From: a virus
Length of the DNA: 64,000 nucleotides
Virus record (IMG/VR): IMGVR_UViG_3300032046_000005
Span: 32,001-96,000 of that record
Reading direction: 5' to 3' (one strand)
Shown here: in pieces, positions 1-64,000 of the stretch
Numbering within the stretch: position 1 is the stretch's first letter
Layout: the number at the start of each line of letters is the position of its first letter
Translations under genes and position numbers: made by a program
The notes under the pieces: generated by a model
The model's database searches: none
What the model saw: the letters and a program-made list of their open reading frames with translations, nothing else
What the model was told of the DNA's origin: nothing

Positions 1-2
1 GA

Positions 3-317
3 AAAATTAAGATATGGAAAAGCATTCGTTTTGCTTTAGATGATCCAAAATTAATTCCTATTGTTGAAAAAAAATTCGTGTTGTTAAAAAATTTAGGATT
101 TTCAACATCAACTTTCTTTTTTTATGTATTAATTGGATATAATACAACAGAAAAAGAAGATTTTGAACGAGTTGAATTTTTAAAACAATACAAATGCTCT
201 ATTTTTATCATGCCATATAAAAAAACATTTTATACTCAAAAATTTGCTCGTTGGGTTAATAGAATGTTTTATAAGTATGAAACTTTTCAAGAATATTTAC
301 AAGGGAAAAGAACCTGA
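3..317 (+). CDS. C-terminal part of phage-type radical SAM-like protein (5' truncated by window edge)
   Basis: Frame is open from nt 3; RFALD...YVLIGY..TE.ED..RV..L...IMPY...FARWVN resembles the C-terminus of viral radical SAM-like proteins; the CxxxCxxC motif is not in the window. Confidence 0.5.
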   Translation, partial: KIKIWKSIRFALDDPKLIPIVEKKFVLLKNLGFSTSTFFFYVLIGYNTTEKEDFERVEFLKQYKCSIFIMPYKKTFYTQKFARWVNRMFYKYETFQEYLQGKRT

Positions 318-416
318 TTTTTAACTTGTTATATTTATTCATTTTAATATACATTTTAAAATGTTCTTGACTTAATAAAATAGTTTATTTTCTATGTTTT
401 CTATTGTTACATAGAG

Positions 417-785
417 ATGAGTTTTGTAGCAAAGAAAATTCAAAACGAGATCCAAACGAGCAATTTAACAAGCGAAATACTTGATATTTTGAATTGTTCA
501 AAAAATTTGTTTTTCTCAGCAAAAAGCGTTCGTTTTGAATATTTCAAGAGAAATGGAGTGTTGTTGAGAGGAAGATCGAATTCTTATAACAATATTTACA
601 ACGATCAACGATTACGAACGGTTTTGGGAGTTAAGATTGGGCATGTCACGCGAAAGTTGAATAGATTAGGATACATTGAACGCGTGAATCGAAACGTGTG
701 GAAAAAAATCAAGATAATCGATCAAAACGATGTAATGTTATATGGTCTAAAAGAACGAGATGATTTAAATGTCGCTTGTAATTAA
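417..785 (+). CDS. putative winged-HTH DNA-binding protein, paralogue of 42498..42866
   Basis: LG.KIGHVTRKLNRLGYIERVNRNVWK resembles LGKQLNHCFREFETNKYISKYSNRFWK. Confidence 0.5.
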   Translation: MSFVAKKIQNEIQTSNLTSEILDILNCSKNLFFSAKSVRFEYFKRNGVLLRGRSNSYNNIYNDQRLRTVLGVKIGHVTRKLNRLGYIERVNRNVWKKIKIIDQNDVMLYGLKERDDLNVACN

Positions 786-1122
786 CGATATGATCGAGAA
801 TAGTAAGGGGAGAAAAAAAGAAATCTTGCTTGAATTAAAGAAGTTGAACTTAGATGCTTGGGTATTCATGCGTTTGAATTGGCGACACTATAAAGAAAAA
901 TACAACGATCTTCAACAAACTGATATTTGGAAAGATGCTAGAAAATTACTTGTAGAATATTTCACATATGATAACATTTTCACATGTGGAAAATGTGGTA
1001 AAGTGATGGATTACCGATATTGTTCTCTTCATCATAAATTATATGTTGTCGAGGAGTGCTTTACTCCTGAACATGTAATGTTTGTTTGTTCAGGTTGTCA
1101 CGAAAAAATTCATAATAAATGA
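769..1122 (+). CDS. HNH endonuclease-like protein
   Basis: CGKCG...LHHKLY...VCSGCHEKIH. Confidence 0.7.
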   Translation: MSLVINDMIENSKGRKKEILLELKKLNLDAWVFMRLNWRHYKEKYNDLQQTDIWKDARKLLVEYFTYDNIFTCGKCGKVMDYRYCSLHHKLYVVEECFTPEHVMFVCSGCHEKIHNK

Positions 1123-1216
1123 TTTTTGTTTTTTACTTGAAAACATAAATTTATAAACGAATGAAAATATATATATATTAACAAAGTAGTAAAATAAATG
1201 GAGACGATATGACATT

Positions 1217-1501
1217 ATGACAAAAGTATATTTTATTGATGGAAAAAAACTTGATCTTGATTCTTCAGAATGGGAATTAATCTATTCTGATGGTCGATGG
1301 TCGAGTAGAGGAGTTAATCTTTACTTTCGAAAGAAGGATAACAAGTTCATCTTAGAAAATTGGACAAATTGGCAAGGAGAAAATAGTACGATTGAATTAC
1401 TTGATTCAAAAGGAGTACTTGAATTTTTAACGAATGAACCTCATCCTGCAAGAGCAAATGAAACTATTGAACAATTAGGACTTAAAATAGAAGAGTTTTA
1501 A
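1217..1501 (+). CDS. hypothetical viral protein
   Basis: ORF with GAGACGA RBS and upstream TATA; LYFRKKDNKFILENWTNWQGE. Confidence 0.6.
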   Translation: MTKVYFIDGKKLDLDSSEWELIYSDGRWSSRGVNLYFRKKDNKFILENWTNWQGENSTIELLDSKGVLEFLTNEPHPARANETIEQLGLKIEEF

Positions 1502-1558
1502 ATCTTAACTTATTTTTTTTCTTTTTTTCTTATAAACTAACTTATTTTTTACCAAACA

Positions 1559-1571
1559 AAACATTTAAATA
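1559..1571 (+). promoter_or_regulatory. archaeal BRE-TATA promoter AAACATTTAAATA (exact copies also at 7242, 55315 minus strand, 58056, 63233)
   Basis: Identical 13-mer recurs in intergenic regions upstream of accessory/early genes. Confidence 0.7.
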
Positions 1572-1634
1572 TTATAATACTTTTCATATTATTAACAATA
1601 TTAATATTATTTAAAATATGAAATGAGGTAAAAA

Positions 1635-1778
1635 ATGATAAAACATATTTTAGTAAAGGAAAATATCCATAGAGTAATAAAAGCAGCAGCAGGGAAGTAT
1701 GATTGCACGCTTGGAAAAGTTATAGAGAAATTAATCAATAAAGAAATTGACTTATCAAGTGAGATGAAAAATGCCTGA
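1635..1778 (+). CDS. small ribbon-helix-helix protein (47 aa, below ORF-track cutoff)
   Basis: MIKHILVKENIHRVIKAAAGKYDCTLGKVIEKLI; GAGGTA RBS; overlaps the next start. Confidence 0.6.
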   Translation: MIKHILVKENIHRVIKAAAGKYDCTLGKVIEKLINKEIDLSSEMKNA

Positions 1779-2337
1779 AAAAAAATGGACAGATAACATA
1801 AATTCTAATGTTGCAAAGGAAATTGATGAATATGTAAGAGGTAAATATGAACTTACAGACGATGAAATTAATACTACAATGCCTAAAGTTGTGGAATTTT
1901 ATAACAAGCATCCAGATGATAAAGATGTATATAGAGATTCAAACGGATGCATTTTGTTGATTCAGACGCCAAAGGTTATTGTAAACGATAAAAATGATGT
2001 AGTGAACAAGTTAATGCCTTTTGATTCCGAATATTCGAAAGACCAGAATTTTTTGCTTAAGGATTGCAAGTTTAGAATTAATGGAGATACGAAAACGATT
2101 GGTTTGTTTGCAACAAAAGAAAAATGGACGCTTATTGAAGGAATTTACGATAAAACTGCATTTATAAAAGTTCCTACATTGACAATGCGATATAAAAAGC
2201 TTGGAGAAAAAGACGATAAAATCAAACCAATGGCATTGAGTAAATTCTTGCAACATTACAAGATAAAATCGCTTGATGAGATTCCAAACGAGTGGTTTGT
2301 TTACTATTCTGCTAACATTACTCAGGTGATAAAGTAA
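1771..2337 (+). CDS. hypothetical protein, possibly SSB/OB-fold
   Basis: Position in recombination operon and beta-rich C-terminal half; function inferred from context only. Confidence 0.4.
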   Translation: MPEKKWTDNINSNVAKEIDEYVRGKYELTDDEINTTMPKVVEFYNKHPDDKDVYRDSNGCILLIQTPKVIVNDKNDVVNKLMPFDSEYSKDQNFLLKDCKFRINGDTKTIGLFATKEKWTLIEGIYDKTAFIKVPTLTMRYKKLGEKDDKIKPMALSKFLQHYKIKSLDEIPNEWFVYYSANITQVIK

Positions 2338-2339
2338 AA

Positions 2340-2846
2340 ATGTCTAAATGGGAAAAAGGATTGACTATCAAGATTGATGACATGTTTGGAGGTTCTAAAG
2401 AAGATAAGAAAGAAGAACCGAAAAAAGAACCTGAGAAATCAGAAAAAGCATCAGATGAAGACATAGAATTGGTAAGATTGGGAATAGTTCCTGAAATAAT
2501 GGATGCGTTTAGAAAAAAATACAATAGAAATGTTTTTTATACTGGAAAACTCACGAAAGGAGCTTTCGAATGGTATTTATTGAATGCAAAAAAAACTGAT
2601 TTGAAATCAATTGAAAGAGAAAAAATACCTTCTGAATTCAAGACATTATTAGAAAAAACATTAGGAGAAGAAAATGCTTACTTGTTAAAACAGATTGAAG
2701 ACGAAAAAGCATATGGTAAAAAGATGCGAGAAGCGTTGATTTGGCTTTATGAATTTATGAGCGACGAGATGAAATGTGGTCTTTCTAATGCTATAACTGA
2801 AGATGATATAAAAAAAGTAACTATAATTAAAGAGATGATTGATTAA
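2340..2846 (+). CDS. hypothetical protein
   Basis: Tightly packed ORF in + strand operon. Confidence 0.6.
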   Translation: MSKWEKGLTIKIDDMFGGSKEDKKEEPKKEPEKSEKASDEDIELVRLGIVPEIMDAFRKKYNRNVFYTGKLTKGAFEWYLLNAKKTDLKSIEREKIPSEFKTLLEKTLGEENAYLLKQIEDEKAYGKKMREALIWLYEFMSDEMKCGLSNAITEDDIKKVTIIKEMID

Positions 2847-4180
2847 TGGGAGATTTGTTAGAAAGAATGAAACAAAAAGAACAACCAAAAAAAACATCTA
2901 AAGAAATCATTGAAGAACAAATGAAAGTAATGACTATTCCTATTGATGTAAAAGCATTTAATGAAAGAGCTATGAACAAACCAATTTTAGATCCTTTTGC
3001 AAAAGCAAAACAAACTAAACCAACAATTGAAGAAAAAAAAGAACTTAAAGATCGAATTACACTTGCTAATTCAGATGGAATAGATGCAATTCATGTATTT
3101 GAAGGAAAAGAAATATTTATTCGTTATCTTCCTCACAATACTTGCATGGTTTGTAATAAAAACGAAAGATTTGTATGTGGAGAATCAGCAGGATGTCCTG
3201 TATGTGATAAACTTATGACTGAACAAGAATATCAAGAGTTTGAAAAAAAAATTCAATCTGAAAAACCTAAAATGTTAAATGTTTTTGCTGAAAGTAAAAA
3301 AAAAGAAGAAAAGATCGAACAAAAAGATGTTTTTGTTGAGAAAAAAACTATTCTACCACAGCAAACAAGCACATTTGATTTCAAGACACATCCCATCATT
3401 GCATTATTATGGGGATACGATGGAACAAGTAAATCGGAACAAATCATAAAATTTGAACCTAGAAAAGACACGTTGATATTTGATTTGGAAGATAAACTAA
3501 GACCTCAAGCATCAAAATTAAAATTTCCTCAAGAGAATATTATTAATGCTCGAAAATACAACGAAAAATACAACATTAATGGACCAGATACTTTAGATGC
3601 AATTAGAAAAATCATAGATGAAGTTAAGGAATGTAAAAGAACAGATTCTGGAAGATTTAAAAACATAAAATCAGTAGCAATTGATGGAATTTCAGACATT
3701 AGACCTTATGCTGAACTTGAATGGCTTGAAGAACATCCAGAAAGAAAAAGACCAATGAATGCAGGAGATTGGGGAGAAATCAATGATAAGGTTAGGGATA
3801 TTTGTTTTTCGATGATTAACATGGGAATTGTAACAAACACGAACATATTTTTCACGGCACAAATTGGTTATGATTACAACGAGAAAAAAGAAATTCCAGA
3901 ATGTAAACCGTGGATATGGCATAACATACAACACAAGTTCAAGTTTCGAAGAGATGATGATAATCATCGATTTTATGCGTATTGCGAAAAGAGTTATTAC
4001 GATCCTTTTTTTGATATTGATTTAACCGATTTTTCGAGTGAAAGAAACGAAAAACCCTCGCTTTTGAACATGTTGCAAGATCCTGAGTTGCTAGAAAAGC
4101 ATAAACAAAAATCAGTTGAAAGTTTGAAGGAAATCAGTAAAAAAAAACTTGATAATGTGTTTGGAACTCTAAACAAATAA
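2846..4180 (+). CDS. AAA_24/Sak4-like (RecA-fold) recombinase ATPase with N-terminal Zn ribbon
   Basis: Walker A-like LLWGYDGTSKS, LIFDLE, Walker B VAIDGISD, DWGEIN, FFTAQ; CMVC..CPVC. Confidence 0.7.
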   Translation: MGDLLERMKQKEQPKKTSKEIIEEQMKVMTIPIDVKAFNERAMNKPILDPFAKAKQTKPTIEEKKELKDRITLANSDGIDAIHVFEGKEIFIRYLPHNTCMVCNKNERFVCGESAGCPVCDKLMTEQEYQEFEKKIQSEKPKMLNVFAESKKKEEKIEQKDVFVEKKTILPQQTSTFDFKTHPIIALLWGYDGTSKSEQIIKFEPRKDTLIFDLEDKLRPQASKLKFPQENIINARKYNEKYNINGPDTLDAIRKIIDEVKECKRTDSGRFKNIKSVAIDGISDIRPYAELEWLEEHPERKRPMNAGDWGEINDKVRDICFSMINMGIVTNTNIFFTAQIGYDYNEKKEIPECKPWIWHNIQHKFKFRRDDDNHRFYAYCEKSYYDPFFDIDLTDFSSERNEKPSLLNMLQDPELLEKHKQKSVESLKEISKKKLDNVFGTLNK

Positions 4181-4222
4181 ATGTTTTTTTTAATTTTTTT
4201 AATTTTTAATAAGGTAAAAAAT

Positions 4223-4402
4223 ATGAAAATATATATAGAAATGAAAAACAATTGTTATGTTTTTACGATTTATAATGATAATTATTATAAAGAAATTTAT
4301 AATTTTATATTAACTGAAGAAGAATTCATAGATTTTTATGTTCAAATTGAAAAAATCCAAGATTTAAGAATTAATAAAATGATAGAGAAATCGAAAATAT
4401 GA
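4223..4402 (+). CDS. hypothetical protein
   Basis: ATG after AAGGTA RBS; overlaps the next gene. Confidence 0.45.
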   Translation: MKIYIEMKNNCYVFTIYNDNYYKEIYNFILTEEEFIDFYVQIEKIQDLRINKMIEKSKI

Positions 4403-5328
4403 TTGAAATACAAATACCTAAGAATTTTGATGTGAATGCTTTTGAATGCCTTCATGAAGGATATGAAGCAGATCTTAAGAAAGGAAACAACATCATTGGA
4501 GCTTCTGAAATTCCATATGGTATGAAAAAGATCGTGATAAAGAAATTGAAAAGTATTGATGATGATACTAATTTTGACAATGAAGGAAACGCAAAAATGT
4601 TGGCAGGAAAGATGTTTGAAGATGCCGTTTGTAAACCTAATGTTTTGGCTAATTTGATTGGAAAAATTAATCAACAATTGAACATCAATCCCAAAAGTAT
4701 GGGAATAGGTTTGAAAGTATCAAAATTAGTAGAAATAGAACCTGGATATTTTTTCAGAATAAGTCCAGATATTCTTACTAATTATTATATTATTGAAATA
4801 AAGACAACGGGAATTTATGCAAGGGAATGGATAAAAGAATTAGCATCACATCAAGTGGCACAGTTGAATGCTCAATTGGGAGTTTTCAACATTGATTTAG
4901 GATTCATATTGAAGGTTAATACTCGTTGGGAACAAGCAAACATAAAAGAAACAGACGATTATTGGAAAAAATTATGGGATTCTTACGGATACTTGATTCC
5001 TTGGAGATTTAATAAAGAACTTTACGATAAAATGATTGAACGATTGATAATTGTAATTGATCACATAAAAGAGAAAAGATGGGATGATGTGCCTTGTCCT
5101 GAATTTCCTTGGGAATGTTATTATTGTAATGAAAACATACGAAAGATATGTGGTAAGGAAGAATATCAATGTTCTGCTCCAAAATGTTATAGGAAAATGT
5201 ATGAATATCCTCGCGAATTAGCTAGAACATTTATCGATTTTCCTCAATGTGAAAACTGTTTCGTGAAAGCTAATCCACATTCAAAATATGCAAAATATAA
5301 ATATTTGAATTACAAGGATAATGAATAA
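4399..5328 (+). CDS. Cas4-like PD-(D/E)XK exonuclease
   Basis: SPDILTNYYIIEIKT, QxxQL motif, C-terminal ECYYC...C; adjacent to Sak4-like ATPase. Confidence 0.75.
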   Translation: MIEIQIPKNFDVNAFECLHEGYEADLKKGNNIIGASEIPYGMKKIVIKKLKSIDDDTNFDNEGNAKMLAGKMFEDAVCKPNVLANLIGKINQQLNINPKSMGIGLKVSKLVEIEPGYFFRISPDILTNYYIIEIKTTGIYAREWIKELASHQVAQLNAQLGVFNIDLGFILKVNTRWEQANIKETDDYWKKLWDSYGYLIPWRFNKELYDKMIERLIIVIDHIKEKRWDDVPCPEFPWECYYCNENIRKICGKEEYQCSAPKCYRKMYEYPRELARTFIDFPQCENCFVKANPHSKYAKYKYLNYKDNE

Positions 5329-5983
5329 ACACATGAACGCAAACAATAAAAATTGTGTTAATATATCAATTTCTACTCAACCAGATATAATTGATCGGAT
5401 TAATAAATATACAACATATAAAACAAACAACAAATATGCAACAGGAGCAAGCGTGCATTTACCAAGATTTCAAACGAATTATTATTCTGATGTTCCTAAA
5501 GGAGATAAATCGGTTGTTTTTACTAGAATAATAGATAAATATCTTAAAAAATTAGAAAAAAAAGATTTCGAAAAATTGTTTTTATCTAGAAGTGAATTGA
5601 TACGAATGGCAATTACGGACGATATGTTACAACCAATGAGAAAACAAGCATTAACGGAATATTTTAAAGAACAAACATCAAATGAATGTTTATTAAAAAA
5701 ATTTCTTGAATTGTTTCCTTTCCCAATAAGAAAAAGAAAAATGAATTATAACAAACACGTGATATTAGGCAATAGATATCATCCTAATGGTTTGTGGAAA
5801 AAAAATCACGATAAACACGATTTAGAAAAGTTTCAAAGGTTTTGCATAATTCGAGACAAGTTAAAAGATCGAGTTTCTGAAACGGTTTTAAGAAACGATT
5901 TTGAAAAGTTTAACAAACTTTATCAAGACGGAAAAATAGACGATTTAAAACTTTACGATCAACAAAATGAGACGATTAAATAA
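5321..5983 (+). CDS. RHH/CopG-containing regulator
   Basis: SRSELIRMAI motif; N-terminal NISIST beta strand. Confidence 0.5.
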   Translation: MNKHMNANNKNCVNISISTQPDIIDRINKYTTYKTNNKYATGASVHLPRFQTNYYSDVPKGDKSVVFTRIIDKYLKKLEKKDFEKLFLSRSELIRMAITDDMLQPMRKQALTEYFKEQTSNECLLKKFLELFPFPIRKRKMNYNKHVILGNRYHPNGLWKKNHDKHDLEKFQRFCIIRDKLKDRVSETVLRNDFEKFNKLYQDGKIDDLKLYDQQNETIK

Positions 5984-6235
5984 ATGATAGATGAAAAAAA
6001 GAATTACATGAAAGTAATAAAAAAAGAAGGCAATATAATCGTATTTGAACACGATTTAACTGAAAAATATGACATGTTTATTGAATTAGGATATGCGTTT
6101 GTAGAAAACACGAATTTAGATGATAAACATTCTTTTGACTTGATTTGTAATGGAGGAACATATTGTTCGCCTGGATATAACTTTCCAATACCAGATGCTA
6201 AAAAATTAAAGATTACAATAGAAGTTTTGAAATGA
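5984..6235 (+). CDS. hypothetical protein
   Basis: Operon ORF with RBS. Confidence 0.5.
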   Translation: MIDEKKNYMKVIKKEGNIIVFEHDLTEKYDMFIELGYAFVENTNLDDKHSFDLICNGGTYCSPGYNFPIPDAKKLKITIEVLK

Positions 6236-6468
6236 TAAATAATATTAGAAAGAAGATGAGTAAAATGAACGATTATGAATTTACCATGTCATTTAGAATA
6301 AAATGGACTCCTTTCAAAAGATGTGACGAATGTTATAAAAGAAAAATTACGAGTTCTTTATACGAAATTCACGACAATGGATTGAATGCTCATATTGATG
6401 CATTTGTTTGTTTAAAATGCACAAGAGAAGCAAAAAAAAGAGCAAAAAGTGAAAATGAAGATGATTAA
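6232..6468 (+). CDS. small Zn-finger protein
   Basis: CDEC...CLKC. Confidence 0.5.
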   Translation: MINNIRKKMSKMNDYEFTMSFRIKWTPFKRCDECYKRKITSSLYEIHDNGLNAHIDAFVCLKCTREAKKRAKSENEDD

Positions 6469-6787
6469 AATGGAATTAAGAAAAATAAAAATCATAACTC
6501 TATGCGGATCTTCTCGATTTGAAGATGATTTTCATAGAATAAATTCAGAATTAACGCTTGAAGGAAACATTGTATTATCGCTAGGAGTGTGGAGACATCA
6601 ATATAAAAGAGAATTGTTTAAAGAAGAAACGGATTTGTTAGATTTATTGCATTACATGAGAATAGACATGTCGGATGCTATTTATGTGGTGAATAAAGAT
6701 GGATATATGGGAGAATCAACAAAGAAAGAAATAATGTATGCTAAAATGAAAGGAAAAGAAGTATATTATATGGAGGAAATTGTATAA
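6449..6787 (+). CDS. nucleoside 2-deoxyribosyltransferase-like (DUF4406-type) Rossmannoid protein
   Basis: IITLCGSSRF...RIDMSDAIYVVN.DGYMGEST..EI.YA. Confidence 0.65.
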   Translation: MKMKMIKMELRKIKIITLCGSSRFEDDFHRINSELTLEGNIVLSLGVWRHQYKRELFKEETDLLDLLHYMRIDMSDAIYVVNKDGYMGESTKKEIMYAKMKGKEVYYMEEIV

Positions 6788-7187
6788 TATGGAAGATTTA
6801 AGATTTTACATTATAGTAAGAACTGATGTTGCATTTAGTATTGGAAAACTACTAGTTCACGTAGGACATTTATGCAGTAAATTAGCAAGTGATTTTTTGT
6901 TTGAATTAGAAAAAGACGATGAAACATATTTGGATCTTCTCAAACGATATACAACATGGTATGGAAATGGAACAACTCAAACCAAGATTGTTTTGAAAGA
7001 ATATGGACTTGAAGATGTAATGTATTACTACGAAAAAGCAAAGCAAAAGAAATTTCCTGCATATTGCATAGAAGATGCTGGATTCTACGAAGTTGAAAAA
7101 GGAACAGTTTTAATGGTTGGAATTGGTCCCATTTCGAAAGAAGAAGCAAAAGAAATTGGATTAGATACGTTGAAACTTTACAAATAA
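6780..7187 (+). CDS. pth2: peptidyl-tRNA hydrolase, archaeal/eukaryotic PTH2 type
   Basis: IIVRTD..SIGKL..HVGH, QTKIVLK, IEDAG.YEV..GT..VGIGP, C-terminal LKLY. Confidence 0.9.
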   Translation: MYNMEDLRFYIIVRTDVAFSIGKLLVHVGHLCSKLASDFLFELEKDDETYLDLLKRYTTWYGNGTTQTKIVLKEYGLEDVMYYYEKAKQKKFPAYCIEDAGFYEVEKGTVLMVGIGPISKEEAKEIGLDTLKLYK

Positions 7188-7288
7188 TTTTTTCAGTTTT
7201 TTCTTTTTTTTTTTAACATTTTAAACTTTTTATAGAAATACAAACATTTAAATATTCACATTCATATATATTTCTTAGTGATTTTGAT

Positions 7289-7543
7289 ATGAATTCTAAA
7301 ATGAATACTTATTTGAATGTTATTGTCGAAGAATTATTGTTTGCAGAAGTTCACGATGATAACGAAAATTTGAAATGGCTTCGATGTGAACTTACCATTC
7401 AATTGCAACCAATACTTATTAATAACATGTTTGAAAATGCTCTTCGAATGGTTAATAGTGATATATTTAAGATGAAAATGAAAGAAGATTTACAAAAAAT
7501 AAGAGAAGAATTAAATAAAGAGAAAAAGAAAAATGTTAAATGA
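7289..7543 (+). CDS. hypothetical protein
   Basis: First ORF after the TATA box at 7242. Confidence 0.5.
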   Translation: MNSKMNTYLNVIVEELLFAEVHDDNENLKWLRCELTIQLQPILINNMFENALRMVNSDIFKMKMKEDLQKIREELNKEKKKNVK

Positions 7544-7799
7544 ACCAAAAAAAATATCGTGTTGTAAGAAATGTGGAAAACCTTTAACTCGTTTAGAATC
7601 GATTGAACGAGGTATGGGTCCAATATGTTTTGGAGAAAATTACAAGAAATCAACTATTAAACGCGAAAAAAAGACATCTTCAAAAAGTAAGAGAAATATA
7701 CGAAGAAAAAAAACTATTGAAAAAAACGATAAAAAACAATTGAATTTAGACATTTTTTTATTTGATGATGAAATAAACAAAAAAAGAAGTGAAACATGA
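7533..7799 (+). CDS. DUF6011-like Zn-finger protein
   Basis: CKKCGKPLT..ESIERGMGPIC. Confidence 0.7.
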   Translation: MLNEPKKISCCKKCGKPLTRLESIERGMGPICFGENYKKSTIKREKKTSSKSKRNIRRKKTIEKNDKKQLNLDIFLFDDEINKKRSET

Positions 7800-7987
7800 A
7801 AATGGTTGGTAATCAAAATTCAGGAAGAAGATCGATCTTCAATAATCCAATTGATGTTCGATTTCAAATGGAAAAAGAAGATGTTGACAAGTTAAATGCA
7901 ATAGCAGAGAAATACACTAAAAACAATCGTTCTGAATTGATAATGAAAACATTAAAGAAGATGATTGATAAATATGAGTCTAGATAA
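7796..7987 (+). CDS. ribbon-helix-helix regulator
   Basis: VRFQM...KLNAIA...NRSELI. Confidence 0.65.
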   Translation: MKMVGNQNSGRRSIFNNPIDVRFQMEKEDVDKLNAIAEKYTKNNRSELIMKTLKKMIDKYESR

Positions 7988-8270
7988 TTTTTTGAACGAT
8001 GTTTTTGGTAATACGAGTGAAAATGGACGAAATAAACAAAAAATTGAGAAAACAAAACAACAATATAAAAAACAAGTATCAAAATCAATAAGAATATCAG
8101 AAAGCGATTGCAACGATCTTATTATAGCATTAAATTACGCTATTAATTCGATTAAAAATAAAGATGATGTTAAGAAATGTGTTATAAATTCAACAAGATA
8201 TGAATTTTTTCTCCGATGGACAAAGATTCGAGAAAAATTTAAAAAAATAAAAGAAAATAAAAAAAATTAA
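7965..8270 (+). CDS. hypothetical protein
   Basis: Last ORF of + strand operon, converges on late genes. Confidence 0.5.
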   Translation: MINMSLDNFLNDVFGNTSENGRNKQKIEKTKQQYKKQVSKSIRISESDCNDLIIALNYAINSIKNKDDVKKCVINSTRYEFFLRWTKIREKFKKIKENKKN

Positions 8271-8509
8271 TTTATAATTGTAGATTCTTTCTTTGCTTTT
8301 GCTTCTTTTAATATTGAAACAGCTTCTCCATTTCTTCGTAATGCGGTTAACATTGTTGCTATAGAAACAAACATGTATGGAGTTATAATCCAATTATTTG
8401 CCGACCACATTGCTAAAAATTCAAACAATGCAATTAGAAACGAAAATAATAATGTTCCATAACTGATTTCAACATTTGCATCAATTTTGATTTTTTTTGA
8501 TAAATCCAT
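8267..8509 (-). CDS. small two-TM membrane protein (holin-like candidate)
   Basis: Two hydrophobic helices, basic C-tail, at end of morphogenesis module. Confidence 0.5.
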   Translation of the reverse strand: MDLSKKIKIDANVEISYGTLLFSFLIALFEFLAMWSANNWIITPYMFVSIATMLTALRRNGEAVSILKEAKAKKESTIIN

Positions 8510-8568
8510 TTTTCATCTTTTTCGTGCGATTTTATATTAATTGTATATTTTTTTGACTATTATTCTTA

Positions 8569-8910
8569 TTATTTCTTTTTAAGCAATTCAAGTTCTTTTT
8601 CTAGTTTTATGATAGTATCGTTTGATTCTAGTATTCGATTGAACAAATATGCAACAATTGCCATTATATAAAGCGACAACATTACATATCCAATAGTAGA
8701 TGCAACAAGCAAAAAATCTCTTACAACATAAAATATTGAACTTTCACCCACGCCACGAGCCATGTAAAGAGTAATGACATAAAGCATTAATTCTATTGAT
8801 ATATACATCATTGCTAGAGCTAATAATTGAAAATTCTTTTTACTACTTAGTTTATACCAAGTTTTATGCTTTTTTTCTTTTTTTGTTGTTTCTTCTTTTT
8901 TTTCGCTCAT
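8569..8910 (-). CDS. two-TM membrane protein (lysis candidate)
   Basis: Two hydrophobic segments plus C-terminal coiled coil. Confidence 0.5.
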   Translation of the reverse strand: MSEKKEETTKKEKKHKTWYKLSSKKNFQLLALAMMYISIELMLYVITLYMARGVGESSIFYVVRDFLLVASTIGYVMLSLYIMAIVAYLFNRILESNDTIIKLEKELELLKKK

Positions 8911-8918
8911 TTATTTCA

Positions 8919-9806
8919 CTAAATGTTTTTTACACTATTCATTGCTTTGATTTCTCCATTAATCTTTGCTTTTTCAGTTGTTAAGACGTTGATTTGAGTT
9001 TCTACTGTTTTTGAAAGATCTTTCAAGTTGTTTTTATGAATTTGTTCTTCTGTAAATGTAGATCCTGAAGGAGCTATTTTTATTACATTGTTATTATTAC
9101 ATTTAGTTAAGTCTAATTCGTAATAGACATGAACTCCTTCAATGATGAACATTTGCAAGAGATCAAGTTGTGCTTGAATTTCAGCTTCTGTATTAGGAAC
9201 TAAACATTTAAATACAGCCATCAAGAATTTAATGATTCCAATCATTTGAGAACTTAAAATAACCATTATTACAGCTATGCCAGAAATAACGATTGCATCG
9301 ACATACCAAACAAAAAACCATCCTTCGTTTATTGCTAATATGTTATATACAAAATATCCCCATATGATGAGAATCTGATATACTGTGAGATGTCCATTTG
9401 GTAATTTCTTTAATAAATCCCATAACCGATCCATTTTTGTTTTTAATGTTTCTTTACCATCAACAATCTTGTTGAAAAGATCTACTATACTTACCCATTT
9501 TGATACGGCATCGTTTAGAATTTGTCGTATGAGAGTTTGTTTTGATATGGTTGGAATTGTTGGATTTGTTAGAATATCATAAGTTCGTGTGACAACTGGT
9601 TCTAAATCTCTTAGATCTTCAGCCAATAAACATATTATCGTATAAAGAGTACAAGCAGCAGATATTTTTAACATTATCGATGGATCTAAGTTTAACATCG
9701 TTGATATTGTAATAAGAATCGCAATGTTTGTTGCTAATGTGGTTAAAGCTCCGGAAAAACCAATTTCTCTTTGTTGAATTTTTACTAAACTGTTTTTTAT
9801 AGTCAT
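8919..9806 (-). CDS. four-TM membrane protein with apparent internal duplication
   Basis: Two TM-hairpin plus soluble-helix units, C-terminal coiled coil. Confidence 0.55.
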   Translation of the reverse strand: MTIKNSLVKIQQREIGFSGALTTLATNIAILITISTMLNLDPSIMLKISAACTLYTIICLLAEDLRDLEPVVTRTYDILTNPTIPTISKQTLIRQILNDAVSKWVSIVDLFNKIVDGKETLKTKMDRLWDLLKKLPNGHLTVYQILIIWGYFVYNILAINEGWFFVWYVDAIVISGIAVIMVILSSQMIGIIKFLMAVFKCLVPNTEAEIQAQLDLLQMFIIEGVHVYYELDLTKCNNNNVIKIAPSGSTFTEEQIHKNNLKDLSKTVETQINVLTTEKAKINGEIKAMNSVKNI

Positions 9807-10073
9807 GAATATTCACGTGTGTTTGTAATGTATATAAATATTTTTTTTGTACTATTTCTTTTATTATTTTTTTTGAAAACATTATGATTTTTTCTTTTAA
9901 ATTAACATTATTTTTTGATAACAACTCTTTCAATTTATTTTTAACAACGAGTCTATAAGATGGACCTCTCGCGGCTTTTACTCTAACTTTATTTTCAAAT
10001 ACTCCTCTATTTTTGTTGTTTTTAACTCAATCTTTAAATAATTGCTTGTGTATATATTATTTGACAATCTTAT

Positions 10074-10661
10074 TCACGCGTGCCACAAATATACCGCAAA
10101 AAAATACAATGCGCTTGCTCCCTCATTGGCGTCCTTTCCCCAACTCCCCGCCAGCAAGTCTCCAAGCGTTGCGCTGAACGCGCTTGATGTCGTGTATAAA
10201 TATTGATTTCCTACAACATGAATTAAATCGAAATTTATTCCGTTGAAAATGTTTGTATCAGAATAAGTTTCTCCCGAACCAGCTGCGCCTAAATACAATT
10301 TTCCAGAATTAGAAACAATTCCACTATTAACTGTAACTAAAGTAATTTTCCAATCGTTTCTCGTCTCGGGAACGACGAAGTTAAACTGCATGTACGCGTT
10401 CACGTCGGAACTTGCCACGCTCCACGATTCTGCTCCTGCCATCGCGAACCCCTCCATTCCATACATTAAGGTTGGTGATATATAATTATTCATTAATGTT
10501 AATATAGCAACTATTTTGTCGTAAATAGCGTTTTTACTCGGTGCAATTGCAGTAATAGTATCCCAACTTGCCGCGTATGCCGTATCTGATACTAATTGTG
10601 TGAGTAATTGGGACACTTCTTCAAGTTTTCTTTCCAAGTTTTTTATCCTATTTTCTGACAT
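10074..10661 (-). CDS. tail fibre / receptor-binding protein
   Basis: N-terminal coiled coil, DTAYAASWD..TAIAPSKNAIYDKI fibre motif, beta-rich C-terminal head; follows hub gene. Confidence 0.6.
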   Translation of the reverse strand: MSENRIKNLERKLEEVSQLLTQLVSDTAYAASWDTITAIAPSKNAIYDKIVAILTLMNNYISPTLMYGMEGFAMAGAESWSVASSDVNAYMQFNFVVPETRNDWKITLVTVNSGIVSNSGKLYLGAAGSGETYSDTNIFNGINFDLIHVVGNQYLYTTSSAFSATLGDLLAGSWGKDANEGASALYFFAVYLWHA

Positions 10662-10670
10662 TGATTAACC

Positions 10671-13600
10671 TCATTTTAACTCGAATATCAATCCGTTTGA
10701 TGCTATTATCATGCATTGTTCCGATTTGGCTTCTATCTTTATTCTATCGATGGTAAAAGTGTCTTCTGTTATGGACACATCTGTCGTGGTAAACTTGAAT
10801 GTGAACACTTGTCCAGGTTGTATGAAACCAAGATCTCCTATTTCTGGTTGACAGTCGATCGTGGTTATGGCAGTCGTTCGAGCAATGATGGCATCTGCTT
10901 TTGCATTACATAATGCTGTAGTATTAAGTGTTGCATCTCTTACAATCAATAGAATGACTCCATTCTTTTGTTGGTCTTCTAAGTTAATACCATGTTCTGT
11001 TTCTGATTCAATTCCTATTGATCCTCGAACAATAACTTGATTTACTTCAGAACTTAAGAAATAACCATTAGCATCTTCAATAGGATCAAAGTAAGTAGTA
11101 CCATCATATTGTATCGCTACTAATGTATCCAATTCACCATTGTTATAATACAATTCTCCAGTAGGAGTCAAATACCAAGTAAATGTATCAATATCTTTGA
11201 AATTATCAATTAAAGTTCTCCAAGTCTTGTCTCCTGCTAATGTAAGTGTTCCCATTGCTGTTCCTGCTGTTAAAGTTCCCATCGAAATGTAAGCAATACC
11301 GTTCAAATCGTTGTTCATGTCAGTAATGATCTCGTCAGTCCTTCCTGCTTTCGAACCAGAAGGTTTGACTTGATCCATCTCTTTTGCTGGACTTTCTAAC
11401 CTTACCACTCTTAATGTTCTCGCATCATAAGCTTTTACCAAGCCTTCGAAACACACTTGATCAGGCGTTCCTTTTGCCACATGAAGGTTGTCACCTTCCA
11501 CATAATCGTTATCCCAGATCTCTGCAGGAGCGGAAAGGTATGTAGAATTTGCTACATTTTCTTGACAATCTATTCTTACTTTACTTATATTTGCAACTAC
11601 AGTTCTAAATTCTCCTCCTGTAACTCGTATTGTTTCATTGATATATAAATCAAAAGTATCTGTGGTACAATTGAACGCTACTTTAAAATGATCTAAATTT
11701 CCATCAGTTGGAACTACTCCTACAATTTCTATGGCTGCATTAACAAGATTATAATAATAATATTTATCATTGTCTATTTGTAATAATATTGCCATTGTTC
11801 CAACAGAATCGTAAAAAATGATATTTGTCATATCTGAAGCATCTTCATTTCCCCAATAGAATTCATAGGTTTCTACAGTTTGAACTACTGCAAAATTATG
11901 TACAACATAAGGATCACTTGCTCCTCCATCGTGTGTAACTTTCAATACATTTTTCATGTTATCATATTCATCTACAAGTTCACAACTACAAGTATTAGGC
12001 AAATTAATATCATCAATCCAATCTATGTCTCCAGCAATTGTTATAACTTTAGGCGTTTCGTCGTTAAAGGAGTCTGGAGAGTGCTTATAATACATGGCGT
12101 TTCCGTTTGCTGTATAATATCCAATGAGTTGCATTAACATGTTCTTCGCCACATTAATGTAGTTGCTCCTAAGCAACACCTCAGCAACAGGATAATCCTC
12201 TTTTGGATGGTCAACCCACCACTCCACGATGTAAGGCATCATGTCTTGATACTTGTAAAGCGTTCCAGCGTCTGTTATTAAATAAGTATCCGATATGGCA
12301 ATAATCACATCGTCAAAATCTTGCACGGAAATTAACCATAAATTACCTCTCGATTTTGAGATTTGATATACTTTGTCTTCGGTTAAAGAAAAACCTTTTT
12401 CTGTATTAAATCCTATATCATTTGAGGTATCACAATTACGATCTAGCATTAAAATAATATCATACTCTCCTTTCTTAGTGAATGTGTCACCTCCAATTGA
12501 ATAGGTGCAATAATAATAATCGGGATCATAAAAGAGCGTAAAAGATATAACATCTGAATTGTCGTATGTGATCGTTCTCTTATCGATTGTTGCCGGTAAT
12601 TCAGTTCCTGCACCGCAATCGCAAACTTCTATGATAGTTCCACCAGTATTGTTATAGCACCAGATTTCAACGTTCTCGTCTGACCATGCCCATAAAAAAT
12701 ATGTTTCAGTTGCGGATTTTACCATCATTTGGCTTGCATCGTAAGTTCTCCCAGCTGGAGAGCCCATGTCGTTCGAATGTTTGGCAGAAGTAGTGAGATT
12801 TTCTACATTCAAGAAATATTGTTCGTTCCCGTAAAATCTCACGGTATTGTAAACGCATCCAACTTTGATCTTGGGATAATAATGACATATTACATACATT
12901 TCTTCAAATGTTATAGTTCCTCCCCCAGTAACAGTGGGAGATGTATATTTTATCTGCAAACCATCAAGTTGTGCTTGAGTTATTGAAAGACCAGTCCAAT
13001 GTTGATGTGTCCAACCGGTTGAACTACCAAATTCAAACGTTTTCGTTCCTAACCAAGCTCCTGCATATACATTGACTTGGGCATCGTTATTAGAACATTT
13101 GTTTTTGCCATTAATCCATACTTCAATTTCACTAACATTGGTATTGGTTGGAAGCGTGATTGTATTCATATCAAGTATTTCTACTTCATTTGCAGTAGCC
13201 GTATATATAAATTTATTTGTTGGAAAATCGCCAGTTTCTGCAAGACACGACCAATGTGTGGTTGTATCAGGTGATTCGTCCCAAGTAATTGAAGAATCAC
13301 CATTAGGATGGAAATGTGAAGGAGTAACTTCAGTTCCTTTATTGAATTCTAAATTAACCTGAAAAGTGTCTAAATCTGAATCTATTAACGATAAACCCGA
13401 CCAAGTTACAGTATGCCATGCAGCAGTAGCGGTGGGAGTTATCGTTTTTGATGCAGTTGTTCCAGTTGCAGACCCTGTGACATGAATAGTGCCACCTGTA
13501 GAAGTGTCTGCTTTACAATATATATTTGTAGTTATTTCGTAGATTTCTCCAGAATCGTAAGCAGATAAATCGATTTCAGTAAAGTTAAAATTATCGTCTG

Positions 13601-14141
13601 CACCATCAGTTTGGGTATAAATCTCTTCGGTAAAAGAAGGTGCGGCAGGTGCGTCGTCAACTTCAGTATAATGATTAGCTCCAGTAGATGTCCATTCTGT
13701 CGTTACATCGGGAGCTTCTGGAGTCATTGTTGTTTCTTCTAATGTATATCCCCCCGCCTCAAAGTAATTAACGAACATCGTAGTTCCTATTTTAAAAATG
13801 TCGAACACATCACAATCAGCAAAAGATTTCACTTCTGTTATTGAATCGTCGCTTATTAAGAGAGACCAACAAAAACTCGTCCCGCCGTCGTAGTTACAAT
13901 CTATAAAATAGATTTTATCGTTTGTCCGGTCAAACCAACATCTTGCTATATTCTTAGTTCGTGTGATTATTAACGATTCAGTATCGGTCGAGACTATAAA
14001 TTTATATAATTTCGTTTGATCTATAGAATCCACATAGTATAAAGTATCAGAATCAACTTCTATGAATAAATGAGTATTTTCTGGAAGATGGGATAATGTT
14101 AGACCAGTTGATTGATAATTATAATACTTGTAACTTGTCGT
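10671..14141 (-). CDS. large baseplate hub/Tal-like protein with adhesin (propeller/LamG-like) domains; probable start ACG at 14141 (track start GTG 14033)
   Basis: C-terminal FEGLV..WYLTPTGELYY..VNQVIVRG..IQPGQVFTF is hub-like; T/D/G-rich beta domains; frame is open 36 codons upstream to an ACG preceded by GAGGCGA. Confidence 0.65.
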   Translation of the reverse strand, partial: TTSYKYYNYQSTGLTLSHLPENTHLFIEVDSDTLYYVDSIDQTKLYKFIVSTDTESLIITRTKNIARCWFDRTNDKIYFIDCNYDGGTSFCWSLLISDDSITEVKSFADCDVFDIFKIGTTMFVNYFEAGGYTLEETTMTPEAPDVTTEWTSTGANHYTEVDDAPAAPSFTEEIYTQTDGADDNFNFTEIDLSAYDSGEIYEITTNIYCKADTSTGGTIHVTGSATGTTASKTITPTATAAWHTVTWSGLSLIDSDLDTFQVNLEFNKGTEVTPSHFHPNGDSSITWDESPDTTTHWSCLAETGDFPTNKFIYTATANEVEILDMNTITLPTNTNVSEIEVWINGKNKCSNNDAQVNVYAGAWLGTKTFEFGSSTGWTHQHWTGLSITQAQLDGLQIKYTSPTVTGGGTITFEEMYVICHYYPKIKVGCVYNTVRFYGNEQYFLNVENLTTSAKHSNDMGSPAGRTYDASQMMVKSATETYFLWAWSDENVEIWCYNNTGGTIIEVCDCGAGTELPATIDKRTITYDNSDVISFTLFYDPDYYYCTYSIGGDTFTKKGEYDIILMLDRNCDTSNDIGFNTEKGFSLTEDKVYQISKSRGNLWLISVQDFDDVIIAISDTYLITDAGTLYKYQDMMPYIVEWWVDHPKEDYPVAEVLLRSNYINVAKNMLMQLIGYYTANGNAMYYKHSPDSFNDETPKVITIAGDIDWIDDINLPNTCSCELVDEYDNMKNVLKVTHDGGASDPYVVHNFAVVQTVETYEFYWGNEDASDMTNIIFYDSVGTMAILLQIDNDKYYYYNLVNAAIEIVGVVPTDGNLDHFKVAFNCTTDTFDLYINETIRVTGGEFRTVVANISKVRIDCQENVANSTYLSAPAEIWDNDYVEGDNLHVAKGTPDQVCFEGLVKAYDARTLRVVRLESPAKEMDQVKPSGSKAGRTDEIITDMNNDLNGIAYISMGTLTAGTAMGTLTLAGDKTWRTLIDNFKDIDTFTWYLTPTGELYYNNGELDTLVAIQYDGTTYFDPIEDANGYFLSSEVNQVIVRGSIGIESETEHGINLEDQQKNGVILLIVRDATLNTTALCNAKADAIIARTTAITTIDCQPEIGDLGFIQPGQVFTFKFTTTDVSITEDTFTIDRIKIEAKSEQCMIIASNGLIFELK

Positions 14142-14634
14142 TAAATCGCCTCGATATTATCTTATACAATCCAACCGTAAAAATGCTCATCATGACTATA
14201 AATAAGAAAATTATTATAGAATAAAACAATTGATAATTTGGATGTAAAAACGATAACATAAACTGTGTACCATCTCCTTTTTCGCTTCCAAACATTAAAT
14301 AGAATAAATTATAAATAATCGAAATAAAGGTTCCTATAAAAAAATCGTAGTTTTTTATAACATAAGAAAGTACCATCATGAATAATCCAATAAAACTAAC
14401 AAATAATACACCACTTATATCTATAAATCGCATATCGTTAGGTGAAATAGAACCAACTTTTTCCCAATAAGTATAAAATGCAGTTAGAGTAAATTCGAAA
14501 TGAAGAAATATATTTTTTGTCATAATAATTGCAATTATGTGTCCTATTTCGTGAATAAAACAATATACAAAAAATAATATAATACAAATAAAATTGATTC
14601 TTACTATTCTTAATATTTTCCTAATTTTGTTCAT
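14119..14634 (-). CDS. M50B-like membrane metallopeptidase
   Basis: TM helices with HEIGH and downstream GDG. Confidence 0.7.
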   Translation of the reverse strand: MNKIRKILRIVRINFICIILFFVYCFIHEIGHIIAIIMTKNIFLHFEFTLTAFYTYWEKVGSISPNDMRFIDISGVLFVSFIGLFMMVLSYVIKNYDFFIGTFISIIYNLFYLMFGSEKGDGTQFMLSFLHPNYQLFYSIIIFLFIVMMSIFTVGLYKIISRRFNDKLQVL

Positions 14635-14806
14635 TTTTTTCTTTTTCCTCCGCGCTTTTCAGTCCCAATTCCTGCTCTATTTCTGCTTTTATAGCGTTCC
14701 TTGCGATCTCGCTCAAGTTTACCTCTGGATTTAACCTTCTTAATACTTTTATGTCTTCGTAATCCAATGTCAACGCTATTTTTTTATAATTGCGACCACT
14801 TTTCAT
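14621..14806 (-). CDS. RHH/antitoxin-like small regulator
   Basis: KIALTLD...VNLSEIARNAI; own TATA at about 14828-14847. Confidence 0.6.
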   Translation of the reverse strand: MKSGRNYKKIALTLDYEDIKVLRRLNPEVNLSEIARNAIKAEIEQELGLKSAEEKEKNEQN

Positions 14807-14854
14807 TATACTATTAATATATTGGTAGGTATTTATGTTTATCGTTTTAAGAAG

Positions 14855-15289
14855 TCACCCGCATTGTTCTAATAGCACGCCATCAATTTTCCAATATTGC
14901 GTTTCTCCTTCTACTTTTCCTCCTCTTTTCAACCCATTCTTAGCGATTGCCATCGTGAGCGAACTTGCGTCTGCTCCAGCATTGTAAAAATGCACCACGT
15001 TAGTTCCTCCTGTATCTCGATATATCGAAACAGTAAAACCTCCTGCGTCGTGCCAATCGATTAAATAGTGTTGAAAGTCGTACCAATCTTGGTGCGATTC
15101 AAGAAATATGCCTTCTGCAAGCACGTTCCAAAACCGTTTTTCTAAATCATAGAACATGTGTCCTCCTCCCCCATAATGTTTAAACGTCGGATCTATGTTA
15201 AGCCAATAGTAGATGTCTTTTACTTTTATTTTCAAGTAATCAGTTCCATCGGTAATCCATAAATATCCTCCAGAAATGTAATCGGTCAT
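14855..15289 (-). CDS. distal tail (Dit)-like protein
   Basis: Immediately downstream of TMP; size and beta content fit. Confidence 0.5.
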   Translation of the reverse strand: MTDYISGGYLWITDGTDYLKIKVKDIYYWLNIDPTFKHYGGGGHMFYDLEKRFWNVLAEGIFLESHQDWYDFQHYLIDWHDAGGFTVSIYRDTGGTNVVHFYNAGADASSLTMAIAKNGLKRGGKVEGETQYWKIDGVLLEQCG

Positions 15290-15290
15290 A

Positions 15291-16253
15291 TTATCTCAAT
15301 CTCTTGAATCGATATTCGTTTCTTTGCATTTCAGCCATTTCTTCTAATAACGCGTTGTTTTGTTCTAATAACCGCAATTGTTGCGATCCTCCGCCTAATT
15401 CTTCGTTTGCTCTTTTATCGTTAAGAGGAATAACTTTTTCTGGTCCAGCTTCTCCTAACATTGCTAATGTGGGTCCTGTTACTAATCCTCCCTTTTGTAA
15501 ATAAGCAAATGTAGGCAATGCTTTTCCTCCAAATGCAGTAATTAGAGTATTCAATGCAGAAATGAATCCGTTAATTATCCATAATATTCCGTTGATTATT
15601 CCTTTGATTGCAACCCAAACCGTGTTAAATACGGTTATTAATCCATTTTTAATCATTATAATAACTCCCCACCAAAAATCCATGCTTAATAATAATCCTA
15701 CAATCATATCAGTTACTTTATTAATTATCGGACTCATTTTATCGAGAGTTTTTATCAACGGATCTAATAAAGGCATTAATGGTATTAATACAGCTCCTAA
15801 AATCTTGAATAATACGGTTAAAGGTATTAATGCAATTTGCATTATCATTCCAACAATTTGTCCTACCAATTGAAATATAGGACTCAATGCAATGAACAAA
15901 TCCATGATTGGTTTCAAAGCCATCATCAAATATGGTAATATAGCTGCTCCCATTATTTCAAACCATGATTTCATGATGTCCCAAATAGCCATCAATGGTT
16001 CTAATGCTATGAGAAGTCCTGAAAAGAGATCTAATAACATTCCCATCGGAGTTATCGACAATCCCATTCCTCCGAGCATTTTGGTTATCCCCTCGGTTCC
16101 TTTTTTTGTTTTTTTATCGCCAAGTTCATCTAAAGTATCATCTAGGGGTGTGAGAGCGTCTGCTAACTTGCCTACTGCAACCGTGATTTCTTCTATTTTT
16201 TCTGCTAAAAAGAAAACTCTTTCGTCTTCAGGACTTATGGTTTCTCCCATCAT
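15291..16253 (-). CDS. short tape measure protein (320 aa)
   Basis: Amphipathic repeats (ALKPIMDLF, LSPIFQLV) and canonical C-terminal LQKGGLVTGPTLAMLGEAGPEKVIPL. Confidence 0.85.
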   Translation of the reverse strand: MMGETISPEDERVFFLAEKIEEITVAVGKLADALTPLDDTLDELGDKKTKKGTEGITKMLGGMGLSITPMGMLLDLFSGLLIALEPLMAIWDIMKSWFEIMGAAILPYLMMALKPIMDLFIALSPIFQLVGQIVGMIMQIALIPLTVLFKILGAVLIPLMPLLDPLIKTLDKMSPIINKVTDMIVGLLLSMDFWWGVIIMIKNGLITVFNTVWVAIKGIINGILWIINGFISALNTLITAFGGKALPTFAYLQKGGLVTGPTLAMLGEAGPEKVIPLNDKRANEELGGGSQQLRLLEQNNALLEEMAEMQRNEYRFKRLR

Positions 16254-16634
16254 TTACCTCTTTTCTTTTTTAATATATTTTGGGATTTGTTGTTCTTTTA
16301 GCCATTTATCGATATCTGTATGTGAATATTGAGTGTTAAGAAATGGTTTTTTTGTAACTCCAACTGGAGTTTGAAAATTCGAAGTTCCATCTTTATTTTG
16401 ATATGGTAAATCAGATCTTCTTAATGCATATGTAGTCCAACAATAATTTAACACATGAAAATATGTTTCGAGATCCATTTCGTTTATTTCTTCAATCGAA
16501 AGATGTAAGATATCTCTCATTAGAAATTCTTGATATGGTTCTGGAACTATGGCAGAATCTGGTTTTTGAATACAGTCGCAAAACACTCTCGCAACGCGTG
16601 TTGCTTCTTTTATTGCATTGGAGAGTTCTTTCCT
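16254..16634 (-). CDS. tail assembly chaperone T extension (GT fusion via -1 frameshift)
   Basis: The -1 frame is open from the slippery site to 16254; EEINEMDL motif typical of gpT; lies between gpG and TMP. Confidence 0.75.
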   Translation of the reverse strand, partial: RKELSNAIKEATRVARVFCDCIQKPDSAIVPEPYQEFLMRDILHLSIEEINEMDLETYFHVLNYCWTTYALRRSDLPYQNKDGTSNFQTPVGVTKKPFLNTQYSHTDIDKWLKEQQIPKYIKKEKR

Positions 16635-16933
16635 AAAAAACCTGATCGAAGAGCTTCAGCAAATACTGATATTACTTCAAATATATCGGATTCTAAACCA
16701 ACTTTTTCTCCATCTAGTATCATTGAATTAGAAATTCTCAAGATCATTTTCCAATCTAGATCAAATGGAATCTTTTTTATTTTTTCTTTTGGAATCAAGT
16801 CAGTTATATTTATTTTGTTTTTGATCGCTTCTCGAACTGTTAATTTATCTCGAAAAGTTCTTTTTCCGATCAGTTTTGAAGGCGTTTCAGGTATATTAGA
16901 TTCTTCAATAGCTACCTTTTTTTCTTCAGACAT
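16610..16933 (-). CDS. tail assembly chaperone G
   Basis: Between tail tube and TMP; ends just after a slippery heptamer. Confidence 0.75.
   Translation of the reverse strand: MSEEKKVAIEESNIPETPSKLIGKRTFRDKLTVREAIKNKINITDLIPKEKIKKIPFDLDWKMILRISNSMILDGEKVGLESDIFEVISVFAEALRSGFLGKNSPMQ
16634..16640 (-). promoter_or_regulatory. -1 programmed frameshift heptamer T TTT TTA
   Basis: GGT TTT TTA GGA; slip gives AGG AAA GAA CTC..., in frame with 16586 (48 nt upstream of it). Confidence 0.8.
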
Positions 16934-16964
16934 TTTTTAACCTCTTACTTATTTTGAATAAAAA

Positions 16965-18029
16965 TCACACATCTACATGTTTTATGTAGTTATGAGGACT
17001 TGTAGTTTCGTTTCCTGTCCAACTATACGATAACACGGGATTAGCTCCTGCTACAATTTCGTAAACTGTTTCTGGAGCTTTTCCTCCTTCATCAATTCCT
17101 ATATTTGAAATATTTTTCAAATATGTATTCGTACAAACCAATTGTTTATTTGTTGCGTGCGCTACTGTTAATGGAGCAAGTGTTTTTGTCGAATATCCTA
17201 ACAATGCTTGAGCTATGTTTGTGTCAGTTGTCATTATTCCTTTAAATGTTGCTTTAAAAGGAGGTCTTGGCGCGTCATAACTACTTCCAACAGTAAGTGA
17301 ATTTAACAACCAATTTCGAGTTTTAGGTGTTTCAATTACAATTTCTCCACTCTGTATCGATAATCCTGAAAGATATGTATGTGATATCGTTACATCTTTT
17401 GAAAGAGCTACTTTTGAAGCGATATTATAAGCTTGTCCATCCCATAATGACCATCCCCCATCTGCTCCAGAAACCGCATCATTAAAACTTGCATCGTCAA
17501 GTCCATCGTCCATATCTACTATGTCAGGCGTACTTTCCGTGCATTCTACAAACATCATTGTTGCTTCTTCAATTAATGCTCCAGGTTCAAGAATCCACTT
17601 GTAAGTTGTCAATTCTCCTCCATCAAACAAAAGATTCACATCGTTCGTTCCATCAATATAGCCGTGGTGTTCAATCCATAAATTATTATTTCTATAAGTA
17701 TCTACTGACATGTTAGCTGTTATAACATCATTACTGCCATCCCATGTAGTTGTCAATGTTTTATTCGTAAAAAGCGTTAATAATAAAAACGGATCTCTAT
17801 ACATTGTTCTTATTGTTATTCCATATTCGTCGATCTTATTATCAAATAAGATCTGTGGATCTAGTTTGTTATATAAATGAATTACTTCTTGATCATATGT
17901 CAATAAATCACATTCAAACGATTTCATTGGATTGAATGGAATATGTTTATCAGTTGCTGGAACTCCTCCTTTAAACGTGTCGTTCCATCCCCAGAATGTG
18001 TAACTTCCTACTCCTTTTATATTTCCCAT
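16965..18029 (-). CDS. major tail tube protein
   Basis: Position upstream of TAC/TMP; N-terminal FWGWNDTF..GVPA, beta-rich; no sheath gene nearby. Confidence 0.7.
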   Translation of the reverse strand: MGNIKGVGSYTFWGWNDTFKGGVPATDKHIPFNPMKSFECDLLTYDQEVIHLYNKLDPQILFDNKIDEYGITIRTMYRDPFLLLTLFTNKTLTTTWDGSNDVITANMSVDTYRNNNLWIEHHGYIDGTNDVNLLFDGGELTTYKWILEPGALIEEATMMFVECTESTPDIVDMDDGLDDASFNDAVSGADGGWSLWDGQAYNIASKVALSKDVTISHTYLSGLSIQSGEIVIETPKTRNWLLNSLTVGSSYDAPRPPFKATFKGIMTTDTNIAQALLGYSTKTLAPLTVAHATNKQLVCTNTYLKNISNIGIDEGGKAPETVYEIVAGANPVLSYSWTGNETTSPHNYIKHVDV

Positions 18030-18107
18030 TTTTTATTTTTTTTTGTTTGATTTTTATATGTTAATTTGTAATATTTAATTTCTAAATCTAATTTTTTTAT
18101 CATAATT

Positions 18108-18470
18108 TTAAGGAATCAAAATAACAGTCATTCGATAAATTTTTTTATTTCGATATATGATTGGTTTTGGATTTTTTATGATTGGTCTATTTGATGATGC
18201 AAGAAAAATTGCTTTTATATCCTTAAATATATTATCTCGATTGGTATTGTTTGATGTGTAAAGTTCTAATTCACAACTTGTTTGTTCGTCATAAATTTTA
18301 ACATTATTGTAAGCATATATGGGTGTTTCATCTATATCTCTTAATGTAATACCTTTATTAATTGATCCTCTTTTTGAAGTTTTTTGTAATACTAATACAT
18401 CAGGAACAGAACCATAATTTGTCCATGTTCCATCTTGTAAGATGGTTTGAACAGATTCAGCGCACGTCAT
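18108..18470 (-). CDS. tail terminator / neck protein
   Basis: 120 aa, upstream of tail tube, ELELYT...RDNIFKDIK pattern. Confidence 0.55.
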   Translation of the reverse strand: MTCAESVQTILQDGTWTNYGSVPDVLVLQKTSKRGSINKGITLRDIDETPIYAYNNVKIYDEQTSCELELYTSNNTNRDNIFKDIKAIFLASSNRPIIKNPKPIIYRNKKIYRMTVILIP

Positions 18471-18473
18471 GAT

Positions 18474-18836
18474 TTATCCTATATTTCCAACTAATTTATA
18501 TCCTAATAAAACTCCAATTCGATGCAAGCGATCTCGGTCTCGTTCATGTAAATAATCTTTAGGAACATATGTCATTGTATTTTCGCCACGATTTCTTCCT
18601 TCTTCTTCGTCAATCATTAATGATATTCCTCTTCCACATATATTTCTTAGAATTTTAGCATAAGTCGTGCTTGAAATTTCAGTTCCAGTCGTATTACCCA
18701 TCTCGTCATCCATCAATCCAGACATGTCTTCAAGCATATCGTCAAGTCCTGCTTCAGTTGGATATTCTTTATCATAAACTGCCCAACTTGCATATCCTTC
18801 TTTTTTTGCCCACTCGTCTTTGCTGCAATATACCAT
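18474..18836 (-). CDS. head-tail adaptor
   Basis: N-terminal MVYCSKDE, helical, position. Confidence 0.6.
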   Translation of the reverse strand: MVYCSKDEWAKKEGYASWAVYDKEYPTEAGLDDMLEDMSGLMDDEMGNTTGTEISSTTYAKILRNICGRGISLMIDEEEGRNRGENTMTYVPKDYLHERDRDRLHRIGVLLGYKLVGNIG

Positions 18837-18992
18837 TTTTATTAACTAGAAGCTTTTGCCATTTTTTTTAACTCGAAATATAATGATAATATAATATAAT
18901 TATTTTTTTGAAACTAATATGTTAATTTTTTTTAACTAATAATTTGATTAAAATATTAGTTTATATCATCTTATAACAAAATAAAAAAAGTT

Positions 18993-19397
18993 TTAATTTG
19001 ATTGTTTTTTGATGCCTTTCCCATACAACTTTCTAAAACTTTCAAAATCTGAAATATTGTTTAGAAAGTTATAAAACATCAATCCATTCATGCTTAGATG
19101 TTTTGCTACATCTTTTACATTTACTTTTGGATGTGGTTCTAGATGCATTTTATCTTTCAAATACAAGCATCCCATTGGCAAACCAGCTTTTCCAATTGCT
19201 TCGTCAATCGTAGCACATTCAGGATATATTTTTTTCCGATTTTTGTATTCCTTACATGACATTGTTTTTGTGTCTAAAAACTTGCAGTGTTGGTTATCAA
19301 GTATGATGTTATATCCTTCGATTAACCAACTATGAAAGCAACATCTTCCTCTTAGTTTTGAATTACAGTTTAGGCAAAGATTCTTTTCGTTCTTCAT
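18993..19397 (-). CDS. YkgJ/UPF0153-like Cys-cluster protein
   Basis: CLNC..GRCC...CKFLD..CKEYKNR...C. Confidence 0.65.
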   Translation of the reverse strand: MKNEKNLCLNCNSKLRGRCCFHSWLIEGYNIILDNQHCKFLDTKTMSCKEYKNRKKIYPECATIDEAIGKAGLPMGCLYLKDKMHLEPHPKVNVKDVAKHLSMNGLMFYNFLNNISDFESFRKLYGKGIKKQSN

Positions 19398-19974
19398 ATG
19401 TATGCGTTTTCATGTGATTTGCTAATCCAGCAGGTGAACCACATTTTTTCTTGCAAACATTACAAATCATATCCTTACTTTTTTCAATCGTTTTTTCAAG
19501 CGTTTTTTTGAACTGTTCTCTGTCTTTTATAAGTTGTTTTTCAAGTTTTTCAAGTTCATCGTTGATTTTTTGTCGATCTTCTTTAAGTTTTTCTATTTTT
19601 TTTGAATACAAATCTCCTGGAATTAACGCGTGTATTTTAGAACTGATTCTGTTTTTTTTATCATGTTCCAATGGAGAAGGCATTTGTCGTTCGTCGTGAA
19701 AGTATGCCAATGCTGTATGAATTGCTCGTAATTCATCTTCAGTTTTTATTTTCAATTCAATATCCAAGTTTTCTTTTCCAATCTTAACGTTTCCTTTTTC
19801 ATTTTCCCATTTTATCTTCACATTTGAATTAGGATAGTTCTTTTCGTAATAATCAATAACTTTTAACAAGAATTCTTTCGCTTCGATATCAAGTTTTTGT
19901 TCTACATCTTCTCGTTCTTTTTGTTTTACTTCAGAAAGCGATGGGATATATTTGTTCGTTTCGTATTTTTCCAT
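19363..19974 (-). CDS. coiled-coil protein with C-terminal C2H2 Zn finger
   Basis: CNVCKKKCGSPAGLANHMKTH. Confidence 0.65.
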   Translation of the reverse strand: MEKYETNKYIPSLSEVKQKEREDVEQKLDIEAKEFLLKVIDYYEKNYPNSNVKIKWENEKGNVKIGKENLDIELKIKTEDELRAIHTALAYFHDERQMPSPLEHDKKNRISSKIHALIPGDLYSKKIEKLKEDRQKINDELEKLEKQLIKDREQFKKTLEKTIEKSKDMICNVCKKKCGSPAGLANHMKTHTYEERKESLPKL

Positions 19975-20075
19975 GTTATCACTTCATTTTTAAATGTTTT
20001 ATATATAATATGATACTAAATGTTATATCAATATTATATAGTTCATTGTTTCTAAAAAAATTAGTAAAAAAGAAA

Positions 20076-20750
20076 CTATTTCATATAAAAAAGATTATGC
20101 GCTTCTGATTGAGTTCTTCTTGGAATATTGAAATATTCCATATTATTTCGAATAGTTGTTTCGTTTGTGTTTTTTAACTTAGCAATTTCAATAGCAGATT
20201 TTTGATTTTTTTCAAGTGTTCTTTCTTTCATATTTTTTTCTGTTAGCCAATATAATTCAATTAATTCTTTTTTTGTGAAATTTACACATTCATTTTGTTT
20301 CATATATTGTAATTTCTTTGATTCTCTTTGAGTTCTTTCTTTCATGTTAAAATTTTTCATATTTCTTAAAATTGTTTGTTTTGTACAATTTTTAATTTTT
20401 CCTATTTCATTGTTTGTTTTCTGATTAATATCTAAAATATTATGTTCCATATTATATTCAGAAATCCAATATAGTTTGATTAATTCTTCTCTTGAAAATA
20501 AAAAGATTTTTTTCTTTCTATCATTATGACATTTATCACATTTTTCTGTATAATCTTTTATATCTCTAGTATATGGATTAGGATGTTTGTTGAATGTCCA
20601 ACTTGTTCTGACTCTTCTTCCACAAATTTCGCATATTCCTTTTCTTGGATAATTTCTATTTAACCATATATGAATTGAATTATTACCTGCTTTATCTCCT
20701 TTCCAATTATGGTGGTTTTCTCTATATTTATATGACTTTTTCTTAATCAT
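20076..20750 (-). CDS. HNH-like homing endonuclease-related protein with two HTH modules
   Basis: NWKG...IHIWL..CEICG...CDKCH; two LIxLYW..E...EI.K...TI..N repeats; real ATG at 20750 (track extension is low-complexity). Confidence 0.6.
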   Translation of the reverse strand: MIKKKSYKYRENHHNWKGDKAGNNSIHIWLNRNYPRKGICEICGRRVRTSWTFNKHPNPYTRDIKDYTEKCDKCHNDRKKKIFLFSREELIKLYWISEYNMEHNILDINQKTNNEIGKIKNCTKQTILRNMKNFNMKERTQRESKKLQYMKQNECVNFTKKELIELYWLTEKNMKERTLEKNQKSAIEIAKLKNTNETTIRNNMEYFNIPRRTQSEAHNLFYMK

Positions 20751-20885
20751 ATATATAAAAACAACATCATCTAAGATTAATTTGATGATTATAAAATAAA
20801 AATATAAAAAAAAGAAAAAAAATAAAAAAATTAATTTGGTTCTTTCAAACCAATATTTCAATTAATAGTATTGTTAGAATGCTTC

Positions 20886-21857
20886 CTAAGTTAATGTCAA
20901 AGTGCCCGTCCGTTGTATGGCAGTGCTATATCGTTCAATCAAGCGTCCTGACCATATTAATAACCATTCGTAATATGCATTGTTGGTTCCACCACTATGT
21001 TCCATGTGAATCCTAAAAGGATATCCTTGAACTAATTCTAAGGTTGGTACAATTCCTCTAGATCCTCTAGCTTCTCGTTGTTTTGGAGCAATCATTGCCA
21101 TGCGGTATTTAACTCCTGAGTAATCAATGAAGTTAGGACTTGTTTCCCAATTTTGAATGTATTTCTTTTCGAGTATTCGTTGATGTTCAGTAATACCTAC
21201 TGTTGAAAAGAAATGGTTTTCTAATTCAGCGTATTTTTCTGTAGTTAAGTCTGAGAAAATTGGATATTTTGGCAAGTTATGTCCTGCAGTTAGCAAGGCA
21301 TTTTTCATTGTAACAATTGTTGCTAAATAGTCCCCAGCAGTTTGCATGTCATCGTCTCCATCAATTCCTCCAGCAATCGTTGTTCCTCCATTGAATATTC
21401 CAGTGAACTCTCCTTTACCTTTGAAAGGATCCATAGTTGATACTGGATTTTTCATTTCGTCTCCCCAAGCTAAAAATTGATCTACTTGGTTAACCATCAC
21501 GGGAATAGTTCTCTTGACTGTTTCTTTTATCAAATCTCCATTAATCAATTGATTGTTTTTAAATTTATCAACATCTTGTAAGGAAATCTGAACTTTACAA
21601 GCCAAGTAAAGTAATCCAATTGTGGTCTCGCCGAAACGAGGTACGATTATGTTAGCATCGTGTATTGAACTTGACATCTGTGCTCCATCTGGTTTCTTCC
21701 AATCAAAGTATGTGAGTTTATCTATACCTTCTCCTATGTTTCTTACTAATCCATTCGTATTAAAAAAGTTCCATAATGTCGGTTGTACAAGAACGAATTC
21801 CCATACATACTTTTCTATCGTTTTGGATAGTAATTCATTAAACATTTCGCCTACCAT
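20886..21857 (-). CDS. major capsid protein (HK97 fold, encapsulin/linocin-like)
   Basis: 323 aa, downstream of scaffold and decoration protein; QFLAWGD..TGIFNG spine-helix motif; C-terminal GRLIERYSTAI. Confidence 0.85.
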   Translation of the reverse strand: MVGEMFNELLSKTIEKYVWEFVLVQPTLWNFFNTNGLVRNIGEGIDKLTYFDWKKPDGAQMSSSIHDANIIVPRFGETTIGLLYLACKVQISLQDVDKFKNNQLINGDLIKETVKRTIPVMVNQVDQFLAWGDEMKNPVSTMDPFKGKGEFTGIFNGGTTIAGGIDGDDDMQTAGDYLATIVTMKNALLTAGHNLPKYPIFSDLTTEKYAELENHFFSTVGITEHQRILEKKYIQNWETSPNFIDYSGVKYRMAMIAPKQREARGSRGIVPTLELVQGYPFRIHMEHSGGTNNAYYEWLLIWSGRLIERYSTAIQRTGTLTLT

Positions 21858-21861
21858 GTGT

Positions 21862-22353
21862 TTAGTTCTTCACCCATCTGGCATAAAAGTATTTTCGAGT
21901 AGCGCTTGCACCTGTTACGGCTTCTAAAGCAATCATTTGAAAGTTATCGTTTGTATCTGCAACGGCAAACACTCCATCAACGCATTTGAGTTTATTCCCT
22001 TTCGCAATTGTAGTATTCGTTTCAGATAAAACAAGAATATCTATTCCTTGTTTTGGAACTCCTACACGAATCCACGAATTATCAGCAAAGGGATGATCAT
22101 AGTCTCTATAAAATATTCCAGTTGCATCAATTGTTTCTACTTGTGGCATATATTGTAATGCAAATCCAAAAATAGCTTCATTTTCTCCACATAAATCGAT
22201 ATCAGATTGTCCTGCTTCGCCATATTCTGTCACAGCCATACCAATTGCTATATCAGAACCAGTACATTGTCTATCAACCACTCTTTCCCATTGTCCCTTA
22301 TAAAGTAAAGTACTAATTGCTAAACCTATAAGAGTCGTTCCTAATGATACCAT
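21862..22353 (-). CDS. capsid decoration/cement protein
   Basis: IAIGMAV...FGFA...TIAKGNKL beta-tulip-like pattern, between scaffold and MCP. Confidence 0.7.
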   Translation of the reverse strand: MVSLGTTLIGLAISTLLYKGQWERVVDRQCTGSDIAIGMAVTEYGEAGQSDIDLCGENEAIFGFALQYMPQVETIDATGIFYRDYDHPFADNSWIRVGVPKQGIDILVLSETNTTIAKGNKLKCVDGVFAVADTNDNFQMIALEAVTGASATRKYFYARWVKN

Positions 22354-22359
22354 TTTTTA

Positions 22360-23562
22360 TTATGCCTCTAGAAAGTAACGTTTTTTCATATCATCTGCCA
22401 TAGATTTGAAGTCTTCTTCCTTTAATTCCGGTTCGATAAGATCTTCAGTATCTCTTTTGATTGCCATTTCAAATCGTTTTTCTAATTTTTCTAGTTCTTG
22501 AATCGAATCGTTTTTCAACTCTTCTACAGGAATTTGAAAATCGTTAGAAATTCTTTTTACGATTTCTTGTCGTTTAGCTTCTTTTTCTTTAGTTTCTTTT
22601 TCGTCAACTTTAGCCTTGAATGCAAGAAAGTCTTTTTTGAACGAATCTAATTCTTTATCAGCTTTTTCTTTATCAGCTTTTAAGGTTTTTAATTCTTCAT
22701 ATTTTGATTTCAAGAAATCGTATTCTTTAGCGCACACTTCAACAGTGTCACCTTTTTCTTTCTTTTCTCCAGGTTTTTCAGTTTCTGGTTCTTCCTCTTC
22801 TTCTTCCTCTTCTTTTTCAGGTTCTTTTTCTTCTTTAGTCATGTCTTTCTTTTCAGGTTCTTTTTCTTCTTTAATATCGCTTGTATTCGTATTTTCTGAT
22901 CCTTGTTTTTTCATTTTACTTTTCACTTCTTTCGCACACTGCTCCCTAGACTTTTTGGTTTGTTCCATGCATTGGGAAATTCTTCGTTCCATCATTGCCG
23001 TGGAACCATCCGGTTTAGTCTCGGAAGTTTGTGTCATTTCGAAATCCGTTTTACTTTCGCCTTTTGTTTCATTCTTAATAGCGTTTGTTTCGTTTTTACT
23101 CAAATTCGAATCGTCAACAATTCCATCTATTTCATCAAGCAACATGTCATCGGTAAAGTCTTTCTTACCTCTCATTGTCTTGAAAGCTTTAGCAAGTTTT
23201 GCTTTTGCTTGAATTGATTTACTATCTGAATTCAATCCAGCTTCTATGCATTTATCGCCTACTTTACCATCCTTTCCCATCAAACCTTTCGATTTACACC
23301 AAACTCTAAACGAACCTGGTTCTTTTACGGTTTCAGAAGGCAATGTTTCAGATTCAGAATCTTCGGAATTATCTTGTTCGTTCTCGTTAATAATATTGCT
23401 CAAATCTTTAGTTTCGATCACATCATCAGATTGACAATTGCAATCTTCAGTAGTATCTTCTTTCTTGAGATCCAACTTGTATATTTCATCGTCTTTGTCA
23501 ACATAGTAAAGATCGTTCTCTACTTGGTAAAAACGATGTTCTGAGTCTTTTACTTCAGACAT
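22360..23562 (-). CDS. capsid scaffolding protein
   Basis: Acidic, KEEKEPEK repeats, coiled coil, between protease and MCP. Confidence 0.75.
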   Translation of the reverse strand: MSEVKDSEHRFYQVENDLYYVDKDDEIYKLDLKKEDTTEDCNCQSDDVIETKDLSNIINENEQDNSEDSESETLPSETVKEPGSFRVWCKSKGLMGKDGKVGDKCIEAGLNSDSKSIQAKAKLAKAFKTMRGKKDFTDDMLLDEIDGIVDDSNLSKNETNAIKNETKGESKTDFEMTQTSETKPDGSTAMMERRISQCMEQTKKSREQCAKEVKSKMKKQGSENTNTSDIKEEKEPEKKDMTKEEKEPEKEEEEEEEEPETEKPGEKKEKGDTVEVCAKEYDFLKSKYEELKTLKADKEKADKELDSFKKDFLAFKAKVDEKETKEKEAKRQEIVKRISNDFQIPVEELKNDSIQELEKLEKRFEMAIKRDTEDLIEPELKEEDFKSMADDMKKRYFLEA

Positions 23563-23809
23563 TTATTTTTTGTCTTTTGGTTATTTAAAACAAATAGTAT
23601 ATTGTTATAAATAGATAATAATTTGTTTATATCTAATAGATTAATTGATTTTTTTTGTTCTTTTTTTCGTTTGAAATAGATTTTTTCAAGTTACAAAGAT
23701 CTTTTTCAGTTGTATCAAGACTTTTTTCGATTGAATCTCGAATCGTTATTTCTTGTTCGCGCATATAAATATATTAATACTTTTTTTAATCTAATATTTT
23801 TATTATTGA

Positions 23810-24646
23810 TTAATTATTAATGGTTTTTTTTACGCTTACAACACACGGTATGCCATTAGCGGTCGAGCAGCGATCCAAATCGGCGTTGGAGAGCGAAATT
23901 GCGAGGTGATCCAAATAAAGGATTTTCTGAATTCCGTTTTCAACTTCATCCTTAAACCCAATGCTCACATTATAACCACCTCTTTTCGGATTGAGTAAAT
24001 CTGTTACTTCGGCTATGTTTTTAAACATTACAACATCTCCATACATTACTTCTTTTTCATCATCAGGAGACCAGTTTGCAGCATAGCCAATGACTTCTGC
24101 AGCGTGGGCATTTTTTTCTATTGATCCTTTTAATGGAATATAATCAGTTTTTCCAAATACATCTTTGATATTATTCCATTCTTTCTTCAATATTATTTTT
24201 TGTCCGTCTTTTGTGTATTCAAATTCATTTGCTCGTGTAAGAATTCCATGTAAAACTGTGAAGTCCTCGTTCATTTTCTCGTTGAAGTCTTTCGTGATGT
24301 CGTTGAACGTGTCAATTTCAACGAAGTCTTCGGTCATATTATCAACGAAATCTTTTCTTGCACATTCGTCTCTACAAATTTCTTGTAAATCGCTCAAGAA
24401 ATGTGTAAATTCTTTTTGTAAATTTAGATCATTTTTAATTTCATCCCAATCGAGATGAAGTAAAGTATCATTATATACATCTATCGTTTCTCTTAAATCT
24501 TCAAGAAATATTTTGCTTTCTCCTCTCACATGTTCTTTTACTGAATGTTCGATTCCTTTTTTTGATGTTCGCTCATATTCAGAAACAGGATAATCTTCAG
24601 TAAAATCATTAATATTTCCAATGCATTTAGCGATTATCTTTTTCAT
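23810..24646 (-). CDS. DUF2213-like prohead maturation protease
   Basis: LTRANEFEY, H, NVSIGF, IQKILYLDHLAI..RC motifs; position in head module. Confidence 0.7.
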   Translation of the reverse strand: MKKIIAKCIGNINDFTEDYPVSEYERTSKKGIEHSVKEHVRGESKIFLEDLRETIDVYNDTLLHLDWDEIKNDLNLQKEFTHFLSDLQEICRDECARKDFVDNMTEDFVEIDTFNDITKDFNEKMNEDFTVLHGILTRANEFEYTKDGQKIILKKEWNNIKDVFGKTDYIPLKGSIEKNAHAAEVIGYAANWSPDDEKEVMYGDVVMFKNIAEVTDLLNPKRGGYNVSIGFKDEVENGIQKILYLDHLAISLSNADLDRCSTANGIPCVVSVKKTINN

Positions 24647-24957
24647 ATTATTTCATTACACTGTATATATTATGTGAATTATCAGGTTTTTTCTTTATGC
24701 ACGATCTTCCTTCGTAATGAACTCGACCACATTTTCTGCATTCTTTTTTTATTGTTGCTTTTTCCATTTTTACATCTTCATTTTTTTGTTAATTTTTAAA
24801 TGATTTTTAATTACTAATAATTTAATTCTTTTTATCTTCAACATCAACAATTCTTGCAATTCCCATCTTGACTAATTGTTGAGCTTGTTCTTCAGTAATA
24901 TCTTTTTCAATTATTGCTGAATCAAAAAAGATTTTATCGTTTTCTTTAAACTTGATT

Positions 24958-27360
24958 TCAATTATTCTTTTCATATTTTTTCATTCTTTCTCTAAAAAAT
25001 TTACTTATTTCCGGAAAGTATTGGTATTGTTTTTTATTTTCTTTCCAACTTTCCCAAATATATAAAGGTTTTTTTACTTCATAATATCGTTTAAAACTTT
25101 CAGCAAACAATTCTTGAACATCGTTAGCTTCATATCTCAATCCTTCAGCCATATTTTTTTTATATTCGTATTCAAAACTTCCTTTTTTATCATCTGCTTC
25201 TTTTTCCCAAATATCAGCATCATGTAACATTATTTTTTTGTATTTTTTATGAATGCTTTTAAAGATTTCTTGATCGTGCAGAGTTAATCCATACCAAACC
25301 GAATGTCCAAGTTCGTGTCTAGTAGTTGATGGCATTGCTTTTCTGTTTAATATTATATTATTGTTTCCAATCAAATAAACTCCTTCAATATCGTTATATT
25401 TTCTAGTCCAACCAACTTTTTTATATGCTTCTGGAACTTTTCCATTGTCATCTTTCATATTTGGGTCATCAGTTATTTGGTTATAAACTCTTACCTCATT
25501 TACCATTGCTTTTAATCGAAACGGAAAACTTCTGATTGTTTCGTCAATTACTCGAATTTCCCAAGGATCTCTCGTTAAATCTATGTTTTTATCAACCTTC
25601 AAACTTAATTCTGATTTTTGGTAAGGTTCGTCTGAAAAATAACCTTTATACAATATTGCATTCAATTCTTCTGGAGTATAATATTTTGGTTTAGGAGGAT
25701 TTCTAATCTTGTATAAATGTTGCCTTCCTACGGTTGAATTGAACCAATGATATGATTGACAAAATGTGCAAAAATATTTACGTTTCAAATCTTCGGTTAA
25801 ATCGTTAAAATCATTCAATTGCAAAACATTGAATTCATGAAAGTCAATGCGGGGCAATCCCAACACTCCTCCACCAGTTCTAAATCCTTTAATCTTCATT
25901 TCTCTCATTCCTTCTCTTGCTTGAAGCCATTTTTCGACTCTTGAACCAATGTCGGGATTTTGAGTTGGATTAGGAGTTGTTCGTTTCATTTGTCTTACAA
26001 TTTCGTCAAACTTCTTGACTCTTGTAACGGGAACTCGATTCGAAACCGTGTATGGAACTAATGATGCTGTTGTTCCTCCAATCGTTTTAATTTCTGGATG
26101 AAAATATGCGGGACCTAATTTTGATGATGTTACTTTTTCTCCTGCTTGATGTCCTCTAAGATTTTTCCACACCCAACGACCAGGAGAACCGCTTTTAAGA
26201 AGGGATTTCCACGCTTCTTCTGCTACTTCTGGAGATTGGAATTTATATCGATATGTTCTTTGAGGAGTTAACCCTTTTGGGTGAAATTGAACAAGTAATT
26301 CGTTATTGAATTGTCCTCCAGCTTTAACGTTTGTACTTGAAACAGGAGTGAGTTGTTTTGTGTATTTTTCGAGGTTTTCTAGTATTTCTCCTTGAATTTC
26401 AGCGCCAGTTTCTGTATTGGTTAACGAAAATGGAACAGTTATACTTTGAACTGGTCCAACTTCAAATGCTTCCTCGCCAAGTTGTGATCGAATCGATTTA
26501 CCAACGGTCGTTCGTTTAGCTCCAGAAATCATTGCACTAGGAGTTCCTTTCTTCAAACCTCTTATGTCTTCAGTGAAATCGTTTATTGTGTCAAATGTGT
26601 TTGCAATGTCTTCTAATGTTTCGCTTAATGATTTAGGTAAGGGATAATCTTCAACAAAATTATAAGCAATTATTCCTTTTTTGAGATAATAATCATTAAA
26701 TGTTTTTGAAGCAAATGCTTTATCAATAACAAGAGTTGGAATATTCAACAATCTTGCTAAAGTAATATCTCCTCTTCGTAAAAGATCAATATCTTTCCAA
26801 TCTTTTCTGGCTTTTTCTTTTACTGAAATAATTAATGGACTAATTCTTTTTGAACTTTCTATGATATCATACTTATCTCCATAAAATTCTTTCAAAAATA
26901 TATCTTTATCTAATTTTTCAATTTCTTTTATTAGATTTTCAGCAACTCCTTCAAAAGTTTCTGGAGGCAAATCTTTTATATCAACTTGTTTAGATAAAGT
27001 AGGAATTCCTATTGATTGTAAATAACAATCAAAACCTATAACTCCTATATTTGTTTCAAGAGCTTTTTTTAATTGTCTTCCACAAATTTCACATTTTGCG
27101 TGATATTCTTTTTTTATGATAATTTTATTTACTTTTATATTTTGTTTATTCTTTATAAGTTCTTTGTCTTTTTCAACTTTTTCTTTTTTATATTCTTCGA
27201 GTTTAATGATTTTGTTCTGTAATTGATTATGTAAATGTTCTTTACCAACATCAGAATCAAAGTAATGATTAGACTTGCAGATGTTACAAAAATATGTATT
27301 CTTGTTATCTAGAGCAATTTCTCCAATGCTTTCTAGATGTATTGGTTTATAAACTTTCAT
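24958..27360 (-). CDS. polyvalent head-associated protein: two Zn fingers, DUF6011-like finger, KTSC domain, C-terminal zincin metallopeptidase
   Basis: YFCNICKSNH..GKEHL; CEICGRQL..GFDC; VSSTNV..ELLVQF..TYRY..SGSPGRWVWKNLR; HELGH...ELFAESF; ATG 27360 follows GAGATA RBS. Confidence 0.7.
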   Translation of the reverse strand: MKVYKPIHLESIGEIALDNKNTYFCNICKSNHYFDSDVGKEHLHNQLQNKIIKLEEYKKEKVEKDKELIKNKQNIKVNKIIIKKEYHAKCEICGRQLKKALETNIGVIGFDCYLQSIGIPTLSKQVDIKDLPPETFEGVAENLIKEIEKLDKDIFLKEFYGDKYDIIESSKRISPLIISVKEKARKDWKDIDLLRRGDITLARLLNIPTLVIDKAFASKTFNDYYLKKGIIAYNFVEDYPLPKSLSETLEDIANTFDTINDFTEDIRGLKKGTPSAMISGAKRTTVGKSIRSQLGEEAFEVGPVQSITVPFSLTNTETGAEIQGEILENLEKYTKQLTPVSSTNVKAGGQFNNELLVQFHPKGLTPQRTYRYKFQSPEVAEEAWKSLLKSGSPGRWVWKNLRGHQAGEKVTSSKLGPAYFHPEIKTIGGTTASLVPYTVSNRVPVTRVKKFDEIVRQMKRTTPNPTQNPDIGSRVEKWLQAREGMREMKIKGFRTGGGVLGLPRIDFHEFNVLQLNDFNDLTEDLKRKYFCTFCQSYHWFNSTVGRQHLYKIRNPPKPKYYTPEELNAILYKGYFSDEPYQKSELSLKVDKNIDLTRDPWEIRVIDETIRSFPFRLKAMVNEVRVYNQITDDPNMKDDNGKVPEAYKKVGWTRKYNDIEGVYLIGNNNIILNRKAMPSTTRHELGHSVWYGLTLHDQEIFKSIHKKYKKIMLHDADIWEKEADDKKGSFEYEYKKNMAEGLRYEANDVQELFAESFKRYYEVKKPLYIWESWKENKKQYQYFPEISKFFRERMKKYEKNN

Positions 27361-28939
27361 TATCTCGTAAATTTCCCACACGAATCATTTTCACTTTCTT
27401 GAAATCTTTCTTATTTTTTGGTTCGAGAATCGTTTGAACCTTGAACTTGCCGTTCACGCGACAACCAACTGCTTTTTTACCTTTTCCAATGTTGAATGTT
27501 CGATATGTACCTTCTTCACATTCAGAAGGATCAAACTGTTGTTTTCGTATGAAGTTTTCAGTTTCGTGAATTTTTATCGTGTCTTTTGCAAATTTATGTT
27601 TGGCTCTTTCCTTTTCTTCCTCATATTCCATTTTCTGATGCTGTTTATGAGTTTCTTTATCAAGTTTTTCAAATTTTTTAGTTAATTTTGGATTATGGAC
27701 AATTTCTTCTTTTGTTTCTCCTTTAATTCCTTGTAATTCGTTCATTTCTCTTTCCAATTTCTTGATTTCGTGAATCAATCGAACTCTTTTTTCTATTTTC
27801 AAGTTTTTAGCTTTTTTGATTCTTTCATAATATTTAGCAAATGGAACGAGTGTTTTTTTCTTATGCGCTATGATATCCATCAAGATCATTATCAGTTCTT
27901 TAAGAACACTCTTAATGTTTGGATCGTTATCAGATAAGTGTCGTAATGTATCAACGCGTTTGTTAACTGCCTCTTGTTTTCTTTTCACGCGATAATTTTT
28001 CCATTCTTGATCTTTTTCTTTCTTTATTGATTCTTTTTTTGGATGTTCTTTATTGTGTTCTGATTCTGCTCGTTCTCGTTCGTATCCGGTTTGTTCGATC
28101 AACTTTTGAACTCCTTTTTCGCGTTCAGAAAGTTCTTTTTCTTTCTTGGTTGGTTTTTTAGGTTGTTTTGGTTCACTTGGTTCTTTCTTAATTACTTTCT
28201 TTTTCTTTACTTTTTCTTCTTTCAAGCCTTCGTAAAACTTTTTCTTGCTTTCTTCTTTTTCTCGTGGCGTTCTTTCCTTTTCCTTGTTTGCTATAAAGTT
28301 CTTAATTGCCTGTGCTTGAGTCTCTCCTTCGTTCATGCACACGTGTGTTCCTCTTATGGTTATCCAGTTGCATTTCGATGCGTCAAAATCTGTTTTTGAT
28401 TCAAAAACATTATTGATTTGCCATAAATTATTTTTTGGTAATTTGATTTTTGAAAATGCTTTAAATATGACTGCATATCTTATACTATCTTTATCTTCAT
28501 CTACTTTTTGAAATTCAATGTTCTTAATATCTTGTTTTGCAAGTTCATGTTCAAATTCTTCTTCATGACCTTTATCAATCCACACATCAATTTCTGTTTC
28601 TTTAAGTTCTTTTTTTTGTTTAACCAACTGTCTTTTTTCTCGTTGTTTTTCGAGTATTTCTCCTGTTTTTTCCCAAGACTGTTTCCATTCTGGTTGATTG
28701 TATTGTTCAAGTGATTTTTGACTCTTGTTCAAATGTTCTCTTCCTTTTTCAGAATCATAAAAATGATTGCTTTTACATATGTTGCAATAATAAGTATTTT
28801 TATTATCTTCCACAAAATCCTCGTCAAGATCCTTGAACACTTCCTCAAGCAAATCGCGCTCGTCAAAATCTGGATGTATTTTCTTTAATTCGTTGTATTT
28901 CCGAATTATCGTTTCGTGTTTGAAATCTGTTTCTAACAT
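27347..28939 (-). CDS. multimodular head-associated protein (Zn finger, WITIRGTHV module, RKQQFDP module)
   Basis: YYCNICKSNH..GREHL; WITIRGTHV resembles the WITxNGxH motif of phage head proteins; Lys/Glu-rich. Confidence 0.6.
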   Translation of the reverse strand: MLETDFKHETIIRKYNELKKIHPDFDERDLLEEVFKDLDEDFVEDNKNTYYCNICKSNHFYDSEKGREHLNKSQKSLEQYNQPEWKQSWEKTGEILEKQREKRQLVKQKKELKETEIDVWIDKGHEEEFEHELAKQDIKNIEFQKVDEDKDSIRYAVIFKAFSKIKLPKNNLWQINNVFESKTDFDASKCNWITIRGTHVCMNEGETQAQAIKNFIANKEKERTPREKEESKKKFYEGLKEEKVKKKKVIKKEPSEPKQPKKPTKKEKELSEREKGVQKLIEQTGYERERAESEHNKEHPKKESIKKEKDQEWKNYRVKRKQEAVNKRVDTLRHLSDNDPNIKSVLKELIMILMDIIAHKKKTLVPFAKYYERIKKAKNLKIEKRVRLIHEIKKLEREMNELQGIKGETKEEIVHNPKLTKKFEKLDKETHKQHQKMEYEEEKERAKHKFAKDTIKIHETENFIRKQQFDPSECEEGTYRTFNIGKGKKAVGCRVNGKFKVQTILEPKNKKDFKKVKMIRVGNLRDNESL

Positions 28940-29013
28940 TATAAGTGTAAAATTTTAACAATAAAATATTTTAATGATAATAAGTAAGAATATTGAAACT
29001 AATATTTTTATCA

Positions 29014-29850
29014 TTAGATTGTTTCATTATTTTTTTCAATTTCTTTCAATCGATTGCATAATGGTTGATTTTTGTTCAATACAGACGAATATACTTGCCA
29101 ATTTCGTTCAGAAGGATTGATTGGAATCATTATAGGACGACCAAACGAGGGAAAATTCAAGAAATCTAACATTTCGTTGAAAGTTGATATTGTATAATTG
29201 TTCAAGTCTTCTAATCTGAATTTCTTGCATCTTGGATCGTTAATTTCTTTACCATATACAAGTTGATAATGTTCTTCAGTTTTTCTCATTGCAGTTTCTC
29301 TTTGTTCTCCAGTCCATTCTACATTAAAGTATAATTCATGTGCTTTTATCATTGTATCGTGATCTCTTTGAACGATTACAACTCTATCGTATTGATTTTC
29401 ATCTGGATCTTTTTTGTTTAAAAGTGCTTGAGGATCAACGTTATATACATTATTCCATTTTTTAGGCAATGGCAATCGGTTTCTTGTAGCGATCAAAGCA
29501 GAAATTTCGGTATTTTTTTTGGTTACGAATTCGATTGGAATGCCAAACATTGATTCATGAATATTGCTCAAAATTTTAATGATCCAACTGATTCCACACC
29601 TTTCTTGACTTACAAAAATTGTGTTGAGTTCATAAGGAAGCTTATTATTTAACTTTGGAAGATATGGTTTAATGTAATCTCTTCTCAAGTATAAATAATT
29701 CTCTTTTGAAATCCAATTATGCAATCTACATTCTAAATTAACACATTCTACATCAAAAAACAATTCTCCATTGCTATCAATTGCTTGTTTCAATAATAGA
29801 GGGTTTAATATTTCTCCACAATTTTTACATTTCATGATATAACACTTCAT
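29014..29850 (-). CDS. Zn ribbon plus sulfotransferase-like domain
   Basis: IFVSQERCGISW (5'-PSB-like), VVIVQRD (3'-PB-like), LEDLNNYT. Confidence 0.55.
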   Translation of the reverse strand: MKCYIMKCKNCGEILNPLLLKQAIDSNGELFFDVECVNLECRLHNWISKENYLYLRRDYIKPYLPKLNNKLPYELNTIFVSQERCGISWIIKILSNIHESMFGIPIEFVTKKNTEISALIATRNRLPLPKKWNNVYNVDPQALLNKKDPDENQYDRVVIVQRDHDTMIKAHELYFNVEWTGEQRETAMRKTEEHYQLVYGKEINDPRCKKFRLEDLNNYTISTFNEMLDFLNFPSFGRPIMIPINPSERNWQVYSSVLNKNQPLCNRLKEIEKNNETI

Positions 29851-30583
29851 AATCTCTTTTCATTTGTTCTGCAGTCAAGTTTCTCCATGTAATTTTATTC
29901 TTATTTTCGTTTTGTTTCATTAGTAAATCACGATCAAAAACTTTTGATCCGGCATAATGAATTATATGCGAATCAAATCGATTAGGAGAAAAATATGTTA
30001 TATGATTAAATTTATAACTTAGATTATAAATCTCAAACCTTAGTTTTCTAATCATATAATTTAAATAATCTTGTTCTGGAGTAACAATACCATTTATTTT
30101 TTGTACATTATTTATTTCTTCTATTGTTGTATTAAAGATTTCTTTATGTTGTCTAGAAGCAACTATAACTCCTGCGTTCATATAACCTGATTTCCAATTT
30201 AAATCACCCAAATGTTTTTGTATGTTTATAATTCGTTCATTTCTGTTTGATTCTGGTATTCCTTCATCTTCAAAAATGCCACCAATTTTATTTTCTGGAA
30301 CAATTTCAAATATATTTGGACAATTAGGAGTAATAATAACATCATAATCCAATCTAAGTATCCTATCGTATTTATCAAAAAGTTCATATATTTGATTCTT
30401 TTCAAACAAATTAATATTAGAATAAGTATCAAATGGTTCTATGTTATATTTCATTTGTGTTATAATTTCTAAATGCAAGTTATATTTTTCACAATACTTT
30501 AAAACTGATGGTTTACAAACTTCCCACTCTTTACTTTCTCCAATTACTATTGGAACAACAACATTAACAGGCTTATTTCTCAT
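29825..30583 (-). CDS. GT8-like glycosyltransferase
   Basis: ILRLDYD, YMNAGV, EQDYLN, IIHYAG. Confidence 0.85.
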   Translation of the reverse strand: MRNKPVNVVVPIVIGESKEWEVCKPSVLKYCEKYNLHLEIITQMKYNIEPFDTYSNINLFEKNQIYELFDKYDRILRLDYDVIITPNCPNIFEIVPENKIGGIFEDEGIPESNRNERIINIQKHLGDLNWKSGYMNAGVIVASRQHKEIFNTTIEEINNVQKINGIVTPEQDYLNYMIRKLRFEIYNLSYKFNHITYFSPNRFDSHIIHYAGSKVFDRDLLMKQNENKNKITWRNLTAEQMKRDYEVLYHEM

Positions 30584-30734
30584 GTTTTATCATCATTCAA
30601 ATAAAATTTCCCATCTTTTTCTTTCCAACAAAAATGTTCTGGAGGATATTCTTTATTGATTGCCCGATATAAATCTTCTTTATTCCTTATTATTTTTTCT
30701 AGTTCTTTCAATAACTTTCCTTTTTCATTTTTCA

Positions 30735-31439
30735 TTATTTACTACTCCTCGCTGAAAAGTTTGTAAAATCAATCATGTTTGAACCTTTTTCAACAACTAA
30801 AAAATATTCGTAAAATCTAAAAGGTAATTTATTTGTAAAATTTTTATTTGAAAAATCTCCTCGCTTTAAGAAATAATATTCTGACAACATTTTATGATTT
30901 TTTTCGTTTAATTGAGTTTGTAATTCAATTACATCAGTAAATGAATTAGGATGTCCTTTTTTTTTAGCTAATATTTCAGCATTACGAGCTAATTTATCAT
31001 TTCCGAAATAATTTATATTTTTTCCGGTAATTAATAATTTCCCACCTATTTTCAAAACTCTTAACATTTCAGAAAGCGATTTTTCTTGTTCTAAAGCGTC
31101 AAATGTTGCCATGCATATTACACGATCAAAAAAATCACTATGAAATGGAAGTCTTTCTGCTTCAGTCTTTATTATTTCAACGGTATTATCATTTGAATGT
31201 TTTTTTGCTTCATTTATCATTTTTTCTGAAATATCGATTGCATATACTTTTACATCAAGTTTTGAATAATATTGAAACAATCTTCCAAAACCACATCCGA
31301 CTTCCAAAACTTTACCTTGTATGTTTGTTTGGCTAATCATCCATTCAATAACATCATCATTAGGAACTTCTTTTATATTTTTTACTTTTTCTTTCCAATA
31401 ATCGTAATAATTGTTCCAATATTCTTCTTTACTATTCAT
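30735..31439 (-). CDS. class I SAM-dependent methyltransferase
   Basis: VLEVGCGFG, AIDIS, AERLPF..FD, RVLKIGG. Confidence 0.9.
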   Translation of the reverse strand: MNSKEEYWNNYYDYWKEKVKNIKEVPNDDVIEWMISQTNIQGKVLEVGCGFGRLFQYYSKLDVKVYAIDISEKMINEAKKHSNDNTVEIIKTEAERLPFHSDFFDRVICMATFDALEQEKSLSEMLRVLKIGGKLLITGKNINYFGNDKLARNAEILAKKKGHPNSFTDVIELQTQLNEKNHKMLSEYYFLKRGDFSNKNFTNKLPFRFYEYFLVVEKGSNMIDFTNFSARSSK

Positions 31440-32745
31440 GTAAAACCCTTCTTTTTATTGTATTAGAATCAACATCTAAAACAACGATTTCAGTCATACC
31501 ATTATCTGTATTAGAAGCAATTCCTATTTTATCTATTGCTTTTTTAGGAAGCGTATAAAAATCAAAAGTGAAAGTCCACCAATTATCACTACGATAATCC
31601 AAATTTTGCCAAATGTATTCACCAGATTTAGTTTTGATTGCAAGAAAAGGTTGAGTTCCAAATATGTTATTTTCTGATATTACATTTAATCTTGAAGAAT
31701 CAAAAGTAAGACTGAATTTGGGAGGGTTTAAATTGGTCGTGTTTGTGACATTTCTTATTCCTTCATTGGCATTACAATATCTAAATTTAACATCTGGATA
31801 TTCTCCTGATACAATTCGTATCATATTTTGTGTTCTATTAATTTCCTTTTTCATATTTCTATAATCGTGATCAGCAAACGAAATCAAGGTTGGTAAACCT
31901 TCTGAAGCTCGTTTGAATCCATCTCTAAAATCATTAATTGAAATTTCTTTTACTCTCGCTTCCATATTCAAACATCTTGCAATCAAACGATGACAATTTC
32001 CTTTTTCTTGATAATCTCTATAATCTGGATGATACGGCATCCATTCTAAAGGAGCATGTCGCCAATCTCCAAAACGTCCATCAGATAAATCAAATTGTTC
32101 TGATGTATTTATTTTCATTGAACTGTTTCCATAAACAAAAGGAATCCATTGTTCAAAAAAATAAGATAAGTCTGGTCTTTCTATACCAGAACGAACTGCA
32201 GAAGGAAACCACAAACGATCTATTATCTTTCTTGCCAATGTTTCATATATTATGGGAGAATAAGTATTTCCTGTTAAGTGAGCATCTTTCTTTATTGAAA
32301 TGGGATGAAAATGAAACTGAATTTCGTCTTCTTTATATTTAAGGTAATGATCGAAAATGTTATGAAATCCCATATCTCGTCTTCGTGGATTTTCTCCCAT
32401 AAAACCGACCCAATCGATACAAAACCAAGTATATTTCCATCCATTTTCAAACGAATCTGGAAAATTATGTCTAAAATCTTTTGATGTAATTTCATTTAAC
32501 ATCACATCTATTTTATCCCAAGTATCGTTATAATCTAAGAGTTCTAGAGAAACCATTTCGGCAATTGCCTTATCTTTTCCCTGTCTTAACATTTCTAAGT
32601 TTTGGAGAGTAGGTTCATACTTTACTCCAAAAATATCATAAATTCGTTCAAATGTAGCTTCTGAAGATTCATATAATGGTCCTTCTGTATCTACACAATG
32701 AACAATATTTACTATTTTTTCATTCTGGATATTCGGAACGAACAC
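31432..32745 (-). CDS. polysaccharide deacetylase-like (NodB-type barrel) protein
   Basis: HCVDTEG, TWF, FHFHP, VRSG, DWR motifs. Confidence 0.6.
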   Translation of the reverse strand: MFVPNIQNEKIVNIVHCVDTEGPLYESSEATFERIYDIFGVKYEPTLQNLEMLRQGKDKAIAEMVSLELLDYNDTWDKIDVMLNEITSKDFRHNFPDSFENGWKYTWFCIDWVGFMGENPRRRDMGFHNIFDHYLKYKEDEIQFHFHPISIKKDAHLTGNTYSPIIYETLARKIIDRLWFPSAVRSGIERPDLSYFFEQWIPFVYGNSSMKINTSEQFDLSDGRFGDWRHAPLEWMPYHPDYRDYQEKGNCHRLIARCLNMEARVKEISINDFRDGFKRASEGLPTLISFADHDYRNMKKEINRTQNMIRIVSGEYPDVKFRYCNANEGIRNVTNTTNLNPPKFSLTFDSSRLNVISENNIFGTQPFLAIKTKSGEYIWQNLDYRSDNWWTFTFDFYTLPKKAIDKIGIASNTDNGMTEIVVLDVDSNTIKRRVLHE

Positions 32746-33617
32746 GATTTACACACATCAATTAAATGAGATTTTTTTTCATCCATCAGTTTTCGAATTT
32801 GAGCAAATTCTTTTCCTAACCAAACATCTTCAATTGTATCTGTATTGATATCTCCTAAGATTTTGTTATCTCCACGCGTTCCACAACATAATACCATTTT
32901 TCCATCTGCTCTTATTGTCATTCGTTGATATATGCTTTCACAAAAGAAATCAGAAGGGTTTTCCATATTGCGAAGATTAATATAATCTTCACAATATGGA
33001 CTTATTCTAATAACATCAGCATAATGCTTCCAAAACTCTTCATATTCTCCTGATTCTATTTCTTCTTTATTCAATGCCATGAGAATTGCTTGAATTTGTA
33101 TTCGGGGTTTTTTTGATTGGTATTCTTTTCGTAATCTGTTTAGTCCATTTAAACCATTAATTACTTTGTTTAAATCTCCATTTACTCGTAATTTTTTATA
33201 TGTTTCTTGGATAAGCGAATCAATTGAAAAAATAATGAGGTCTAAACCACTTTTTATTAATTTAGAAGATATTATATCAGTTAATAAAGTTCCATTTGTT
33301 GCTAACATTACATCGACAATTCCTTTATCTTTTGCATATTTAATTGCTTTTCCTAAGTTTTTATATAATAAAGGTTCTCCAAGATAGCACAATTTAACAG
33401 AAGAACCGCCTTTTTCAGCAAATTCGTCTATTATTTTTTCATACATTTCAAATGGCATATCAAGTAATTCTGGAGGATGTGATGTGTGTTCGCAAAATGC
33501 ACATGAAAGATTGCATCGTGTTGTGATTTCAATATCTGTGTGGATTGGAGTTTTATCTACAATTCGTAGTTTAGGATAATTTTCCCATTTCCAACGATAA
33601 GTTTCATAATCAGTCAT
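32712..33617 (-). CDS. radical SAM/SPASM protein
   Basis: CNLSCAFC, GEPLL, TNG, SID, C-terminal C...DG..LCC...CKSC. Confidence 0.9.
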   Translation of the reverse strand: MTDYETYRWKWENYPKLRIVDKTPIHTDIEITTRCNLSCAFCEHTSHPPELLDMPFEMYEKIIDEFAEKGGSSVKLCYLGEPLLYKNLGKAIKYAKDKGIVDVMLATNGTLLTDIISSKLIKSGLDLIIFSIDSLIQETYKKLRVNGDLNKVINGLNGLNRLRKEYQSKKPRIQIQAILMALNKEEIESGEYEEFWKHYADVIRISPYCEDYINLRNMENPSDFFCESIYQRMTIRADGKMVLCCGTRGDNKILGDINTDTIEDVWLGKEFAQIRKLMDEKKSHLIDVCKSCSFRISRMKK

Positions 33618-33618
33618 T

Positions 33619-34512
33619 TTATAACAATCCTAATATTTTCAAAGCATCTGGCATTAGTTCTCTATAAATTCTAAAAGATCTACAATGTTGTAATTTATAT
33701 TCTTCTGGAGTTAACACATAAGGGTTTGGAAGAGTGGGATCGTGCGTAAATTGAGTATATTCCATTTTTTTGTTCGGATCTCCTTTTTCTTCCATTTTTA
33801 AGAAATCTCCTTTTGCATATTCACCAGTAGGATCTTGATTTTGAATGTCAATACTCATGGGATCTAAACCCCAATCTTTTGCTATTTGACACGACATTAC
33901 GTTCCAATTCCTTAATGGAGTATTGAAAGGAACTAAGCAAGATCGTATTGGATTGTCTTTCAAATATTGCAATATTTGGTTTTTATCCATTTCGTTCAAA
34001 TGAGTTTCGACATGATTAATTACATCTGGATATGTGTGTTTTGGATATTCTAAGAAGTCTAGTAAATCGCTAAATGTTGGTTCTGTATAGTTGTTTAAAT
34101 TACCTAAATCAACTAAATACATTCGAGGATCTTTAAATTCGTGATTATAACACAAATCATAGTAAAATTCGCATTCTTTCAAGAAATCAGGACATTTTTT
34201 CAATGTTTCATCATAAGTTAATTCAGGACATCTATATATTTGCATTGCTTTCATATAACTCTCTTTATCTCGTTTTATAATGATGATTTTATCGTATGGT
34301 CTATTCAAGAGTTTCAAGGGATTTATCAGCAAAACTTCGTTAAATCCTTTTGGAAAATAATATTTATCAATAGTTGCTAAAATTCTACTAATTCCAAAGT
34401 TCCAATTCATTATTTCTCCATACATTTTTTTATGAATTTCTGATATGATGCCACATACCCATGATGCTCCACATCTTTCTACACTTACTATAATTATGTT
34501 TTTTTTAATCAT
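33619..34512 (-). CDS. sulfotransferase-like protein
   Basis: IIVSVERCGASW, IIIIKRD, NLNNYT; paralogue of 29014..29850. Confidence 0.55.
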   Translation of the reverse strand: MIKKNIIIVSVERCGASWVCGIISEIHKKMYGEIMNWNFGISRILATIDKYYFPKGFNEVLLINPLKLLNRPYDKIIIIKRDKESYMKAMQIYRCPELTYDETLKKCPDFLKECEFYYDLCYNHEFKDPRMYLVDLGNLNNYTEPTFSDLLDFLEYPKHTYPDVINHVETHLNEMDKNQILQYLKDNPIRSCLVPFNTPLRNWNVMSCQIAKDWGLDPMSIDIQNQDPTGEYAKGDFLKMEEKGDPNKKMEYTQFTHDPTLPNPYVLTPEEYKLQHCRSFRIYRELMPDALKILGLL

Positions 34513-37500
34513 TTTCTAACTTTACCTATTTTATATTGATTCCATTTTTCTATTATTAATTCTCCCCAATTAGGATTATGTTGCCAGGTAAAAGCTAAAA
34601 TCTGTGATAGAACCTGTCCCCATTTGGTTAAACATACTTCTATTGGAGCCCAACACACTTCTTTTGTTATTTCATCAGGTTGAGTATATTTTACTAGTCC
34701 ATGCCATTGCATGAACATTGTATCTTTTTCATTAAATGTTTGTTTTGTTTCAAGTATTTGATGAACATGCCATGCCCATACTTTTTTGTACTTAAAACCA
34801 TTTTGTTTACATCTTGATTGAAAAATCAAATCTTCATTTCTATAAATAAAATCGTCTTCAATTTCATCAATCAAATCTTTTATTGATTCCTTCTGTATCA
34901 ATTGAAATCCAGAATATGATCTTTTTGTATAATGCGTTTTACCTCGTTTGTATGTTTTTCCATCAAAAAATATTCTTTCAGATTCAATAATTCCAATATC
35001 TGGTTTTGCATGTTTTTGCATTACTCTAAAACTTCCTTTAGTAAGTCTTACATCTGAATGAACGAAGACAAACCAATTTTGGACGAGTTTCATTAATTCA
35101 ACAAGACACATTCCAAGTGTTTTGTATTTTCTTTGATCTATTACTTGTATTTCGATATTAGGTGGAATAATGGGTCGTATTTTATATTTGATAACTTCTT
35201 CAAAATCAAAATCTTTAATTGATCTATTTATTCCAAATATGATGCGTTTGACTGGAATTTCTTTTATCCATGATTTCACATTATCAACAAAAAAATCGGT
35301 ATTAATCCAATAAACAGGACAAATCACATCAAATTTTTCTTTGTCTAATATTTTTAATGTGTCAATAGTAGTCAAAAACGGATTCATTGTGAATGTTTCT
35401 CCTTTTTGCATTTCTTTTTCCATTGGAGTTGTTTCATAACCTTCAGTTTCTTCAGTAGTAATGTAATCTATCGCAGGAGTTATTGTTTTTTTATTTGTTT
35501 TGAATTCTAGTTTTGTATTACTATATTTTGAATGAAGTTTTTGTAATCTTTCGTTGATTAAATCTCCAGCATTAAAATCTGCTGAAAATGCTTCCCACAC
35601 TCGTTCTGGTGTATTTACAGGAATGATGATTGGTCTTCCTTCTTTTGGAAAATCTAAAAAATTAAATATTTCAGTAAATGTAGCTACTGTATAATTGTTT
35701 AAATCTTCTATATATATTCGCAATACTTTTGGAGAATCAATTTCATCATATGTTTGATTGTAATATTCTGCTATTCTATCAAACCATACTTTATATTCCG
35801 GATTATCTTTATCTGTTTTATAGTCAAGATTAGGTTTATATTCATTATAATAGTAGAACAACATTGATTCTTTCCAAGATTCGAATTTTCTTTGCAATAA
35901 AATGATTCGATCATGTGGTTTTTTTACTATATCTTTAATTGGAACATAATTTACAGCATTCCAACCTTTAGGAGAAGGATAATCAGGATGAGCAACTTCT
36001 AATCTACTTATCCTCGTGTTCCATACTTTTCTTTTTTTATACATTTTTTCATATATTAATGAAACATATCGGCAAAACCAAGAAAGTCCACATCGTTCAG
36101 TTGTAGAAATTAATATGTTCAAATCTCCAGGATCATTTTTATATTCAATTGTTCTGTTTTTAAGGATGTTTGGAGTTAATTTAAAGAATAGTTTTGTAAT
36201 ATATTTTGCATTTTCGATATATGTATTATCTTTTAATATTTTTTTATATGCATTTTCTACAATTTCTTGTTTGTTTTGAGTTTGATCATATACTTCTTTG
36301 ATTTCATTTAATGCTTTTATAGCAATATAATGTTTTCCAGCAATAAAACCAGCATTTTCTAGTATTTGTTTATGCGTTTCATTTTCTAATTTAATAATAC
36401 ACAATGTCTTACATGCCATAGTTTCATATATTTTATGTGAAAGGTATTGTTGAGTAGCTATATTAACAAACAATGCTTCACATTTTGGTAGTATTTCTCT
36501 ATATTCAATGTTAGAAATCGGAGTATCAAAACATCGAAATCCTAATTTTTTAAATTCTTCCCATTCGTTATATAAGATGTGAGCAATGGGAACCATCGTG
36601 ATTTCATTTGCTTTTTCTATATATTCTATGGTTTCTCGAAATCCAATTCCGGTTATTCTATCGTATTTCTTTTCTTCTGGATGGTATATTTCAGTGTCAA
36701 TGGCAAGAGGTATGATTTCATGATATGGAACATTATACATCCAAAAAGGAGCAAAAATTTTTTCGAAATAATTCATTACAACTCCATGCCAAAGAAATAT
36801 CACATCAGGATAATCAACTTCTGGAGGTCTTTTGTATTCCCTATGATGATAAAAAACAGGAATGCTTACATCATTTTTCCACAAAAAATTACATTCATCA
36901 ATTAGAATGAGATCTGGATAAAAAGAATATTTTTGTAATATGATTGATAATGGATAATGTTTTTGTTGCATCCAATGTCTATCAAAATATTCGTCATACA
37001 AATCGTGAGGAGAAATATATTTTACTTCTTTTCCTAATTTTTCAAAAGCAATTTTAATACCTTCAGAAAAATGACACGATTCAGCAATAGAGGGACCTAT
37101 TATAAGTATTTTGTTTAATACTATAACTTTTGATATTTTTTCAATTTTTTGTTTTATTTCTTTTTGTTTAATTTCTTCTTTTTTTTGTTTTATTTCTTCT
37201 AATGTAGATTTTGATTTTTCTTCAATTTTTTGCTTTTCTTCTGTTATGTGTTTTATTTCAATTTTTTTTTCAAAGACTTTCAAATCTTCTTTAATTTTAG
37301 GAATTGATGTATAAGTATTACTTATTAACCATTTCAATCTGTCACGCAAATTATTATCAAGATTATATTTTATAAAAATACCCATGCAATATAATAGATT
37401 TTGTTCTATAACTTCATTTGTCCAATTAATTTTTTGAAATTCTGGATCATCAAATCCACTTGGATCTATGTTATCTGCTATATTTTCTAATTCTTTTTTA

Positions 37501-37604
37501 TGATTATCATTATCAAGTTTAAACCTACTAATATGACGCAATATAGAACCTATTTCTTTCTTAGCTTTGTTTTTTAAAATCTTTCTTTCTTCTAATGTTG
37601 CCAT
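34509..37604 (-). CDS. multidomain GT-B (CgeB-like) plus sulfotransferase-like plus GT2-like glycosyltransferase
   Basis: PLAIDTEIY..KIYETMAC..HY..NTY; ISTTERCGLSW..EDLNNYT; DVICPV..FVFVHSD..NED. Confidence 0.7.
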   Translation of the reverse strand: MATLEERKILKNKAKKEIGSILRHISRFKLDNDNHKKELENIADNIDPSGFDDPEFQKINWTNEVIEQNLLYCMGIFIKYNLDNNLRDRLKWLISNTYTSIPKIKEDLKVFEKKIEIKHITEEKQKIEEKSKSTLEEIKQKKEEIKQKEIKQKIEKISKVIVLNKILIIGPSIAESCHFSEGIKIAFEKLGKEVKYISPHDLYDEYFDRHWMQQKHYPLSIILQKYSFYPDLILIDECNFLWKNDVSIPVFYHHREYKRPPEVDYPDVIFLWHGVVMNYFEKIFAPFWMYNVPYHEIIPLAIDTEIYHPEEKKYDRITGIGFRETIEYIEKANEITMVPIAHILYNEWEEFKKLGFRCFDTPISNIEYREILPKCEALFVNIATQQYLSHKIYETMACKTLCIIKLENETHKQILENAGFIAGKHYIAIKALNEIKEVYDQTQNKQEIVENAYKKILKDNTYIENAKYITKLFFKLTPNILKNRTIEYKNDPGDLNILISTTERCGLSWFCRYVSLIYEKMYKKRKVWNTRISRLEVAHPDYPSPKGWNAVNYVPIKDIVKKPHDRIILLQRKFESWKESMLFYYYNEYKPNLDYKTDKDNPEYKVWFDRIAEYYNQTYDEIDSPKVLRIYIEDLNNYTVATFTEIFNFLDFPKEGRPIIIPVNTPERVWEAFSADFNAGDLINERLQKLHSKYSNTKLEFKTNKKTITPAIDYITTEETEGYETTPMEKEMQKGETFTMNPFLTTIDTLKILDKEKFDVICPVYWINTDFFVDNVKSWIKEIPVKRIIFGINRSIKDFDFEEVIKYKIRPIIPPNIEIQVIDQRKYKTLGMCLVELMKLVQNWFVFVHSDVRLTKGSFRVMQKHAKPDIGIIESERIFFDGKTYKRGKTHYTKRSYSGFQLIQKESIKDLIDEIEDDFIYRNEDLIFQSRCKQNGFKYKKVWAWHVHQILETKQTFNEKDTMFMQWHGLVKYTQPDEITKEVCWAPIEVCLTKWGQVLSQILAFTWQHNPNWGELIIEKWNQYKIGKVRK

Positions 37605-38177
37605 TTAGTCAAAATTCCTAATTTTTTCTCTCATTCCTATTTTTTTGCAAGGAGAACCGACGTAAATCGTCCAAGGTTCTAAGTCTTTTAACGCCAATGA
37701 ATTAGAACCGAGTATTGCTCCATCTCCAACCGTGATACAAGGATGAACGATTGAATTAGTTCCTATGACTACATCTTTACCAATATACATTCTTCCTCTT
37801 TTTATATTTTGTTGATTATTTGGAACAGATGCAGTCATGTGAAAGCCTCCTTGATGCAAGTTTGAACCTGTAACCAAACGAGAACCAGCGGCTAATGCGC
37901 TATAATCTCCCATTTCTAATTCCCCTCCTCCTACTATGCTTACAAACGATGCAATATGAACATATTTTCCAATCTTGATTCCCATTCCTCCGTAAAGAAA
38001 TGTAAAATCGTCAATCATGGAATAATCTCCGATTTCTATGACTTCTGGATTTACAAACTTAGCCTGTGGAAAAATTTTTACATTCTTTCCAAAACTTTTG
38101 AAATCATTTGACATTAATTTACGATATCCGTTTTCTAATTTTATTTTTGTTAGGCAATCGATTATTTCATTTGGCAT
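37605..38177 (-). CDS. hexapeptide-repeat (LbH) sugar acyltransferase
   Basis: IEIGDYSMI, IKIGKYVHI, IGKDVVIG, VGDGAILG, GSPCK. Confidence 0.9.
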   Translation of the reverse strand: MPNEIIDCLTKIKLENGYRKLMSNDFKSFGKNVKIFPQAKFVNPEVIEIGDYSMIDDFTFLYGGMGIKIGKYVHIASFVSIVGGGELEMGDYSALAAGSRLVTGSNLHQGGFHMTASVPNNQQNIKRGRMYIGKDVVIGTNSIVHPCITVGDGAILGSNSLALKDLEPWTIYVGSPCKKIGMREKIRNFD

Positions 38178-39004
38178 TTTTTCTCTCCTTTCATATCTCT
38201 TAATATTTTACTTTCTGATTTAGTTCTTATTGTTATATCATATTTTATGAGATTTTGTCTAATAGTTCCATAATTACAATTGTTTTCTTTAGCTATTTCT
38301 AATATACCTTTTTGTAATTTATTTAATTGCTTATTTTTCATACATTTTTCTGAAGTCCAATATTCTATAATTAAATATATTCTACTAAAAAAACATCTAA
38401 TTCTATGATTTGTTATTTCTTTAGAAATTTTTTTTCCTTTTTCCCATTGATGATAACATTTTAATGAACAAAAATGATGACAACTATTTTTATTATATTT
38501 ACAACCTTTTTTTATTACTTCTTTTCCACAATGATCACAATTATATTTATGTTCAATTCCTCCATCTTTCCAATTTGGATTATCTTTACCATTATATTTT
38601 CCTTTTCTCATTTCACTTATTTTTTTCTTTGTTTCAAATGTATGTTTTCCATTATTTCCTCCACATTTAAGATTATAACCATAAGAATGATCTAATGTAT
38701 TATATTTTTGAATGTAAAAATCTTCTTTTCTATTTAATTCATTTTGGCTAATTGCAGAATCAATAATTTTAAATTCAAAATTATTAATTTCATATTTTTT
38801 TAAACTATTACATAAATATGAATTAAAATTATAATTGCGTAATAATTCATTTAATTTACAAGAACGACTTCTAAAACCTCGTTTATTTACTGTTTGACCA
38901 ATATATCTTTTATTATTTATTTTGTTTCTAATTTGATAAATATATCCATAAGGATTTAAAAAATCTTCTAATGTTATCATTCGGCTTTCATTTTTAATTT
39001 CCAA
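38162..39004 (-). CDS. GIY-YIG homing endonuclease (NUMOD3, Zn finger, HTH)
   Basis: GYIY..N..NNKRYIGQT, E..YI..GYNL..GG, HTFETKKKISE..KG..NPNWK. Confidence 0.85.
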   Translation of the reverse strand: MEIKNESRMITLEDFLNPYGYIYQIRNKINNKRYIGQTVNKRGFRSRSCKLNELLRNYNFNSYLCNSLKKYEINNFEFKIIDSAISQNELNRKEDFYIQKYNTLDHSYGYNLKCGGNNGKHTFETKKKISEMRKGKYNGKDNPNWKDGGIEHKYNCDHCGKEVIKKGCKYNKNSCHHFCSLKCYHQWEKGKKISKEITNHRIRCFFSRIYLIIEYWTSEKCMKNKQLNKLQKGILEIAKENNCNYGTIRQNLIKYDITIRTKSESKILRDMKGEKKCQMK

Positions 39005-40011
39005 TATCCATCACCATTCTTTTCTAATATTTTACGATTTGCAAATTTATCTATTGTTTTTAGAAACAATTCTTTTGAAATATTCAAACCACTACAAAAA
39101 TCTTCTTCCATCACTAGATCTTTCTGCCAGTCATATTTATTAACTCTTTTGACGGCTTCTTTTCTACTCATTTCACCGTGTCTTACCATATTACTACAAT
39201 GTTCTGTTGTGGCTCCAAATCCAAATTTGATGAATTTGCAAAATTCATTAATAAGATATCCGACAGTATCCACTTGGCAATATTCAAATCCTTGATATCC
39301 TTCACGATCCCATTCGTTTGTATCGTTTAATCCTTTGAAACCGTATTGTTTTGCAAATTCATATCTCTTTATTAGACTCTTCCAAGGAACATAATAACTT
39401 GTAAATATTACATCAAGATCTTTAAATTCATTAGAATCTTTAAGTAATATTTTAGCATTTGGAGTTTCTTTTTCATTCTTATTTCCAATAGTTATATTTG
39501 TGTTTTCTCCCCAAATAACTAATTTAATACCCATTTTCTGTGCTATTTCTAATGGTTTTTTATAAAGAATTTCATCCCAATATTTTTCTGGATGTAAATA
39601 ATTTAAAAAATCTTCTCTTGTTCTTTTTATAATTTCTTTTCTATTTGGAGTAAAAGTAATGATATCAATTCCAAAACGTTCGCTTAAATTATCAAAATTT
39701 TTTCTTCCAGTATTGGTCCAACTAAAATTATCAATCATTATTCCTAATGGATTCATTAAAAGTTTTTCTTTAAATAAATAAACCAAATAATGAGAATCTT
39801 TTCCTGAACTAATACAAATAATGCAATCATAATTTCCATCATTTCGTTTATATTTTTTACATAATTCTTCAAGTTCTTTCCATCTTTCATTCCAATCTAT
39901 TTTTTTACTTTCTTCAAATTGAACACACGAATTACATATTCCTTCTTTTGTAAACGAAAGATTCAATCTTTGATTAGTCATCACACATCTTTTACAACGC
40001 AAAAATTTCAT
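38977..40011 (-). CDS. N-acetyl sugar amidotransferase (WbpG/PseA-like)
   Basis: CKRC..GICNSC, YDCII.ISSGKDS PP-loop, KFIKFGFG, RHG.MSR.EA. Confidence 0.85.
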   Translation of the reverse strand: MKFLRCKRCVMTNQRLNLSFTKEGICNSCVQFEESKKIDWNERWKELEELCKKYKRNDGNYDCIICISSGKDSHYLVYLFKEKLLMNPLGIMIDNFSWTNTGRKNFDNLSERFGIDIITFTPNRKEIIKRTREDFLNYLHPEKYWDEILYKKPLEIAQKMGIKLVIWGENTNITIGNKNEKETPNAKILLKDSNEFKDLDVIFTSYYVPWKSLIKRYEFAKQYGFKGLNDTNEWDREGYQGFEYCQVDTVGYLINEFCKFIKFGFGATTEHCSNMVRHGEMSRKEAVKRVNKYDWQKDLVMEEDFCSGLNISKELFLKTIDKFANRKILEKNGDGYWKLKMKAE

Positions 40012-40491
40012 TTAAATCAACTTCTTTATAGTATATTGATTGTTGCATATTCCTAAATCCCAATCTTTTTTTGTGTGACAAGAATGACATAACCATTCAT
40101 AATCTTCAATATTTCGTGTATAATTTCCTTTTGAATGATCAAAACTTAATTCTATTTTTCTTTCTTTTCTACATTTCATGCAATATATTGGTTTGGAATA
40201 ATTGGTATTTAACCATATATGAATTGCTTTTTGTCCAGCATTATTTCCTTTCCATAAATAATGTTTTTCTCTTCCTAAAAACCCTTTTAATCCTTTATTC
40301 CAAGGTATTTTTCCTTTTAAATATTTTATTTTTTGAGATTCAGAAAGATTTCTTATTTTTATGTTAAAGCGTACTAACCAATTAAAAACAGTTGTAGGAC
40401 TATTTACATTACATAAATGTGCTATTTCTACAGTTGAATTTTTTTTAATTATATACTGATCATATAACCAATTTTTATCTTTATAACTCAA
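40012..40491 (-). CDS. HTH plus NUMOD plus HNH-like homing endonuclease-related protein
   Basis: YKDKNWLYDQY..EIA; PWNKG; WKG..IHIWL..CMKC..WLCHSCH. Confidence 0.65.
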   Translation of the reverse strand: MSYKDKNWLYDQYIIKKNSTVEIAHLCNVNSPTTVFNWLVRFNIKIRNLSESQKIKYLKGKIPWNKGLKGFLGREKHYLWKGNNAGQKAIHIWLNTNYSKPIYCMKCRKERKIELSFDHSKGNYTRNIEDYEWLCHSCHTKKDWDLGICNNQYTIKKLI

Positions 40492-41354
40492 TCTATTTCA
40501 CTCCACTTTTCATATTCATTAGGAATTATCCAATATTTAGGATTCACATCATTAGAAATCAAGATTTCATAATCAGAAATAAGTTTTTCGTGTAATTTTT
40601 CTCCTAATCGATTACCAATTATTTCGATAGGATAATCTTTTCCCACTATTTCTTGAATAACATCTATTAGTTTTTGTTCTCTAAGTTTCGGAACCCATAT
40701 TTCTCCATTTTTACCTTCTATAAATGCTTTCGTGATGAAATCAATCATTTCTTTAGGATACATGAAAAACCGTTCCATATCTATATTTGTAAGTAATATG
40801 GGTTCTTTTTTTTCTTTTTTTTCTTTAGCAATTTGAACTATTGAACCTCTAGAACCATATATATTTCCTAGTCTCACACAAACCATTTGAATCAGAGGAT
40901 CTTGACTCCATCTTACCTGTAGCAATCTTTCACTTATTTTTTTTGAACATCCCATTAAGGATGAAGGTTCAATTGCCTTATCTGTACTAATATGTAATAA
41001 TTTCTTGATTTTATGTTCAATAGAAGCAGTAATAATGTTATCAAGTCCCATAATATTTACAGAAACTGCTTCCATAGGATTATATTCACAAAAGGGAACA
41101 TGTTTGATTGCGGCACAATTTATTGCATAATTTACTCCTTTCAATGCTCTACGAACTCTTTCTAAGTTTCTTACATCACCCAACAAACACCGAATTCTGT
41201 TATTATTCCATTTTTGTTGACATTCCCATAAAGAATTTTCATCATTACTGAATACTCGTATTGAATATGGTTTTTGTTTTAATAGATATTCAACAATGAG
41301 AGAACCAATAGATCCTGTTCCTCCAAATACACATGTTGTCTTATCTTTAAACAT
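40488..41354 (-). CDS. UDP-GlcNAc 4,6-dehydratase (PseB/CapD/PglF family)
   Basis: GGTGSIG, AAIKHVP, STDKA, MGCSK, RLGNIYGSRGS, GEKLHE. Confidence 0.9.
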   Translation of the reverse strand: MFKDKTTCVFGGTGSIGSLIVEYLLKQKPYSIRVFSNDENSLWECQQKWNNNRIRCLLGDVRNLERVRRALKGVNYAINCAAIKHVPFCEYNPMEAVSVNIMGLDNIITASIEHKIKKLLHISTDKAIEPSSLMGCSKKISERLLQVRWSQDPLIQMVCVRLGNIYGSRGSIVQIAKEKKEKKEPILLTNIDMERFFMYPKEMIDFITKAFIEGKNGEIWVPKLREQKLIDVIQEIVGKDYPIEIIGNRLGEKLHEKLISDYEILISNDVNPKYWIIPNEYEKWSEID

Positions 41355-41367
41355 TTCTAAATCTTTT

Positions 41368-41610
41368 TCAATCGTCTTTTTTACCCATATCTTTTTTTTT
41401 AATATCAGTTATTTCTTTTAATCCAATTACTTTTTTTAAAAACAACCAAGAAACTGTAGCTTCGTGAATTTGAGAAGTGATTGACATTCCGGTAGTTTCT
41501 TTATAATTCTTTAATAAAGAATATATTTTCAATGGAATTCGCAAACGAATGTATTTATTGTCTGGATTTATCTTCTTTCCTTTTATTCTTCTGCTTTTTT
41601 TGGATTGCAT
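41368..41610 (-). CDS. RHH regulator
   Basis: IRLRIP..IY..LK.Y..TGMSITSQI; tandem paralogue of the next gene. Confidence 0.65.
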   Translation of the reverse strand: MQSKKSRRIKGKKINPDNKYIRLRIPLKIYSLLKNYKETTGMSITSQIHEATVSWLFLKKVIGLKEITDIKKKDMGKKDD

Positions 41611-41789
41611 TTTATTTCCTTATATTTTATTTTTTCATCTGTAAAATCTAAAAATCCAACATTTATTAGATATTCATTCAAACCCATTTGAATGATTGAT
41701 GATATTGAAATACCACTAAATTTTTTATATTTTTGTAGTATTTTATATATATTAGTTGGAATTGAAACAATTATTCTTTTTTTCTTCAT
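41583..41789 (-). CDS. RHH regulator
   Basis: IIVSIP..IY..LQKY..SGISISSII. Confidence 0.65.
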   Translation of the reverse strand: MKKKRIIVSIPTNIYKILQKYKKFSGISISSIIQMGLNEYLINVGFLDFTDEKIKYKEIKCNPKKAEE

Positions 41790-41807
41790 TTTAAATCATT
41801 TATGAGT

Positions 41808-42269
41808 TTAAGTGTAAAAATCTAAACAAGGATTTTTTATATCTATTTCTCGTTCATTATTAGGAGGTTTTACAATTTTTTCATATTCTTCAATTTCTTC
41901 TTCGGAAATATCTGAATCTTTGTTGTTTATTCCTTTTGCTAGGAGTTTGAGAAATAGTTCACACCAACTTTCAATTCCTTCCATAAATTTATACATGCCC
42001 ATTTCATACATCTTTAACTTTTTTAGCACATATAAACTAGTTACTCTAAAATTTTGCATACAATGAGCACGATCATCATTAGTACAAGTACTACAATCTA
42101 GATTACATTCAAAACAATCTTTAATTTCATTGTTTATGGCATCAAAGAAATCGAATTCTTGTTCAAAATCATTTTTTACTTTTGTCAATTCATCCATTTT
42201 TGCTATTATTTTATCAGTCAATTCTTGTTTCTTTTCATTACTTAAACGATTCCATTTTTTTCTTCCCAT
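41808..42269 (-). CDS. hypothetical Cys-containing protein
   Basis: CFEC..CSTC..C. Confidence 0.5.
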   Translation of the reverse strand: MGRKKWNRLSNEKKQELTDKIIAKMDELTKVKNDFEQEFDFFDAINNEIKDCFECNLDCSTCTNDDRAHCMQNFRVTSLYVLKKLKMYEMGMYKFMEGIESWCELFLKLLAKGINNKDSDISEEEIEEYEKIVKPPNNEREIDIKNPCLDFYT

Positions 42270-42517
42270 CGTTGTTTACTCTCCTTTTCGTTAATAATCA
42301 AATGTTCGATATCAAAATTAAGTTGTCCTATAAGATTCCAGATTTCTATCATCGAACCAACAATATCATATAAAATTGGTTTGAGTTCTATCATTGAAAG
42401 TTTGGGAGTTTCTTCAAGAAATTTCAGATTAGTCTCTAAAGCATTCTTTACTTCTTCTATGAGATCTTTCCTTTTTTCAATTTTTTCTGAATATTCTTCA
42501 ATTTTTTTTTCCAACAT
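42242..42517 (-). CDS. hypothetical helical protein
   Basis: Overlapping operon ORF. Confidence 0.5.
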   Translation of the reverse strand: MLEKKIEEYSEKIEKRKDLIEEVKNALETNLKFLEETPKLSMIELKPILYDIVGSMIEIWNLIGQLNFDIEHLIINEKESKQRWEEKNGIV

Positions 42518-42866
42518 TTTTCATGATCTCCTTATTAATTTTCCAAAACCGATTGCTGTATTTACTAATGTATTTATTTGTTTCAAATTCACGAAAACAA
42601 TGGTTTAATTGCTTTCCTAAGCGTTTTTGAAAAGGACTATATTCAGATTCAGTAAATAAATATCTTTCAGGAACATTGAATATATCAACAATGATTTTAT
42701 CTCTCAATTGTCGCAATGAAAAATATTTGTTAAAGTGATCTGAAAGCAAAATTCTTGTTGCTAATACTTTCACATCGTCTAAATTTAAGTTTGATTTATT
42801 TATTTTTTCGCTATTATACAATGAAATTTTTATACATCTCTTCATATGATTTTTTTTCTTTATCAT
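42498..42866 (-). CDS. putative winged-HTH protein
   Basis: Paralogue of 417..785. Confidence 0.5.
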   Translation of the reverse strand: MIKKKNHMKRCIKISLYNSEKINKSNLNLDDVKVLATRILLSDHFNKYFSLRQLRDKIIVDIFNVPERYLFTESEYSPFQKRLGKQLNHCFREFETNKYISKYSNRFWKINKEIMKNVGKKN

Positions 42867-43110
42867 TCACATAATATGGAACATGTGTTGTTTCATTTGA
42901 TTGTTCAAAAGTAATGACCATCAACCAACCGTTTTTATAATTCTTGAATTCGACTTCCTTTATTTTATTTTCAATATAAGGAAAAAAACATTCAAAAAAA
43001 TATGGTTCTGGAAATGTTCCTATGATTGTAAATCCATGATGCCACATTATTGACAACCAATTTTTCAAATTTTCCATATTTTTTTTCATATTTTTTCTGA
43101 TAATTATCAT
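42814..43110 (-). CDS. hypothetical protein
   Basis: ORF downstream of portal with its own promoter motif. Confidence 0.5.
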   Translation of the reverse strand: MIIIRKNMKKNMENLKNWLSIMWHHGFTIIGTFPEPYFFECFFPYIENKIKEVEFKNYKNGWLMVITFEQSNETTHVPYYVNDKEKKSYEEMYKNFIV

Positions 43111-43139
43111 AGAATTATGATAGTTTTATAGTTCATTGT

Positions 43140-45077
43140 TTATTTTTTGACTTTTTTATCAAAATCTTTTCGTTGATACATATAACTTGGACTATTTTCT
43201 ATTTGTTTTTGTAATCGTTCGCTTCGTTCTCGTAATCTATCCATCGTTTCGTTCCATTCGTCCATTCTTTCTTTAAAAAAGTTTTTGTTATGCATCATGA
43301 TTTCCATAAATCGTTGATTTTCTAACGATTCTTGTATCCAATCAATGTTATCAAAATCTTGTATTCCTTTCACTGGTTTATTTCTAACAGCTTTTTCTGG
43401 TTTGCCCGTTCTCACGGTTTTTGTTCGTTCAGGAGTGATTTTTTGATCTTCATTTACTTTTTTTTCTACTTTTTCTCCTTTTCCTTGTCCTTGTTCATTA
43501 CCTTGTCCTTGTGGTGGCAATAACAACTGTGGATTTTTCTTGAATTGTTCGAATTGCATCATAGCTTGCTCGTATTGCATGCCCATTAATTTCTTTTGAA
43601 TTTTGACCATTTTTGTTTGAACTTTTGCTTGTTCTAGTTGTTCTCGCATTAATTGTTCAGTTAATCGTTGCTGTTCGGTTTTATGCAAGTCCAAGTTCCA
43701 ACGCAATGTCACATTACCTAAGTCTGGAAAATGACACATGTTCTGCAAAATATCCATTATGTCATCCGTTATGTCCATTTGTAATGTAGACAGGTTTGAA
43801 GCCAAGTAATCTTCTTTTGAAACTAACGCACCTGCGCCTTCAAGACCCCCACCTTCCGCTCTTCCAAATAATTGGTTCTTAGGTATGATCCAAGCACTCG
43901 AAATGTCTTCTCTCAAGAATTCGAGATATGAATCAATACCTTCTCCAATCTTGCCTGCCGCATTCATGAGTTTAAAATCCATGTTCTTTCCAAATATATA
44001 GAACTTGTTTGCTCTCATTTTAGCAAATAAATCGAGATATTTCTGAGTCAATTCAGCAGAAGGATATTCTTGAGCTACAGTTGCTCCCACTAATACTGTT
44101 CCAAGTTGAGATAATGATCGTAATATGTAATAACAAGTATTTAGATAACAGATTAACGGAATCCAACACAATTCCGGTATTGCAATACCTCTCAAACCTC
44201 CTTCTACTTTTCTTGTTTCTAAAACATGAACTCTTGAATGATGTATGGTCGTTTGAGTAGGCACTCCACCAATATAATCCCATTTCGATTTGTCATAATC
44301 TAATCTTGCGTTATCAAAAATGTTCATTGGAGTCATATAATAACAACTAAACGCATCAAAATCAATTGGTCTGGTTCTAGGAGCAGATTTATCCATTCTC
44401 TCTACTCCTTTTTCTCCTCTATAATATCCAATCAAATGTCCTAATCCGGTCATTCGTTCGAAATAAACCGTATCAGTTATGTGATCCCATAAATGTGTCT
44501 GATTCATCCATTTCAAAATAGTCATTATTTCAGGAGTTTTGATTTCTTTATCAGGATCATCATAATTCACGAAAGAAAAACGATTTCTAAACGCATCCTT
44601 CGCTACTGAATAACAACCTCTATGTGCAACTCCCAATCGTTGAGTACACATTACCACGAGATGAGAAACGGGAATTCTTCCATAGTCGTAAACATAATCT
44701 CCTCCTCCTGGAGTTCCGTAAAAATCGTCAAGAGGAGTATAATAAGATTGAAAGTCTGATGTAATGCTTTCAAATTTTTCTTTAATTCCATCTCCTAACG
44801 GAATCCGGTAATCTTTTCCATAACCTTGAGGAATTCCTAAAAACTTGTAAAAATCTTTAGTTAATCCCCATTCGTCCGTTTTTTCGTTTTCTTGTTTAAG
44901 TTTGCTTTTAATAAGTGCTTCGTCTAAAACTTCAATGTAGTCTCGTGGTTTCTTGATTTCATCTGAAAAACCGTATTCTTTCGCAACTTTATCGTGTCGC
45001 TTTTTTACATCAGAAGAAGTGAATCCGCCTAGTTTAGATTGAAATCCTTTCGAACCTTTTTTACTTATACCTGTCAT
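43140..45077 (-). CDS. portal protein (DUF1073-like) with long N- and C-terminal extensions
   Basis: IHHSRV, G.AI, ISSAWIIPKNQLFG..GGL, EDY, LRWN motifs typical of DUF1073 portals. Confidence 0.85.
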   Translation of the reverse strand: MTGISKKGSKGFQSKLGGFTSSDVKKRHDKVAKEYGFSDEIKKPRDYIEVLDEALIKSKLKQENEKTDEWGLTKDFYKFLGIPQGYGKDYRIPLGDGIKEKFESITSDFQSYYTPLDDFYGTPGGGDYVYDYGRIPVSHLVVMCTQRLGVAHRGCYSVAKDAFRNRFSFVNYDDPDKEIKTPEIMTILKWMNQTHLWDHITDTVYFERMTGLGHLIGYYRGEKGVERMDKSAPRTRPIDFDAFSCYYMTPMNIFDNARLDYDKSKWDYIGGVPTQTTIHHSRVHVLETRKVEGGLRGIAIPELCWIPLICYLNTCYYILRSLSQLGTVLVGATVAQEYPSAELTQKYLDLFAKMRANKFYIFGKNMDFKLMNAAGKIGEGIDSYLEFLREDISSAWIIPKNQLFGRAEGGGLEGAGALVSKEDYLASNLSTLQMDITDDIMDILQNMCHFPDLGNVTLRWNLDLHKTEQQRLTEQLMREQLEQAKVQTKMVKIQKKLMGMQYEQAMMQFEQFKKNPQLLLPPQGQGNEQGQGKGEKVEKKVNEDQKITPERTKTVRTGKPEKAVRNKPVKGIQDFDNIDWIQESLENQRFMEIMMHNKNFFKERMDEWNETMDRLRERSERLQKQIENSPSYMYQRKDFDKKVKK

Positions 45078-45380
45078 TTATGATACTTTTAATTGATAAT
45101 TATTAAACAGATTATCCCACGATTTGGTGTCTTTAAAATTTGCTACTATTTTAGCACATAAATGAAATGGTTTTATCACTTCAGTTGAAAACGTATCATT
45201 AAATTCATAATCTAATATGACTCCATATTCATCTTTGTTCAAATTTCTTTCTTCAATAGGTATGATTGATATTTTAAACGAATCTAAAATCTGTTTTTCT
45301 ATTATCTTTTTCATGTGTTCTATAATAGCTTTAAAACTTGGACTTTCTTTTTCTAGTAATTTTTCATTTGCATTATTCAT
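45078..45380 (-). CDS. hypothetical protein, paralogue of 59044..59364
   Basis: NE.LL..PS.KAII...IE..ILDSF.(I/V)SI.P...DY.FN...PFH.C.KI..N.KD...WD.LF shared with 59044..59364. Confidence 0.7.
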   Translation of the reverse strand: MNNANEKLLEKESPSFKAIIEHMKKIIEKQILDSFKISIIPIEERNLNKDEYGVILDYEFNDTFSTEVIKPFHLCAKIVANFKDTKSWDNLFNNYQLKVS

Positions 45381-45662
45381 AATCTTTCTTTATCTCTTTG
45401 TTCATATACATAAAATGCTAATTTTTTCTCAAAATCTAAAACATCTTCATCAAGTTGATGCAAGAATGTTGGATCATATTGAATATCATCAAAACATATT
45501 CCATCAATAATATGGTGATGTTTTTGAGTTTTAATAGACATTTTACACGTATTAGTATTTTTTAGTATGTTAATCAAAAATCATACTAAATCTAAATAAT
45601 TCATTGTTTCAAAAAAGTTAAATAATATGAAAAATTATACAATATAAAAGTAAGGCAAAAAA

Positions 45663-45863
45663 ATGTGGTTTAAAAACAAAAAAAGAATAGATAATTTAGG
45701 AAAAAAATGTTTAGAATGCGATGGATATTTAAAAATTAAAGAAACTGTTTACTCTGAATCAAGATATAAATTTTTTGTGGGATTAGAATGTAAGAAATGC
45801 AAAAAACAATACTATGTTGAATTAATTAGTCCTGCAAAAATGCCATATAAAAAAATAGAATAA
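45663..45863 (+). CDS. small Zn-ribbon protein
   Basis: CLECDG...ECKKC. Confidence 0.55.
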   Translation: MWFKNKKRIDNLGKKCLECDGYLKIKETVYSESRYKFFVGLECKKCKKQYYVELISPAKMPYKKIE

Positions 45864-45875
45864 AAAAGTAAAAAA

Positions 45876-46043
45876 TTAATAACAAGGACAATCAGGATAA
45901 GGATAATCTCCATTTCCGCATTCATCCCAAGCATCATTACAACATTTCTTAGAACAATAATAATCGCATCCATAACCTGCTGACCAAGTATGCTTTTCAA
46001 CATTGTAAATTTTTCCACAATGATCGCATTTATCTTTAGTCAT
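45876..46043 (-). CDS. small TRASH/MYM-type Zn-finger protein (55 aa, not in track)
   Basis: MTKDKCDHCG...YYCSKKCC; upstream TATA at about 46066-46078. Confidence 0.55.
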   Translation of the reverse strand: MTKDKCDHCGKIYNVEKHTWSAGYGCDYYCSKKCCNDAWDECGNGDYPYPDCPCY

Positions 46044-46119
46044 AAATAATATATATGATTATAAGTATTTAAAGTTTTCTAAAAAAATAAGAAAAAAAAG
46101 AATTGTTTAATTTAGTTTT

Positions 46120-46551
46120 TTAACTTATATAAATCATATAATTATTTCTGTTGTTTTTTCCTGTTTTTAAATTATTTATATGGTTTATTTTTTTCAATAT
46201 TCTTTCAAAATCATAATCCATAAAAACTTCAATATATTCTAAATTTTTTTCACGATCTTTTGAATCTCTATAATCATCTCCATAACTTAAATGAAGATCT
46301 TTACCAATTTCAAATTTAAAATAATCAAGAAGTTCTTTAAAATTTTTAATTTTTTTTTCATTTATTTTTTTTGATTCTTGTTCATTTTCTTTTTTCTTAG
46401 ACTTTGTAGCAGAAAGAATCTTTCCTGCTTGTTCATCTGCTTCTTTTTTACCAATTCCTTTTTCTTTTTGCAATCGAGAAGAGATTTCATCAAATGCAGT
46501 ATCACTTTTCAAATTTCCTATATATTTTACTTTGACTTTTTTTTCTGACAC
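46120..46551 (-). CDS. hypothetical basic protein
   Basis: FDEISSRLQKEKGIGKKEADEQAGKI resembles small head-protein modules. Confidence 0.45.
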   Translation of the reverse strand: MSEKKVKVKYIGNLKSDTAFDEISSRLQKEKGIGKKEADEQAGKILSATKSKKKENEQESKKINEKKIKNFKELLDYFKFEIGKDLHLSYGDDYRDSKDREKNLEYIEVFMDYDFERILKKINHINNLKTGKNNRNNYMIYIS

Positions 46552-46576
46552 AATTAGTATATATTTTTACTCATAT

Positions 46577-46846
46577 TTAAATCTTTTCTTTTTCTAGTTT
46601 TCTTGTTTCATTGTCAATTCCATTGAAAGTTTCAACAGATAAAGGTTTAATTCCTTTTATGTTTTGTTTCAATTTGATCGTTTTCCATTTCTTTTCTTTT
46701 TTCCTTTTTGCCGTTTCGAACAAATTATCGGAATGTTTTTTGGCAATATTGTCAACAGGACAATATCTTAACGTGTTGGGATATTCGTTTTCACACTTGA
46801 AACAAGTCCAAGTGTGCGATTTTTCGGGTTTTTTATCTAATATCAT
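46577..46846 (-). CDS. Zn-ribbon protein
   Basis: WTCFKCENE...YCP. Confidence 0.5.
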   Translation of the reverse strand: MILDKKPEKSHTWTCFKCENEYPNTLRYCPVDNIAKKHSDNLFETAKRKKEKKWKTIKLKQNIKGIKPLSVETFNGIDNETRKLEKEKI

Positions 46847-47183
46847 GTCATAACAATATTTTTATGTTTATCTATGTATTGATTTATTGTTTTTTTTAAC
46901 TAATAATTTCATTATTTTATTGATTTTAGAATGTTCATTTTTAAATGATTTTAAAATACATGTAAAAATCATATCAATAAGTTTATATATTTTAGTTAAC
47001 TTTATATAATCATGACTTTAAAAAAGGACATTAGGAAGTGGATAATTCTAGATAATTTCACGAGACTTATTCTATGAAGATATTTAAAAATGCAATTTCA
47101 TTGTGAATCTTTACAATATGGAGCCTAACCTTAATTGAAAAGTCTAAAATTTAATTTAAAATGAGATGATATATATTAAAAAA

Positions 47184-47332
47184 GCAGAGGTGGTAGAGTG
47201 GACGAATACGCCAGACTTAAGATGTATATATCGGTTATGGGCGACACTAAGGACGAAACTCAAGTCCACCTTTAGTATCGTGAGAAATCTGGTACACAGG
47301 ACACATCGCAGGTTCAAATCCTGCCCTCTGCA
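47184..47332 (+). tRNA. trnL: tRNA-Leu(TAA) with 65-nt intron at canonical position 37/38 (47222..47286)
   Basis: Acceptor GCAGAGG/CCTCTGC, anticodon stem CCAGA/TCTGG, T-arm GCAGG TTCAAAT CCTGC, long variable region, discriminator A, no CCA; BHB central helix CTTA/TGAG with AGA and AAA bulges. Confidence 0.9.
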
Positions 47333-47342
47333 TGTTAATATT

Positions 47343-47490
47343 GGTAGAGTGTCAGAATGGTTAATGGGCTCGACTGGAAGTTTCGAATCGAAATTCTGAG
47401 AGAATCGAATTTCCGAGAACGCTATTCCCGAGAGTTGAAATCGAGTTGTCCCTTAAATGTGGATTGGAGGTTCAAGTCCTCCCTCTACCG
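47343..47490 (+). tRNA. trnS: tRNA-Ser(TGA) with 60-nt intron at non-canonical position 32/33 (47375..47434)
   Basis: Acceptor GGTAGAG/CTCTACC, stem CTCGA/TCGAG, T-arm GGAGG TTCAAGT CCTCC, long variable arm, discriminator G; helix CTCG/CGAG, inner helix GGAA/TTCC; spliced loop CT-TGA-AA. Confidence 0.85.
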
Positions 47491-47499
47491 TTTTTTTTT
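47491..47499 (+). terminator. archaeal oligo-T terminator after tRNA pair
   Basis: T9 immediately after the discriminator base. Confidence 0.6.
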
Positions 47500-47544
47500 G
47501 TTTGAACAAATAAATTCAAATATTAAATAAGATTATTAATATAT

Positions 47545-47874
47545 ATGAAAAGTCTAAAATTTACATTATTAAAAGAAAAATTAATTTCAGGAGAAAAAGA
47601 TCAAACGTTCCGATGTTTGTTTGTGCCTAATTACGATGTTGGAGAAGTAATTAACATAAAATTTCAAGATGAAATTTTGTATCAAGCAATTATAAAAGAA
47701 ATATATCCCAAACAGATAAAGGATTTGTCTTTTGAAGAAGCAAAACGAGATGGTTTTGATTCAATACAAGAAATGCAAGATAAAGTAATGGAATTGAACA
47801 AAGTAAAAAACTTGAATCGGTGGGGATTTGTAATACAATTTAAAAAAATACTTAGTATTGATACTTTTTTATGA
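47545..47874 (+). CDS. ASCH/PUA-like domain protein
   Basis: LISGEKDQTFR, VGE, LS.EEAKRDGF motifs. Confidence 0.8.
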   Translation: MKSLKFTLLKEKLISGEKDQTFRCLFVPNYDVGEVINIKFQDEILYQAIIKEIYPKQIKDLSFEEAKRDGFDSIQEMQDKVMELNKVKNLNRWGFVIQFKKILSIDTFL

Positions 47875-48049
47875 AAAACAATATATTTAAATATTATGAA
47901 TTATATATACTTATCATGATAAAAGAAAAATTATTGTTAAATTTAGCAGAATTAAATAGAGCATTGATTTTTCACAAAAACGAATTCAAGAAAAATGAAA
48001 TCAATTTCTTGAACTTGAAAAAAGAAAAAATAAAGAAGATGATAATCAA

Positions 48050-48322
48050 ATGAACGAAGAAAAAAAGCCTGGAAAAAAACCTGGATTCAAGAAAAAAGCT
48101 TCTGTTCTCTTGAACATGGAAAGAGAAGAGTTAGAAGCTCTTGATAACATGATTCAAAAACAAAACTTTGAATCATTGTATAAACTGAAAAATGACAAAG
48201 AATTTCCAACATTATCAAAAGCAAAAGCTAAGAAAAAAATTTCTGGATTGTTAATAAACAGAAACAAGCGAATCCGAAACTTAATTATAGATGAAACAAA
48301 CAAGTTTTCAGTAAAAAAATAA
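48050..48322 (+). CDS. hypothetical basic, RHH-like protein
   Basis: KPGKKPG, VLLNM..ELEALD. Confidence 0.45.
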   Translation: MNEEKKPGKKPGFKKKASVLLNMEREELEALDNMIQKQNFESLYKLKNDKEFPTLSKAKAKKKISGLLINRNKRIRNLIIDETNKFSVKK

Positions 48323-48332
48323 GGTATGAAAA

Positions 48333-48545
48333 ATGACAAACGAAAAGAAAACCATAATTACAAATCCTTTTAAAATATTGATTGACAACATGCATAAAAC
48401 CATACTTGATATTGTAAAAATATTAGAAAAAATGCCTGAAATGTTGTTAGAATCAGTTAAGAACAACAAGGATTATGTAATTGCAAGAATAAACAAGAAA
48501 ATGATCGAATATCGAAACTTAAAAAAATTCGTCAAGACATTGTGA
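48333..48545 (+). CDS. hypothetical protein
   Basis: AAGGTATGA RBS, operon ORF. Confidence 0.45.
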   Translation: MTNEKKTIITNPFKILIDNMHKTILDIVKILEKMPEMLLESVKNNKDYVIARINKKMIEYRNLKKFVKTL

Positions 48546-48847
48546 TCGATCTCATAAAATCGTTAAAAACGCTACAAATCAACGATCAAGATTTAGAAAA
48601 AAAACTAAATCAATTAAATAATTTTTTATTTTCTACTTTTGAAATCATCGATAATACGATTAAAAACGTTGATTTAAAGTTTGCAAAAACAATTCAAAAA
48701 ATCGACAATTTATTTTTTCAACTTAACATGATCGAAAATAAATATCAAAATAAAAAACAAATATTACAAAAACAAACTATTTTACAAAAAGAATTGCTTG
48801 ATTTATTAGAGAAAAGCATTCAAAAAAGAGAAAAAAAAGCTATTTAA
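48542..48847 (+). CDS. coiled-coil hypothetical protein
   Basis: Heptad pattern. Confidence 0.45.
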   Translation: MIDLIKSLKTLQINDQDLEKKLNQLNNFLFSTFEIIDNTIKNVDLKFAKTIQKIDNLFFQLNMIENKYQNKKQILQKQTILQKELLDLLEKSIQKREKKAI

Positions 48848-48850
48848 GAT

Positions 48851-49033
48851 TTAAGTAACATCAACATATCCTTCAAACTCTTCGATTTTACCAATTACTC
48901 TTGTGTGTTTTGCGTGAGTAACATTTTGAAAGTAATTGATTCGATTCAAGTTTTCAAGATCGTCAGGATCAATTTGAATGTAAACTTTACATTTATTACA
49001 AGCCACTACTCGAATTCCTTGTTTGTTTATCAT
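48851..49033 (-). CDS. small Zn-binding protein
   Basis: CNKC...HAKH. Confidence 0.5.
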   Translation of the reverse strand: MINKQGIRVVACNKCKVYIQIDPDDLENLNRINYFQNVTHAKHTRVIGKIEEFEGYVDVT

Positions 49034-49274
49034 TTTTGAACACCTACACTATTATTATTGGACATTGACACTTGTTATAATCAACCATTTTAGACTTCAA
49101 AAAACACCACACCCATTGTTTTCCATCGTGAGTACAGTGTTTTTTGGAATGTTTGCAAATTATTTCCAAAAAAATCACTTTTTTTTGTTGTTAAGTATAG
49201 TATATATAATTTGATATATAAATTTATGTTTTTTAAATCAAAACATATAAATATATCTTATTATTTAATAACAT

Positions 49275-50042
49275 GTGATACAAACAAACAAAATATACAA
49301 CATTGATTGTCAAGAAGGATTCAAACAATTGAACGATAATTCGATACATTTGATTGTTACATCTCCTCCTTACAATGTCAACAAAGAATACGAAGAAAAC
49401 CAAACATTTGATGATTGGTATGAACTAATGAAAGAAGTAATAAAAGAATCAAAACGAGTTCTCGTTTCTGGAGGAAGACTATGCATTAATGTAGCTAATA
49501 TTGCTCGAAAACCTTATATTCCTTTAAATTATTACATAATAGATATTTTACTTCAGATAAAATTTTTACTTAGAGGTATTATAATATGGGAAAAAGGAAT
49601 ATCTGGAGGAAAAAGTACAACTTGGGGATCTTGGAGATCTGCTTCTAATCCAGTTATTAGAGATGATTATGAATTTATTATTGTTTCTTGTAAAGATAAA
49701 TACAAACTTGAACCAAAAGGTATTAATTCAATTTCTTCAAAAGATTTTCTTTTTTGTTATAATGCAGTATGGCATATGAATGCAGAATCAAATCCTAATA
49801 TAAATCATCCTACTCCTTTTCCAATTAATTTACCAAAGCAATTAATAGAATTTTATACTTTTGAAAACAACATTATATTAGATCCTTTCATTGGATCAGG
49901 AACAACAGCAATTGCTGCCTTATTAACAAGAAGAAAGTTCATAGGATTCGAAAAAGAAAAAAAGTATGTTGACTTGGCAAATAAACGCATTTATCCATAC
50001 TTAGGACAACAAAAAATAACAGACTTTACCAGTCATCAATAA
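49275..50042 (+). CDS. beta-class N4-cytosine/N6-adenine DNA methyltransferase
   Basis: LIVTSPPY motif IV, HPTPFP, LDPFIGSGTT motif I. Confidence 0.92.
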   Translation: MIQTNKIYNIDCQEGFKQLNDNSIHLIVTSPPYNVNKEYEENQTFDDWYELMKEVIKESKRVLVSGGRLCINVANIARKPYIPLNYYIIDILLQIKFLLRGIIIWEKGISGGKSTTWGSWRSASNPVIRDDYEFIIVSCKDKYKLEPKGINSISSKDFLFCYNAVWHMNAESNPNINHPTPFPINLPKQLIEFYTFENNIILDPFIGSGTTAIAALLTRRKFIGFEKEKKYVDLANKRIYPYLGQQKITDFTSHQ

Positions 50043-51828
50043 CAACTCTGCTTTTACCTCTCCTTAATTGTCTCCTAATTTCTTCTTCTTTATCTTCGGG
50101 AGTTTTGATGTTTCTATGAGTTAGATTATCTTCAAAATCAGCATACACGCTCATAATTTCTACAAATGGATCTTCACTAAGAGCAACTGGTATTTTCTGA
50201 AGTTCGTATTCTGCATTTGCCAACGCATCAATGGCATCAAGTTTAGGATAATACGGAAACTTTAATATCTCGTTTGCAAGTTCAGAACGTTCTAATGTTG
50301 ACATCATGCTTATTAATTCGTTTTTAATGGGTAATAAAAGGCGATCTTTTATTCGTTGAATTTTCTCTCCAGTATTATGCAAGTCCATGATTTCAGCATA
50401 AATAGCAATCTTGTTTGTTATTTGTTTACCATCATGTATAAAATACACTCTAGAACGACACATTTCAATGAAATCATCTCCTCCTCCTTGTTTTTCAATT
50501 ATGATTATGATTCGTATGCTTTCGTATTTTTTCTTGAATTCAATCACAAAATCGTTAATCTTTATGAGCAACTCTTCAAGCGTGGTATGTTCTGTCCAAT
50601 CGTGTAATATGACTTTATGACCAGTGTTCATGTTTCTCAAACCAATCACACATCCGGTATAACTTGAAGATTGTTTCGTGGTTGTAGCTCGATCAATCGT
50701 TATGAAACAAATGTCATATTTCCGGTTAACTGGATCTTCAAGCAAGTTTATTGTCTTGATATGATCCCAAATTTCTCCTGTTATTGGGTGCGGATCTTGC
50801 TCATATTCAGAAAACCAAGCGTATTCTCCCACGTGTTTTCTAGTTGCTTCTAAATTTATCTTTTTCTTTTTAAGATCTTTTTCAAATGAAGGTAAACTTG
50901 GATGAGTGAATAGTTCAGGACATAATAACGATCCGTCTTCATTTCTTGTTTTTCTCTTATAAACAACTAAATCTTTACCAAATTTTTCTCCAATAAAATC
51001 AAAAAAGTCTCCTTCAAATTTATGAGTTCCCGTAAAACTCCACTTATCTGGATGAATTGGATAAAGCGAACTATTAAAATGAAGTTCAAGCGTTTCTTCT
51101 AAATGTCGTTCTTTCATGAATTTAGAATCAATAGGATCATCAACCGAAATCCATAATTTTCGTTCTATTTTTCGTTGTTCTTCAACATATCTCTTGATTT
51201 CTTTAGGATCAAAAGCTCCATCTTCGTTATCTTCAAACATCTTTACAAAATCGTCCCAATCTTCATTAGACATGTTTTCAAAACGGTCTTGTCGACCTAA
51301 TGAATGCATTCCTAGAGTATCTTTTGAAGTTATCAAATAACAATCAAACTTGCCTCCATTTACTAACCTAAAATGAAATGGAGATGTCCTTTTATCTTTC
51401 TCAACCAATCTTTGTCGTTCAAAAAAAACATAAACTGTATATGCAATTTCTTTTCTTCGATCAGTCCATCCTAACAAAAGAACATCGTAGTTTTGGTACC
51501 ACATTGCCCATTCGTATTTCCACGCGTATTCAATTGATTTCCCATGATTACGAGGAACAAGCGTTTCTTCAAATGTAGATTCCCAAGTTAAATCGTGATG
51601 TTCTTTTTGCCATTTGAACAAACCTCTGAATTTAGGATATGTAATATATCTACAAAACTTTTCAAATCCAGGATCTTTTGTTGGAAGTGGAATTAGTTCT
51701 TCGTCTAATTCTGATTCTTCTCCATCTTTCTTTTTCTTTTTCTTTTTAGGATCGTCTTTCTTGATTATGTTTCCATTTAAATCCCATAAACCAAGCACGG
51801 TTTGTGGAGCATATTCTTCTTTAGACAA
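50026..51828 (-). CDS. terL: terminase large subunit
   Basis: LFKWQ, Walker A VPRNHGKS, Walker B ISVDDPID, GT coupling motif, EYEQDP, nuclease ITIDRA, IEKQGGG, LDAIDALA. Confidence 0.88.
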   Translation of the reverse strand: MSKEEYAPQTVLGLWDLNGNIIKKDDPKKKKKKKDGEESELDEELIPLPTKDPGFEKFCRYITYPKFRGLFKWQKEHHDLTWESTFEETLVPRNHGKSIEYAWKYEWAMWYQNYDVLLLGWTDRRKEIAYTVYVFFERQRLVEKDKRTSPFHFRLVNGGKFDCYLITSKDTLGMHSLGRQDRFENMSNEDWDDFVKMFEDNEDGAFDPKEIKRYVEEQRKIERKLWISVDDPIDSKFMKERHLEETLELHFNSSLYPIHPDKWSFTGTHKFEGDFFDFIGEKFGKDLVVYKRKTRNEDGSLLCPELFTHPSLPSFEKDLKKKKINLEATRKHVGEYAWFSEYEQDPHPITGEIWDHIKTINLLEDPVNRKYDICFITIDRATTTKQSSSYTGCVIGLRNMNTGHKVILHDWTEHTTLEELLIKINDFVIEFKKKYESIRIIIIIEKQGGGDDFIEMCRSRVYFIHDGKQITNKIAIYAEIMDLHNTGEKIQRIKDRLLLPIKNELISMMSTLERSELANEILKFPYYPKLDAIDALANAEYELQKIPVALSEDPFVEIMSVYADFEDNLTHRNIKTPEDKEEEIRRQLRRGKSRVVIDDW

Positions 51829-51877
51829 AATTTCAACTTTTTGTATATTTAAACAATAATAAATGTGTATAGAATTC

Positions 51878-51894
51878 TATATATTTCATTGTTT
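51878..51894 (-). promoter_or_regulatory. putative late promoter AAACAATGAA-N-TAT (copies at 20033-20051, 43124-43141, 45595-45609)
   Basis: Same minus-strand motif upstream of four genes in the morphogenesis region. Confidence 0.5.
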
Positions 51895-51949
51895 AAATAA
51901 AAAAATAAAAAAAATCACAAGTTTAATCTAGTTTTCATAATAGATTTGG

Positions 51950-52609
51950 TCAAGCATTTTTAATGACTTTTTCTAAATCGTCAAATGAAATTGACCATTT
52001 GTTTTCCAAACAATCGTTGTTTAACTTGACGTGCTTTTCAAAATATCCTTGCCAAAAAGGAGTAAAATGTTTATAATTTAACACATATTCAAGTAAACAA
52101 CTACAAGACGTGTGATCCGAAATTCCATTAAATATTCTAAATAAATTTGAAGGATAATCAATAAATTTAGCTGGATATTTCGGAACACATAATAAATCAA
52201 TTCCATTCAAATAAACTTTTTCTGGTTCGTGATCATACGAAATAAAAAACGGTTTATCTGTTAAATCTACAAGATCAATTAATTCTTCGTTATTAGAATC
52301 TTTACAACGAATCTTGTAATAATTAACTCCAATTTTTTCACAAATTTCTATAGCTTCAGGATAATACATTGGAGTAAAAAACACTTCTTGTTCAATTGAC
52401 TTGCCATATTGAAACAATTCATTTGCTTTTTCATAGTCAAATATGATTGTTTTCAAAAAATCGTGATAAGGATTTCCTTGTATTTCATTTTCAGAAAAAA
52501 GTTGAAATTTAGACGCCCAACATCCAATTTCCTTGCTTCGTTTAATCATTTCTTTGGCTTCTTTCAAATTTTTGAAGTTACATCCACATTCTGCTATGAT
52601 CTTTAACAT
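51950..52609 (-). CDS. NeuB/PseI/LegI-like nonulosonate synthase (short, no SAF domain)
   Basis: IIAECGCN, KFQLF, FFTP, YKI, CVPKYP, GISDHT, FEKH. Confidence 0.85.
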   Translation of the reverse strand: MLKIIAECGCNFKNLKEAKEMIKRSKEIGCWASKFQLFSENEIQGNPYHDFLKTIIFDYEKANELFQYGKSIEQEVFFTPMYYPEAIEICEKIGVNYYKIRCKDSNNEELIDLVDLTDKPFFISYDHEPEKVYLNGIDLLCVPKYPAKFIDYPSNLFRIFNGISDHTSCSCLLEYVLNYKHFTPFWQGYFEKHVKLNNDCLENKWSISFDDLEKVIKNA

Positions 52610-53244
52610 TTTCTTCCCTTATTTCTTTTACCTAACCATATTATCTTATCTTTATCAATCAAAAAAGGTGCTTCGTAAACTCCTGATGAACTATTTGTGT
52701 AAAACTTTTTACAACAGGCAATCAATCCTAACAACTGATCGTGTGGTAAATTTGCATATGATTGATCTGGATTGGATCCAATAAATATTTCCTTAATTGT
52801 TGTTGTTTGATTATACAACACTAGATTGTAAGGTTCTTCAGGAACTTTAGACAAATCTATTTTAGAATCAAACAAGTGAATAGCTCCTATTATTTTCACG
52901 TTTGATTTTCTTCCAATTGATTTCAATATTTTTTTTGTAGTTTTTGCACATTTTTTACTTTCACACCATTGTTCGTTGCTCAAAATCGTGATACAATGCC
53001 TTAAATAATCGTCGTAGCAAGTTAAATACTTTTGTTTTACTCCTGTTCCGTAATGTATTATGTATTTATGTTTCATAAATGCTTCTAATGTCAAATCAAA
53101 TATTTCTTTTCGATCTCCAATTGCAATAAATATATCACAATTATCAATAGTATCTACAAACGAACAATCTTTTAATATCTGTTTCATGTTTTCAACTAAA
53201 ACTTTATCAGATCTCGAACTGAAAGGAATCATAATTTTTTTCAT
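52603..53244 (-). CDS. NeuC-like UDP-GlcNAc 2-epimerase (internally shortened)
   Basis: SRSD, GDRKE, DD..RH.IT.LS, N.D, NSSSG.YEAP, GKRN.GR. Confidence 0.75.
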   Translation of the reverse strand: MKKIMIPFSSRSDKVLVENMKQILKDCSFVDTIDNCDIFIAIGDRKEIFDLTLEAFMKHKYIIHYGTGVKQKYLTCYDDYLRHCITILSNEQWCESKKCAKTTKKILKSIGRKSNVKIIGAIHLFDSKIDLSKVPEEPYNLVLYNQTTTIKEIFIGSNPDQSYANLPHDQLLGLIACCKKFYTNSSSGVYEAPFLIDKDKIIWLGKRNKGRKC

Positions 53245-53582
53245 ATTAATAATGGTTCAATTTCTTGTTTATAATAAAAATCAAATTGTGTTCTTCCTAC
53301 TTTAACATACCGTTCTTGCCATTCAGGAGTCCATTCATTTTTTTTGTTTAAAAATGGTGCTTCTTCGAATCGTTTTTTTATTTCCGGAATATATCCTTGT
53401 AGAAAGTATTCAAACAATAGATTTTTACTTGTAAGTTTACAATACAAATATCTTTTCAATTCTCCAATTATTTTGTTAGGATTTTCAGTAGTTTCTTTAC
53501 TTGCAATTGCTTGTCCTGTTCTAGCTAAAAATAGAAATATTTTTACCTGTTCTTGTGGAACTCCAAATAATTTTTCATCCAT
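53241..53582 (-). CDS. hypothetical protein
   Basis: ATGA overlap with the NeuC-like gene. Confidence 0.5.
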   Translation of the reverse strand: MDEKLFGVPQEQVKIFLFLARTGQAIASKETTENPNKIIGELKRYLYCKLTSKNLLFEYFLQGYIPEIKKRFEEAPFLNKKNEWTPEWQERYVKVGRTQFDFYYKQEIEPLLI

Positions 53583-53712
53583 ATTATTTATGGACTTTCA
53601 TTTTTTGTCGAACTTTGTATTTGTTCAATCAAAAATCTAATTCTTTTGCTTGTTTTTTTATCAATAGTTTCAGCAGCAATATCAAATAACCGGTTAATAA
53701 TATCATCTATTT

Positions 53713-53955
53713 TCATTTTTCATCTTCCTTCATATTGTTCATTATTCCATACACACTTACAAGTGCCATGTATATGTAAGCAAAGAACATCAAATAAAGT
53801 TGATTGTACAACATTAAAATAGCACACATTACATCTCCAAACATGAAAATATACAAGTTAATTCGTCTGTAAAGCGAATTGTTCATTTTCTTCGATGCAA
53901 GTAATGTCGTTCCAATCATGAATATTAACATCGATATAATTTCAATAATTTCCAT
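53713..53955 (-). CDS. three-TM membrane protein (PnuC/YgjV-like)
   Basis: Three hydrophobic helices, YGI near C-terminus. Confidence 0.5.
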   Translation of the reverse strand: MEIIEIISMLIFMIGTTLLASKKMNNSLYRRINLYIFMFGDVMCAILMLYNQLYLMFFAYIYMALVSVYGIMNNMKEDEK

Positions 53956-54109
53956 ATTATGAATAATATTTTATTATATTTAAATTTTTTTTTAAATTTT
54001 TTTCTGGTTGGTTCTTCAATAGAAATTTCTAATAATTAAGTCCAGATCCTAGAACCATTAATCTGAGTAGGTTTTAGACTAATTATTATCACCAATTTCC
54101 AGTAAAAAT

Positions 54110-54451
54110 CTAATTCATTTGTAAATAATCTTTCATCATATTTAAAATTTTTTCATTATTATCATTTTTAGGAACAAATCGTTCAAATGATTCTACAAAC
54201 TTTATTACATCGCTCACATTCGTAAAAAATTGAGTATAAAAACCATGAATATTATAATGAGCAATAAAATTACAATGACAACATATATATTGATATAAAT
54301 TTTGAGTAAAAAAATGTCGATTAAATCCTGAATCTATGAATTTTTTAAAGATCTTGATGATATTAATTTCTTTTTTTTTCTTAGGTTTTTCTTCTTTTTC
54401 TTCTTTAATTTCAATTTTTTTAGATAAATTCAAGAATTTTTCTAAAATCAT
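54110..54451 (-). CDS. hypothetical viral protein
   Basis: FTQNLYQY...FIAHYNIHGFY motif. Confidence 0.55.
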   Translation of the reverse strand: MILEKFLNLSKKIEIKEEKEEKPKKKKEINIIKIFKKFIDSGFNRHFFTQNLYQYICCHCNFIAHYNIHGFYTQFFTNVSDVIKFVESFERFVPKNDNNEKILNMMKDYLQMN

Positions 54452-54452
54452 T

Positions 54453-54695
54453 TTATTTTCTCTTTATTTCGATGTTTTGATAAAGTAATAATAAATTATT
54501 GATTTCTAACATCAAACATTCTTGTTTGCAATAATGAAATTCTCGTAATTCATACATTTCATTTTTTCCTAATATTTTAATTAGAATAAGATACCAAGCA
54601 GTAGTTATATTTATTTCTTTTTTACAATGATCACATATATATTTGATTGTCATGATATATGTAATAATAATCAAATATTTAAATAGTTGATTCAA
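54453..54695 (-). CDS. small Zn-finger protein
   Basis: CDHCKKEI...HYCKQEC. Confidence 0.5.
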   Translation of the reverse strand: MNQLFKYLIIITYIMTIKYICDHCKKEINITTAWYLILIKILGKNEMYELREFHYCKQECLMLEINNLLLLYQNIEIKRK

Positions 54696-54728
54696 ATATT
54701 TAAAAAATTAGAAAAAAAAATTAGAAAT

Positions 54729-55292
54729 TTATAAAATTTTTGTTCCAAAAACACTTAAGTCTAACAATGAATATTGATGACCACATTTAGAACATTCAAA
54801 AAATATCCATTGCCTAATTGTTTCAGAAGTTTCAGAAAGTCCTTTTACAAACCATCCAGATGATCCGTGTTCATAATATTGACAATTAGAAGGATTAAAA
54901 GGCATTTCACAAAATTTACATTGTTTCTTATATTCACTTAATGAATTATAAATTCGATTAGCAATTTCAATAGGCATTGGTTTTATTTCTTCTGTTTTAG
55001 GAAAACGCTTTTCAATCCTTATTTTCTTTACGCATTCTGGACCAATACCTCTTTGAACCGATTCAAACACTGTCAATTCTCTTCCACAAATCTGACAATG
55101 ATTTGAAGGAGAAAAAGAACTCCATTCATATCTATGAGTATTTTCATTCTTTTTCCATTCCCTTGCTTCATAAGGAATGTTTTTTTTGTCAAATCTATGT
55201 GAAACGCTTGCAATTTCGCTTTTTGTCTTAACTTCTCTTCTAATAATTTTATCATTAGAAGAATTTTTAAATTCAATTTTATATTTAGTCAT
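54729..55292 (-). CDS. DUF6011-like plus second Zn-ribbon protein
   Basis: CQICGRELT..ESVQRGIGPEC; CKFC..YEH..GW..QWIFFECSKCGHQYSL. Confidence 0.65.
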   Translation of the reverse strand: MTKYKIEFKNSSNDKIIRREVKTKSEIASVSHRFDKKNIPYEAREWKKNENTHRYEWSSFSPSNHCQICGRELTVFESVQRGIGPECVKKIRIEKRFPKTEEIKPMPIEIANRIYNSLSEYKKQCKFCEMPFNPSNCQYYEHGSSGWFVKGLSETSETIRQWIFFECSKCGHQYSLLDLSVFGTKIL

Positions 55293-55377
55293 AATTAGTA
55301 TATATCATACTAACTATTTAAATGTTTTGTTTTTTTATAATAAAAAAAAGAAAAAAAATAAAATTTAGGTTAAATAA

Positions 55378-55488
55378 TTAAACATCTTCATCGTCTTCAA
55401 AATCCAAATCATCGTCTTCATCTTCATCATCTTCAAAATCTCCATCGTCTTCATCTTCTTGTTTGGGTTCTTTTTGTTTTTTTGCCAT
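55378..55488 (-). CDS. 36-aa highly acidic micropeptide (not in track)
   Basis: MAKKQKEPKQEDEDDGDFEDDEDEDDDLDFEDDEDV*; AAGTGA RBS; TATA at about 55562-55575. Confidence 0.65.
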   Translation of the reverse strand: MAKKQKEPKQEDEDDGDFEDDEDEDDDLDFEDDEDV

Positions 55489-55719
55489 TTTTTTCACTTT
55501 TATGTTTTTGTAATATGTTATTTAATCAAACTTCAAATTGTTGAAAATATAAAATAATTTTAAACATTTAAATGTTATCATTTTCGTTATCAATATCAAA
55601 AATGCGATTATATGTTTCACATCCTACACAGTAATCGTAATTGCAATAATCATCGGTTTCTTTGCAACATTCGTCACAATTCCAATTACTATAATAATAT
55701 GGACAGTCGTATGGAGGAT

Positions 55720-56043
55720 TCATTTTTCATCCTCTTCATCAAAATCAAAACAAATTGCCATTGCATTTTCTTTGAGTTTTTCGTAATCTTTTTTTAATTC
55801 AGAGTTTTCTTTTATTAATTCTTTAATTGTTTTAATTTTATCGTCAATTTCAGTTATCGCATCCTTTAATTGCTCTTTTAACTCCTTGATTTTATTGTTC
55901 AATTGGTTAAACGATTCCAAACATTGTTTATTAGCCAAATGGAAATTGTAATTGTCATCTTTCATCTCGGCATTTTCTTTCTCTAATTCTTTGATGTATC
56001 TATTTGCTTCTTCAGTAATATCCTTTTCGTAATTAAAGTTCAC
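55720..56043 (-). CDS. coiled-coil protein
   Basis: GGAGG RBS; heptads; LxKENxELK shared with 56067..56270. Confidence 0.55.
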   Translation of the reverse strand: MNFNYEKDITEEANRYIKELEKENAEMKDDNYNFHLANKQCLESFNQLNNKIKELKEQLKDAITEIDDKIKTIKELIKENSELKKDYEKLKENAMAICFDFDEEDEK

Positions 56044-56066
56044 TTCTTTTCCTCCAATTTTCCATT

Positions 56067-56270
56067 TTATTCAATTTCAATCAATCCATTTGGATCAAAT
56101 AAATCGTGTAATTTAAAAAAGCGAATTTTCCATTTTTCTTTTACTTGTTTCAAATGAAAGTTTTCTTGCTTGAGTTCGGCGTTCTCTTTTACTAACCGTT
56201 CTATATATGCCGCAGAATCAAGAATATCTTCATAACTTTTATAATGTTTTTCGCTCATTTTTATTATCAA
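56067..56270 (-). CDS. coiled-coil protein
   Basis: YIERLVKENAELK resembles YIKELEKENAEMK of the neighbouring gene. Confidence 0.5.
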   Translation of the reverse strand: MIIKMSEKHYKSYEDILDSAAYIERLVKENAELKQENFHLKQVKEKWKIRFFKLHDLFDPNGLIEIE

Positions 56271-56391
56271 CTCTTTTTCTCTTTTTTCTCTAACATTCGT
56301 AATTTGTTTTTAAGATTAACAATTTCGTTCAATTGAAATAGGATTATTCCTATTAAGGTAAAAGTCGTCAAATATATTAAAAATATTTCGC

Positions 56392-56796
56392 TCACTTCTC
56401 TCCCGCCTCCTTTTCTTTTATTCTTTCGTACATTTTCTTTAATTTTTCATATTCAACTTTAAAATCGTTCACATATTCATGCGAAGATTCTGGTACATTT
56501 TCAACAAGTTTTAAACATTCTTCCCAAGTTGGAATCCTTTTTTCACAATGATAAATCAAACCCATATGATCAAACAAGAATTCGTTTGGATCCCAATCAT
56601 AAATACAAACTTTATTATTAGTTGTGTTATAAATCCATTTTTTGTGTTTTTCGTTATCGTCCCACTTGACTTCAGCATTATAACCATCCCAATAATACAC
56701 TTTCTCTTCCACAAAAAATACAGGATTGTTTCCACACGAAACAACTGCATCTTGACTGCATTTTTGCAGTTCTTCGATCAATTCTTTAACTTTCAT
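56392..56796 (-). CDS. hypothetical viral protein
   Basis: MKVKELIEELQ..D..V and YYWDG motifs common in phage early proteins. Confidence 0.6.
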   Translation of the reverse strand: MKVKELIEELQKCSQDAVVSCGNNPVFFVEEKVYYWDGYNAEVKWDDNEKHKKWIYNTTNNKVCIYDWDPNEFLFDHMGLIYHCEKRIPTWEECLKLVENVPESSHEYVNDFKVEYEKLKKMYERIKEKEAGEK

Positions 56797-57166
56797 CTAT
56801 TCTATCTCTTACTTCTGTTATTTTTTCACATATTTCCCACAACAAACCAAGATGATTACAAGCTACTTTATTCTTAATAATATCGTTCCAATCTTTTTCT
56901 ATTTTTTGTTCAAGTTCTTTCAATCGTTTTTTGTTTTTTTCTTCTTCTGTTATTTTTTGTTTTTTATAATATGTTTTCATTTCTTTCTTAGTTAATAAAT
57001 CTTTAGGATACACGACAAATTGATTGTTTTGAGCAGTATAACAACACATATCATATTTTATAATTTTAAACTTCCCAGATACAAATAAAACTACTTTTAT
57101 AAGTTGATACTTTCTAAACTTAGGCAATAATTTCCGATCAATTGGATATTCATATATTATTTTCAT
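56786..57166 (-). CDS. hypothetical protein
   Basis: Overlapping operon ORF. Confidence 0.5.
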   Translation of the reverse strand: MKIIYEYPIDRKLLPKFRKYQLIKVVLFVSGKFKIIKYDMCCYTAQNNQFVVYPKDLLTKKEMKTYYKKQKITEEEKNKKRLKELEQKIEKDWNDIIKNKVACNHLGLLWEICEKITEVRDRIDES

Positions 57167-57558
57167 TTTTTATCGTCTTTATTTTCATTTTTATCTGTAA
57201 TTTCCCAAACAATGTAACAACTCTTATCTACAAGTTTCAATGCTTTTTCAATTGCTTCTTCTTCCGAATTTGCTTCAATATCGATTTTATCTTCAATCAT
57301 GACTCTATATTTGTCAGGTTTGTAAAAATCTTCAATATTCCATACTGGTTTTGAATATTCCCAATTACTAACAATTTTAAATATTTCATGTTTTTGGTCA
57401 TTTGTTAGTGTCTTGAATTCTTCTTTAAACTTCAAAACAAAATCATTTTTATCAATATCTTCTTCATAAAAACAATCAACCCACAAACATCTCCATTTTT
57501 TAAAATCTGGATCATAATCTAATGAATATTCTCCACATTTAGGACATTTCTTTACCAT
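57163..57558 (-). CDS. Zn-ribbon protein
   Basis: KCPKCGEYSL...WRCLWVDC; IEANSEEEAIEKA. Confidence 0.55.
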   Translation of the reverse strand: MVKKCPKCGEYSLDYDPDFKKWRCLWVDCFYEEDIDKNDFVLKFKEEFKTLTNDQKHEIFKIVSNWEYSKPVWNIEDFYKPDKYRVMIEDKIDIEANSEEEAIEKALKLVDKSCYIVWEITDKNENKDDKK

Positions 57559-57561
57559 AGT

Positions 57562-57747
57562 TCAGTTTCCACTTGGATCATCAAAACATATACCTTCACG
57601 ATCAGGACATTCTCCTTTATCATCTATGTAATAAATATTATTGTAAATTTTTCCATCAACTTCTTTTAATAAAGAATATCCTTTATTACATTTAGAAAAT
57701 ATATTGAATAAAATAGGTTTATATTTACAATCATTACAAGTTTTCAT
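57562..57747 (-). CDS. small Cys-rich protein
   Basis: CNDCKY..C..C. Confidence 0.5.
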   Translation of the reverse strand: MKTCNDCKYKPILFNIFSKCNKGYSLLKEVDGKIYNNIYYIDDKGECPDREGICFDDPSGN

Positions 57748-57807
57748 AACATTTAAATATAATGCATCTAAATATTTAAACTTTTCAATAAAAAAAAAAC
57801 AAAAAAA

Positions 57808-57990
57808 TTACAATCTATAAAGTTTTGTTATTAATGCAGATAAGTATCCTTTTCTCTCTTTTTTTGATTTAATTTCGATAAAAGCATCTACTAAATCAAT
57901 TAATCCGGTTTCTAATCCTTCAACTTTCCTTTTTAACTTTTCTATTTCTTTTTCAAGATCTTCTGTTGTTTTTTTGTTCACTTCTGACAT
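57808..57990 (-). CDS. small coiled-coil protein
   Basis: Heptad repeat. Confidence 0.5.
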   Translation of the reverse strand: MSEVNKKTTEDLEKEIEKLKRKVEGLETGLIDLVDAFIEIKSKKERKGYLSALITKLYRL

Positions 57991-58255
57991 TTTCTCATAT
58001 TATTAAGTTTTGATATGTTAAAAGTAAAACAAACATATAAAGTTTATTGATATACAAACATTTAAATATGAATAATTATATATACTAATTAGTGAAAAAT
58101 ATGATAAATGAAATCATAATTGATTTAAAAGCGTTAAAAATCTCACTTGAACGCGTTCCTAAAAATGTTGCTCCAAGTGAAGATAAAGAACTATATTTAG
58201 GAAAAGCACTTGAAGATTTGAAAGTGCTGATTCTTAAATATATGAAATTAAAGGA

Positions 58256-59041
58256 TTAATTTTTAACAAACAAAATCGCATTGGGATAATGAATCATCAA
58301 TCTTCCAGACCACACGAAAAGAAAATCAACCGTTTTTTGAAGGTTATGCGTGATTGGTTCAAATACAAACGAATAACCTTCATACAATTCAAATGTTTTG
58401 AATTTATGTTCATCCTTACCAATTGAAGTTGAAATCAAACAATATCCTTTTTCATGTTTATAATTTTCGAAATTAGGACTTGTAAAAACTGTTTTTATGT
58501 CTTCTGAAAGTTGTGGTATAAGAATATCAGGACTTACAAGCAAAACAAAAGGTAAATCATATCCATCGCCTTTCATTGTTTCTATTGATTCATTCAAATC
58601 AATTCTATAAAATCCGCCGTTAAATAAGCCATAGAATTCTCTACATTTCCATTCTCTCATTTTTTCAATCGTTTCTACTGGATCTAACATATCATCTCCC
58701 CAAGCAATGAATTGTTCGATTTGATCTTGCATTACCTTAACTACTTTCTTAAATTGTTCTTCATACAATTTATTATAATTATCCTTATATTCGTCAATCT
58801 TTTCAAATGAAATTTCAACTTTAGTAGCAAGATATAACATTGGAACAGTTGATTCACATCCAACATCTATCAATCCAGAATCTTTTTTCCAATCAAAATA
58901 TGTTAACTTATCAATTCCTTCTCCAAGTTGTTTAATCAATCCATTCTTTCTCAAGAAGCTGTAAAGATTGTCTTGATTTTCTATTTGTTCTTTCGTTCTT
59001 TCTTGTATTTTTTTTGATATTTCTTGTATTTTTTCTTCCGT
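58256..59041 (-). CDS. second, internally deleted major capsid protein paralogue; probable start ACG at 59041 (track start TTG 58954)
   Basis: GEGIDKLTYFDWKK identical to MCP; LYLA.KV.IS, QF.AWGD.M..PV, FNGG, TSPNF, EL..GY.F, WSGRL shared. Confidence 0.85.
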   Translation of the reverse strand, partial: TEEKIQEISKKIQERTKEQIENQDNLYSFLRKNGLIKQLGEGIDKLTYFDWKKDSGLIDVGCESTVPMLYLATKVEISFEKIDEYKDNYNKLYEEQFKKVVKVMQDQIEQFIAWGDDMLDPVETIEKMREWKCREFYGLFNGGFYRIDLNESIETMKGDGYDLPFVLLVSPDILIPQLSEDIKTVFTSPNFENYKHEKGYCLISTSIGKDEHKFKTFELYEGYSFVFEPITHNLQKTVDFLFVWSGRLMIHYPNAILFVKN

Positions 59042-59043
59042 TT

Positions 59044-59364
59044 TTAATCATCTTCTAAAGTATATTTTTCAAACAATTCGTCCCATTTATCTACATCTTT
59101 CGCATTAACTTGTATTTTGCTACAAACATGAAATGGTAATGGTAATGTTTCTGGATATTTTTCTCTAATTTCTAGATCAAATATTTTATTGTTAAAATAA
59201 TAATCAATAAGATATTCACGCGTGTCTTCTTTTTCTTGTTCTTCGTTTCTCATTGGTTCAATAGATACATCAAAAGAATCTAAAATTCTATGTTCAATGT
59301 TTCTTTTCACATCTTTAATGATTGCTTTCATGCTTGGTCTATTTAACAAATTTTCATTTGTCAT
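59044..59364 (-). CDS. paralogue of the gene upstream of the portal (45078..45380)
   Basis: End-to-end similarity by eye. Confidence 0.7.
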   Translation of the reverse strand: MTNENLLNRPSMKAIIKDVKRNIEHRILDSFDVSIEPMRNEEQEKEDTREYLIDYYFNNKIFDLEIREKYPETLPLPFHVCSKIQVNAKDVDKWDELFEKYTLEDD

Positions 59365-59440
59365 GATATATAGATTTTATGCTATATTTATATACTTCAT
59401 TATCAAAACGTTTAAATTATAACAAGTATAATTATATCAT

Positions 59441-59734
59441 ATGAACATAAATCTTAATTCAACAGAAAGAATAAGTATTGAAAAACCAGATCTAAAAGGT
59501 TGGTCTCATTGTTCTTGTAACGATCCAACCTGCAATCGAATGTTCTTTCAAAAATCTACATTACTTCATGTTTTGAAACCATATTTAGAAAAATGGAAGG
59601 ATTTGCCTTTAGATTTGGATCTTATGTCTTTTCATAATATTAATACTGGATTCATGACACTTGTTTTAACAATTTCTCAAACAGGAGATATTCAAGAAAG
59701 TGAATTGAAAAAAGCAATTGAAACCAAACGATGA
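59441..59734 (+). CDS. hypothetical protein
   Basis: Leaderless start after TATA at about 59410; HCSC..C. Confidence 0.5.
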   Translation: MNINLNSTERISIEKPDLKGWSHCSCNDPTCNRMFFQKSTLLHVLKPYLEKWKDLPLDLDLMSFHNINTGFMTLVLTISQTGDIQESELKKAIETKR

Positions 59735-60465
59735 TTGATCAACTTTATACCGAACAAGAAATCAAGAAATACGAGAAGTATTGTTTCAAATGTAAAAAGA
59801 CTTTGTATTATCATGAAGCTTTTGTTGAATTCATTAATAAAAAAATGAAAGAAGATGGATTTCGAGATAAAATGCCTTCTGAACTCAAACTACTTTTCAG
59901 AGATCAATTTAATGTTTGGTGGTTAAGCGATAAAATACAATTTTATTGTTGCAATTGTTATAATCAAGACAATAATCCTGCTCATTTACCATATTTCTTT
60001 AATCCTGATACGCGTGAATTTAATGCCGGAAGGAATGAATATAATAATGTTTCAATGACAGGAGATCTTTTAGCAACAGTCTTTTCTGCCATGCATATAT
60101 TTGAAGAATATTATTATCTTGATTTACATCATCGTTGTCGTCTTGATATTGAAATGAATTCTTATACATTGATACAATTTCAAATAGAAAATCATTATGA
60201 TACAATACTTGGATTGACAGAATTAGAACGAGTATCTGAAATGCCTTTTATCAGAAAAATAAACACAAACAACGATTTGCGAGAAAACAGAATTATATTC
60301 AAAACTAGCAATCTTCCAACTCCTCTTGTAATTAATGATTATAATCAATGGATAGAATATGATTTATATCATAACAATCCTATTGGACATCATGATGATT
60401 ATTATAGATATAGAGATCTTACAAAAAGAGAAATAGAAATTCACACGGGAATTTTGACTTTTTAA
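59731..60465 (+). CDS. Zn-finger domain fused to MCP-derived (A-domain-like) segment
   Basis: CFKC..FYCCNCY N-terminus; FNAG..GDLLATV..ENHYDTILGLTELERVSE vs MCP FNGG..GDYLATI..ENHFFSTVGITEHQRILE. Confidence 0.65.
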   Translation: MIDQLYTEQEIKKYEKYCFKCKKTLYYHEAFVEFINKKMKEDGFRDKMPSELKLLFRDQFNVWWLSDKIQFYCCNCYNQDNNPAHLPYFFNPDTREFNAGRNEYNNVSMTGDLLATVFSAMHIFEEYYYLDLHHRCRLDIEMNSYTLIQFQIENHYDTILGLTELERVSEMPFIRKINTNNDLRENRIIFKTSNLPTPLVINDYNQWIEYDLYHNNPIGHHDDYYRYRDLTKREIEIHTGILTF

Positions 60466-60475
60466 TGTTAAAAAA

Positions 60476-61594
60476 TTAAGTAATAAAATATTTTTTTAGA
60501 ATATTATAGATTTTCGTAATTGTTTTCTTATAATTTCCATACTTATTAGAAAAGAAATGCATGGTTGTTCGCTTGTCTACATTAATATCAAGATTGTTTT
60601 CCTTGTAAACTTTTACGATTTCGCGTTCAAACGCTTTTTCTTGGTTTATCAAGATGATTTGTAGTTCAATATATTGTTTGTAAAGCAAAATTTCGCTTTC
60701 AGAATACTCCTCTTCCAAGTAAGGTAAAATTGATTCGTAATCTAACACATAAAGATCTTCCGTAGCATTCAAAAGCGTGTTTCTTATTGCAATCTTAGCC
60801 ATTCGCATCGAACCACATAATGAGTGATGATATGATTCAATTGTTGGAGGTTTGAGCTTGTAAAGTTGAGTATAATGTTCTAAGTGACAATACCAAACCG
60901 CTCCTTCGCTCCCCTTGAACATGTTCTGGTCTCCAATTCGTTCAAGTTTTGTTTCTAAGTTGTTTTGCTCGCTTTTGTAATTATCAATCAAGTTCAAATT
61001 ATTATCATATGTCTTGAATAGTACTGGAATTGAAACTGAACCGTGTTTTAAGCATGATGGTGATATGATCAATCCATTTTCTTTCAAACCAAACAACAAA
61101 CATATCTCAATGTCTTTATCATAAACAATCGTGATTGGATTCAAATATCCATATAGTTCATAACTCAAATTACAACAATTTTCAAAAGGTAAAGTTGAAA
61201 TATCAGGATGTTTTGATAGTGTTTTATATAACAACACTTGAAAATCTTCTCTTGGAAACATCGTTAATCTAGTTTTATACGATACAAAAGACTTGAAATT
61301 TTGATCTTTATAAACAAACTGCAAAATATTGGTCCCATCTAGTTTTTCCCAACTAGTTATTAAATCAATATCAGGAGGAAAATGAAAGTTTCCTTCAAAA
61401 TCGTTGGGATAATTCATCTTAGGTGTCGTGGCAATTTCTTGATTACAAAACTCACCATTAATATTTGTTATTATCAATTTTGAATAATCACCTCTATGAA
61501 TGTATCCATTTAATACGTTTTGCTTGTTATATGGATCTTGTTCGTCTTTAAACTCAATCAGATTCTTTTTTTCGATTCTCATTTTCTTTTTCAC
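60476..61594 (-). CDS. ATP-dependent RNA ligase (T4 Rnl1/Rnl2-like)
   Basis: TPKMNY, motif I EKLDGTN, TR, III YELYG, IV EGAV, V LYKLK. Confidence 0.8.
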   Translation of the reverse strand: MKKKMRIEKKNLIEFKDEQDPYNKQNVLNGYIHRGDYSKLIITNINGEFCNQEIATTPKMNYPNDFEGNFHFPPDIDLITSWEKLDGTNILQFVYKDQNFKSFVSYKTRLTMFPREDFQVLLYKTLSKHPDISTLPFENCCNLSYELYGYLNPITIVYDKDIEICLLFGLKENGLIISPSCLKHGSVSIPVLFKTYDNNLNLIDNYKSEQNNLETKLERIGDQNMFKGSEGAVWYCHLEHYTQLYKLKPPTIESYHHSLCGSMRMAKIAIRNTLLNATEDLYVLDYESILPYLEEEYSESEILLYKQYIELQIILINQEKAFEREIVKVYKENNLDINVDKRTTMHFFSNKYGNYKKTITKIYNILKKYFIT

Positions 61595-61889
61595 TTTTTT
61601 TCCTATCTATTATGAATTTAAAACTACCCAAATGATGATAAGCAGCAGCTTTAGTGGGATCTGCTCTAGGAAAATCAATCATTAATGGACCAAAACTAGA
61701 ACAAGGAAAATTAATTAAAAATGCCATTTGTTTGATAAATTCAAAATAATTTTCTTCGTTCATTTGAATTGTAAAATCTAATTCTGTTTTGTCTATTTTA
61801 ACAATTTTCCCATGATATCTTTCAATTTCATAAAATAATAAATCTAAATTTTGTTCAAGTAATTCAATTATCTCTTTTTTATTCAACAC
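61554..61889 (-). CDS. hypothetical protein
   Basis: GGTGA RBS, operon ORF. Confidence 0.45.
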   Translation of the reverse strand: MLNKKEIIELLEQNLDLLFYEIERYHGKIVKIDKTELDFTIQMNEENYFEFIKQMAFLINFPCSSFGPLMIDFPRADPTKAAAYHHLGSFKFIIDRKKSEKENENRKKESD

Positions 61890-61892
61890 TAA

Positions 61893-62501
61893 TCACCAAT
61901 ATGCAAACTCATTCTTATAGTTTGGAAAGTTCTTTTTCATGTATTCTTTACATGATTCTCGCTCTTTATCGTCAAAACAACCTTTTTCAACTATTTCAGT
62001 TTTGAATAATATGTTATCATTAACAGTATCAACACAAATCACATATTTTTGCAAGTTGTGAAAATTATTAGGTTCTACAAACTTATCTTGTATTGCATAT
62101 CTGCATAAAAAACAAATAAACGCATTACAATCATAAAACGCACCTTTATAAAAAAAATTAGCCCGTTTTCTGTTTTTATCGTCAATCAAATTGTTCCACA
62201 TCGAATGTTCTGTATTTTCAATTCTCCAACCTTCAGGCAATTTCACTTCAAAAAACAAATCATCATATTCCTTGATTATCTCAATGTCTAATTTTTCATA
62301 TGCTTTTTTGATATCAGTATAACCCAAGTGCTTTCTTTCGTAAGGGTTATATTTCTTAGGCAATAATTGAAATTCCTTCACTTTCTTTTGTTCTCGTTTC
62401 TCTTGGTTCTCAATCGTTTGAGGAATGTTTTTTGTTGTCATTCCTTCAGTAAATACTTCTAAAAAACCTTCTTCTTTTTTATCATTTTTCATGTCTTTCA
62501 T
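61893..62501 (-). CDS. conserved hypothetical viral protein
   Basis: DDLF..V.LPEGW...TEHSMW..L.D..NR.RA.FFYK.AFYD motif. Confidence 0.65.
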   Translation of the reverse strand: MKDMKNDKKEEGFLEVFTEGMTTKNIPQTIENQEKREQKKVKEFQLLPKKYNPYERKHLGYTDIKKAYEKLDIEIIKEYDDLFFEVKLPEGWRIENTEHSMWNNLIDDKNRKRANFFYKGAFYDCNAFICFLCRYAIQDKFVEPNNFHNLQKYVICVDTVNDNILFKTEIVEKGCFDDKERESCKEYMKKNFPNYKNEFAYW

Positions 62502-62587
62502 GATTTATATATACAATTTATAATATTTAAACTTTTTTAATAATAAATAAAAAAAATAAAAAAAAGATTATTTCAAATATTCATTTA

Positions 62588-62932
62588 TTATCTTTTAGTT
62601 CTATGACCAAGTCCACAGCAACAACAACAAATCAATGCAAAACAACCCACGATAAGTATTCCAATCCAAGCAATTGATGTCGACAACATTTCGTTAAATC
62701 CAAGTCCAATTCCCATGTCTCTTACAACATTCCATAAAAACACGAAAAATAGAACAACAAAAATTATTCCTATAATTATTGCCATCAACAATAAAATAAA
62801 TCCTATGTTTTCCATCATAAAACTTGAAAACTTATGCAAACCATTTTTTAGTTTTCCATAAAACTGTTTCAATATCATTTTTATTTTTTCTATATATCGT
62901 TGTATTGTAGTTTTCTTTTCAACTTCTGTCAT
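62588..62932 (-). CDS. two-TM membrane protein with C-terminal CCCCC cluster
   Basis: Hydrophobic helices followed by ICCCCCG. Confidence 0.55.
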   Translation of the reverse strand: MTEVEKKTTIQRYIEKIKMILKQFYGKLKNGLHKFSSFMMENIGFILLLMAIIIGIIFVVLFFVFLWNVVRDMGIGLGFNEMLSTSIAWIGILIVGCFALICCCCCGLGHRTKR

Positions 62933-62936
62933 TTAT

Positions 62937-63140
62937 TCATACCTCTAAAATTTCCATTTTTTCAAGAATAGCAAAAATACCTATTATTATGATTATATAA
63001 ATCAAAATTGTTAGAAAAAGATATTCGATCCAAGTATTGTCATTAAACTCTTTATATGTACATACAATAAGAACTGGAAACAAAATCAATATAAAAACAA
63101 CCAAACCTATTGCAATCCATAATAATATTTCTATAAACAT
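62937..63140 (-). CDS. small two-TM membrane protein
   Basis: Two hydrophobic helices. Confidence 0.5.
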   Translation of the reverse strand: MFIEILLWIAIGLVVFILILFPVLIVCTYKEFNDNTWIEYLFLTILIYIIIIIGIFAILEKMEILEV

Positions 63141-63310
63141 TTCATATCATTTTTGTTAAATTTTTATATTGCTTAATAAATATCTTTCTTTTTATATAAA
63201 TTTAACTTTTTTTATTGATCAAAATCAAAAGAAAACATTTAAATATTTATAATTATTATATATATTAAAATCAAATTATGATTAAACAATAAAAAATAAA
63301 AAGTGAAAAA

Positions 63311-64000
63311 ATGGCAAATACATTACTAAATGATACAAATAATAACTCGATAGCAAAAAGAACTTATGAAAGTTGTATTTGTTGCGATAATTATGTAGGA
63401 ATTGAAGATTCATGCGCATTATATCCTTTAATTCGTATAAAAATAATCAATATCATTCATCCTTGTGGTCATTGTGATGACAATTTTAACAAACTTACTA
63501 TCGATCAAGCAGAACAAATCAAGTCAAAAGTTCTAAACAATCCAAACAAGAAATCGTTTCAAGATCTCTACAATGAAGTTGTTAATGTGAAAAACGAAGA
63601 TTGTAAAACTTGCATAAATTATTGTAATACTAATACTACAAACAAATACTGTAATTATTATAAAGATTCTAACGATGAAAATCAAAGTCGATATTTTCTT
63701 GTTAATAGTATCATAAAACCTTGCAAACATTACAATATAAAATTCAATTTTACTAAAGAAGAAGCAATTAAAATTTGTGTAGCTTTGAATTCAAGTTCAA
63801 CTCCAAAAAAAACATTCGAACAAATCATCAACGAAGTCAAGAATCAAACAGAAAATTGTAGATCTTGTAAAAATTATCATGACGAAAGTGGAGGAGCCGA
63901 ATTTTGTAAACTTTATTACGATAAAGATCATCCGGAAAAAACGTTATTCGTGGGATTGACTGCAATTACTAAACCTTGCGGATATCATGGATTAGAATTT
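63311..64000 (+). CDS. tandem Cys-repeat protein (3' truncated by window edge, not in track)
   Basis: Open frame from ATG 63311 to window end; three units CxxCxNY-x-C..Y-x-PC; AAGTGA RBS; TATA at 63233. Confidence 0.7.
   Translation, partial: MANTLLNDTNNNSIAKRTYESCICCDNYVGIEDSCALYPLIRIKIINIIHPCGHCDDNFNKLTIDQAEQIKSKVLNNPNKKSFQDLYNEVVNVKNEDCKTCINYCNTNTTNKYCNYYKDSNDENQSRYFLVNSIIKPCKHYNIKFNFTKEEAIKICVALNSSSTPKKTFEQIINEVKNQTENCRSCKNYHDESGGAEFCKLYYDKDHPEKTLFVGLTAITKPCGYHGLEF

Follow-up and report, generated by a model that had tools for sequence, protein, structure and literature searches.

Probable initiation at an ACG codon in the tail-hub gene of a virus with a likely archaeal host

The locus analysed here belongs to a linear IMG/VR virus record of 115,632 bp (~71% complete, 29% GC). 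It was studied in a window of 64,000 nucleotides that corresponds to bases 32001-96000 of the record, and positions below refer to this window unless given as genome positions. Genes are tightly packed throughout the virus genome, and many ATG starts are preceded by sites of the GGTGAT, GATGAT or AGTGA type, which are complementary to the 3' end of 16S rRNA. A-rich flanks are the rule at these ATG starts. The only tRNAs encoded in the genome, Leu(UAA) and Ser(GGA), each have a long intron after position 37, a feature of the sequence that is consistent with an archaeal host.

On the minus strand of the window, gene callers start a gene for a putative tail-hub protein of 1120 amino acids at a GTG (14031-14033). 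The hub frame, however, extends 41 open codons upstream of this GTG to an in-frame TAA (14157-14159), with no ATG, GTG or TTG among them. After the TAA it reads TAT CGA GGC GAT TTA ACG ACA AGT TAC AAG, which makes the ACG at 14139-14141 codon 6 and the called GTG codon 42 of the open frame, at a distance of 36 codons. Three nucleotides upstream of the ACG lies the Shine-Dalgarno (SD)-like sequence GAGGCGAT (14145-14152), which has one mismatch to the GGTGAT-type site usual in this genome. With the ACG as the proposed initiation codon, the revised coding sequence spans 10671-14141 (1156 aa plus stop), and a further segment of 35 codons (14034-14138) between the ACG and the called GTG becomes part of the protein. 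In all others of the 32 ORFs of at least 300 codons, the first canonical start is encountered 0-18 codons past the upstream stop, as compared to 41 codons in the hub gene. Taken by itself, an open run of 41 codons would be only mildly unusual at 29% GC.

The proposed start lies within the 3' end of an upstream ORF on the same strand (14119-14634), which encodes a hydrophobic protein of 171 aa with a HEIGH motif, terminates at TAA 14121-14119 and overlaps the hub start by 23 nt. Relative to this ORF the hub frame is +1, and the ORF reads TCG AGG CGA TTT AAC GAC AAG TTA CAA GTA TTA TAA over the overlap. Its codon across 14142-14140 is AAC (Asn), and a C-to-T change at 14140 would give the synonymous AAT. 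Because AAT is, in addition, the preferred Asn codon of the genome (68.5% vs 31.5% AAC), the ACG in the hub frame is not forced by the overlap. The SD-like element is encoded as AGG-CGA in the upstream gene; genome-wide, arginine is encoded by AGA (56%), CGA (22.6%) and AGG (7.4%). The upstream ORF had no Pfam match even at E≤1, no PHROG match and no tblastn match in the eight related loci described below.

The strength of SD sites was expressed as the duplex energy of the 16 nt upstream of a start with a generic 16S rRNA 3' end. The site at the ACG reaches -8.6 to -9.5 kcal/mol and is thereby stronger than those of ~97% of the ATG starts of the genome; median values are -3.7 kcal/mol for 105 ATG starts and -1.5 kcal/mol for random sites. 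An earlier note, made from the window sequence alone, had reported that the hub frame remains open for 36 codons upstream of the GTG up to an ACG at 14141, and both the coordinates and the distance are correct. Its observation that the SD context of this ACG resembles that of the ATG at 769 is borne out by GAGATGATTTAA-ATG at 757-771, and its view that the GTG lacks a ribosome-binding site agrees with a duplex energy of -2.3 kcal/mol before the GTG, a value like that of random sites. The note is also correct in that an ATG would not alter the protein encoded by the overlapping gene, whereas the label 'M50' that was given to this gene rests only on the HEIGH (HExxH) motif in a hydrophobic stretch. 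Folding of the start-region RNA placed the SD and the ACG in a hairpin loop at a z of only -1.7, which is not significant. A leaderless transcript from the GTG was considered and rejected: TATA-like A-T-rich strings are ubiquitous, and a bacterial-type promoter scan performed no better than on shuffled sequences.

The hub protein had no match in Pfam or PHROGs and none in the GenBank phage collection. Neither the protein nor alignment A2 retrieved any relatives in scans of IMG/VR, and the ESM Atlas yielded no usable match. As judged from structure models, the protein is a tail hub with an N-terminal propeller. The first 135 aa (13737-14141) were modelled by AlphaFold2 as beta-propeller blades with a mean pLDDT of 92.4, and Foldseek matched this model to propellers of the kelch, YWTD and TolB types. 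The C-terminal 282 residues, modelled with 18 homologues, are predicted to form a gp27/Tal-type tail-hub domain (10674-11519). Although its mean pLDDT is only 60, this C-terminal model matched 49 PDB entries at E≤1e-3, of which those listed belong to hub and spike proteins of tails or baseplates. The best match is to the tail of Haloferax tailed virus 1 (HFTV1; 9h4p_BD, 6.7e-9), and further matches include Mu gp44, T5 pb3, lambda J and VgrG. The predicted fold of the 282 residues is thus common to Mu gp44, T5 pb3, lambda gpJ and the HFTV1 hub, yet it is located at the C-terminus, after the beta-propeller and other modules. Known siphovirus Tal proteins differ in carrying the hub domain N-terminally. 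Three genes upstream of the hub gene, on the same strand, is an ORF (15291-16253) with matches to tape-measure PHROGs (6e-10).

Homology and modelling indicate that the extension upstream of the GTG is real protein. A word-index search identified one relative, P0004, whose residues 2-256 align to residues 10-269 of the window protein at 43% identity and cover most of the extension. When 1.84 billion representatives were searched by phmmer with the first 140 residues, 95 matches including the window's own protein were returned, and the 94 homologues were re-aligned locally. In 77 of these, residue 1 falls at query residues 2-11, where the ACG is residue 6, and the most frequent positions are 9 (n=30) and 6 (n=17). 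The sequences that would follow the ACG, TSYKYYNY, closely resemble the N-termini of homologues such as P0031 (MTNYKYYNY), P0047 (MTSFNYYNY), P0090 (MGNYKYYNY) and P0078 (MTSSEYYNV). Longer in-frame N-terminal extensions were present in about 12 of the 94 homologues, many with a signal-anchor-like helix, and a start equivalent to the GTG was called in only two, P0023 and P0046, which may themselves hide further non-canonical starts. Two of the five residues that are nearly invariant in the multiple alignment (P20 and L25) are inside the extension, and the GTG encodes V37, the nearly invariant Val of a (Y/F/L/M)VDS motif. The extension was modelled with a pLDDT of 82-96 and supplies strand 26-28 and the N-terminal half of strand 33-38 of the predicted propeller, with the GTG valine in the middle of the latter strand. 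A start at the GTG would therefore cut a conserved domain.

Nucleotide sequences were obtained for eight related loci, of which seven come from JGI metagenomes and one from a contig of a GTDB MAG. At the position of the family's first methionine, five distinct loci have ATG (L001, L002, L004, L006/L007 and L008), and in L005 a TTG follows GGAGG at a distance of 4 nt. In L003 no canonical start is in frame, but an ATG is present one base out of register, owing to an indel or something else. An ACG at this position was observed only in the genome studied here. The central claim of the earlier note, that the hub gene is translated from the ACG and not from the GTG, has strong support from the N-termini of homologues, the structure model, the SD and the recurrence of SD-ACG sites in the genome (see below). 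The check that the note proposed showed the extension to be conserved and to begin with ATG in related loci, and the GTG-equivalent starts that would have spoken against its claim were called in only two of the 94 homologues. Its description of the product as a low-copy virion protein is likewise reasonable, given that the predicted C-terminal domain is of the gp27/Tal type and that known hubs are trimeric.

The SD-ACG arrangement is repeated elsewhere in the genome. We scanned the genome for in-frame positions at most 12 codons from an upstream stop that combine a strong SD with an open frame of 60 codons or more downstream and lack a canonical start within 10 codons. Six loci were found, and ACG is present at SD spacing in four of them: genome positions 6999(+), 7996(+), 46845(-) and the focal 46141(-). 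Two scan loci were set aside, an ORF at genome position 6507 that has a good SD and ATG further downstream, and a locus antisense within an 867-codon gene. ACG was the only codon common to all recurrent SD sites. It accounts for 0.66% of the codons of the genome, and its presence in the SD window at three of four remaining loci, with the focal site left out, has a chance probability of ~7e-5. A fifth SD-ACG site, at genome position 91041(-), was found via a paralogue of the major capsid protein (MCP).

This candidate gene for the MCP paralogue (58256-59041, minus strand) would start at ACG 59041-59039, which is separated by 5 nt from AGATGAT and by 2 nt from the TAA of the upstream gene. Its first TTG is preceded by 31 codons, part of which aligns to the N-terminus of the MCP (ISKKIQE vs LSKTIEK). 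The residues that follow the ACG at 7996 can be aligned with those downstream of the ATG in a paralogue at 6018. The candidate ORF at genome position 46845 (14621-14845, minus strand; 74 aa) would start at ACG 14845-14843, 9 nt from GGGTGA. It possibly encodes a ribbon-helix-helix protein, for which there are sub-threshold CcdA/DUF6290 Pfam hints only, and ATG 14806, 13 codons downstream and without SD, is a possible alternative start. At 6999, a TTG without SD is located 13 codons downstream. All five ACG sites are operon-internal and adjoin or overlap the stop codon of the upstream gene. At 6999, 46845 and 91041 the ACG follows the stop of the upstream gene at a distance of 2-9 nt, which makes a frameshift impossible there and leaves only (re)initiation as an explanation. 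An A precedes the ACG at all five sites and also follows it at four. Up to four genes other than the hub gene may thus start at ACG in this virus. Support for an ACG start is strong for the hub gene, moderate for the candidates at 7996 and 91041, and weak for those at 6999 and 46845, which are suggested by SD and position only. In a related 49-kb contig (G001:C299), no SD-ACG pattern was found, and the habit is not common to that relative.

We consider SD-directed near-cognate initiation at ACG 14141-14139 by the host initiator tRNA the best reading of these data, with a probability of roughly 0.7. The GTG at 14033 is canonical in archaea and the first canonical codon of the frame, and two homologues, P0023 and P0046, have their called start at its equivalent, but the notion that it is the true start, behind an untranslated open spacer, is barely tenable. 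Conservation of the 36 upstream codons extends over more than 90 homologues, these codons contribute to the modelled propeller, the GTG itself encodes the conserved Val of VDS and has no SD, and the resulting gap of 85 nt would be unusual in so tightly packed a genome. An ATG in the true sequence, with C14140 resulting from faulty assembly or sequencing or from a mutation carried by a defective minority genome, would require a single transition only and would agree with the ATG of the relatives. Yet errors do not target start codons, and four further SD-ACG sites exist in the genome. Moreover, the hub protein is also recorded, with the same GTG call, from a second assembly (a 116,359-nt contig in Logan/ENA), with which reads are perhaps shared, and lethal loss of the tail-hub start is not expected in a consensus genome. 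We therefore regard such an error as unlikely. Initiation at another near-cognate codon inside the extension, for example at AAG codon 10 (14129-14127), is a still weaker candidate. This AAG is one base from AUG and lies directly behind query position 9, where residue 1 of 30 homologues falls, but it is 15 nt from the SD and is not the codon shared by the recurrent SD sites. AAG is also among the poorest near-cognate starts in tested bacterial and eukaryotic systems.

Translation of the hub frame could also be reached by a programmed +1 frameshift within 14156-14122 that joins the upstream membrane ORF to the hub protein, stimulated by the SD-like element as in prfB. The hub frame has the required +1 register, 38 nt are open in both frames, and an SD-like element 3 nt before the shift site is the arrangement known from prfB; in-frame N-terminal extensions, many with a signal-anchor-like helix, are also found in about 12 of the 94 homologues. 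The overlap, however, contains neither a slippery or hungry-codon site nor a CUU-U-like re-pairing site followed by a stop or rare codon. At CGA TTT AAC, tRNA-Phe would have to re-pair on UUA, and the A-site codon is a common one. As most homologues (77 of 94) begin with Met at the hub start position, the upstream ORF has no homologue beside the hub gene in the related loci, and three other ACG sites (6999, 46845 and 91041) lack an overlap altogether, we judge a frameshift to be very improbable. Conversion of the ACG to AUG by C-to-U editing of the mRNA before translation has a precedent in the chloroplasts and mitochondria of plants, where a genomic ACG likewise occupies the family's first Met position and editing needs deaminases of the PPR/DYW type. 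The A that precedes all five ACG codons and follows four of them could be a recognition context for such editing, but A-rich flanks are equally typical of the ATG starts of this genome, and C-to-U editing of mRNA is not known from archaea. The 115.6-kb record (~71% complete) contained no cytidine deaminase (PF00383), and we hold editing to be as remote a prospect as the GTG start. Neither a tRNA with a CGU anticodon nor a SUI1/aIF1 homologue was found in the same ~71% complete record, and an ACG decoder encoded by the virus itself, including a deaminase, was rejected on these grounds.

Initiation at the ACG could proceed as follows. The hub mRNA would be part of a polycistronic transcript of the tail module, in which GAGGCGAT pairs with the 3' end of 16S rRNA and thereby positions the small ribosomal subunit. 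Ribosomes that terminate on the overlapping upstream gene may also deliver the subunit to the ACG. The host initiator Met-tRNA would then read the ACG, which deviates from AUG at the middle position only, with this one mismatch, so that the hub protein would begin Met-Thr-Ser-Tyr-Lys-Tyr-Tyr-Asn-Tyr. Initiation at the ACG is presumably less efficient than at AUG, a deficit that the strong SD would make up for in part. The net output would suit a protein needed at about three copies per virion.

It is plausible that dosage tuning is the purpose of the ACG start, as the earlier note had proposed, and a low copy number of the hub protein, as expected by analogy with known trimeric hubs, would fit this idea. 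The other ACG candidates encode an MCP paralogue, a possible ribbon-helix-helix protein and two small proteins of the early region, none of which is a low-copy virion part. SDs are unusually strong at all ACG sites, a comparison that is partly circular because four of the sites were selected for a strong SD, and would offset the weak codon. Since the other genes are not low-copy and all SDs are strong, the ACG habit looks like a property of the host initiation machinery that is tolerated or used by the virus, rather than a device for the hub gene. A broader proposal is that ACG is a regular, selected start in this virus-host system, used by at least three and up to five genes behind above-average SDs, and that it reflects relaxed start-codon discrimination by the host aIF1/aIF2. 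ACG would then be a fourth archaeal start codon, and proteins of such lineages and their viruses would be systematically truncated in annotations. We consider the odds of this broader proposal to be even.

Near-cognate initiation at ACG is known from eukaryotes and their viruses, for example from the capsid protein VP2 of adeno-associated virus (AAV) and the C' protein of Sendai virus. As proposed here, ACG is a weak start in these systems that is read by the initiator Met-tRNA, and the AAV case, in which it keeps the stoichiometry of a minor capsid protein low, is a parallel to a tail hub of three copies. AAV and Sendai virus, however, depend on a scanning 40S subunit and Kozak context, whereas here the ACG would be selected by SD placement inside an archaeal-virus operon, with no alternative AUG isoform. 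The infC gene of Escherichia coli, which encodes IF3, uses a weak, non-canonical and regulatory AUU start and resembles the hub gene as a rare near-cognate start on a gene of limited output. Its AUU start is autoregulated by IF3 itself, a start-codon discriminator; the hub gene shows no sign of such a loop, and in archaea aIF1 is used instead. The GUG and UUG starts of bacteria and archaea (NCBI table 11; PMC4705826) are SD-directed, one base from AUG and decoded as Met, all of which would equally apply to the ACG of the hub gene, but their mismatch is at the first codon position and that of ACG at the middle one. ACG is absent from table 11 and therefore ignored by gene finders. Non-AUG initiation has been reviewed (PMC3542737, PMC4705826), and only AUG, GUG and UUG are listed as archaeal starts (PMC4705826). 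Ribosome profiling of Haloferax recorded ~30% near-cognate codons among putative alternative initiation sites, which were set aside in that study (PMC7261190). A non-exhaustive literature search found no description of an ACG start in archaea or archaeal viruses.

If the ACG start is true, public gene calls omit 36 conserved residues of the hub protein, including part of the first propeller blade, and similar truncations or missed genes are to be expected wherever the ACG habit occurs. As a practical consequence, annotation pipelines for archaeal viruses should test starts that combine an SD with ACG. The hub gene would also be a simple and testable example in which the choice of start codon matches the stoichiometry of the virion. 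A true ACG start would also mean that an archaeal initiation apparatus, which consists of homologues of eIF1, eIF1A and eIF2, accepts a mismatch at the middle codon position when a strong SD holds the mRNA, and would thus bear on how start-codon stringency evolved in archaea as compared to eukaryotes.

Outside the window, two early-region ORFs on the plus strand of the viral genome (genome positions 6999 and 7996; L012:1499 and L012:2496 in the stretch that holds both sites) display a Shine-Dalgarno (SD)-like site followed by ACG, as proposed for the tail-hub gene. Their ACG codons are preceded by GGTGAT or GGAGGATTGAT, and the alignment of the 7996 ORF with its ATG-started paralogue at genome position 6018 begins at residue 2 of the 7996 ORF. 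Within the window, the MCP paralogue (58256-59041, minus strand) probably starts at an ACG as well (59041-59039); the N-terminus of the MCP is homologous to a stretch within the 31 N-terminal codons of the paralogue that precede its first TTG. A further candidate is a small minus-strand ORF at 14621-14845, in which the upstream stop directly precedes the ACG and GGGTGA lies 9 nt before it; its first ATG, at 14806, lacks an SD site. This ORF is contained in the tail module and possibly encodes a ribbon-helix-helix protein, given Pfam matches to CcdA and DUF6290 that were both sub-threshold.

The related hub gene at locus L003 has GGTGAT followed by an ATG that is one base out of register (L003:780-860; ATG TTA A|GTC CAA), and the gene lacks a canonical start in frame. 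This arrangement could stem from an indel in the assembly, from a frameshift or from a different non-canonical start. On the related 49-kb contig G001:C299, a 298-codon ORF at about 31007 (minus strand; L010) has GGTGA followed by AAC GAG ATT ATC; a canonical start is absent for 21 codons, and the ORF may begin at ATT or ATC. The contig was binned in the MAG of a PVC-group bacterium; it looks viral and is probably mis-binned.

About one-eighth of the hub homologues are extended in frame at the N-terminus by 17-47 aa (P0011, P0013, P0025, P0036, P0043, P0045, P0060, P0064, P0069 and P0081; loci L006/L007). Many extensions resemble a signal anchor, in which a hydrophobic helix comes after MKK or MRK. 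In several of the extended homologues, a Met occurs internally at the position where the family starts. These extensions may represent alternative long forms or over-extension by the gene caller in A+T-rich DNA.

The tail module also includes a membrane-protein gene upstream of the hub gene (14119-14634, minus strand), whose hydrophobic 171-aa product carries a HEIGH motif, matches nothing in Pfam or the PHROGs and lacks a counterpart in the related loci. Elsewhere in the window, adjacent plus-strand genes for tRNA Leu(UAA) (47184-47332) and tRNA Ser(GGA) (47343-47490) each contain an intron of 60-65 nt after position 37; neither was detected by ARAGORN in default bacterial mode.

In the tail hub itself (10671-14141, minus strand), residues ~136-270 and 274-400 both align to residues 125-256 of the homologue P0004, and the protein thus contains an internal duplication. 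Whereas the hub domain is usually N-terminal in Tal proteins, it is C-terminal here. The minimal architecture of this tail-hub family is a propeller plus hub of ~620-660 aa.

What the first reader, a model, noticed from the sequence alone, without database searches (positions are those of the whole stretch)
22360..28939. D|F punctuation across head proteins: predicted Asp-directed processing of cargo polyproteins by the DUF2213-like protease
Seen: the DF dipeptide, often as (N/E)DF(T/V)ED, occurs 5 times in the protease, all in the first ~128 aa and none in the catalytic part. It also occurs 6 times in the scaffold, 5 in 27347..28939, 3 in 24958..27360 and 7 in the portal (5 in terminal extensions), but never in MCP or the decoration protein. 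INDFTED is shared verbatim by the protease and 24958..27360. Motifs sit at module borders: EDFVED|NKNTYYC (Zn finger), KTDFD|ASKCNWIT, NDFTED|IRG (KTSC block), NDFNDLTED|LKRKYFC. Established: T4 gp21 and phiKZ gp175 cut internal head proteins at short acidic motifs. Inference: an archaeal-virus system for packaging and releasing small effector modules, with DF(T/V)ED as cleavage and/or capsid-targeting signal.
Basis: partly seen in the sequence, partly recalled or inferred. Interest (0 to 1): 0.8.

Follow-up and report, generated by a model that had tools for sequence, protein, structure and literature searches.

The report
Asp-Phe motif marking internal head proteins
A two-residue Asp-Phe "DF box" recurs far more often than chance in the proteins that sit inside the capsid of this uncultured large tailed virus and its relatives. 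It never occurs in the shell protein, and it is most likely the mark where the virus's own capsid-maturation protease cuts, though cutting has not been shown.

Summary

**In the window.** All DF counts are exact: 19 in four adjacent head genes against 5.6 expected, and 0 of 20,000 shuffles reach 19. Of 168 genes in the genome, the four most DF-enriched are the scaffold, the 530-aa protein, the portal and the protease. The signal is at protein level.

**The 278-aa protein.** It is a prohead protease by fold (VZV protease Z 10.1, T4 gp21 Z 9.0). Ser228, His181 and His247 are conserved. It matches no Pfam model, DUF2213 included.

**Its homologues.** In 117 homologues, DF is 3.2-fold enriched (771 against 238), while the reverse dipeptide FD is 1.09-fold. 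DF is 4- to 5-fold enriched in the extensions and depleted to 0.38-fold inside the catalytic domain. Consensus: [TK][SN]DF[TVI][ED]D. Glu cannot replace Asp. Met and Leu can partly replace Phe.

**Syntenic metagenome relatives.**
- Scaffolds: 41 against 8.8, at conserved positions.
- 807/530-like proteins: 23 against 8.8.
- MCP: 0 against 4.6.
- Tail genes: 14 against 16.3.
- DΦ boxes sit where modules are fused or split between relatives.

**Interpretation.** Only partly supported. A maturation cleavage signal is the best reading (about 0.5), and a capsid-docking motif without cleavage is the main rival (about 0.3). "Asp-directed", "effector release" and "archaeal" are not established; only a weak hint points to Asgard archaea. 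This is a new variant of T4/phiKZ-type motif-directed head maturation.

The parts
23810..24646 (-). Prohead (capsid maturation) protease, 278 aa. The N-terminal 129 aa carry 5 DF boxes. The catalytic domain spans residues ~130-278 (nt 23813..24259).
   Evidence: AF2 model: catalytic domain pLDDT ~97; residues 1-22 and 99-110 below 50. VIA-align: VZV protease Z 10.1, T4 gp21 (5jbl) Z 9.0. Foldseek: herpesvirus proteases prob 0.96-0.99; 63 BFVD hits, including 'prohead serine protease' and 'DUF2213 domain-containing'. Conservation across 106 aligned domains: S228 106/106, H247 103/106, H181 89/106. DF at residues 14, 99, 107, 120 and 128.
24245..24340 (-). Pre-domain block (residues 103-134) with three conserved DF boxes (107, 120, 128) directly before the first strand (…DF-TVLHG).
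   Evidence: D107/F108, D120/F121 and D128/F129 are invariant in 4 homologues at ~50% identity and largely kept in 9. Family-wide, 122 DFs lie within 10 residues before the domain start in 111 proteins. DF or DM sits at position -2 in 57 homologues.
24587..24622 (-). N-terminal junction box of the protease (residues 9-20, CIGNINDFTEDY), followed by the small EDYPV…HxRG module.
   Evidence: IGN…D[FLM]TED is conserved in homologues, with F replaced by L or M. The same box lies inside 807-like proteins. The module recurs 6 times in P0087.
22360..23562 (-). Scaffold-like protein, 400 aa, with 6 DF boxes (residues 135, 173, 282, 311, 341, 384).
   Evidence: It lies between the protease and the decoration/MCP genes in all syntenic loci and is fused C-terminally to the protease in many homologues. 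Orthologues carry 41 DF against 8.8 expected. Five DF positions are conserved in the alignment and replaced only by DM or DL. There is no Pfam or PHROG hit, so the role is inferred.
24958..27381 (-). 807-aa multi-module protein: Zn-finger, KTSC-like block (~residues 300-500), junction box with 2 DF (residues 505-532, nt 25786..25869), second Zn-finger, HExxH zincin (~residues 600-807). A further DF box lies at residue 268 (nt 26575..26580).
   Evidence: KTSC E = 0.0088. ATLF PF07737 E = 1.9e-4 in two orthologues; Pro-Pro endopeptidase 6r54 E = 0.021. H689, E690 and H693 are invariant. All 3 DFs lie between modules. The conserved junction is DF..Y[IV]GN[IV].D..D[FLM].[TI]ED.
27347..28939 (-). 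530-aa Lys/Glu-rich protein with an N-terminal Zn-finger and a C-terminal module. DF boxes at residues 5, 24, 41, 184 and 512.
   Evidence: Its C-terminal module (residues 271-507) is fused directly to the protease in loci L012 and L013. There the DΦ box after '…ILEPK' is kept as DL.
43140..45077 (-). Portal protein, 645 aa, with 7 DF: 3 in the ~145-aa N-terminal extension, one at residue 574 at the start of the C-terminal tail, and one at residue 638.
   Evidence: PF06381 E = 3e-10; phrog_146 E = 1e-14. In 75 homologues: N-extension 3.26-fold, core 2.67-fold, C-extension 3.45-fold. DF at reference position 574 is kept in 67/75, with DL or DM in 6.
20886..21857 (-). Major capsid protein, 323 aa, with no DF.
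   Evidence: ESM Atlas nearest clusters are PF09950 Major_capside / Linocin_M18, score 0.98. Six orthologues carry 0 DF against 4.6 expected, p = 0.0096.
21862..22353 (-). Decoration/cement-like protein, 163 aa, with no DF.
   Evidence: phrog_766 'head decoration', weak, E = 0.04. Nine orthologues carry 1 DF against 3.5 expected.

Best explanation
The DF box (consensus [T/K]-[S/N]-D-F-[T/V/I]-[E/D]-D, tolerating D-M and D-L) is a genuine short linear motif. It marks the proteins that are built into the interior of the prohead in a clade of large, uncultured tailed viruses.

The most likely mechanism is motif-directed proteolytic maturation, in these steps:
1. The assemblin-fold serine protease (Ser228/His181/His247) is co-assembled with the scaffold.
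2. It recognises DF boxes in flexible linkers.
3. It trims its own N-terminal extension. In relatives where the protease is fused to the scaffold, it also trims the C-terminal extension.
4. It chops the scaffold into pieces of roughly 20-50 residues that can leave the shell.
5. It trims the terminal extensions of the portal.
6. It separates the modules of the two large packaged proteins (530 aa and 807 aa).
7. The shell and decoration proteins carry no DF and stay intact.

Shown: the motif, its specificity, its distribution, its conservation, and the protease fold with its conserved residues.

Inferred: that the box is cut at all, which bond is cut, and that the assemblin-fold enzyme does the cutting.
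For: **Enrichment.**
- Window: 19 against 5.6; 0 of 20,000 shuffles reach 19.
- The four most DF-enriched genes of 168 are all internal head proteins.
- 117 protease homologues: 771 against 238. FD control 1.09-fold.

**Distribution.**
- Extensions 4.1-fold (N) and 5.4-fold (C); catalytic domain 0.38-fold.
- DF accumulates in the 30 residues before the domain. It is present even when the N-terminal piece is only 8-14 residues long.

**Chemistry of the motif.**
- 32% of all Phe in the extensions follow an Asp.
- EF 0.70-fold, DM 2.0-fold, DL 1.36-fold, DY 1.14-fold. This points to a pocket-like specificity.
- The median spacing between boxes is 23 residues.

**Relatives.**
- Scaffold 41/8.8, with conserved positions swapped only for DM or DL. 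807/530-like 23/8.8. MCP 0/4.6. Decoration 1/3.5. Other genes 14/16.3.
- The boxes coincide with fusion and fission points of modules.
- They lie in low-pLDDT segments.

**Protease identity.** Fold matches; invariant S228, H247, H181, R138, R259 and K155.

**Precedent.** SPN3US gp245 cuts after A-X-E, makes several cuts per propeptide, and removes a 254-residue portal propeptide (PMC10052503).
Against: - No neo-termini or other experimental data exist, and the virus is uncultured.
- The same distribution is predicted by a pure docking motif.
- In the C-terminal scaffold half the boxes sit in predicted helical, coiled-coil-like sequence, which is less obviously accessible.
- DF within 30 residues after the catalytic domain is no more frequent than elsewhere in the C-extensions: 62% against 53%, p = 0.13. 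A dedicated 'release site' is therefore not demonstrated.
- The portal core also carries conserved DFs, and those are probably structural.
- Orthologues are not independent samples, so the MCP and decoration depletion is weaker than the raw p-values suggest.
- Known gp21-type enzymes cut after Glu. No [L/I/A/S]-x-E excess is seen here, so the specificity would be new for this fold.
Confidence: 0.5

Rival explanations
1. The DF box is a docking (capsid-targeting or co-assembly) motif and is not cut. Multivalent acidic-aromatic peptides would bind a pocket on the inner face of the encapsulin-like MCP, or on the scaffold. They would recruit the protease, scaffold, portal and cargo into the prohead, much as the T4 capsid-targeting sequence or encapsulin cargo-loading peptides do.
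For: - The same distribution data apply.
- The receptor candidate (MCP) and the external decoration protein lack the motif.
- The MCP is closest to PF09950/Linocin_M18 (encapsulin-like) clusters.
- The motif is very dense and multivalent: 53% of 30-residue windows in the C-extensions hold a DF.
- Scaffold boxes are positionally conserved within helical sequence.
- There is no junction-specific excess after the protease domain.
- The T4 capsid-targeting-sequence concept is described in PMC3012670.
Against: - A docking motif gives no reason for DF depletion inside the catalytic domain (0.38-fold) or its absence from the MCP.
- The boxes sit exactly between modules that are separate genes in some relatives.
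- A protease of this fold must have substrates, and no other candidate motif is enriched.
- The two roles are not exclusive.
Confidence: 0.3
2. The DF excess has no shared function. It would be a structural habit of these helical, Lys/Glu/Asp-rich proteins, for example a helix-start feature. It would be inherited within each family and made to look general by the mild genome-wide DF bias.
For: - Genome-wide DF O/E is 1.47 and FD 1.45.
- The portal core has conserved DFs in folded parts.
- Scaffold DFs lie at conserved alignment positions, so many counts are inherited rather than independent.
Against: - FD is not enriched in the protease family (1.09-fold) and is depleted in portal N-extensions: 14 against 36.
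- The excess appears in non-homologous, unalignable extensions of representatives that are no more than 50% identical.
- Other genes of the same loci are at 0.86-fold.
- DF is the top outlier among all dipeptides and all four-gene runs.
- The flanks carry a consistent consensus.
Confidence: 0.12
3. The boxes are cut, but by the HExxH zincin at the C-terminus of the 807-aa protein. Polyvalent proteins are predicted to self-process in this way. The cut would fall on the N-terminal side of Phe/Met/Leu, a P1' preference common among zincins.
For: - The HExxH motif is invariant.
- ATLF-like and Pro-Pro-endopeptidase-like hits.
- The F > M > L tolerance fits a hydrophobic S1' pocket; this rests on established knowledge of thermolysin-like enzymes and is an inference.
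Against: - The DF excess tracks the assemblin-fold protease family and flanks its catalytic domain.
- Loci L011 and L013 have DF-rich scaffolds but show no zincin-bearing neighbour in the sequence available.
Confidence: 0.08

Closest known systems
T4 gp21 and phiKZ gp175 / SPN3US gp245 motif-directed head maturation
   Same: - Assemblin/gp21-fold prohead protease (Z 9.0 to 5jbl).
- One short motif recurs in the protease itself, the scaffold or core proteins, packaged internal proteins and, in SPN3US, a long portal propeptide.
- Propeptides carry several motif copies (PMC10052503).
   Different: - The motif is D-F, not [L/I/A/S]-x-E, and no x-E pattern is enriched.
- The MCP has no motif and no evident delta or propeptide domain, whereas the T4 and phiKZ-like MCPs are cut.
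- The protease matches no Pfam model.
- Cleavage is not shown here.
Herpesvirus assemblin (pUL26-type protease-scaffold fusion with release and maturation sites)
   Same: - Best structural match: VZV protease Z 10.1; Foldseek prob 0.99.
- A conserved Ser and two His in the order His…Ser…His.
- Many homologues are protease-scaffold fusions.
   Different: - Assemblin cuts at (V/L)-x-A|S at two defined sites (established knowledge).
- Here the motif is dense (about every 23 residues), and a dedicated junction site is not statistically supported.
Pfam DUF2213 (PF09979) prohead protease/scaffold proteins of DUF1073-portal / DUF2184-MCP head modules
   Same: - Same gene order and partner families: PF06381 portal and PF09950-like MCP.
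- DUF2213 proteins are among the BFVD fold neighbours.
   Different: There is no HMM match for the query or for 39 homologues. The resemblance is of fold and context only.
Polyvalent proteins of phages and conjugative elements (Iyer et al. 2017; from own knowledge, not read here)
   Same: Large head-module proteins that string together unrelated small modules, here Zn-fingers, a KTSC-like block and a zincin peptidase. The modules are shuffled, fused and split among relatives.
   Different: - No Mu-F/SPP1 gp7 anchoring domain was found.
- Module identities rest on weak hits.
- A common junction box (DF..YIGN..DΦ.TED) shared with the prohead protease has not, to my knowledge, been described.
T4 capsid-targeting sequence and encapsulin cargo-loading peptides
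   Same: A short conserved peptide is shared by otherwise unrelated proteins that end up inside an HK97-fold shell (PMC3012670).
   Different: Those are single terminal tags. Here the boxes are internal, multiple and also present in the scaffold and portal.

Membership tests
Assemblin/HK97-gp21-fold prohead serine proteases | Characteristic beta-barrel fold of herpesvirus assemblin / T4 gp21 | tested here: met
   Model pLDDT ~97 over residues 130-278. VZV protease Z 10.1, rmsd 3.3, 114 aligned. T4 gp21 Z 9.0, rmsd 3.1, 119 aligned. Foldseek herpes proteases prob 0.96-0.99. 63 BFVD hits with E <= 1e-3, mostly prohead proteases.
Assemblin/HK97-gp21-fold prohead serine proteases | Conserved catalytic Ser and His, plus a third His or acid, in the order His…Ser…His/acid | tested here: inconclusive
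   S228 106/106, H247 103/106, H181 89/106 with 11 alignment gaps. The order and spacing fit.
Assemblin/HK97-gp21-fold prohead serine proteases | Encoded in the head module between the portal and the scaffold/MCP | tested here: met
   Order on the minus strand: TerL, portal, (glycan island), 530 aa, 807 aa, protease, scaffold, decoration, MCP. The same order holds in 14 metagenome loci.
Assemblin/HK97-gp21-fold prohead serine proteases | Proteolytic activity on head proteins | not testable with these tools
   Needs expression and mass spectrometry.
Pfam DUF2213 (PF09979) | Match to the family HMM at or near the gathering score | tested here: not met
   No Pfam family at E <= 0.1 for the protein. 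None of the family at E <= 0.01 in 39 homologues.
T4/phiKZ-type motif-directed maturation | One short motif over-represented in internal head proteins and in the protease's own pro-regions | tested here: met
T4/phiKZ-type motif-directed maturation | Cleavage C-terminal to Glu in an [L/I/A/S]-x-E motif | tested here: not met
   No such gapped pattern is enriched in the extensions. DF is the only strong outlier, and EF is depleted.
T4/phiKZ-type motif-directed maturation | Neo-termini at the motif in mature virions | not testable with these tools
   No proteomic data for this uncultured virus.
Polyvalent (multi-module, head-packaged) proteins | Several unrelated enzymatic or binding modules in one polypeptide of the head module | tested here: inconclusive
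   KTSC E = 0.0088, below the cut-off. ATLF-like zincin E = 1.9e-4 in 2 of 5 orthologues; 6r54 E = 0.021. Invariant HExxH. Module shuffling among relatives.
Archaeal tailed viruses | Evidence for an archaeal host (provirus, spacer match, archaeal-type replication or transcription genes) | tested here: inconclusive
   Nearest named cellular homologues of the viral 4,6-dehydratase are Thorarchaeota (54% identity) and Promethearchaeota MAGs. A DnaG-type primase and an XPD-like helicase are uninformative or bacterial-like. No provirus in 185,579 species genomes. One portal homologue is binned to a PVC bacterium MAG.

The most novel reading that the evidence does not exclude
The DF junction box (DF..YIGN..DΦ-TED) is a dual 'address and scissors' signal. 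It would both load any module placed behind it into the prohead and mark where the prohead protease frees it. On this reading, a clade of large, possibly Asgard-archaeal, tailed viruses evolves its packaged protein cargo by plug-and-play shuffling of modules between the protease, scaffold and polyvalent genes. The specificity (Asp-Phe) would be new for assemblin-fold proteases.
Probability: 0.2. Interest if true: 0.8.

Novelty: new variant of a known kind. Interest (0 to 1): 0.6.

Why it matters
**If the DF box is the cleavage signal.** It would define the substrate code of a large, unannotated family of capsid-maturation proteases: 116 representative clusters and no Pfam model. It would allow mature virion proteins to be predicted from sequence alone for a whole clade of uncultured large viruses from sediments. 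It would also add an Asp-Phe specificity to a fold so far known to cut after Glu, Ala, Lys or Phe.

**If it is a docking signal.** It would be a portable tag for loading proteins into an encapsulin-like shell.

**Either way.** It explains why modules are freely fused and split in these head operons. It also gives a short, testable peptide for bench work, which needs only recombinant proteins.

Tried and rejected
**Searches that found nothing.**
- Pfam and PHROGs gave nothing for the protease, scaffold, MCP or 530-aa protein.
- A PDB sequence search with the protease profile gave nothing.
- The first AF2 run, with 4 sequences, was useless at pLDDT 40. It was rescued with a 39-sequence alignment.
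- IMG/VR scans with the protease, two protease alignments, the MCP and a portal alignment all found no relative. One alignment was too divergent to scan.
- Two genome-contig scans (protease, portal) found no provirus, so the host could not be fixed.
The contigs of the 116 homologues could not be fetched, so only 14 JGI/WGS loci gave context.

**Readings rejected.**
- A DNA-level motif: frame distribution 26/1/1.
- A glycosylation sequon: Thr after DF occurs in only 17% of boxes.
- A T4-like Φ-x-E reading of F-[TV]-E: an acid at +2 occurs in only 30% of boxes against 20% after other Phe.

**Not supported.** A dedicated release site right after the catalytic domain was tested and is not significant.

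**Not possible.** Model coordinates are not exposed. Whether R138, R259 and K155 line the S1 pocket could therefore not be checked.


Full report
**What is there.** The window is part of a 115.6-kb linear IMG/VR virus record with about 28% G+C. On the minus strand it carries a tailed-virus head module in this order:
- large terminase, 50026..51828 (phrog_38)
- portal, 43140..45077 (PF06381 and phrog_146)
- a 12-kb sugar-biosynthesis island
- a 530-aa protein, 27347..28939
- an 807-aa protein, 24958..27381
- a 278-aa protein, 23810..24646
- a 400-aa Lys/Glu/Asp-rich protein, 22360..23562
- a 163-aa protein, 21862..22353 (weak 'head decoration' hit)
- a 323-aa protein, 20886..21857

The 323-aa protein's nearest ESM Atlas clusters are PF09950 Major_capside / Linocin_M18, score 0.98.

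The portal's seven DFs are at residues 75, 108, 118, 239, 367, 574 and 638. The four adjacent genes hold 19 DF against 5.62 expected from composition, giving Poisson p = 7e-6. None of 20,000 within-protein shuffles reaches 19.

The genome has a mild general DF excess (O/E 1.47; FD 1.45). With that as background the excess remains, at p of about 4e-4 to 9e-4.

I addressed the post-hoc choice of dipeptide in two ways. First, DF in this gene run is the strongest excess among all dipeptides and all runs of four adjacent genes in the genome. Second, ranking all 168 genes by DF excess puts the scaffold-like protein, the 530-aa protein, the portal and the 278-aa protein in the first four places.

The signal is in the protein, not the DNA. 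GAYTTY occurs 26 times in frame and once in each other frame, and all four synonymous codon pairs are used.

**The 278-aa protein is a prohead protease by fold, not by Pfam.** Pfam, PHROGs and a PDB sequence search gave nothing. A profile search of 1.84 billion representatives found 116 homologues of 84 to 1733 residues. They share the C-terminal ~150 residues.

With 39 of them as the alignment, AlphaFold2 gave pLDDT of about 97 for residues 130-278. Residues 1-22 and 99-110 fell below 50.

Structural matches:
- VIA-align: varicella-zoster virus protease Z 10.1; T4 gp21 Z 9.0.
- Foldseek: herpesvirus proteases at probability 0.96-0.99.
- BFVD: 63 viral proteins at E <= 1e-3, named prohead serine protease, HK97-family protease or DUF2213 protein.

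Conservation across 106 aligned domains:
- Ser228 is invariant.
- His247 is present in 103 and His181 in 89, with 11 further sequences gapped at that column.
- The order His…Ser…His is that of assemblin.
- Arg138, Arg259 and Lys155 are also nearly invariant.

No homologue matches DUF2213. 'DUF2213-like' is therefore true of fold and gene context only.

**The motif is a property of the whole family.** In the 117 homologues DF occurs 771 times against 238 expected (3.24-fold), while FD is at 1.09-fold.

Relative to the catalytic domain:
- N-terminal extensions: 4.1-fold.
- C-terminal extensions: 5.4-fold.
- Inside the domain: 0.38-fold.
- There is a sharp pile-up in the 30 residues before the domain.

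Even homologues whose N-terminal piece is only 8-14 residues long carry a DF in it.

In the extensions 32% of all Phe residues follow an Asp, although Asp makes up 7% of residues. DF is the top dipeptide at O/E 4.5, followed by TP (2.1), VW (2.1) and DM (2.0). DL is at 1.36, DY 1.14, DW 0.82 and EF 0.70. The requirement is therefore Asp, not merely an acid, followed by Phe > Met > Leu.

The flanks give [T/K]-[S/N]-D-F-[T/V/I]-[E/D]-D. No [L/I/A/S]-x-E pattern of the T4/phiKZ kind is enriched. The median distance between successive boxes is 23 residues.

**Syntenic relatives replicate the gene-by-gene pattern.** One metagenome scan returned 14 loci with the same gene order. Leaving the window itself out, the counts are:

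| Gene class | DF observed | DF expected |
|---|---|---|
| Scaffold orthologues | 41 | 8.8 |
| 807/530-like proteins | 23 | 8.8 |
| Proteases (whole protein) | 22 | 10.6 |
| Decoration proteins | 1 | 3.5 |
| MCPs | 0 | 4.6 (p = 0.0096) |
| All other genes (tail and others) | 14 | 16.3 |

In the scaffold alignment five DF positions are conserved. Where they change, they change to DM or DL; for example, the window has KLDL where eight relatives have KLDF. Orthologues are not independent, so these p-values overstate the evidence. The direction is nevertheless uniform.

**The boxes sit at module junctions.** In the 807-aa protein all three DFs lie between modules. Orthologues share a junction box, DF..Y[I/V]GN[I/V].D..D[F/L/M].[T/I]ED, after the KTSC-like block. 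Behind it, different modules follow in different viruses. The protease's own N-terminus (CIGNINDFTED) is the second half of that box.

Relatives rearrange the modules:
- In L012 and L013 the C-terminal module of the 530-aa protein is fused to the protease, with a DL box at the joint.
- In L005 the KTSC-like block is fused to the protease.
- Many distant homologues are protease-scaffold fusions whose C-extensions are dense with DF.

The module-border claim is therefore supported by comparative evidence. One caveat applies: a DF directly after the catalytic domain is no more frequent than elsewhere in these extensions (62% against 53% of windows; p = 0.13).

**Portal.** In 75 homologues the N-extension is 3.26-fold enriched (FD 0.39-fold) and the C-extension 3.45-fold. 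The folded core is also enriched, at 2.67-fold, through a few conserved columns. The DF at reference position 574, at the start of the C-terminal tail, is kept in 67 of 75. The portal therefore fits the pattern only partly.

**Mechanism.** The distribution is what motif-directed maturation predicts. The pro-regions of the protease, the scaffold, the portal extensions and the packaged proteins carry the mark. The shell, the external decoration protein and the enzyme's own catalytic domain avoid it.

The closest documented case is SPN3US. Its protease gp245 cuts after A-X-E, removes a 254-residue portal propeptide, cuts its own propeptide and cuts long propeptides at several motif copies (PMC10052503). 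I rate cleavage by the assemblin-fold protease as the best explanation, at about 0.5.

I cannot say which bond is cut. The most conserved instance is DF-TVLHG, where TVLHG is the first strand of the domain. D|F or DF| would fit.

The main rival, at about 0.3, is a docking motif in the manner of the T4 capsid-targeting sequence (PMC3012670) or encapsulin cargo peptides. It predicts the same distribution, and the two roles may coexist. A structural habit without shared function (about 0.12) is hard to reconcile with the FD controls, the unalignable extensions and the normal counts in neighbouring genes. Cleavage by the HExxH zincin of the 807-aa protein (about 0.08) fits a hydrophobic P1' preference but not the tight link between the motif and the assemblin-fold domain.

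The 807-aa protein has:
- an invariant HExxH
- weak ATLF-like and Pro-Pro-endopeptidase-like hits
- a sub-threshold KTSC hit

'Polyvalent' is a fair description. 'Effector' is not shown.

'Archaeal virus' is not settled:
- The nearest named cellular homologues of the viral 4,6-dehydratase are Thorarchaeota and Promethearchaeota MAGs.
- The relatives come from sediment metagenomes.
- The genome also encodes a DnaG-type primase and GIY-YIG/NUMOD3 endonucleases.
- No provirus was found.

**Earlier notes of this scan.** First readers had noted the same stretch before in other windows of this genome. No look-alike was recorded on other DNA.

**Verdict.** The motif is real, statistically robust and family-wide. 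It is a new variant of a known kind of system.

Noticed in passing
window 24647..24957 and 23563..23809 (minus strand): The two gaps flanking the protease gene hold small unannotated ORFs: a 50-aa ORF, a 39-aa CxxC…C zinc-ribbon-like ORF, and a 43-aa ORF. In relatives the protease and scaffold genes abut directly.
   Followed up: partly
protease residues 17-45 (window ~24512..24598); P0002, P0087, L009, L011, L012: A ~30-residue mini-module (EDYPV-x-EY-x-R…VK-x-H-x-RG) follows the DΦTED box. It is duplicated in P0002, occurs 6 times in the 1415-aa P0087, and appears inside scaffold and 807-like proteins of relatives. Its function is unknown.
   Followed up: partly
P0004, P0011, L012:2029-3897: A second recurrent linker motif, TF[ST]SLGLK[RK][RK], occurs in protease N-extensions. 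It loosely resembles encapsulin cargo-loading peptides and is an alternative candidate targeting or cleavage signal.
   Followed up: no
C-termini of P0011, P0013, P0019, L012, L013 and other homologues: A conserved element, (I/V)HD(Q/H)NL-x-EV, follows the protease domain in many homologues. It contains an L-x-E that would fit a T4-type site. It is absent from the window's protein.
   Followed up: no
window 58256..58954, and genome 22538..24013 (L017:2538-4013): A second MCP-like gene (about 23-34% identity to MCP orthologues, over up to 288 aa). Also a 491-aa protein whose residues 175-333 are 52% identical to a decoration-protein orthologue. These are paralogues of head genes elsewhere in the genome.
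   Followed up: no
window 29014..41354 and the portal: The sugar-biosynthesis island seems conserved next to the portal across the clade. Many dehydratase homologues and portal homologues have identical longest-contig lengths (for example 27641, 27568, 88391, 64312), which implies the same contigs.
   Followed up: partly
window 20076..20861: An HNH-endonuclease-like gene (phrog_7545 E = 7e-6) lies between the MCP and the next head-tail gene. L011 has nothing there, and L003 has an unrelated opposite-strand ORF. This suggests a mobile insertion.
   Followed up: partly
window 25712..28812: The C2H2-like mini zinc-finger (Y-x-C-x2-C-x3-H-x-F-x-S-x2-G-x2-HL) occurs three times in the 530-aa and 807-aa proteins. 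It also occurs in a separate 217-aa gene in L003, where it is preceded by a DF.
   Followed up: partly

Follow-up and report, generated by a model that had tools for sequence, protein, structure and literature searches.

Which sugar is handled by a run of glycan genes lying beside the portal gene of a large, uncultured tailed virus, and on what is the product placed? The genome is complete (115.6 kb), and within the window (i.e. the whole stretch of 64,000 nucleotides analysed here) the genes occupy 12 kb, at 29014-41354.

The gene module and its setting

The cluster consists of twelve co-oriented, tightly packed minus-strand ORFs of 159-1031 aa, in which neighbours overlap by up to 34 nt or lie at most 13 nt apart, a 151-nt gap between 30583 and 30735 being the single exception. 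Its GC content (0.24-0.31, versus 0.2875 for the genome) shows no compositional break. The location, between portal and head genes, and the shared orientation given in an earlier note on this DNA are confirmed, and every enzyme class listed there was recovered by domain (Pfam, NCBIfam and PHROGs), profile or fold evidence. That note had left out a short NeuC-like/NeuB-like pair (51950-53244) and the two homing endonucleases of the cluster. The predicted features are:

24958..28939, minus strand: two large genes (530 and 807 aa), downstream flank of the cluster, portal-linked module
29014..29850, minus strand: Zn-ribbon plus ST-like protein, 278 aa, third paralog (39% identical to 33619-34512)
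29825..30583, minus strand: GT8-family glycosyltransferase, 252 aa, DYD motif (PF01501, Glyco_transf_8, 45.7 bits vs cut-off 24.3)
30735..31439, minus strand: class I SAM methyltransferase, 234 aa (Methyltransf_11, 79.7 bits)
31432..32745, minus strand: 437-aa CE4/NodB-fold "deacetylase-like" enzyme with C-terminal beta-sandwich (by fold only)
32712..33617, minus strand: radical SAM/SPASM enzyme, 301 aa (PF04055, 64.1 bits; PF13186, 47.1 bits)
33619..34512, minus strand: ST-like protein, 297 aa (sulfotransferase fold, ERCGASW loop)
34509..37604, minus strand: fusion protein, 1031 aa, with a Lys/Glu-rich N-terminus (~37110-37604) and GT-B-like (~36135-37109), ST-like (~35400-36134) and GT2-like (34512-35336) parts
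37605..38177, minus strand: left-handed beta-helix (LbH) acyltransferase, 190 aa (Hexapep, 48.3 bits)
38162..39004, minus strand: GIY-YIG homing endonuclease, 280 aa (phrog_7168, 4e-26)
38977..40011, minus strand: WbuX/PseA-family N-acetyl sugar amidotransferase, 344 aa (TIGR03573, 254.2 bits vs cut-off 203.2)
40012..40491, minus strand: HNH-type homing endonuclease, 159 aa, between dehydratase and amidotransferase (phrog_8446, 3.9e-10)
40488..41354, minus strand: short Polysacc_synt_2 UDP-HexNAc 4,6-dehydratase, 288 aa (PF02719, 242.5 bits)
43140..45077, minus strand: portal protein, upstream flank (Phage_portal_3, 39.7 bits; phrog_146, 9.8e-15)
51950..52609, minus strand: SAF-less NeuB-like nonulosonate synthase homolog, 219 aa, outside the cluster (PF03102, 37 bits vs 22.1)
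52603..53244, minus strand: shortened NeuC/LegG-like hydrolysing 2-epimerase homolog, 213 aa, outside the cluster (PF02350, 39.2 bits vs 30.6)

By these assignments, the cluster is flanked by the portal gene and by putative head-module genes of the late (structural) region. The 530-aa and 807-aa proteins gave no family match in Pfam, NCBIfam and PHROGs searches. A homolog of the latter directly follows the portal in the related contig L102, where the module lies on the opposite side of the portal, while short N-terminal matches stand just ahead of ST-like genes in L101 (to both proteins) and of an ST-like gene in L104 (to the 807-aa protein). In L096, a portal homolog (46% identical) directly precedes the dehydratase, followed by WbuX-like, radical SAM, GT2 and methyltransferase genes and an ST-like gene fused to a GT-B-like part, and L098 shares its gene order with the window, at 47-70% identity. 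In L095 the module also contains PIG-L, ATP-grasp and CTP_transf_3 (cytidylyltransferase) genes, and in L100 three canonical Sulfotransfer_1 genes accompany the ST-like genes. The module is thus a conserved part of the late region in a set of related, AT-rich tailed viruses. Its side of the portal differs from one relative to another, so that the earlier word "inserted" has to be qualified: this is no recent insertion. That it is a virus-encoded glycan module of the late region is supported by gene content and the portal flank. The GIY-YIG endonuclease is an optional insertion: in a contig from a second sediment run, positions 38107-39063 are replaced by 144 other letters. No HNH endonuclease homolog was found by tblastn with the window proteins between the dehydratase and amidotransferase genes of L096.

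As for the host, cellular PCNAs match that of the virus at ~60% identity, and among its best 120 matches all 13 that carry an organism name are from Asgard archaea, while the nearest named relatives of the WbuX-family amidotransferase are Promethearchaeota (56, 53 and 49% identity). It follows that the virus group probably infects Asgard archaea.

The probable link to nonulosonic acids and the acceptor

The 437-aa protein has no Pfam match, but 1097 homologs were found, one of them an Asgard MAG protein at 56% identity. Its AF2 model (pLDDT 85.1) gave VIA Z scores of 13.0-11.8 to CE4/NodB-type deacetylases and 10.1 to an NDST1 chain, the support for "deacetylase-like" being this modelled fold. 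In the neighbourhoods of the best 80 cellular loci of the family, NeuB or a CMP-transferase lies within 10 kb in 63 (43 of 49 when only loci of 20 kb or more are counted); counted singly, NeuB occurs in 51, CMP-transferase in 56, DegT in 45 and PglD-type genes in 47. The directly abutting gene is a homolog of the viral methyltransferase in 21 of the 80 loci and a Sulfotransfer_3 gene in 15, and never both. A sulfotransferase takes this place in both Asgard loci, L049 and L014, the latter being a full nonulosonate (NulO) cluster with NeuB, NeuC, PglD, two CMP-transferases, a dehydratase and DegT. On the viral side, homologs of the methyltransferase and the 437-aa protein adjoin in L098, and in three of the nine IMG/VR loci found, distant 437-aa homologs directly precede CTP_transf_3, with NeuB nearby. 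The 437-aa gene and the methyltransferase thus form a pair that recurs in cellular NulO loci, undescribed and probably sugar-modifying, and a link of the module to nonulosonic (sialic-acid-like) acids is likely.

The NeuC-like and NeuB-like genes are encoded next to the terminase gene, and both have homologs in L099 (NeuC-like: 208 aa, 62% identical; NeuB-like: 45-47% identical). In the NeuB-like protein the GxSDHT and EKH (metal-site) motifs are invariant (alignment A6) and the SAF domain is absent. The NeuC-like protein, with a LegG-type 2-epimerase as best PDB match (5xvs, 3.1e-6), is shortened by roughly 40% of the usual length and may be non-catalytic. Family searches of the genome returned no PglD/PseH-type N-acetyltransferase, and the lack of aminotransferase and CMP-transferase genes, reported before for the window, extends to the whole 115.6 kb. 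The virus alone therefore cannot make or activate a legionaminic/pseudaminic-type sugar, which means that the host must complete the pathway.

With these gaps in mind, there is about an even chance that the module does two jobs, i.e. that a host supply of NulO is re-tailored and that the virus's own transferases decorate a glycan, most likely on virion proteins. In the first job, the virus would tap the legionaminic/pseudaminic-type supply of its host, with the 4,6-dehydratase as the first step and contributions from the short NeuC-like and SAF-less NeuB-like enzymes, while the host would supply the missing aminotransferase and CMP-activating enzyme. The WbuX-family enzyme would convert an N-acetyl into an acetamidino group, the O-acetyltransferase-type LbH enzyme would take part in the tailoring, and the CE4-fold enzyme would remove an acetyl group, freeing a position for the adjacent methyltransferase (or a sulfotransferase). 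In the second job, the soluble transferases (the GT-B-like/ST-like/GT2-like fusion, GT8 and two more ST-like proteins) and the radical SAM/SPASM enzyme would build and decorate the glycan in the cytoplasm during head assembly. Late, cytoplasmic action is suggested by the co-oriented packing beside the portal, together with the lack of flippase, polymerase and oligosaccharyltransferase families in genome searches and of membrane-span-like segments in the cluster proteins (highest 19-residue Kyte-Doolittle mean 1.57). Family searches of the genome found no candidate for a CMP-NulO-using transferase among the Maf/DUF115 and sialyltransferase families. It is the position of the genes that makes the virus particle the most likely target.

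It is possible, if rather unlikely, that host surface glycans (S-layer, archaellum/pili or N-glycan precursors) are rewritten during infection instead, or that merely the nucleotide-sugar pool is changed. Rewriting of the surface could block superinfection or stop progeny from sticking to debris. An incomplete viral pathway has to mesh with host enzymes, and since full Asgard NulO clusters contain the 437-aa family and a sulfotransferase, host intermediates could serve the viral enzymes as substrates. However, the module keeps with portal/head genes in the window, L096, L102, L101 and L104, rather than with early or lysogeny genes; a membrane-bound transferase is lacking, like the flippase, oligosaccharyltransferase and membrane spans mentioned above; and the fusion of a virus-only ST-like family to transferases suggests a virus-specific acceptor.

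The dehydratase and the identity of the sugar

The dehydratase carries the motifs GGTGSIG and STDK...LMGCSK, with Met instead of Tyr, and remains below the NCBIfam equivalog cut-offs of both PseB (237 bits vs 407.75) and FnlA (197 vs 730). Its best PDB matches are FnlA (4j2o, 1e-54) and FlaA1 (9.9e-53), the fit to PseB, FnlA/CapE and CapD being roughly equal in the PDB comparison. A 287-aa form is kept in L096 (56% identity). The amidotransferase has an N-terminal Cys4 and the PP-loop SSGKDS, with C6, C9, C26, C29, S68, G70, K71, D72 and S73 conserved (alignment A7). The acyltransferase, with a 51% identical homolog in L102, reaches 67.8 bits against the WcaF family (cut-off 192) and has no similarity to PglD of L014; in sequence it most closely resembles O-acetyltransferases of the WcaF/Vat/CatB type, not N-acetyltransferases of the PglD/NeuD type.

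WbuX takes its name from the O-antigen FucNAm pathway, and WbuX enzymes also act on 6-deoxy-hexosamines (E. coli O145). This name, the FnlA-type 4,6-dehydratase/5-epimerase as best solved match, the Met where PseB has Tyr, the heavily shortened NeuC-like protein, and the missing aminotransferase and CMP-transferase would all fit a product other than a nonulosonate. In that case, a 2-acetamidino-2,6-dideoxy-hexose-type sugar (FucNAm/QuiNAm-like) would be made from UDP-GlcNAc by dehydratase and WbuX, and would then undergo O-acetylation, methylation or sulfation on an ordinary oligosaccharide. The NeuB-like and NeuC-like genes would be remnants or serve another purpose. We consider this unlikely, as a Met-type dehydratase also adjoins DegT in the Asgard NulO cluster L014, the NeuB-like metal-site motifs are intact and both short genes are kept in L099, the pairing of 437-aa protein and methyltransferase is tied to NulO loci, the L095 module contains CTP_transf_3, and family searches of the genome gave no reductase or epimerase of the FnlB/FnlC type. 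The earlier NulO reading is partly supported, by the NeuB-like and NeuC-like genes, the linkage of the 437-aa family and the cytidylyltransferase in L095. We infer the NulO identity of the sugar, as well as the chemistry of each step.

The ST-like proteins and known systems

In the proposed "amidated, methylated and possibly sulfated" product, amidation (by WbuX) and methylation are reasonable assumptions; for sulfation the candidates are the ST-like proteins. The ST-like protein at 33619-34512 (70% identical homolog in L098) matches Sulfotransfer_1 under the Pfam cut-off (E 0.0065), and homologs of the 29014-29850 paralog, 47-49% identical, occur in L094-L098 and L100. The ST-like part of the fusion is a paralog of both free genes (35-39% identity). 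The fusion itself has a 56% identical homolog in L098, and its three enzyme-like parts are separate or reordered genes in L095, L100 and L102. Its GT-B-like part matches Glyco_trans_1_2 weakly (21.6 bits vs cut-off 25, exceeded by 7 of the 28 family members scanned), and its GT2-like C-terminus resembles viral GT2 clusters at 0.97-0.98, the L095 homolog reaching PF00535 (23.7 bits vs 23.3). GT8 has a 76% identical homolog in L094; in L098, the interval from the methyltransferase to the ST-like genes gave none. Radical SAM/SPASM homologs occur in L095 (two copies), L096, L098 and L102, and near the 437-aa family in only 4 of the 80 cellular loci.

The ST-like family is rare (81 clusters among 1.84 billion representatives) and, as far as these clusters go, appears to be virus-only, with fusions to transferases. 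It is doubtful, in our view, that its domains are a diverged P-loop-like module (for nucleotide or acceptor-protein binding, or phosphotransfer) that escorts the glycosyltransferase domains. In favour of such a module, neither a catalytic base nor a 3'-phosphate serine could be identified in the family and PDB profile alignments, the PSB-like loop differs among family members (ERCG, ELGG, RLSA, PHMG), no PAPS-synthesis gene was seen in genome family searches, and the three canonical Sulfotransfer_1 genes of L100 stand alongside as if the ST-like proteins left that job uncovered. With the model (AF2, pLDDT 81.4), P-loop kinases follow at VIA Z 8.3, ~1.5 below the best of the sulfotransferases in the top 19 rows (9.8-8.6). 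Against this, 20 of the 22 PDB matches of the family profile are sulfotransferases (best SULT2A1, 2.2e-5), as are all of the Foldseek matches listed. Moreover, ERCGxSW, kept in all three viral paralogs, aligns with the PKSGTNW 5'-phosphosulfate loop, and a conserved Arg aligns with the 3'-phosphate-binding Arg. We infer sulfate transfer by the ST-like proteins, and the suggestion of a sulfated product gains support from the canonical sulfotransferases beside homologous genes in the relatives and Asgard loci.

That the cluster is a host-derived misassembly or very recent host insertion, as the 56% identities of the WbuX-family and 437-aa proteins to Asgard MAG proteins might suggest, is most improbable, given the even GC content, the same junctions in independent contigs (portal/dehydratase in L096; ST-like genes and the short 530-aa or 807-aa matches in L101 and L104), the 71% of sampled cluster words present in the second sediment run, from another study, and contig ends that match a 187-nt terminal repeat.

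Two known systems bear on the two-job reading, and both also lend support to a host target. In the archaeal virus HRPV-1, the virion glycan is described as ending in host-made 5-N-formyl-legionaminic acid, one host glycan decorating both S-layer and virion (PMC6137143). An Asgard tailed virus locus is described with three glycosyltransferases, a dehydratase and a methyltransferase, and is read there as modifying 'viral structural or host proteins' (PMC13700489).

Genome, cluster layout and sugar enzymes

The source is a single contig of 115,632 bases, with the window at bases 32001-96000 and a GC of 0.2875. The first and last 30 bases of the contig recur at positions fitting a terminal direct repeat of 187 nt, so the 115.6-kb genome is probably complete. 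Judging by its terminase, portal and tape-measure-like genes, the virus is a tailed virus. The features needed here are as follows (window numbering).

Features of the window
15291-16253, tape-measure-like matches
29014-29850, minus strand, ST-like protein
30735-31439, minus strand, class I methyltransferase (class from family searches)
31432-32745, minus strand, 437-aa protein
33619-34512, minus strand, ST-like protein
34509-37604, minus strand, 1031-aa fusion protein
37605-38177, minus strand, left-handed beta-helix (LbH) acyltransferase
38162-39004, minus strand, GIY-YIG homing endonuclease, in the cluster
38977-40011, minus strand, WbuX amidotransferase
40012-40491, minus strand, HNH homing endonuclease, in the cluster
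43140-45077, portal (Phage_portal_3, 39.7 bits; phrog_146)
50026-51828, large terminase (phrog_38, 2.7e-29)
51950-52609, minus strand, NeuB-like protein, 219 aa (PF03102, 37 vs 22.1 bits)
52603-53244, minus strand, NeuC/LegG-like protein, 213 aa, just upstream of the terminase gene and 10 kb from the cluster

Beyond the window, a Pfam scan of the same genome recovered PCNA, Thg1, a ThiS-like protein, RNA ligase, primase and many DNA methylases. The viral PCNA is ~60% identical to cellular PCNAs, and all 13 organism-named matches among the best 120 are Asgard archaea (Promethearchaeota, Thor-, Hermod-, Loki- and Hodarchaeota). Since, in addition, both public runs containing the virus sequence are sediment metagenomes, it seems likely that the host is an Asgard archaeon. 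A portal-based search for relatives returned none in IMG/VR and none in 400 genomes of the phylum containing the Asgard MAG locus L049, an empty result that is uninformative, and neither TerL nor WbuX had a tblastn match (E <= 1e-5) in 50,697 GenBank phage records. The genome also carries a set of genes related to translation and RNA repair, i.e. PTH2 peptidyl-tRNA hydrolase (6780-7187, plus strand, in the window), Thg1 tRNA-His guanylyltransferase (L002 10758-11486), the ThiS-like ubiquitin-fold protein (L001 11137-11607) and the RNA ligase (L003 3145-4044; L001 to L003 being sequence of the same virus), and at least six DNA methyltransferase genes.

The cluster (29014-41354) consists of twelve ORFs of 159-1031 aa, all on the minus strand, whose neighbours overlap by up to 34 nt or are separated by up to 13 nt, except at a single larger gap of 151 nt. 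Family searches recovered the enzyme classes that an earlier note had read from the sequence (4,6-dehydratase, amidotransferase, LbH acyltransferase, radical SAM/SPASM protein, methyltransferase and GT8), and its three less certain calls (ST-like, deacetylase-like and the GT-B/ST/GT2 fusion) hold up on profile, fold, family-member and relative evidence. Its gene list, however, overlooked the two homing endonucleases inside the cluster, as well as the NeuC/LegG-like and NeuB-like genes beside the terminase gene.

The dehydratase scores 242.5 bits with PF02719, above the cut-off, and has both GGTGSIG (GxxGxxG) and STDK (the catalytic T-D-K). It stays below the equivalog cut-offs of PseB (TIGR03589, 237 vs 407.75 bits) and FnlA (TIGR04130, 197.1 vs 730 bits), and carries Met at the position of the FlaA1 Tyr, as do 4j2o and the dehydratase of L014, an Asgard nonulosonic acid (NulO) cluster. 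From its sequence, a subtype (PseB, PglF/LegB or FnlA/CapE) cannot be assigned. Its C-terminus is ~45-60 residues shorter than in solved homologs; this 288-aa form was not caused by the adjacent HNH gene, since the related viral contig L096 has a dehydratase of the same length and no HNH homolog (tblastn).

WbuX matches TIGR03573 at full length in two stretches (254.2 bits vs the curated cut-off of 203.2). Its SSGKDS (residues 67-73; S68, G70, K71, D72 and S73 invariant) and four N-terminal cysteines (C6, C9, C26 and C29), conserved in the 14 sequences of alignment A7, we take to be the PP-loop ATP-pyrophosphatase motif and the N-terminal cluster, respectively. The ammonia-supplying partners of WbuX are HisH/HisF-like proteins (WbuY/WbuZ), which are not universal in the family; GATase and His_biosynth partners were absent among all scanned genome ORFs (Pfam). 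As a single query WbuX found nothing in IMG/VR, while alignment A7 found nine contigs at 30-40% identity. Of the remaining enzymes, the LbH protein is a hexapeptide acyltransferase closest to WcaF-type O-acetyltransferases, the radical SAM/SPASM protein passes both Pfam models (64.1 vs 29.5 and 47.1 vs 21.5 bits) and contains CNLSCAFC (CxxxCxxC), and GT8 reaches 45.7 bits with PF01501 (cut-off 24.3) and has DYD as its DxD motif. For the 530-, 807-, 278-, 400-, 163- and 323-aa proteins downstream, Pfam at a relaxed threshold (E <= 1) gave nothing useful.

In the NeuB-like protein the metal motifs GxSDHT (G162, S164, H166) and EKH (E191, K192, H193) are invariant in alignment A6, and the protein stops at residue 219 with no SAF domain. 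According to excerpted text of PMC8208679, the SAF domain bears the substrate-binding Arg (R314 in Neisseria meningitidis NeuB), and SAF-less NeuBs are known from environmental bacteria. The related viral contig L099 keeps both short genes (NeuC-like 62% and NeuB-like 45% identity), and at the start of another, L095, is the final part of a NeuC-like gene. The NeuB-like portion in L099 belongs to an ORF of 378 aa that, in its N-terminal region, is similar to the HNH endonuclease at 40012-40491.

Of the six steps towards legionaminic or pseudaminic acid (Leg/Pse), the virus thus has genes for three (dehydratase, NeuC-like and NeuB-like). The absence of DegT and CMP-transferase genes, claimed earlier for the window, extends to the whole genome. 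Pfam was run on 20 ORFs of the cluster and its surroundings, on 49 lying beyond the window and on another 56 (50 within it and 6 beyond), and tblastn was run with seeds from L014 and L095 (E <= 1); neither recovered a DegT aminotransferase, a PglD/PseH-type N-acetyltransferase, a CTP_transf_3 cytidylyltransferase, PIG-L or ATP-grasp. The Pfam and tblastn scans of the genome likewise found no PAPS-synthesis gene, flippase, polymerase or oligosaccharyltransferase.

Concerning the two endonucleases in the cluster, a sediment contig from a second study skips 38107-39063, which contains the GIY-YIG gene, and has 144 other letters instead; its flank match is poorer towards WbuX, where 25 of 111 bases differ, and divergence is raised in the WbuX 3' end. 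Such a pattern would be expected if a free-standing homing endonuclease between WbuX and LbH were present in some strains and absent from others, and this presence/absence polymorphism offers a natural marker for gene flow between strains. Genome-wide there are at least seven free-standing homing-endonuclease-like candidates (GIY-YIG/NUMOD3 and HNH).

Homing-endonuclease-like genes of the virus
L001: 13604-14887
L002: 4859-5464
L003: 7453-8739
Window: 769-1122; 20076-20861; 38162-39004; 40012-40491

The 437-aa and ST-like families

The 437-aa protein has no match in Pfam, NCBIfam or PHROG (including Polysacc_deac_1-type models), and its family profile finds nothing below E 0.2 among PDB sequences, so that the fold search alone is informative. 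The AF2 (predicted) model has a pLDDT of 85.1, and in the VIA structure comparison residues ~8-340 match CE4/NodB-type deacetylases at Z 13.0-11.8 (3qbu 13.0, with an rmsd of 3.6 over 223 residues; 3rxz 12.6; 3lm3 12.4; Agd3 12.2), with Foldseek probabilities of 0.99-1.00 for 3lm3 and 3s6o. An extra beta-sandwich occupies residues 342-426. H16, C17, D19, E21, H145 and H147 are invariant in alignment A1, the CE4 reference site being an Asp-His-His triad plus a base. By its model, the protein has the (beta/alpha)-barrel fold of CE4/NodB deacetylases, and deacetylase activity is putative. A similar barrel seems to be present in an archaeal tailed-virus particle, as chain TC of 8qpg (the capsid turret of Haloferax tailed virus 1) aligns with the model at Z 9.8 over 191 residues (VIA).

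The family is large (1097 proteins match at E <= 0.001) and consists of unannotated proteins of ~450 aa, with bacterial members typically 45-55% identical and one Campylobacter jejuni protein listed. A pattern search of GTDB species genomes gave 309 matches, of which 295 were confirmed; the closest relatives are from two Asgard MAGs (56% and 53% identity), and Helicobacter, Bacteroides, Treponema and Pelagibacteraceae records are among the best 80 cellular loci. These loci were examined by tblastn for neighbours up to 10 kb per side, with seeds from annotated IMG/VR, Asgard and related viral loci.

Genes near the 437-aa family gene (loci out of the best 80)
NeuB: 51/80
CMP-transferase: 56/80
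NeuB or CMP-transferase: 63/80
DegT: 45/80
PglD-type: 47/80
NeuC: 38/80
Dehydratase: 38/80
WbuX: 20/80

Among loci of at least 20 kb, NeuB or CMP-transferase was found in 43 of 49. With one or two such genes per few-Mb genome, ~1% of random 20-kb windows would be expected to contain one, as a rough estimate. The immediate neighbour is a homolog of the viral methyltransferase in 21 of the 80 loci and a Sulfotransfer_3-type gene in 15, and in none of the 80 is it both. The methyltransferase is the immediate neighbour in the virus itself and in the related contig L098, and a sulfotransferase is so in both Asgard loci, L014 and L049. Nine IMG/VR contigs have distant homologs (26-30% identity), and in the three that were annotated the homolog lies directly before CTP_transf_3, with NeuB close by. 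Given this linkage and the NeuB-like and NeuC-like genes of the genome, a NulO link of the viral module is likely. The earlier nonulosonate interpretation is partly supported in this way, with the identity of the sugar, its sulfation and the target staying putative.

Some of these loci deserve a description of their own. L014 (Heimdallarchaeota MAG contig, 1-13154) has a full NulO cluster (two NeuB, NeuC, PglD, two CMP-transferases, dehydratase and DegT), after which come a 437-aa family member and Sulfotransfer_3. L049 (Promethearchaeati MAG contig, 1-11319) has the 437-aa/Sulfotransfer_3 pair and, further along, PIG-L, ATP-grasp, HAD, UDP-glucose dehydrogenase and others. The three annotated IMG/VR contigs (L005, L009 and L010), which are unrelated viral contigs with a GC of about 0.35-0.41 (one from a 235-kb record), have co-oriented sugar clusters of 15-20 kb that contain NeuB (two in L010), CTP_transf_3, carbamoyltransferase, methyltransferases, GT1/GT2, Sulfotransfer_2 pairs and the distant 437-aa homolog.

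The three ST-like paralogs, two of them separate proteins (33619-34512 and 29014-29850) and the third a part of the 1031-aa protein (residues ~491-735), share 35-39% identity. In Pfam, only that of 33619-34512 matches Sulfotransfer_1, at 16.3 bits and under the gathering score of 22; the other two have no match. With a 31-member family profile, 20 of 22 PDB matches are sulfotransferases (best SULT2A1, 2.2e-5). In the profile alignment with SULT2A1, ERCGxSW falls on the PKSGTNW 5'-phosphosulfate loop and the conserved R81 on the Arg of RNPRD, and the Ser and catalytic His positions are not conserved. For the AF2 model (pLDDT 81.4), all Foldseek rows are sulfotransferases; in the VIA alignment ranks 1-19 have Z 9.8-8.6, headed by the NDST sulfotransferase domain 1nst, with P-loop kinases from Z 8.3. 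The predicted structure therefore has the sulfotransferase fold, and sulfate transfer is putative.

The family is rare, with 81 proteins at E <= 0.001 in a profile search of 1.84 billion representatives, and in 400 genomes of the Asgard phylum it gave two partial matches with marginal E-values. From these searches the family appears to be essentially virus-only. A pattern scan of IMG/VR, for which alignments A3 and A4 were too loosely conserved and were replaced by a narrower A4 and then A5, returned 29 matches, none of them confirmed. Used as bait in JGI metagenomes, the family retrieved 12 AT-rich contigs (GC 0.24-0.35). The 1031-aa protein also has a weak match to the GT-B-type Glyco_trans_1_2, a domain seen in 12 of 28 scanned family members (above the cut-off in 7 of the 28). 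Its C-terminal domain has no match among PDB sequences; it resembles viral GT2 clusters, which is a lead, and a free-standing homolog in L095 reaches PF00535.

A proposed route, its acceptor and the module in related viruses

From the gene content, folds and linkage described here, we infer the following route. Late in infection, the viral dehydratase, NeuC-like and NeuB-like proteins would boost or divert the flux of a host Leg/Pse-type pathway, with the host providing transamination, N-acetylation and CMP activation. WbuX would convert an N-acetyl into an acetamidino group, an acetamidino-forming role that excerpted text of the SugarBase preprint gives to ptmG in C. jejuni. The CE4-fold 437-aa enzyme would then strip an acetyl group, and the adjacent methyltransferase could methylate the freed position; the same excerpts place deacetylation at the CMP-sugar level in another organism. 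Finally, the soluble transferases (the GT-B-like/ST-like/GT2 fusion, GT8 and two ST-like proteins) and the radical SAM/SPASM protein would build and decorate the glycan on its acceptor.

Virion proteins are the favoured acceptor, because the module accompanies portal and head genes in several relatives, no cluster protein has a membrane-span-like segment, and the ST-like family is essentially confined to viruses. Alternatively, and less probably, the enzymes may remodel the host surface instead of decorating the virion.

The relatives are the bait contigs, in which gene order was established by tblastn with all proteins of the virus genome and by Pfam.

The module in related viral contigs
L095: NeuC-like end, PIG-L, methyltransferase, ATP-grasp, radical SAM/SPASM, 202-aa CTP_transf_3, second radical SAM/SPASM, FkbM, ST-like/GT-B-like fusion, GT2, more ST-like genes
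L096: portal (46% identity), dehydratase (56%), WbuX-like, radical SAM/SPASM (48%), GT2, methyltransferase, ST-like/GT-B-like fusion
L098: genes in the order of 29014-37604, 47-70% identical; no GT8 homolog
L100: three canonical Sulfotransfer_1 genes added
L101, L104: ST-like genes closely preceded by short matches to the N-terminal part of the 807-aa protein and, in L101, of the 530-aa protein as well
L102: module including LbH (51%) and WbuX (52%) upstream of the portal

Homologs of the 807-, 278-, 163- and 323-aa proteins of the window directly follow the portal in L102. On this comparison, the module is an old feature of the virus group that is mobile within the genome and tied to the portal/head region. 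A host-derived misassembly, named earlier as what would refute a viral cluster, is disfavoured by the independent junctions in these relatives and by the absence of a GC break. That the cluster serves DNA hypermodification is very improbable, as the amidotransferase scores above the cut-off of WbuX, a sugar-specific family, and is accompanied by NulO-linked partners. In L100, the three canonical Sulfotransfer_1 genes (7-2080 and 6809-7525; E 1e-23 to 6e-16) lie beside two ST-like genes, making five sulfotransferase-fold genes in 8 kb.

Comparison with known systems

Virus-encoded sugar modules are already known. Four features appear to be new: an Asgard-type virus with this combination of enzymes, three copies of the virus-only ST-like family, a NulO-locus cassette in which the CE4-like gene pairs with a methyltransferase or sulfotransferase, and the shortened NeuC-like/NeuB-like pair. 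In the literature covered (main texts, for the most part outside subscription journals), no account was found of these four features or of the virus, nor of the 437-aa family or any pairing of a deacetylase-like gene with a sulfotransferase in NulO loci of prokaryotes. Regardless of their role in the virus, two enzyme leads follow, i.e. the CE4-fold family paired with a methyltransferase or sulfotransferase in NulO loci of many bacteria (several of them host-associated genera), and the rare ST-like family, which has hardly any known members outside these viruses.

As in the Leg/Pse pathways (PseB/C/H/G/I/F; LegB/C/H/G/I/F), the virus has a Polysacc_synt_2 dehydratase, NeuC/LegG-like and NeuB-like proteins, a WbuX/PseA-family amidotransferase and a SAM methyltransferase, and the 437-aa family and the methyltransferase, partners in the viral cluster, recur in cellular NulO loci. 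Unlike these pathways, it lacks the aminotransferase, the PglD/PseH-type N-acetyltransferase and the CMP-synthetase, its NeuB has no SAF domain, its NeuC is ~213 aa, and its genes are split over two genome sites and joined to virus-only transferases. Excerpted text describes a Leg pathway in Halorubrum sp. PV6 (PMC6137143), and a PseA/PtmG-type amidotransferase with PtmH methylation in C. jejuni (bioRxiv 10.64898/2026.04.20.719630).

What the virus shares with NDST1 (9f6z, 1nst) is the pairing of two folds, CE4-like deacetylase and PAPS-sulfotransferase. One part of the 9f6z chain aligns with the 437-aa model (Z 10.1) and another with the ST-like model (Z 9.5); 1nst is the top VIA match of the latter (Z 9.8), and in 15 of the 80 cellular loci a sulfotransferase gene lies right beside that of the 437-aa family. 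The virus differs in using separate genes rather than one polypeptide (sequence identity 8-9%), in its putative substrate, which would be NulO or a precursor and not a GlcNAc polymer, and in having a methyltransferase as the immediate neighbour. It is conceivable, though we consider it rather unlikely, that the CE4-fold family and its mutually exclusive methyltransferase or sulfotransferase partner form a previously undescribed two-step NDST-like system that de-N-acetylates NulO and then N-methylates or N-sulfates it, that this system is widespread in bacteria and Asgard archaea, and that it was captured by an Asgard virus whose virus-only, GT-fused sulfotransferase family coats the capsid with a charge-modified sulfated NulO glycan unlike that of the host.

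Few Asgard-archaeal viruses have been described. Those in the excerpted text of PMC13700489 measure 15-57 kb, and the largest glycan locus there, 5.5 kb in the Asgard tailed virus GuangzhiV1, has three GTs, a GDP-mannose dehydratase and a methyltransferase. The present virus similarly encodes sugar-nucleotide and transferase genes, which in viral glycan loci often lie close to particle genes and which for GuangzhiV1 are read, in that excerpt, as modifying virion or host proteins. Compared with GuangzhiV1 and other viral glycan loci, the present module is bigger, with 12 kb and two more genes besides, and differs in including WbuX, the CE4-like/methyltransferase pair, radical SAM/SPASM and three virus-only ST-like copies. 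No Maf/DUF115, sialyltransferase-like enzyme or CMP-synthetase was found in the viral module. With its 115.6-kb genome, the virus would contribute the most elaborate sugar module linked to Asgard hosts to date.

As to the product, in HRPV-1 the glycan on the virion includes a sulphated sugar and is capped by a legionaminic acid derivative that the host makes (excerpted text of PMC6137143), so that a sulfated, NulO-capped glycan on an archaeal virus particle exists and, on that account, matters for adsorption. According to the same excerpt, HRPV-1 encodes no part of the pathway. It is enveloped and uses the N-glycosylation route of its host, whereas the present virus is tailed, has soluble enzymes and would itself encode many tailoring steps as well as its own transferases.
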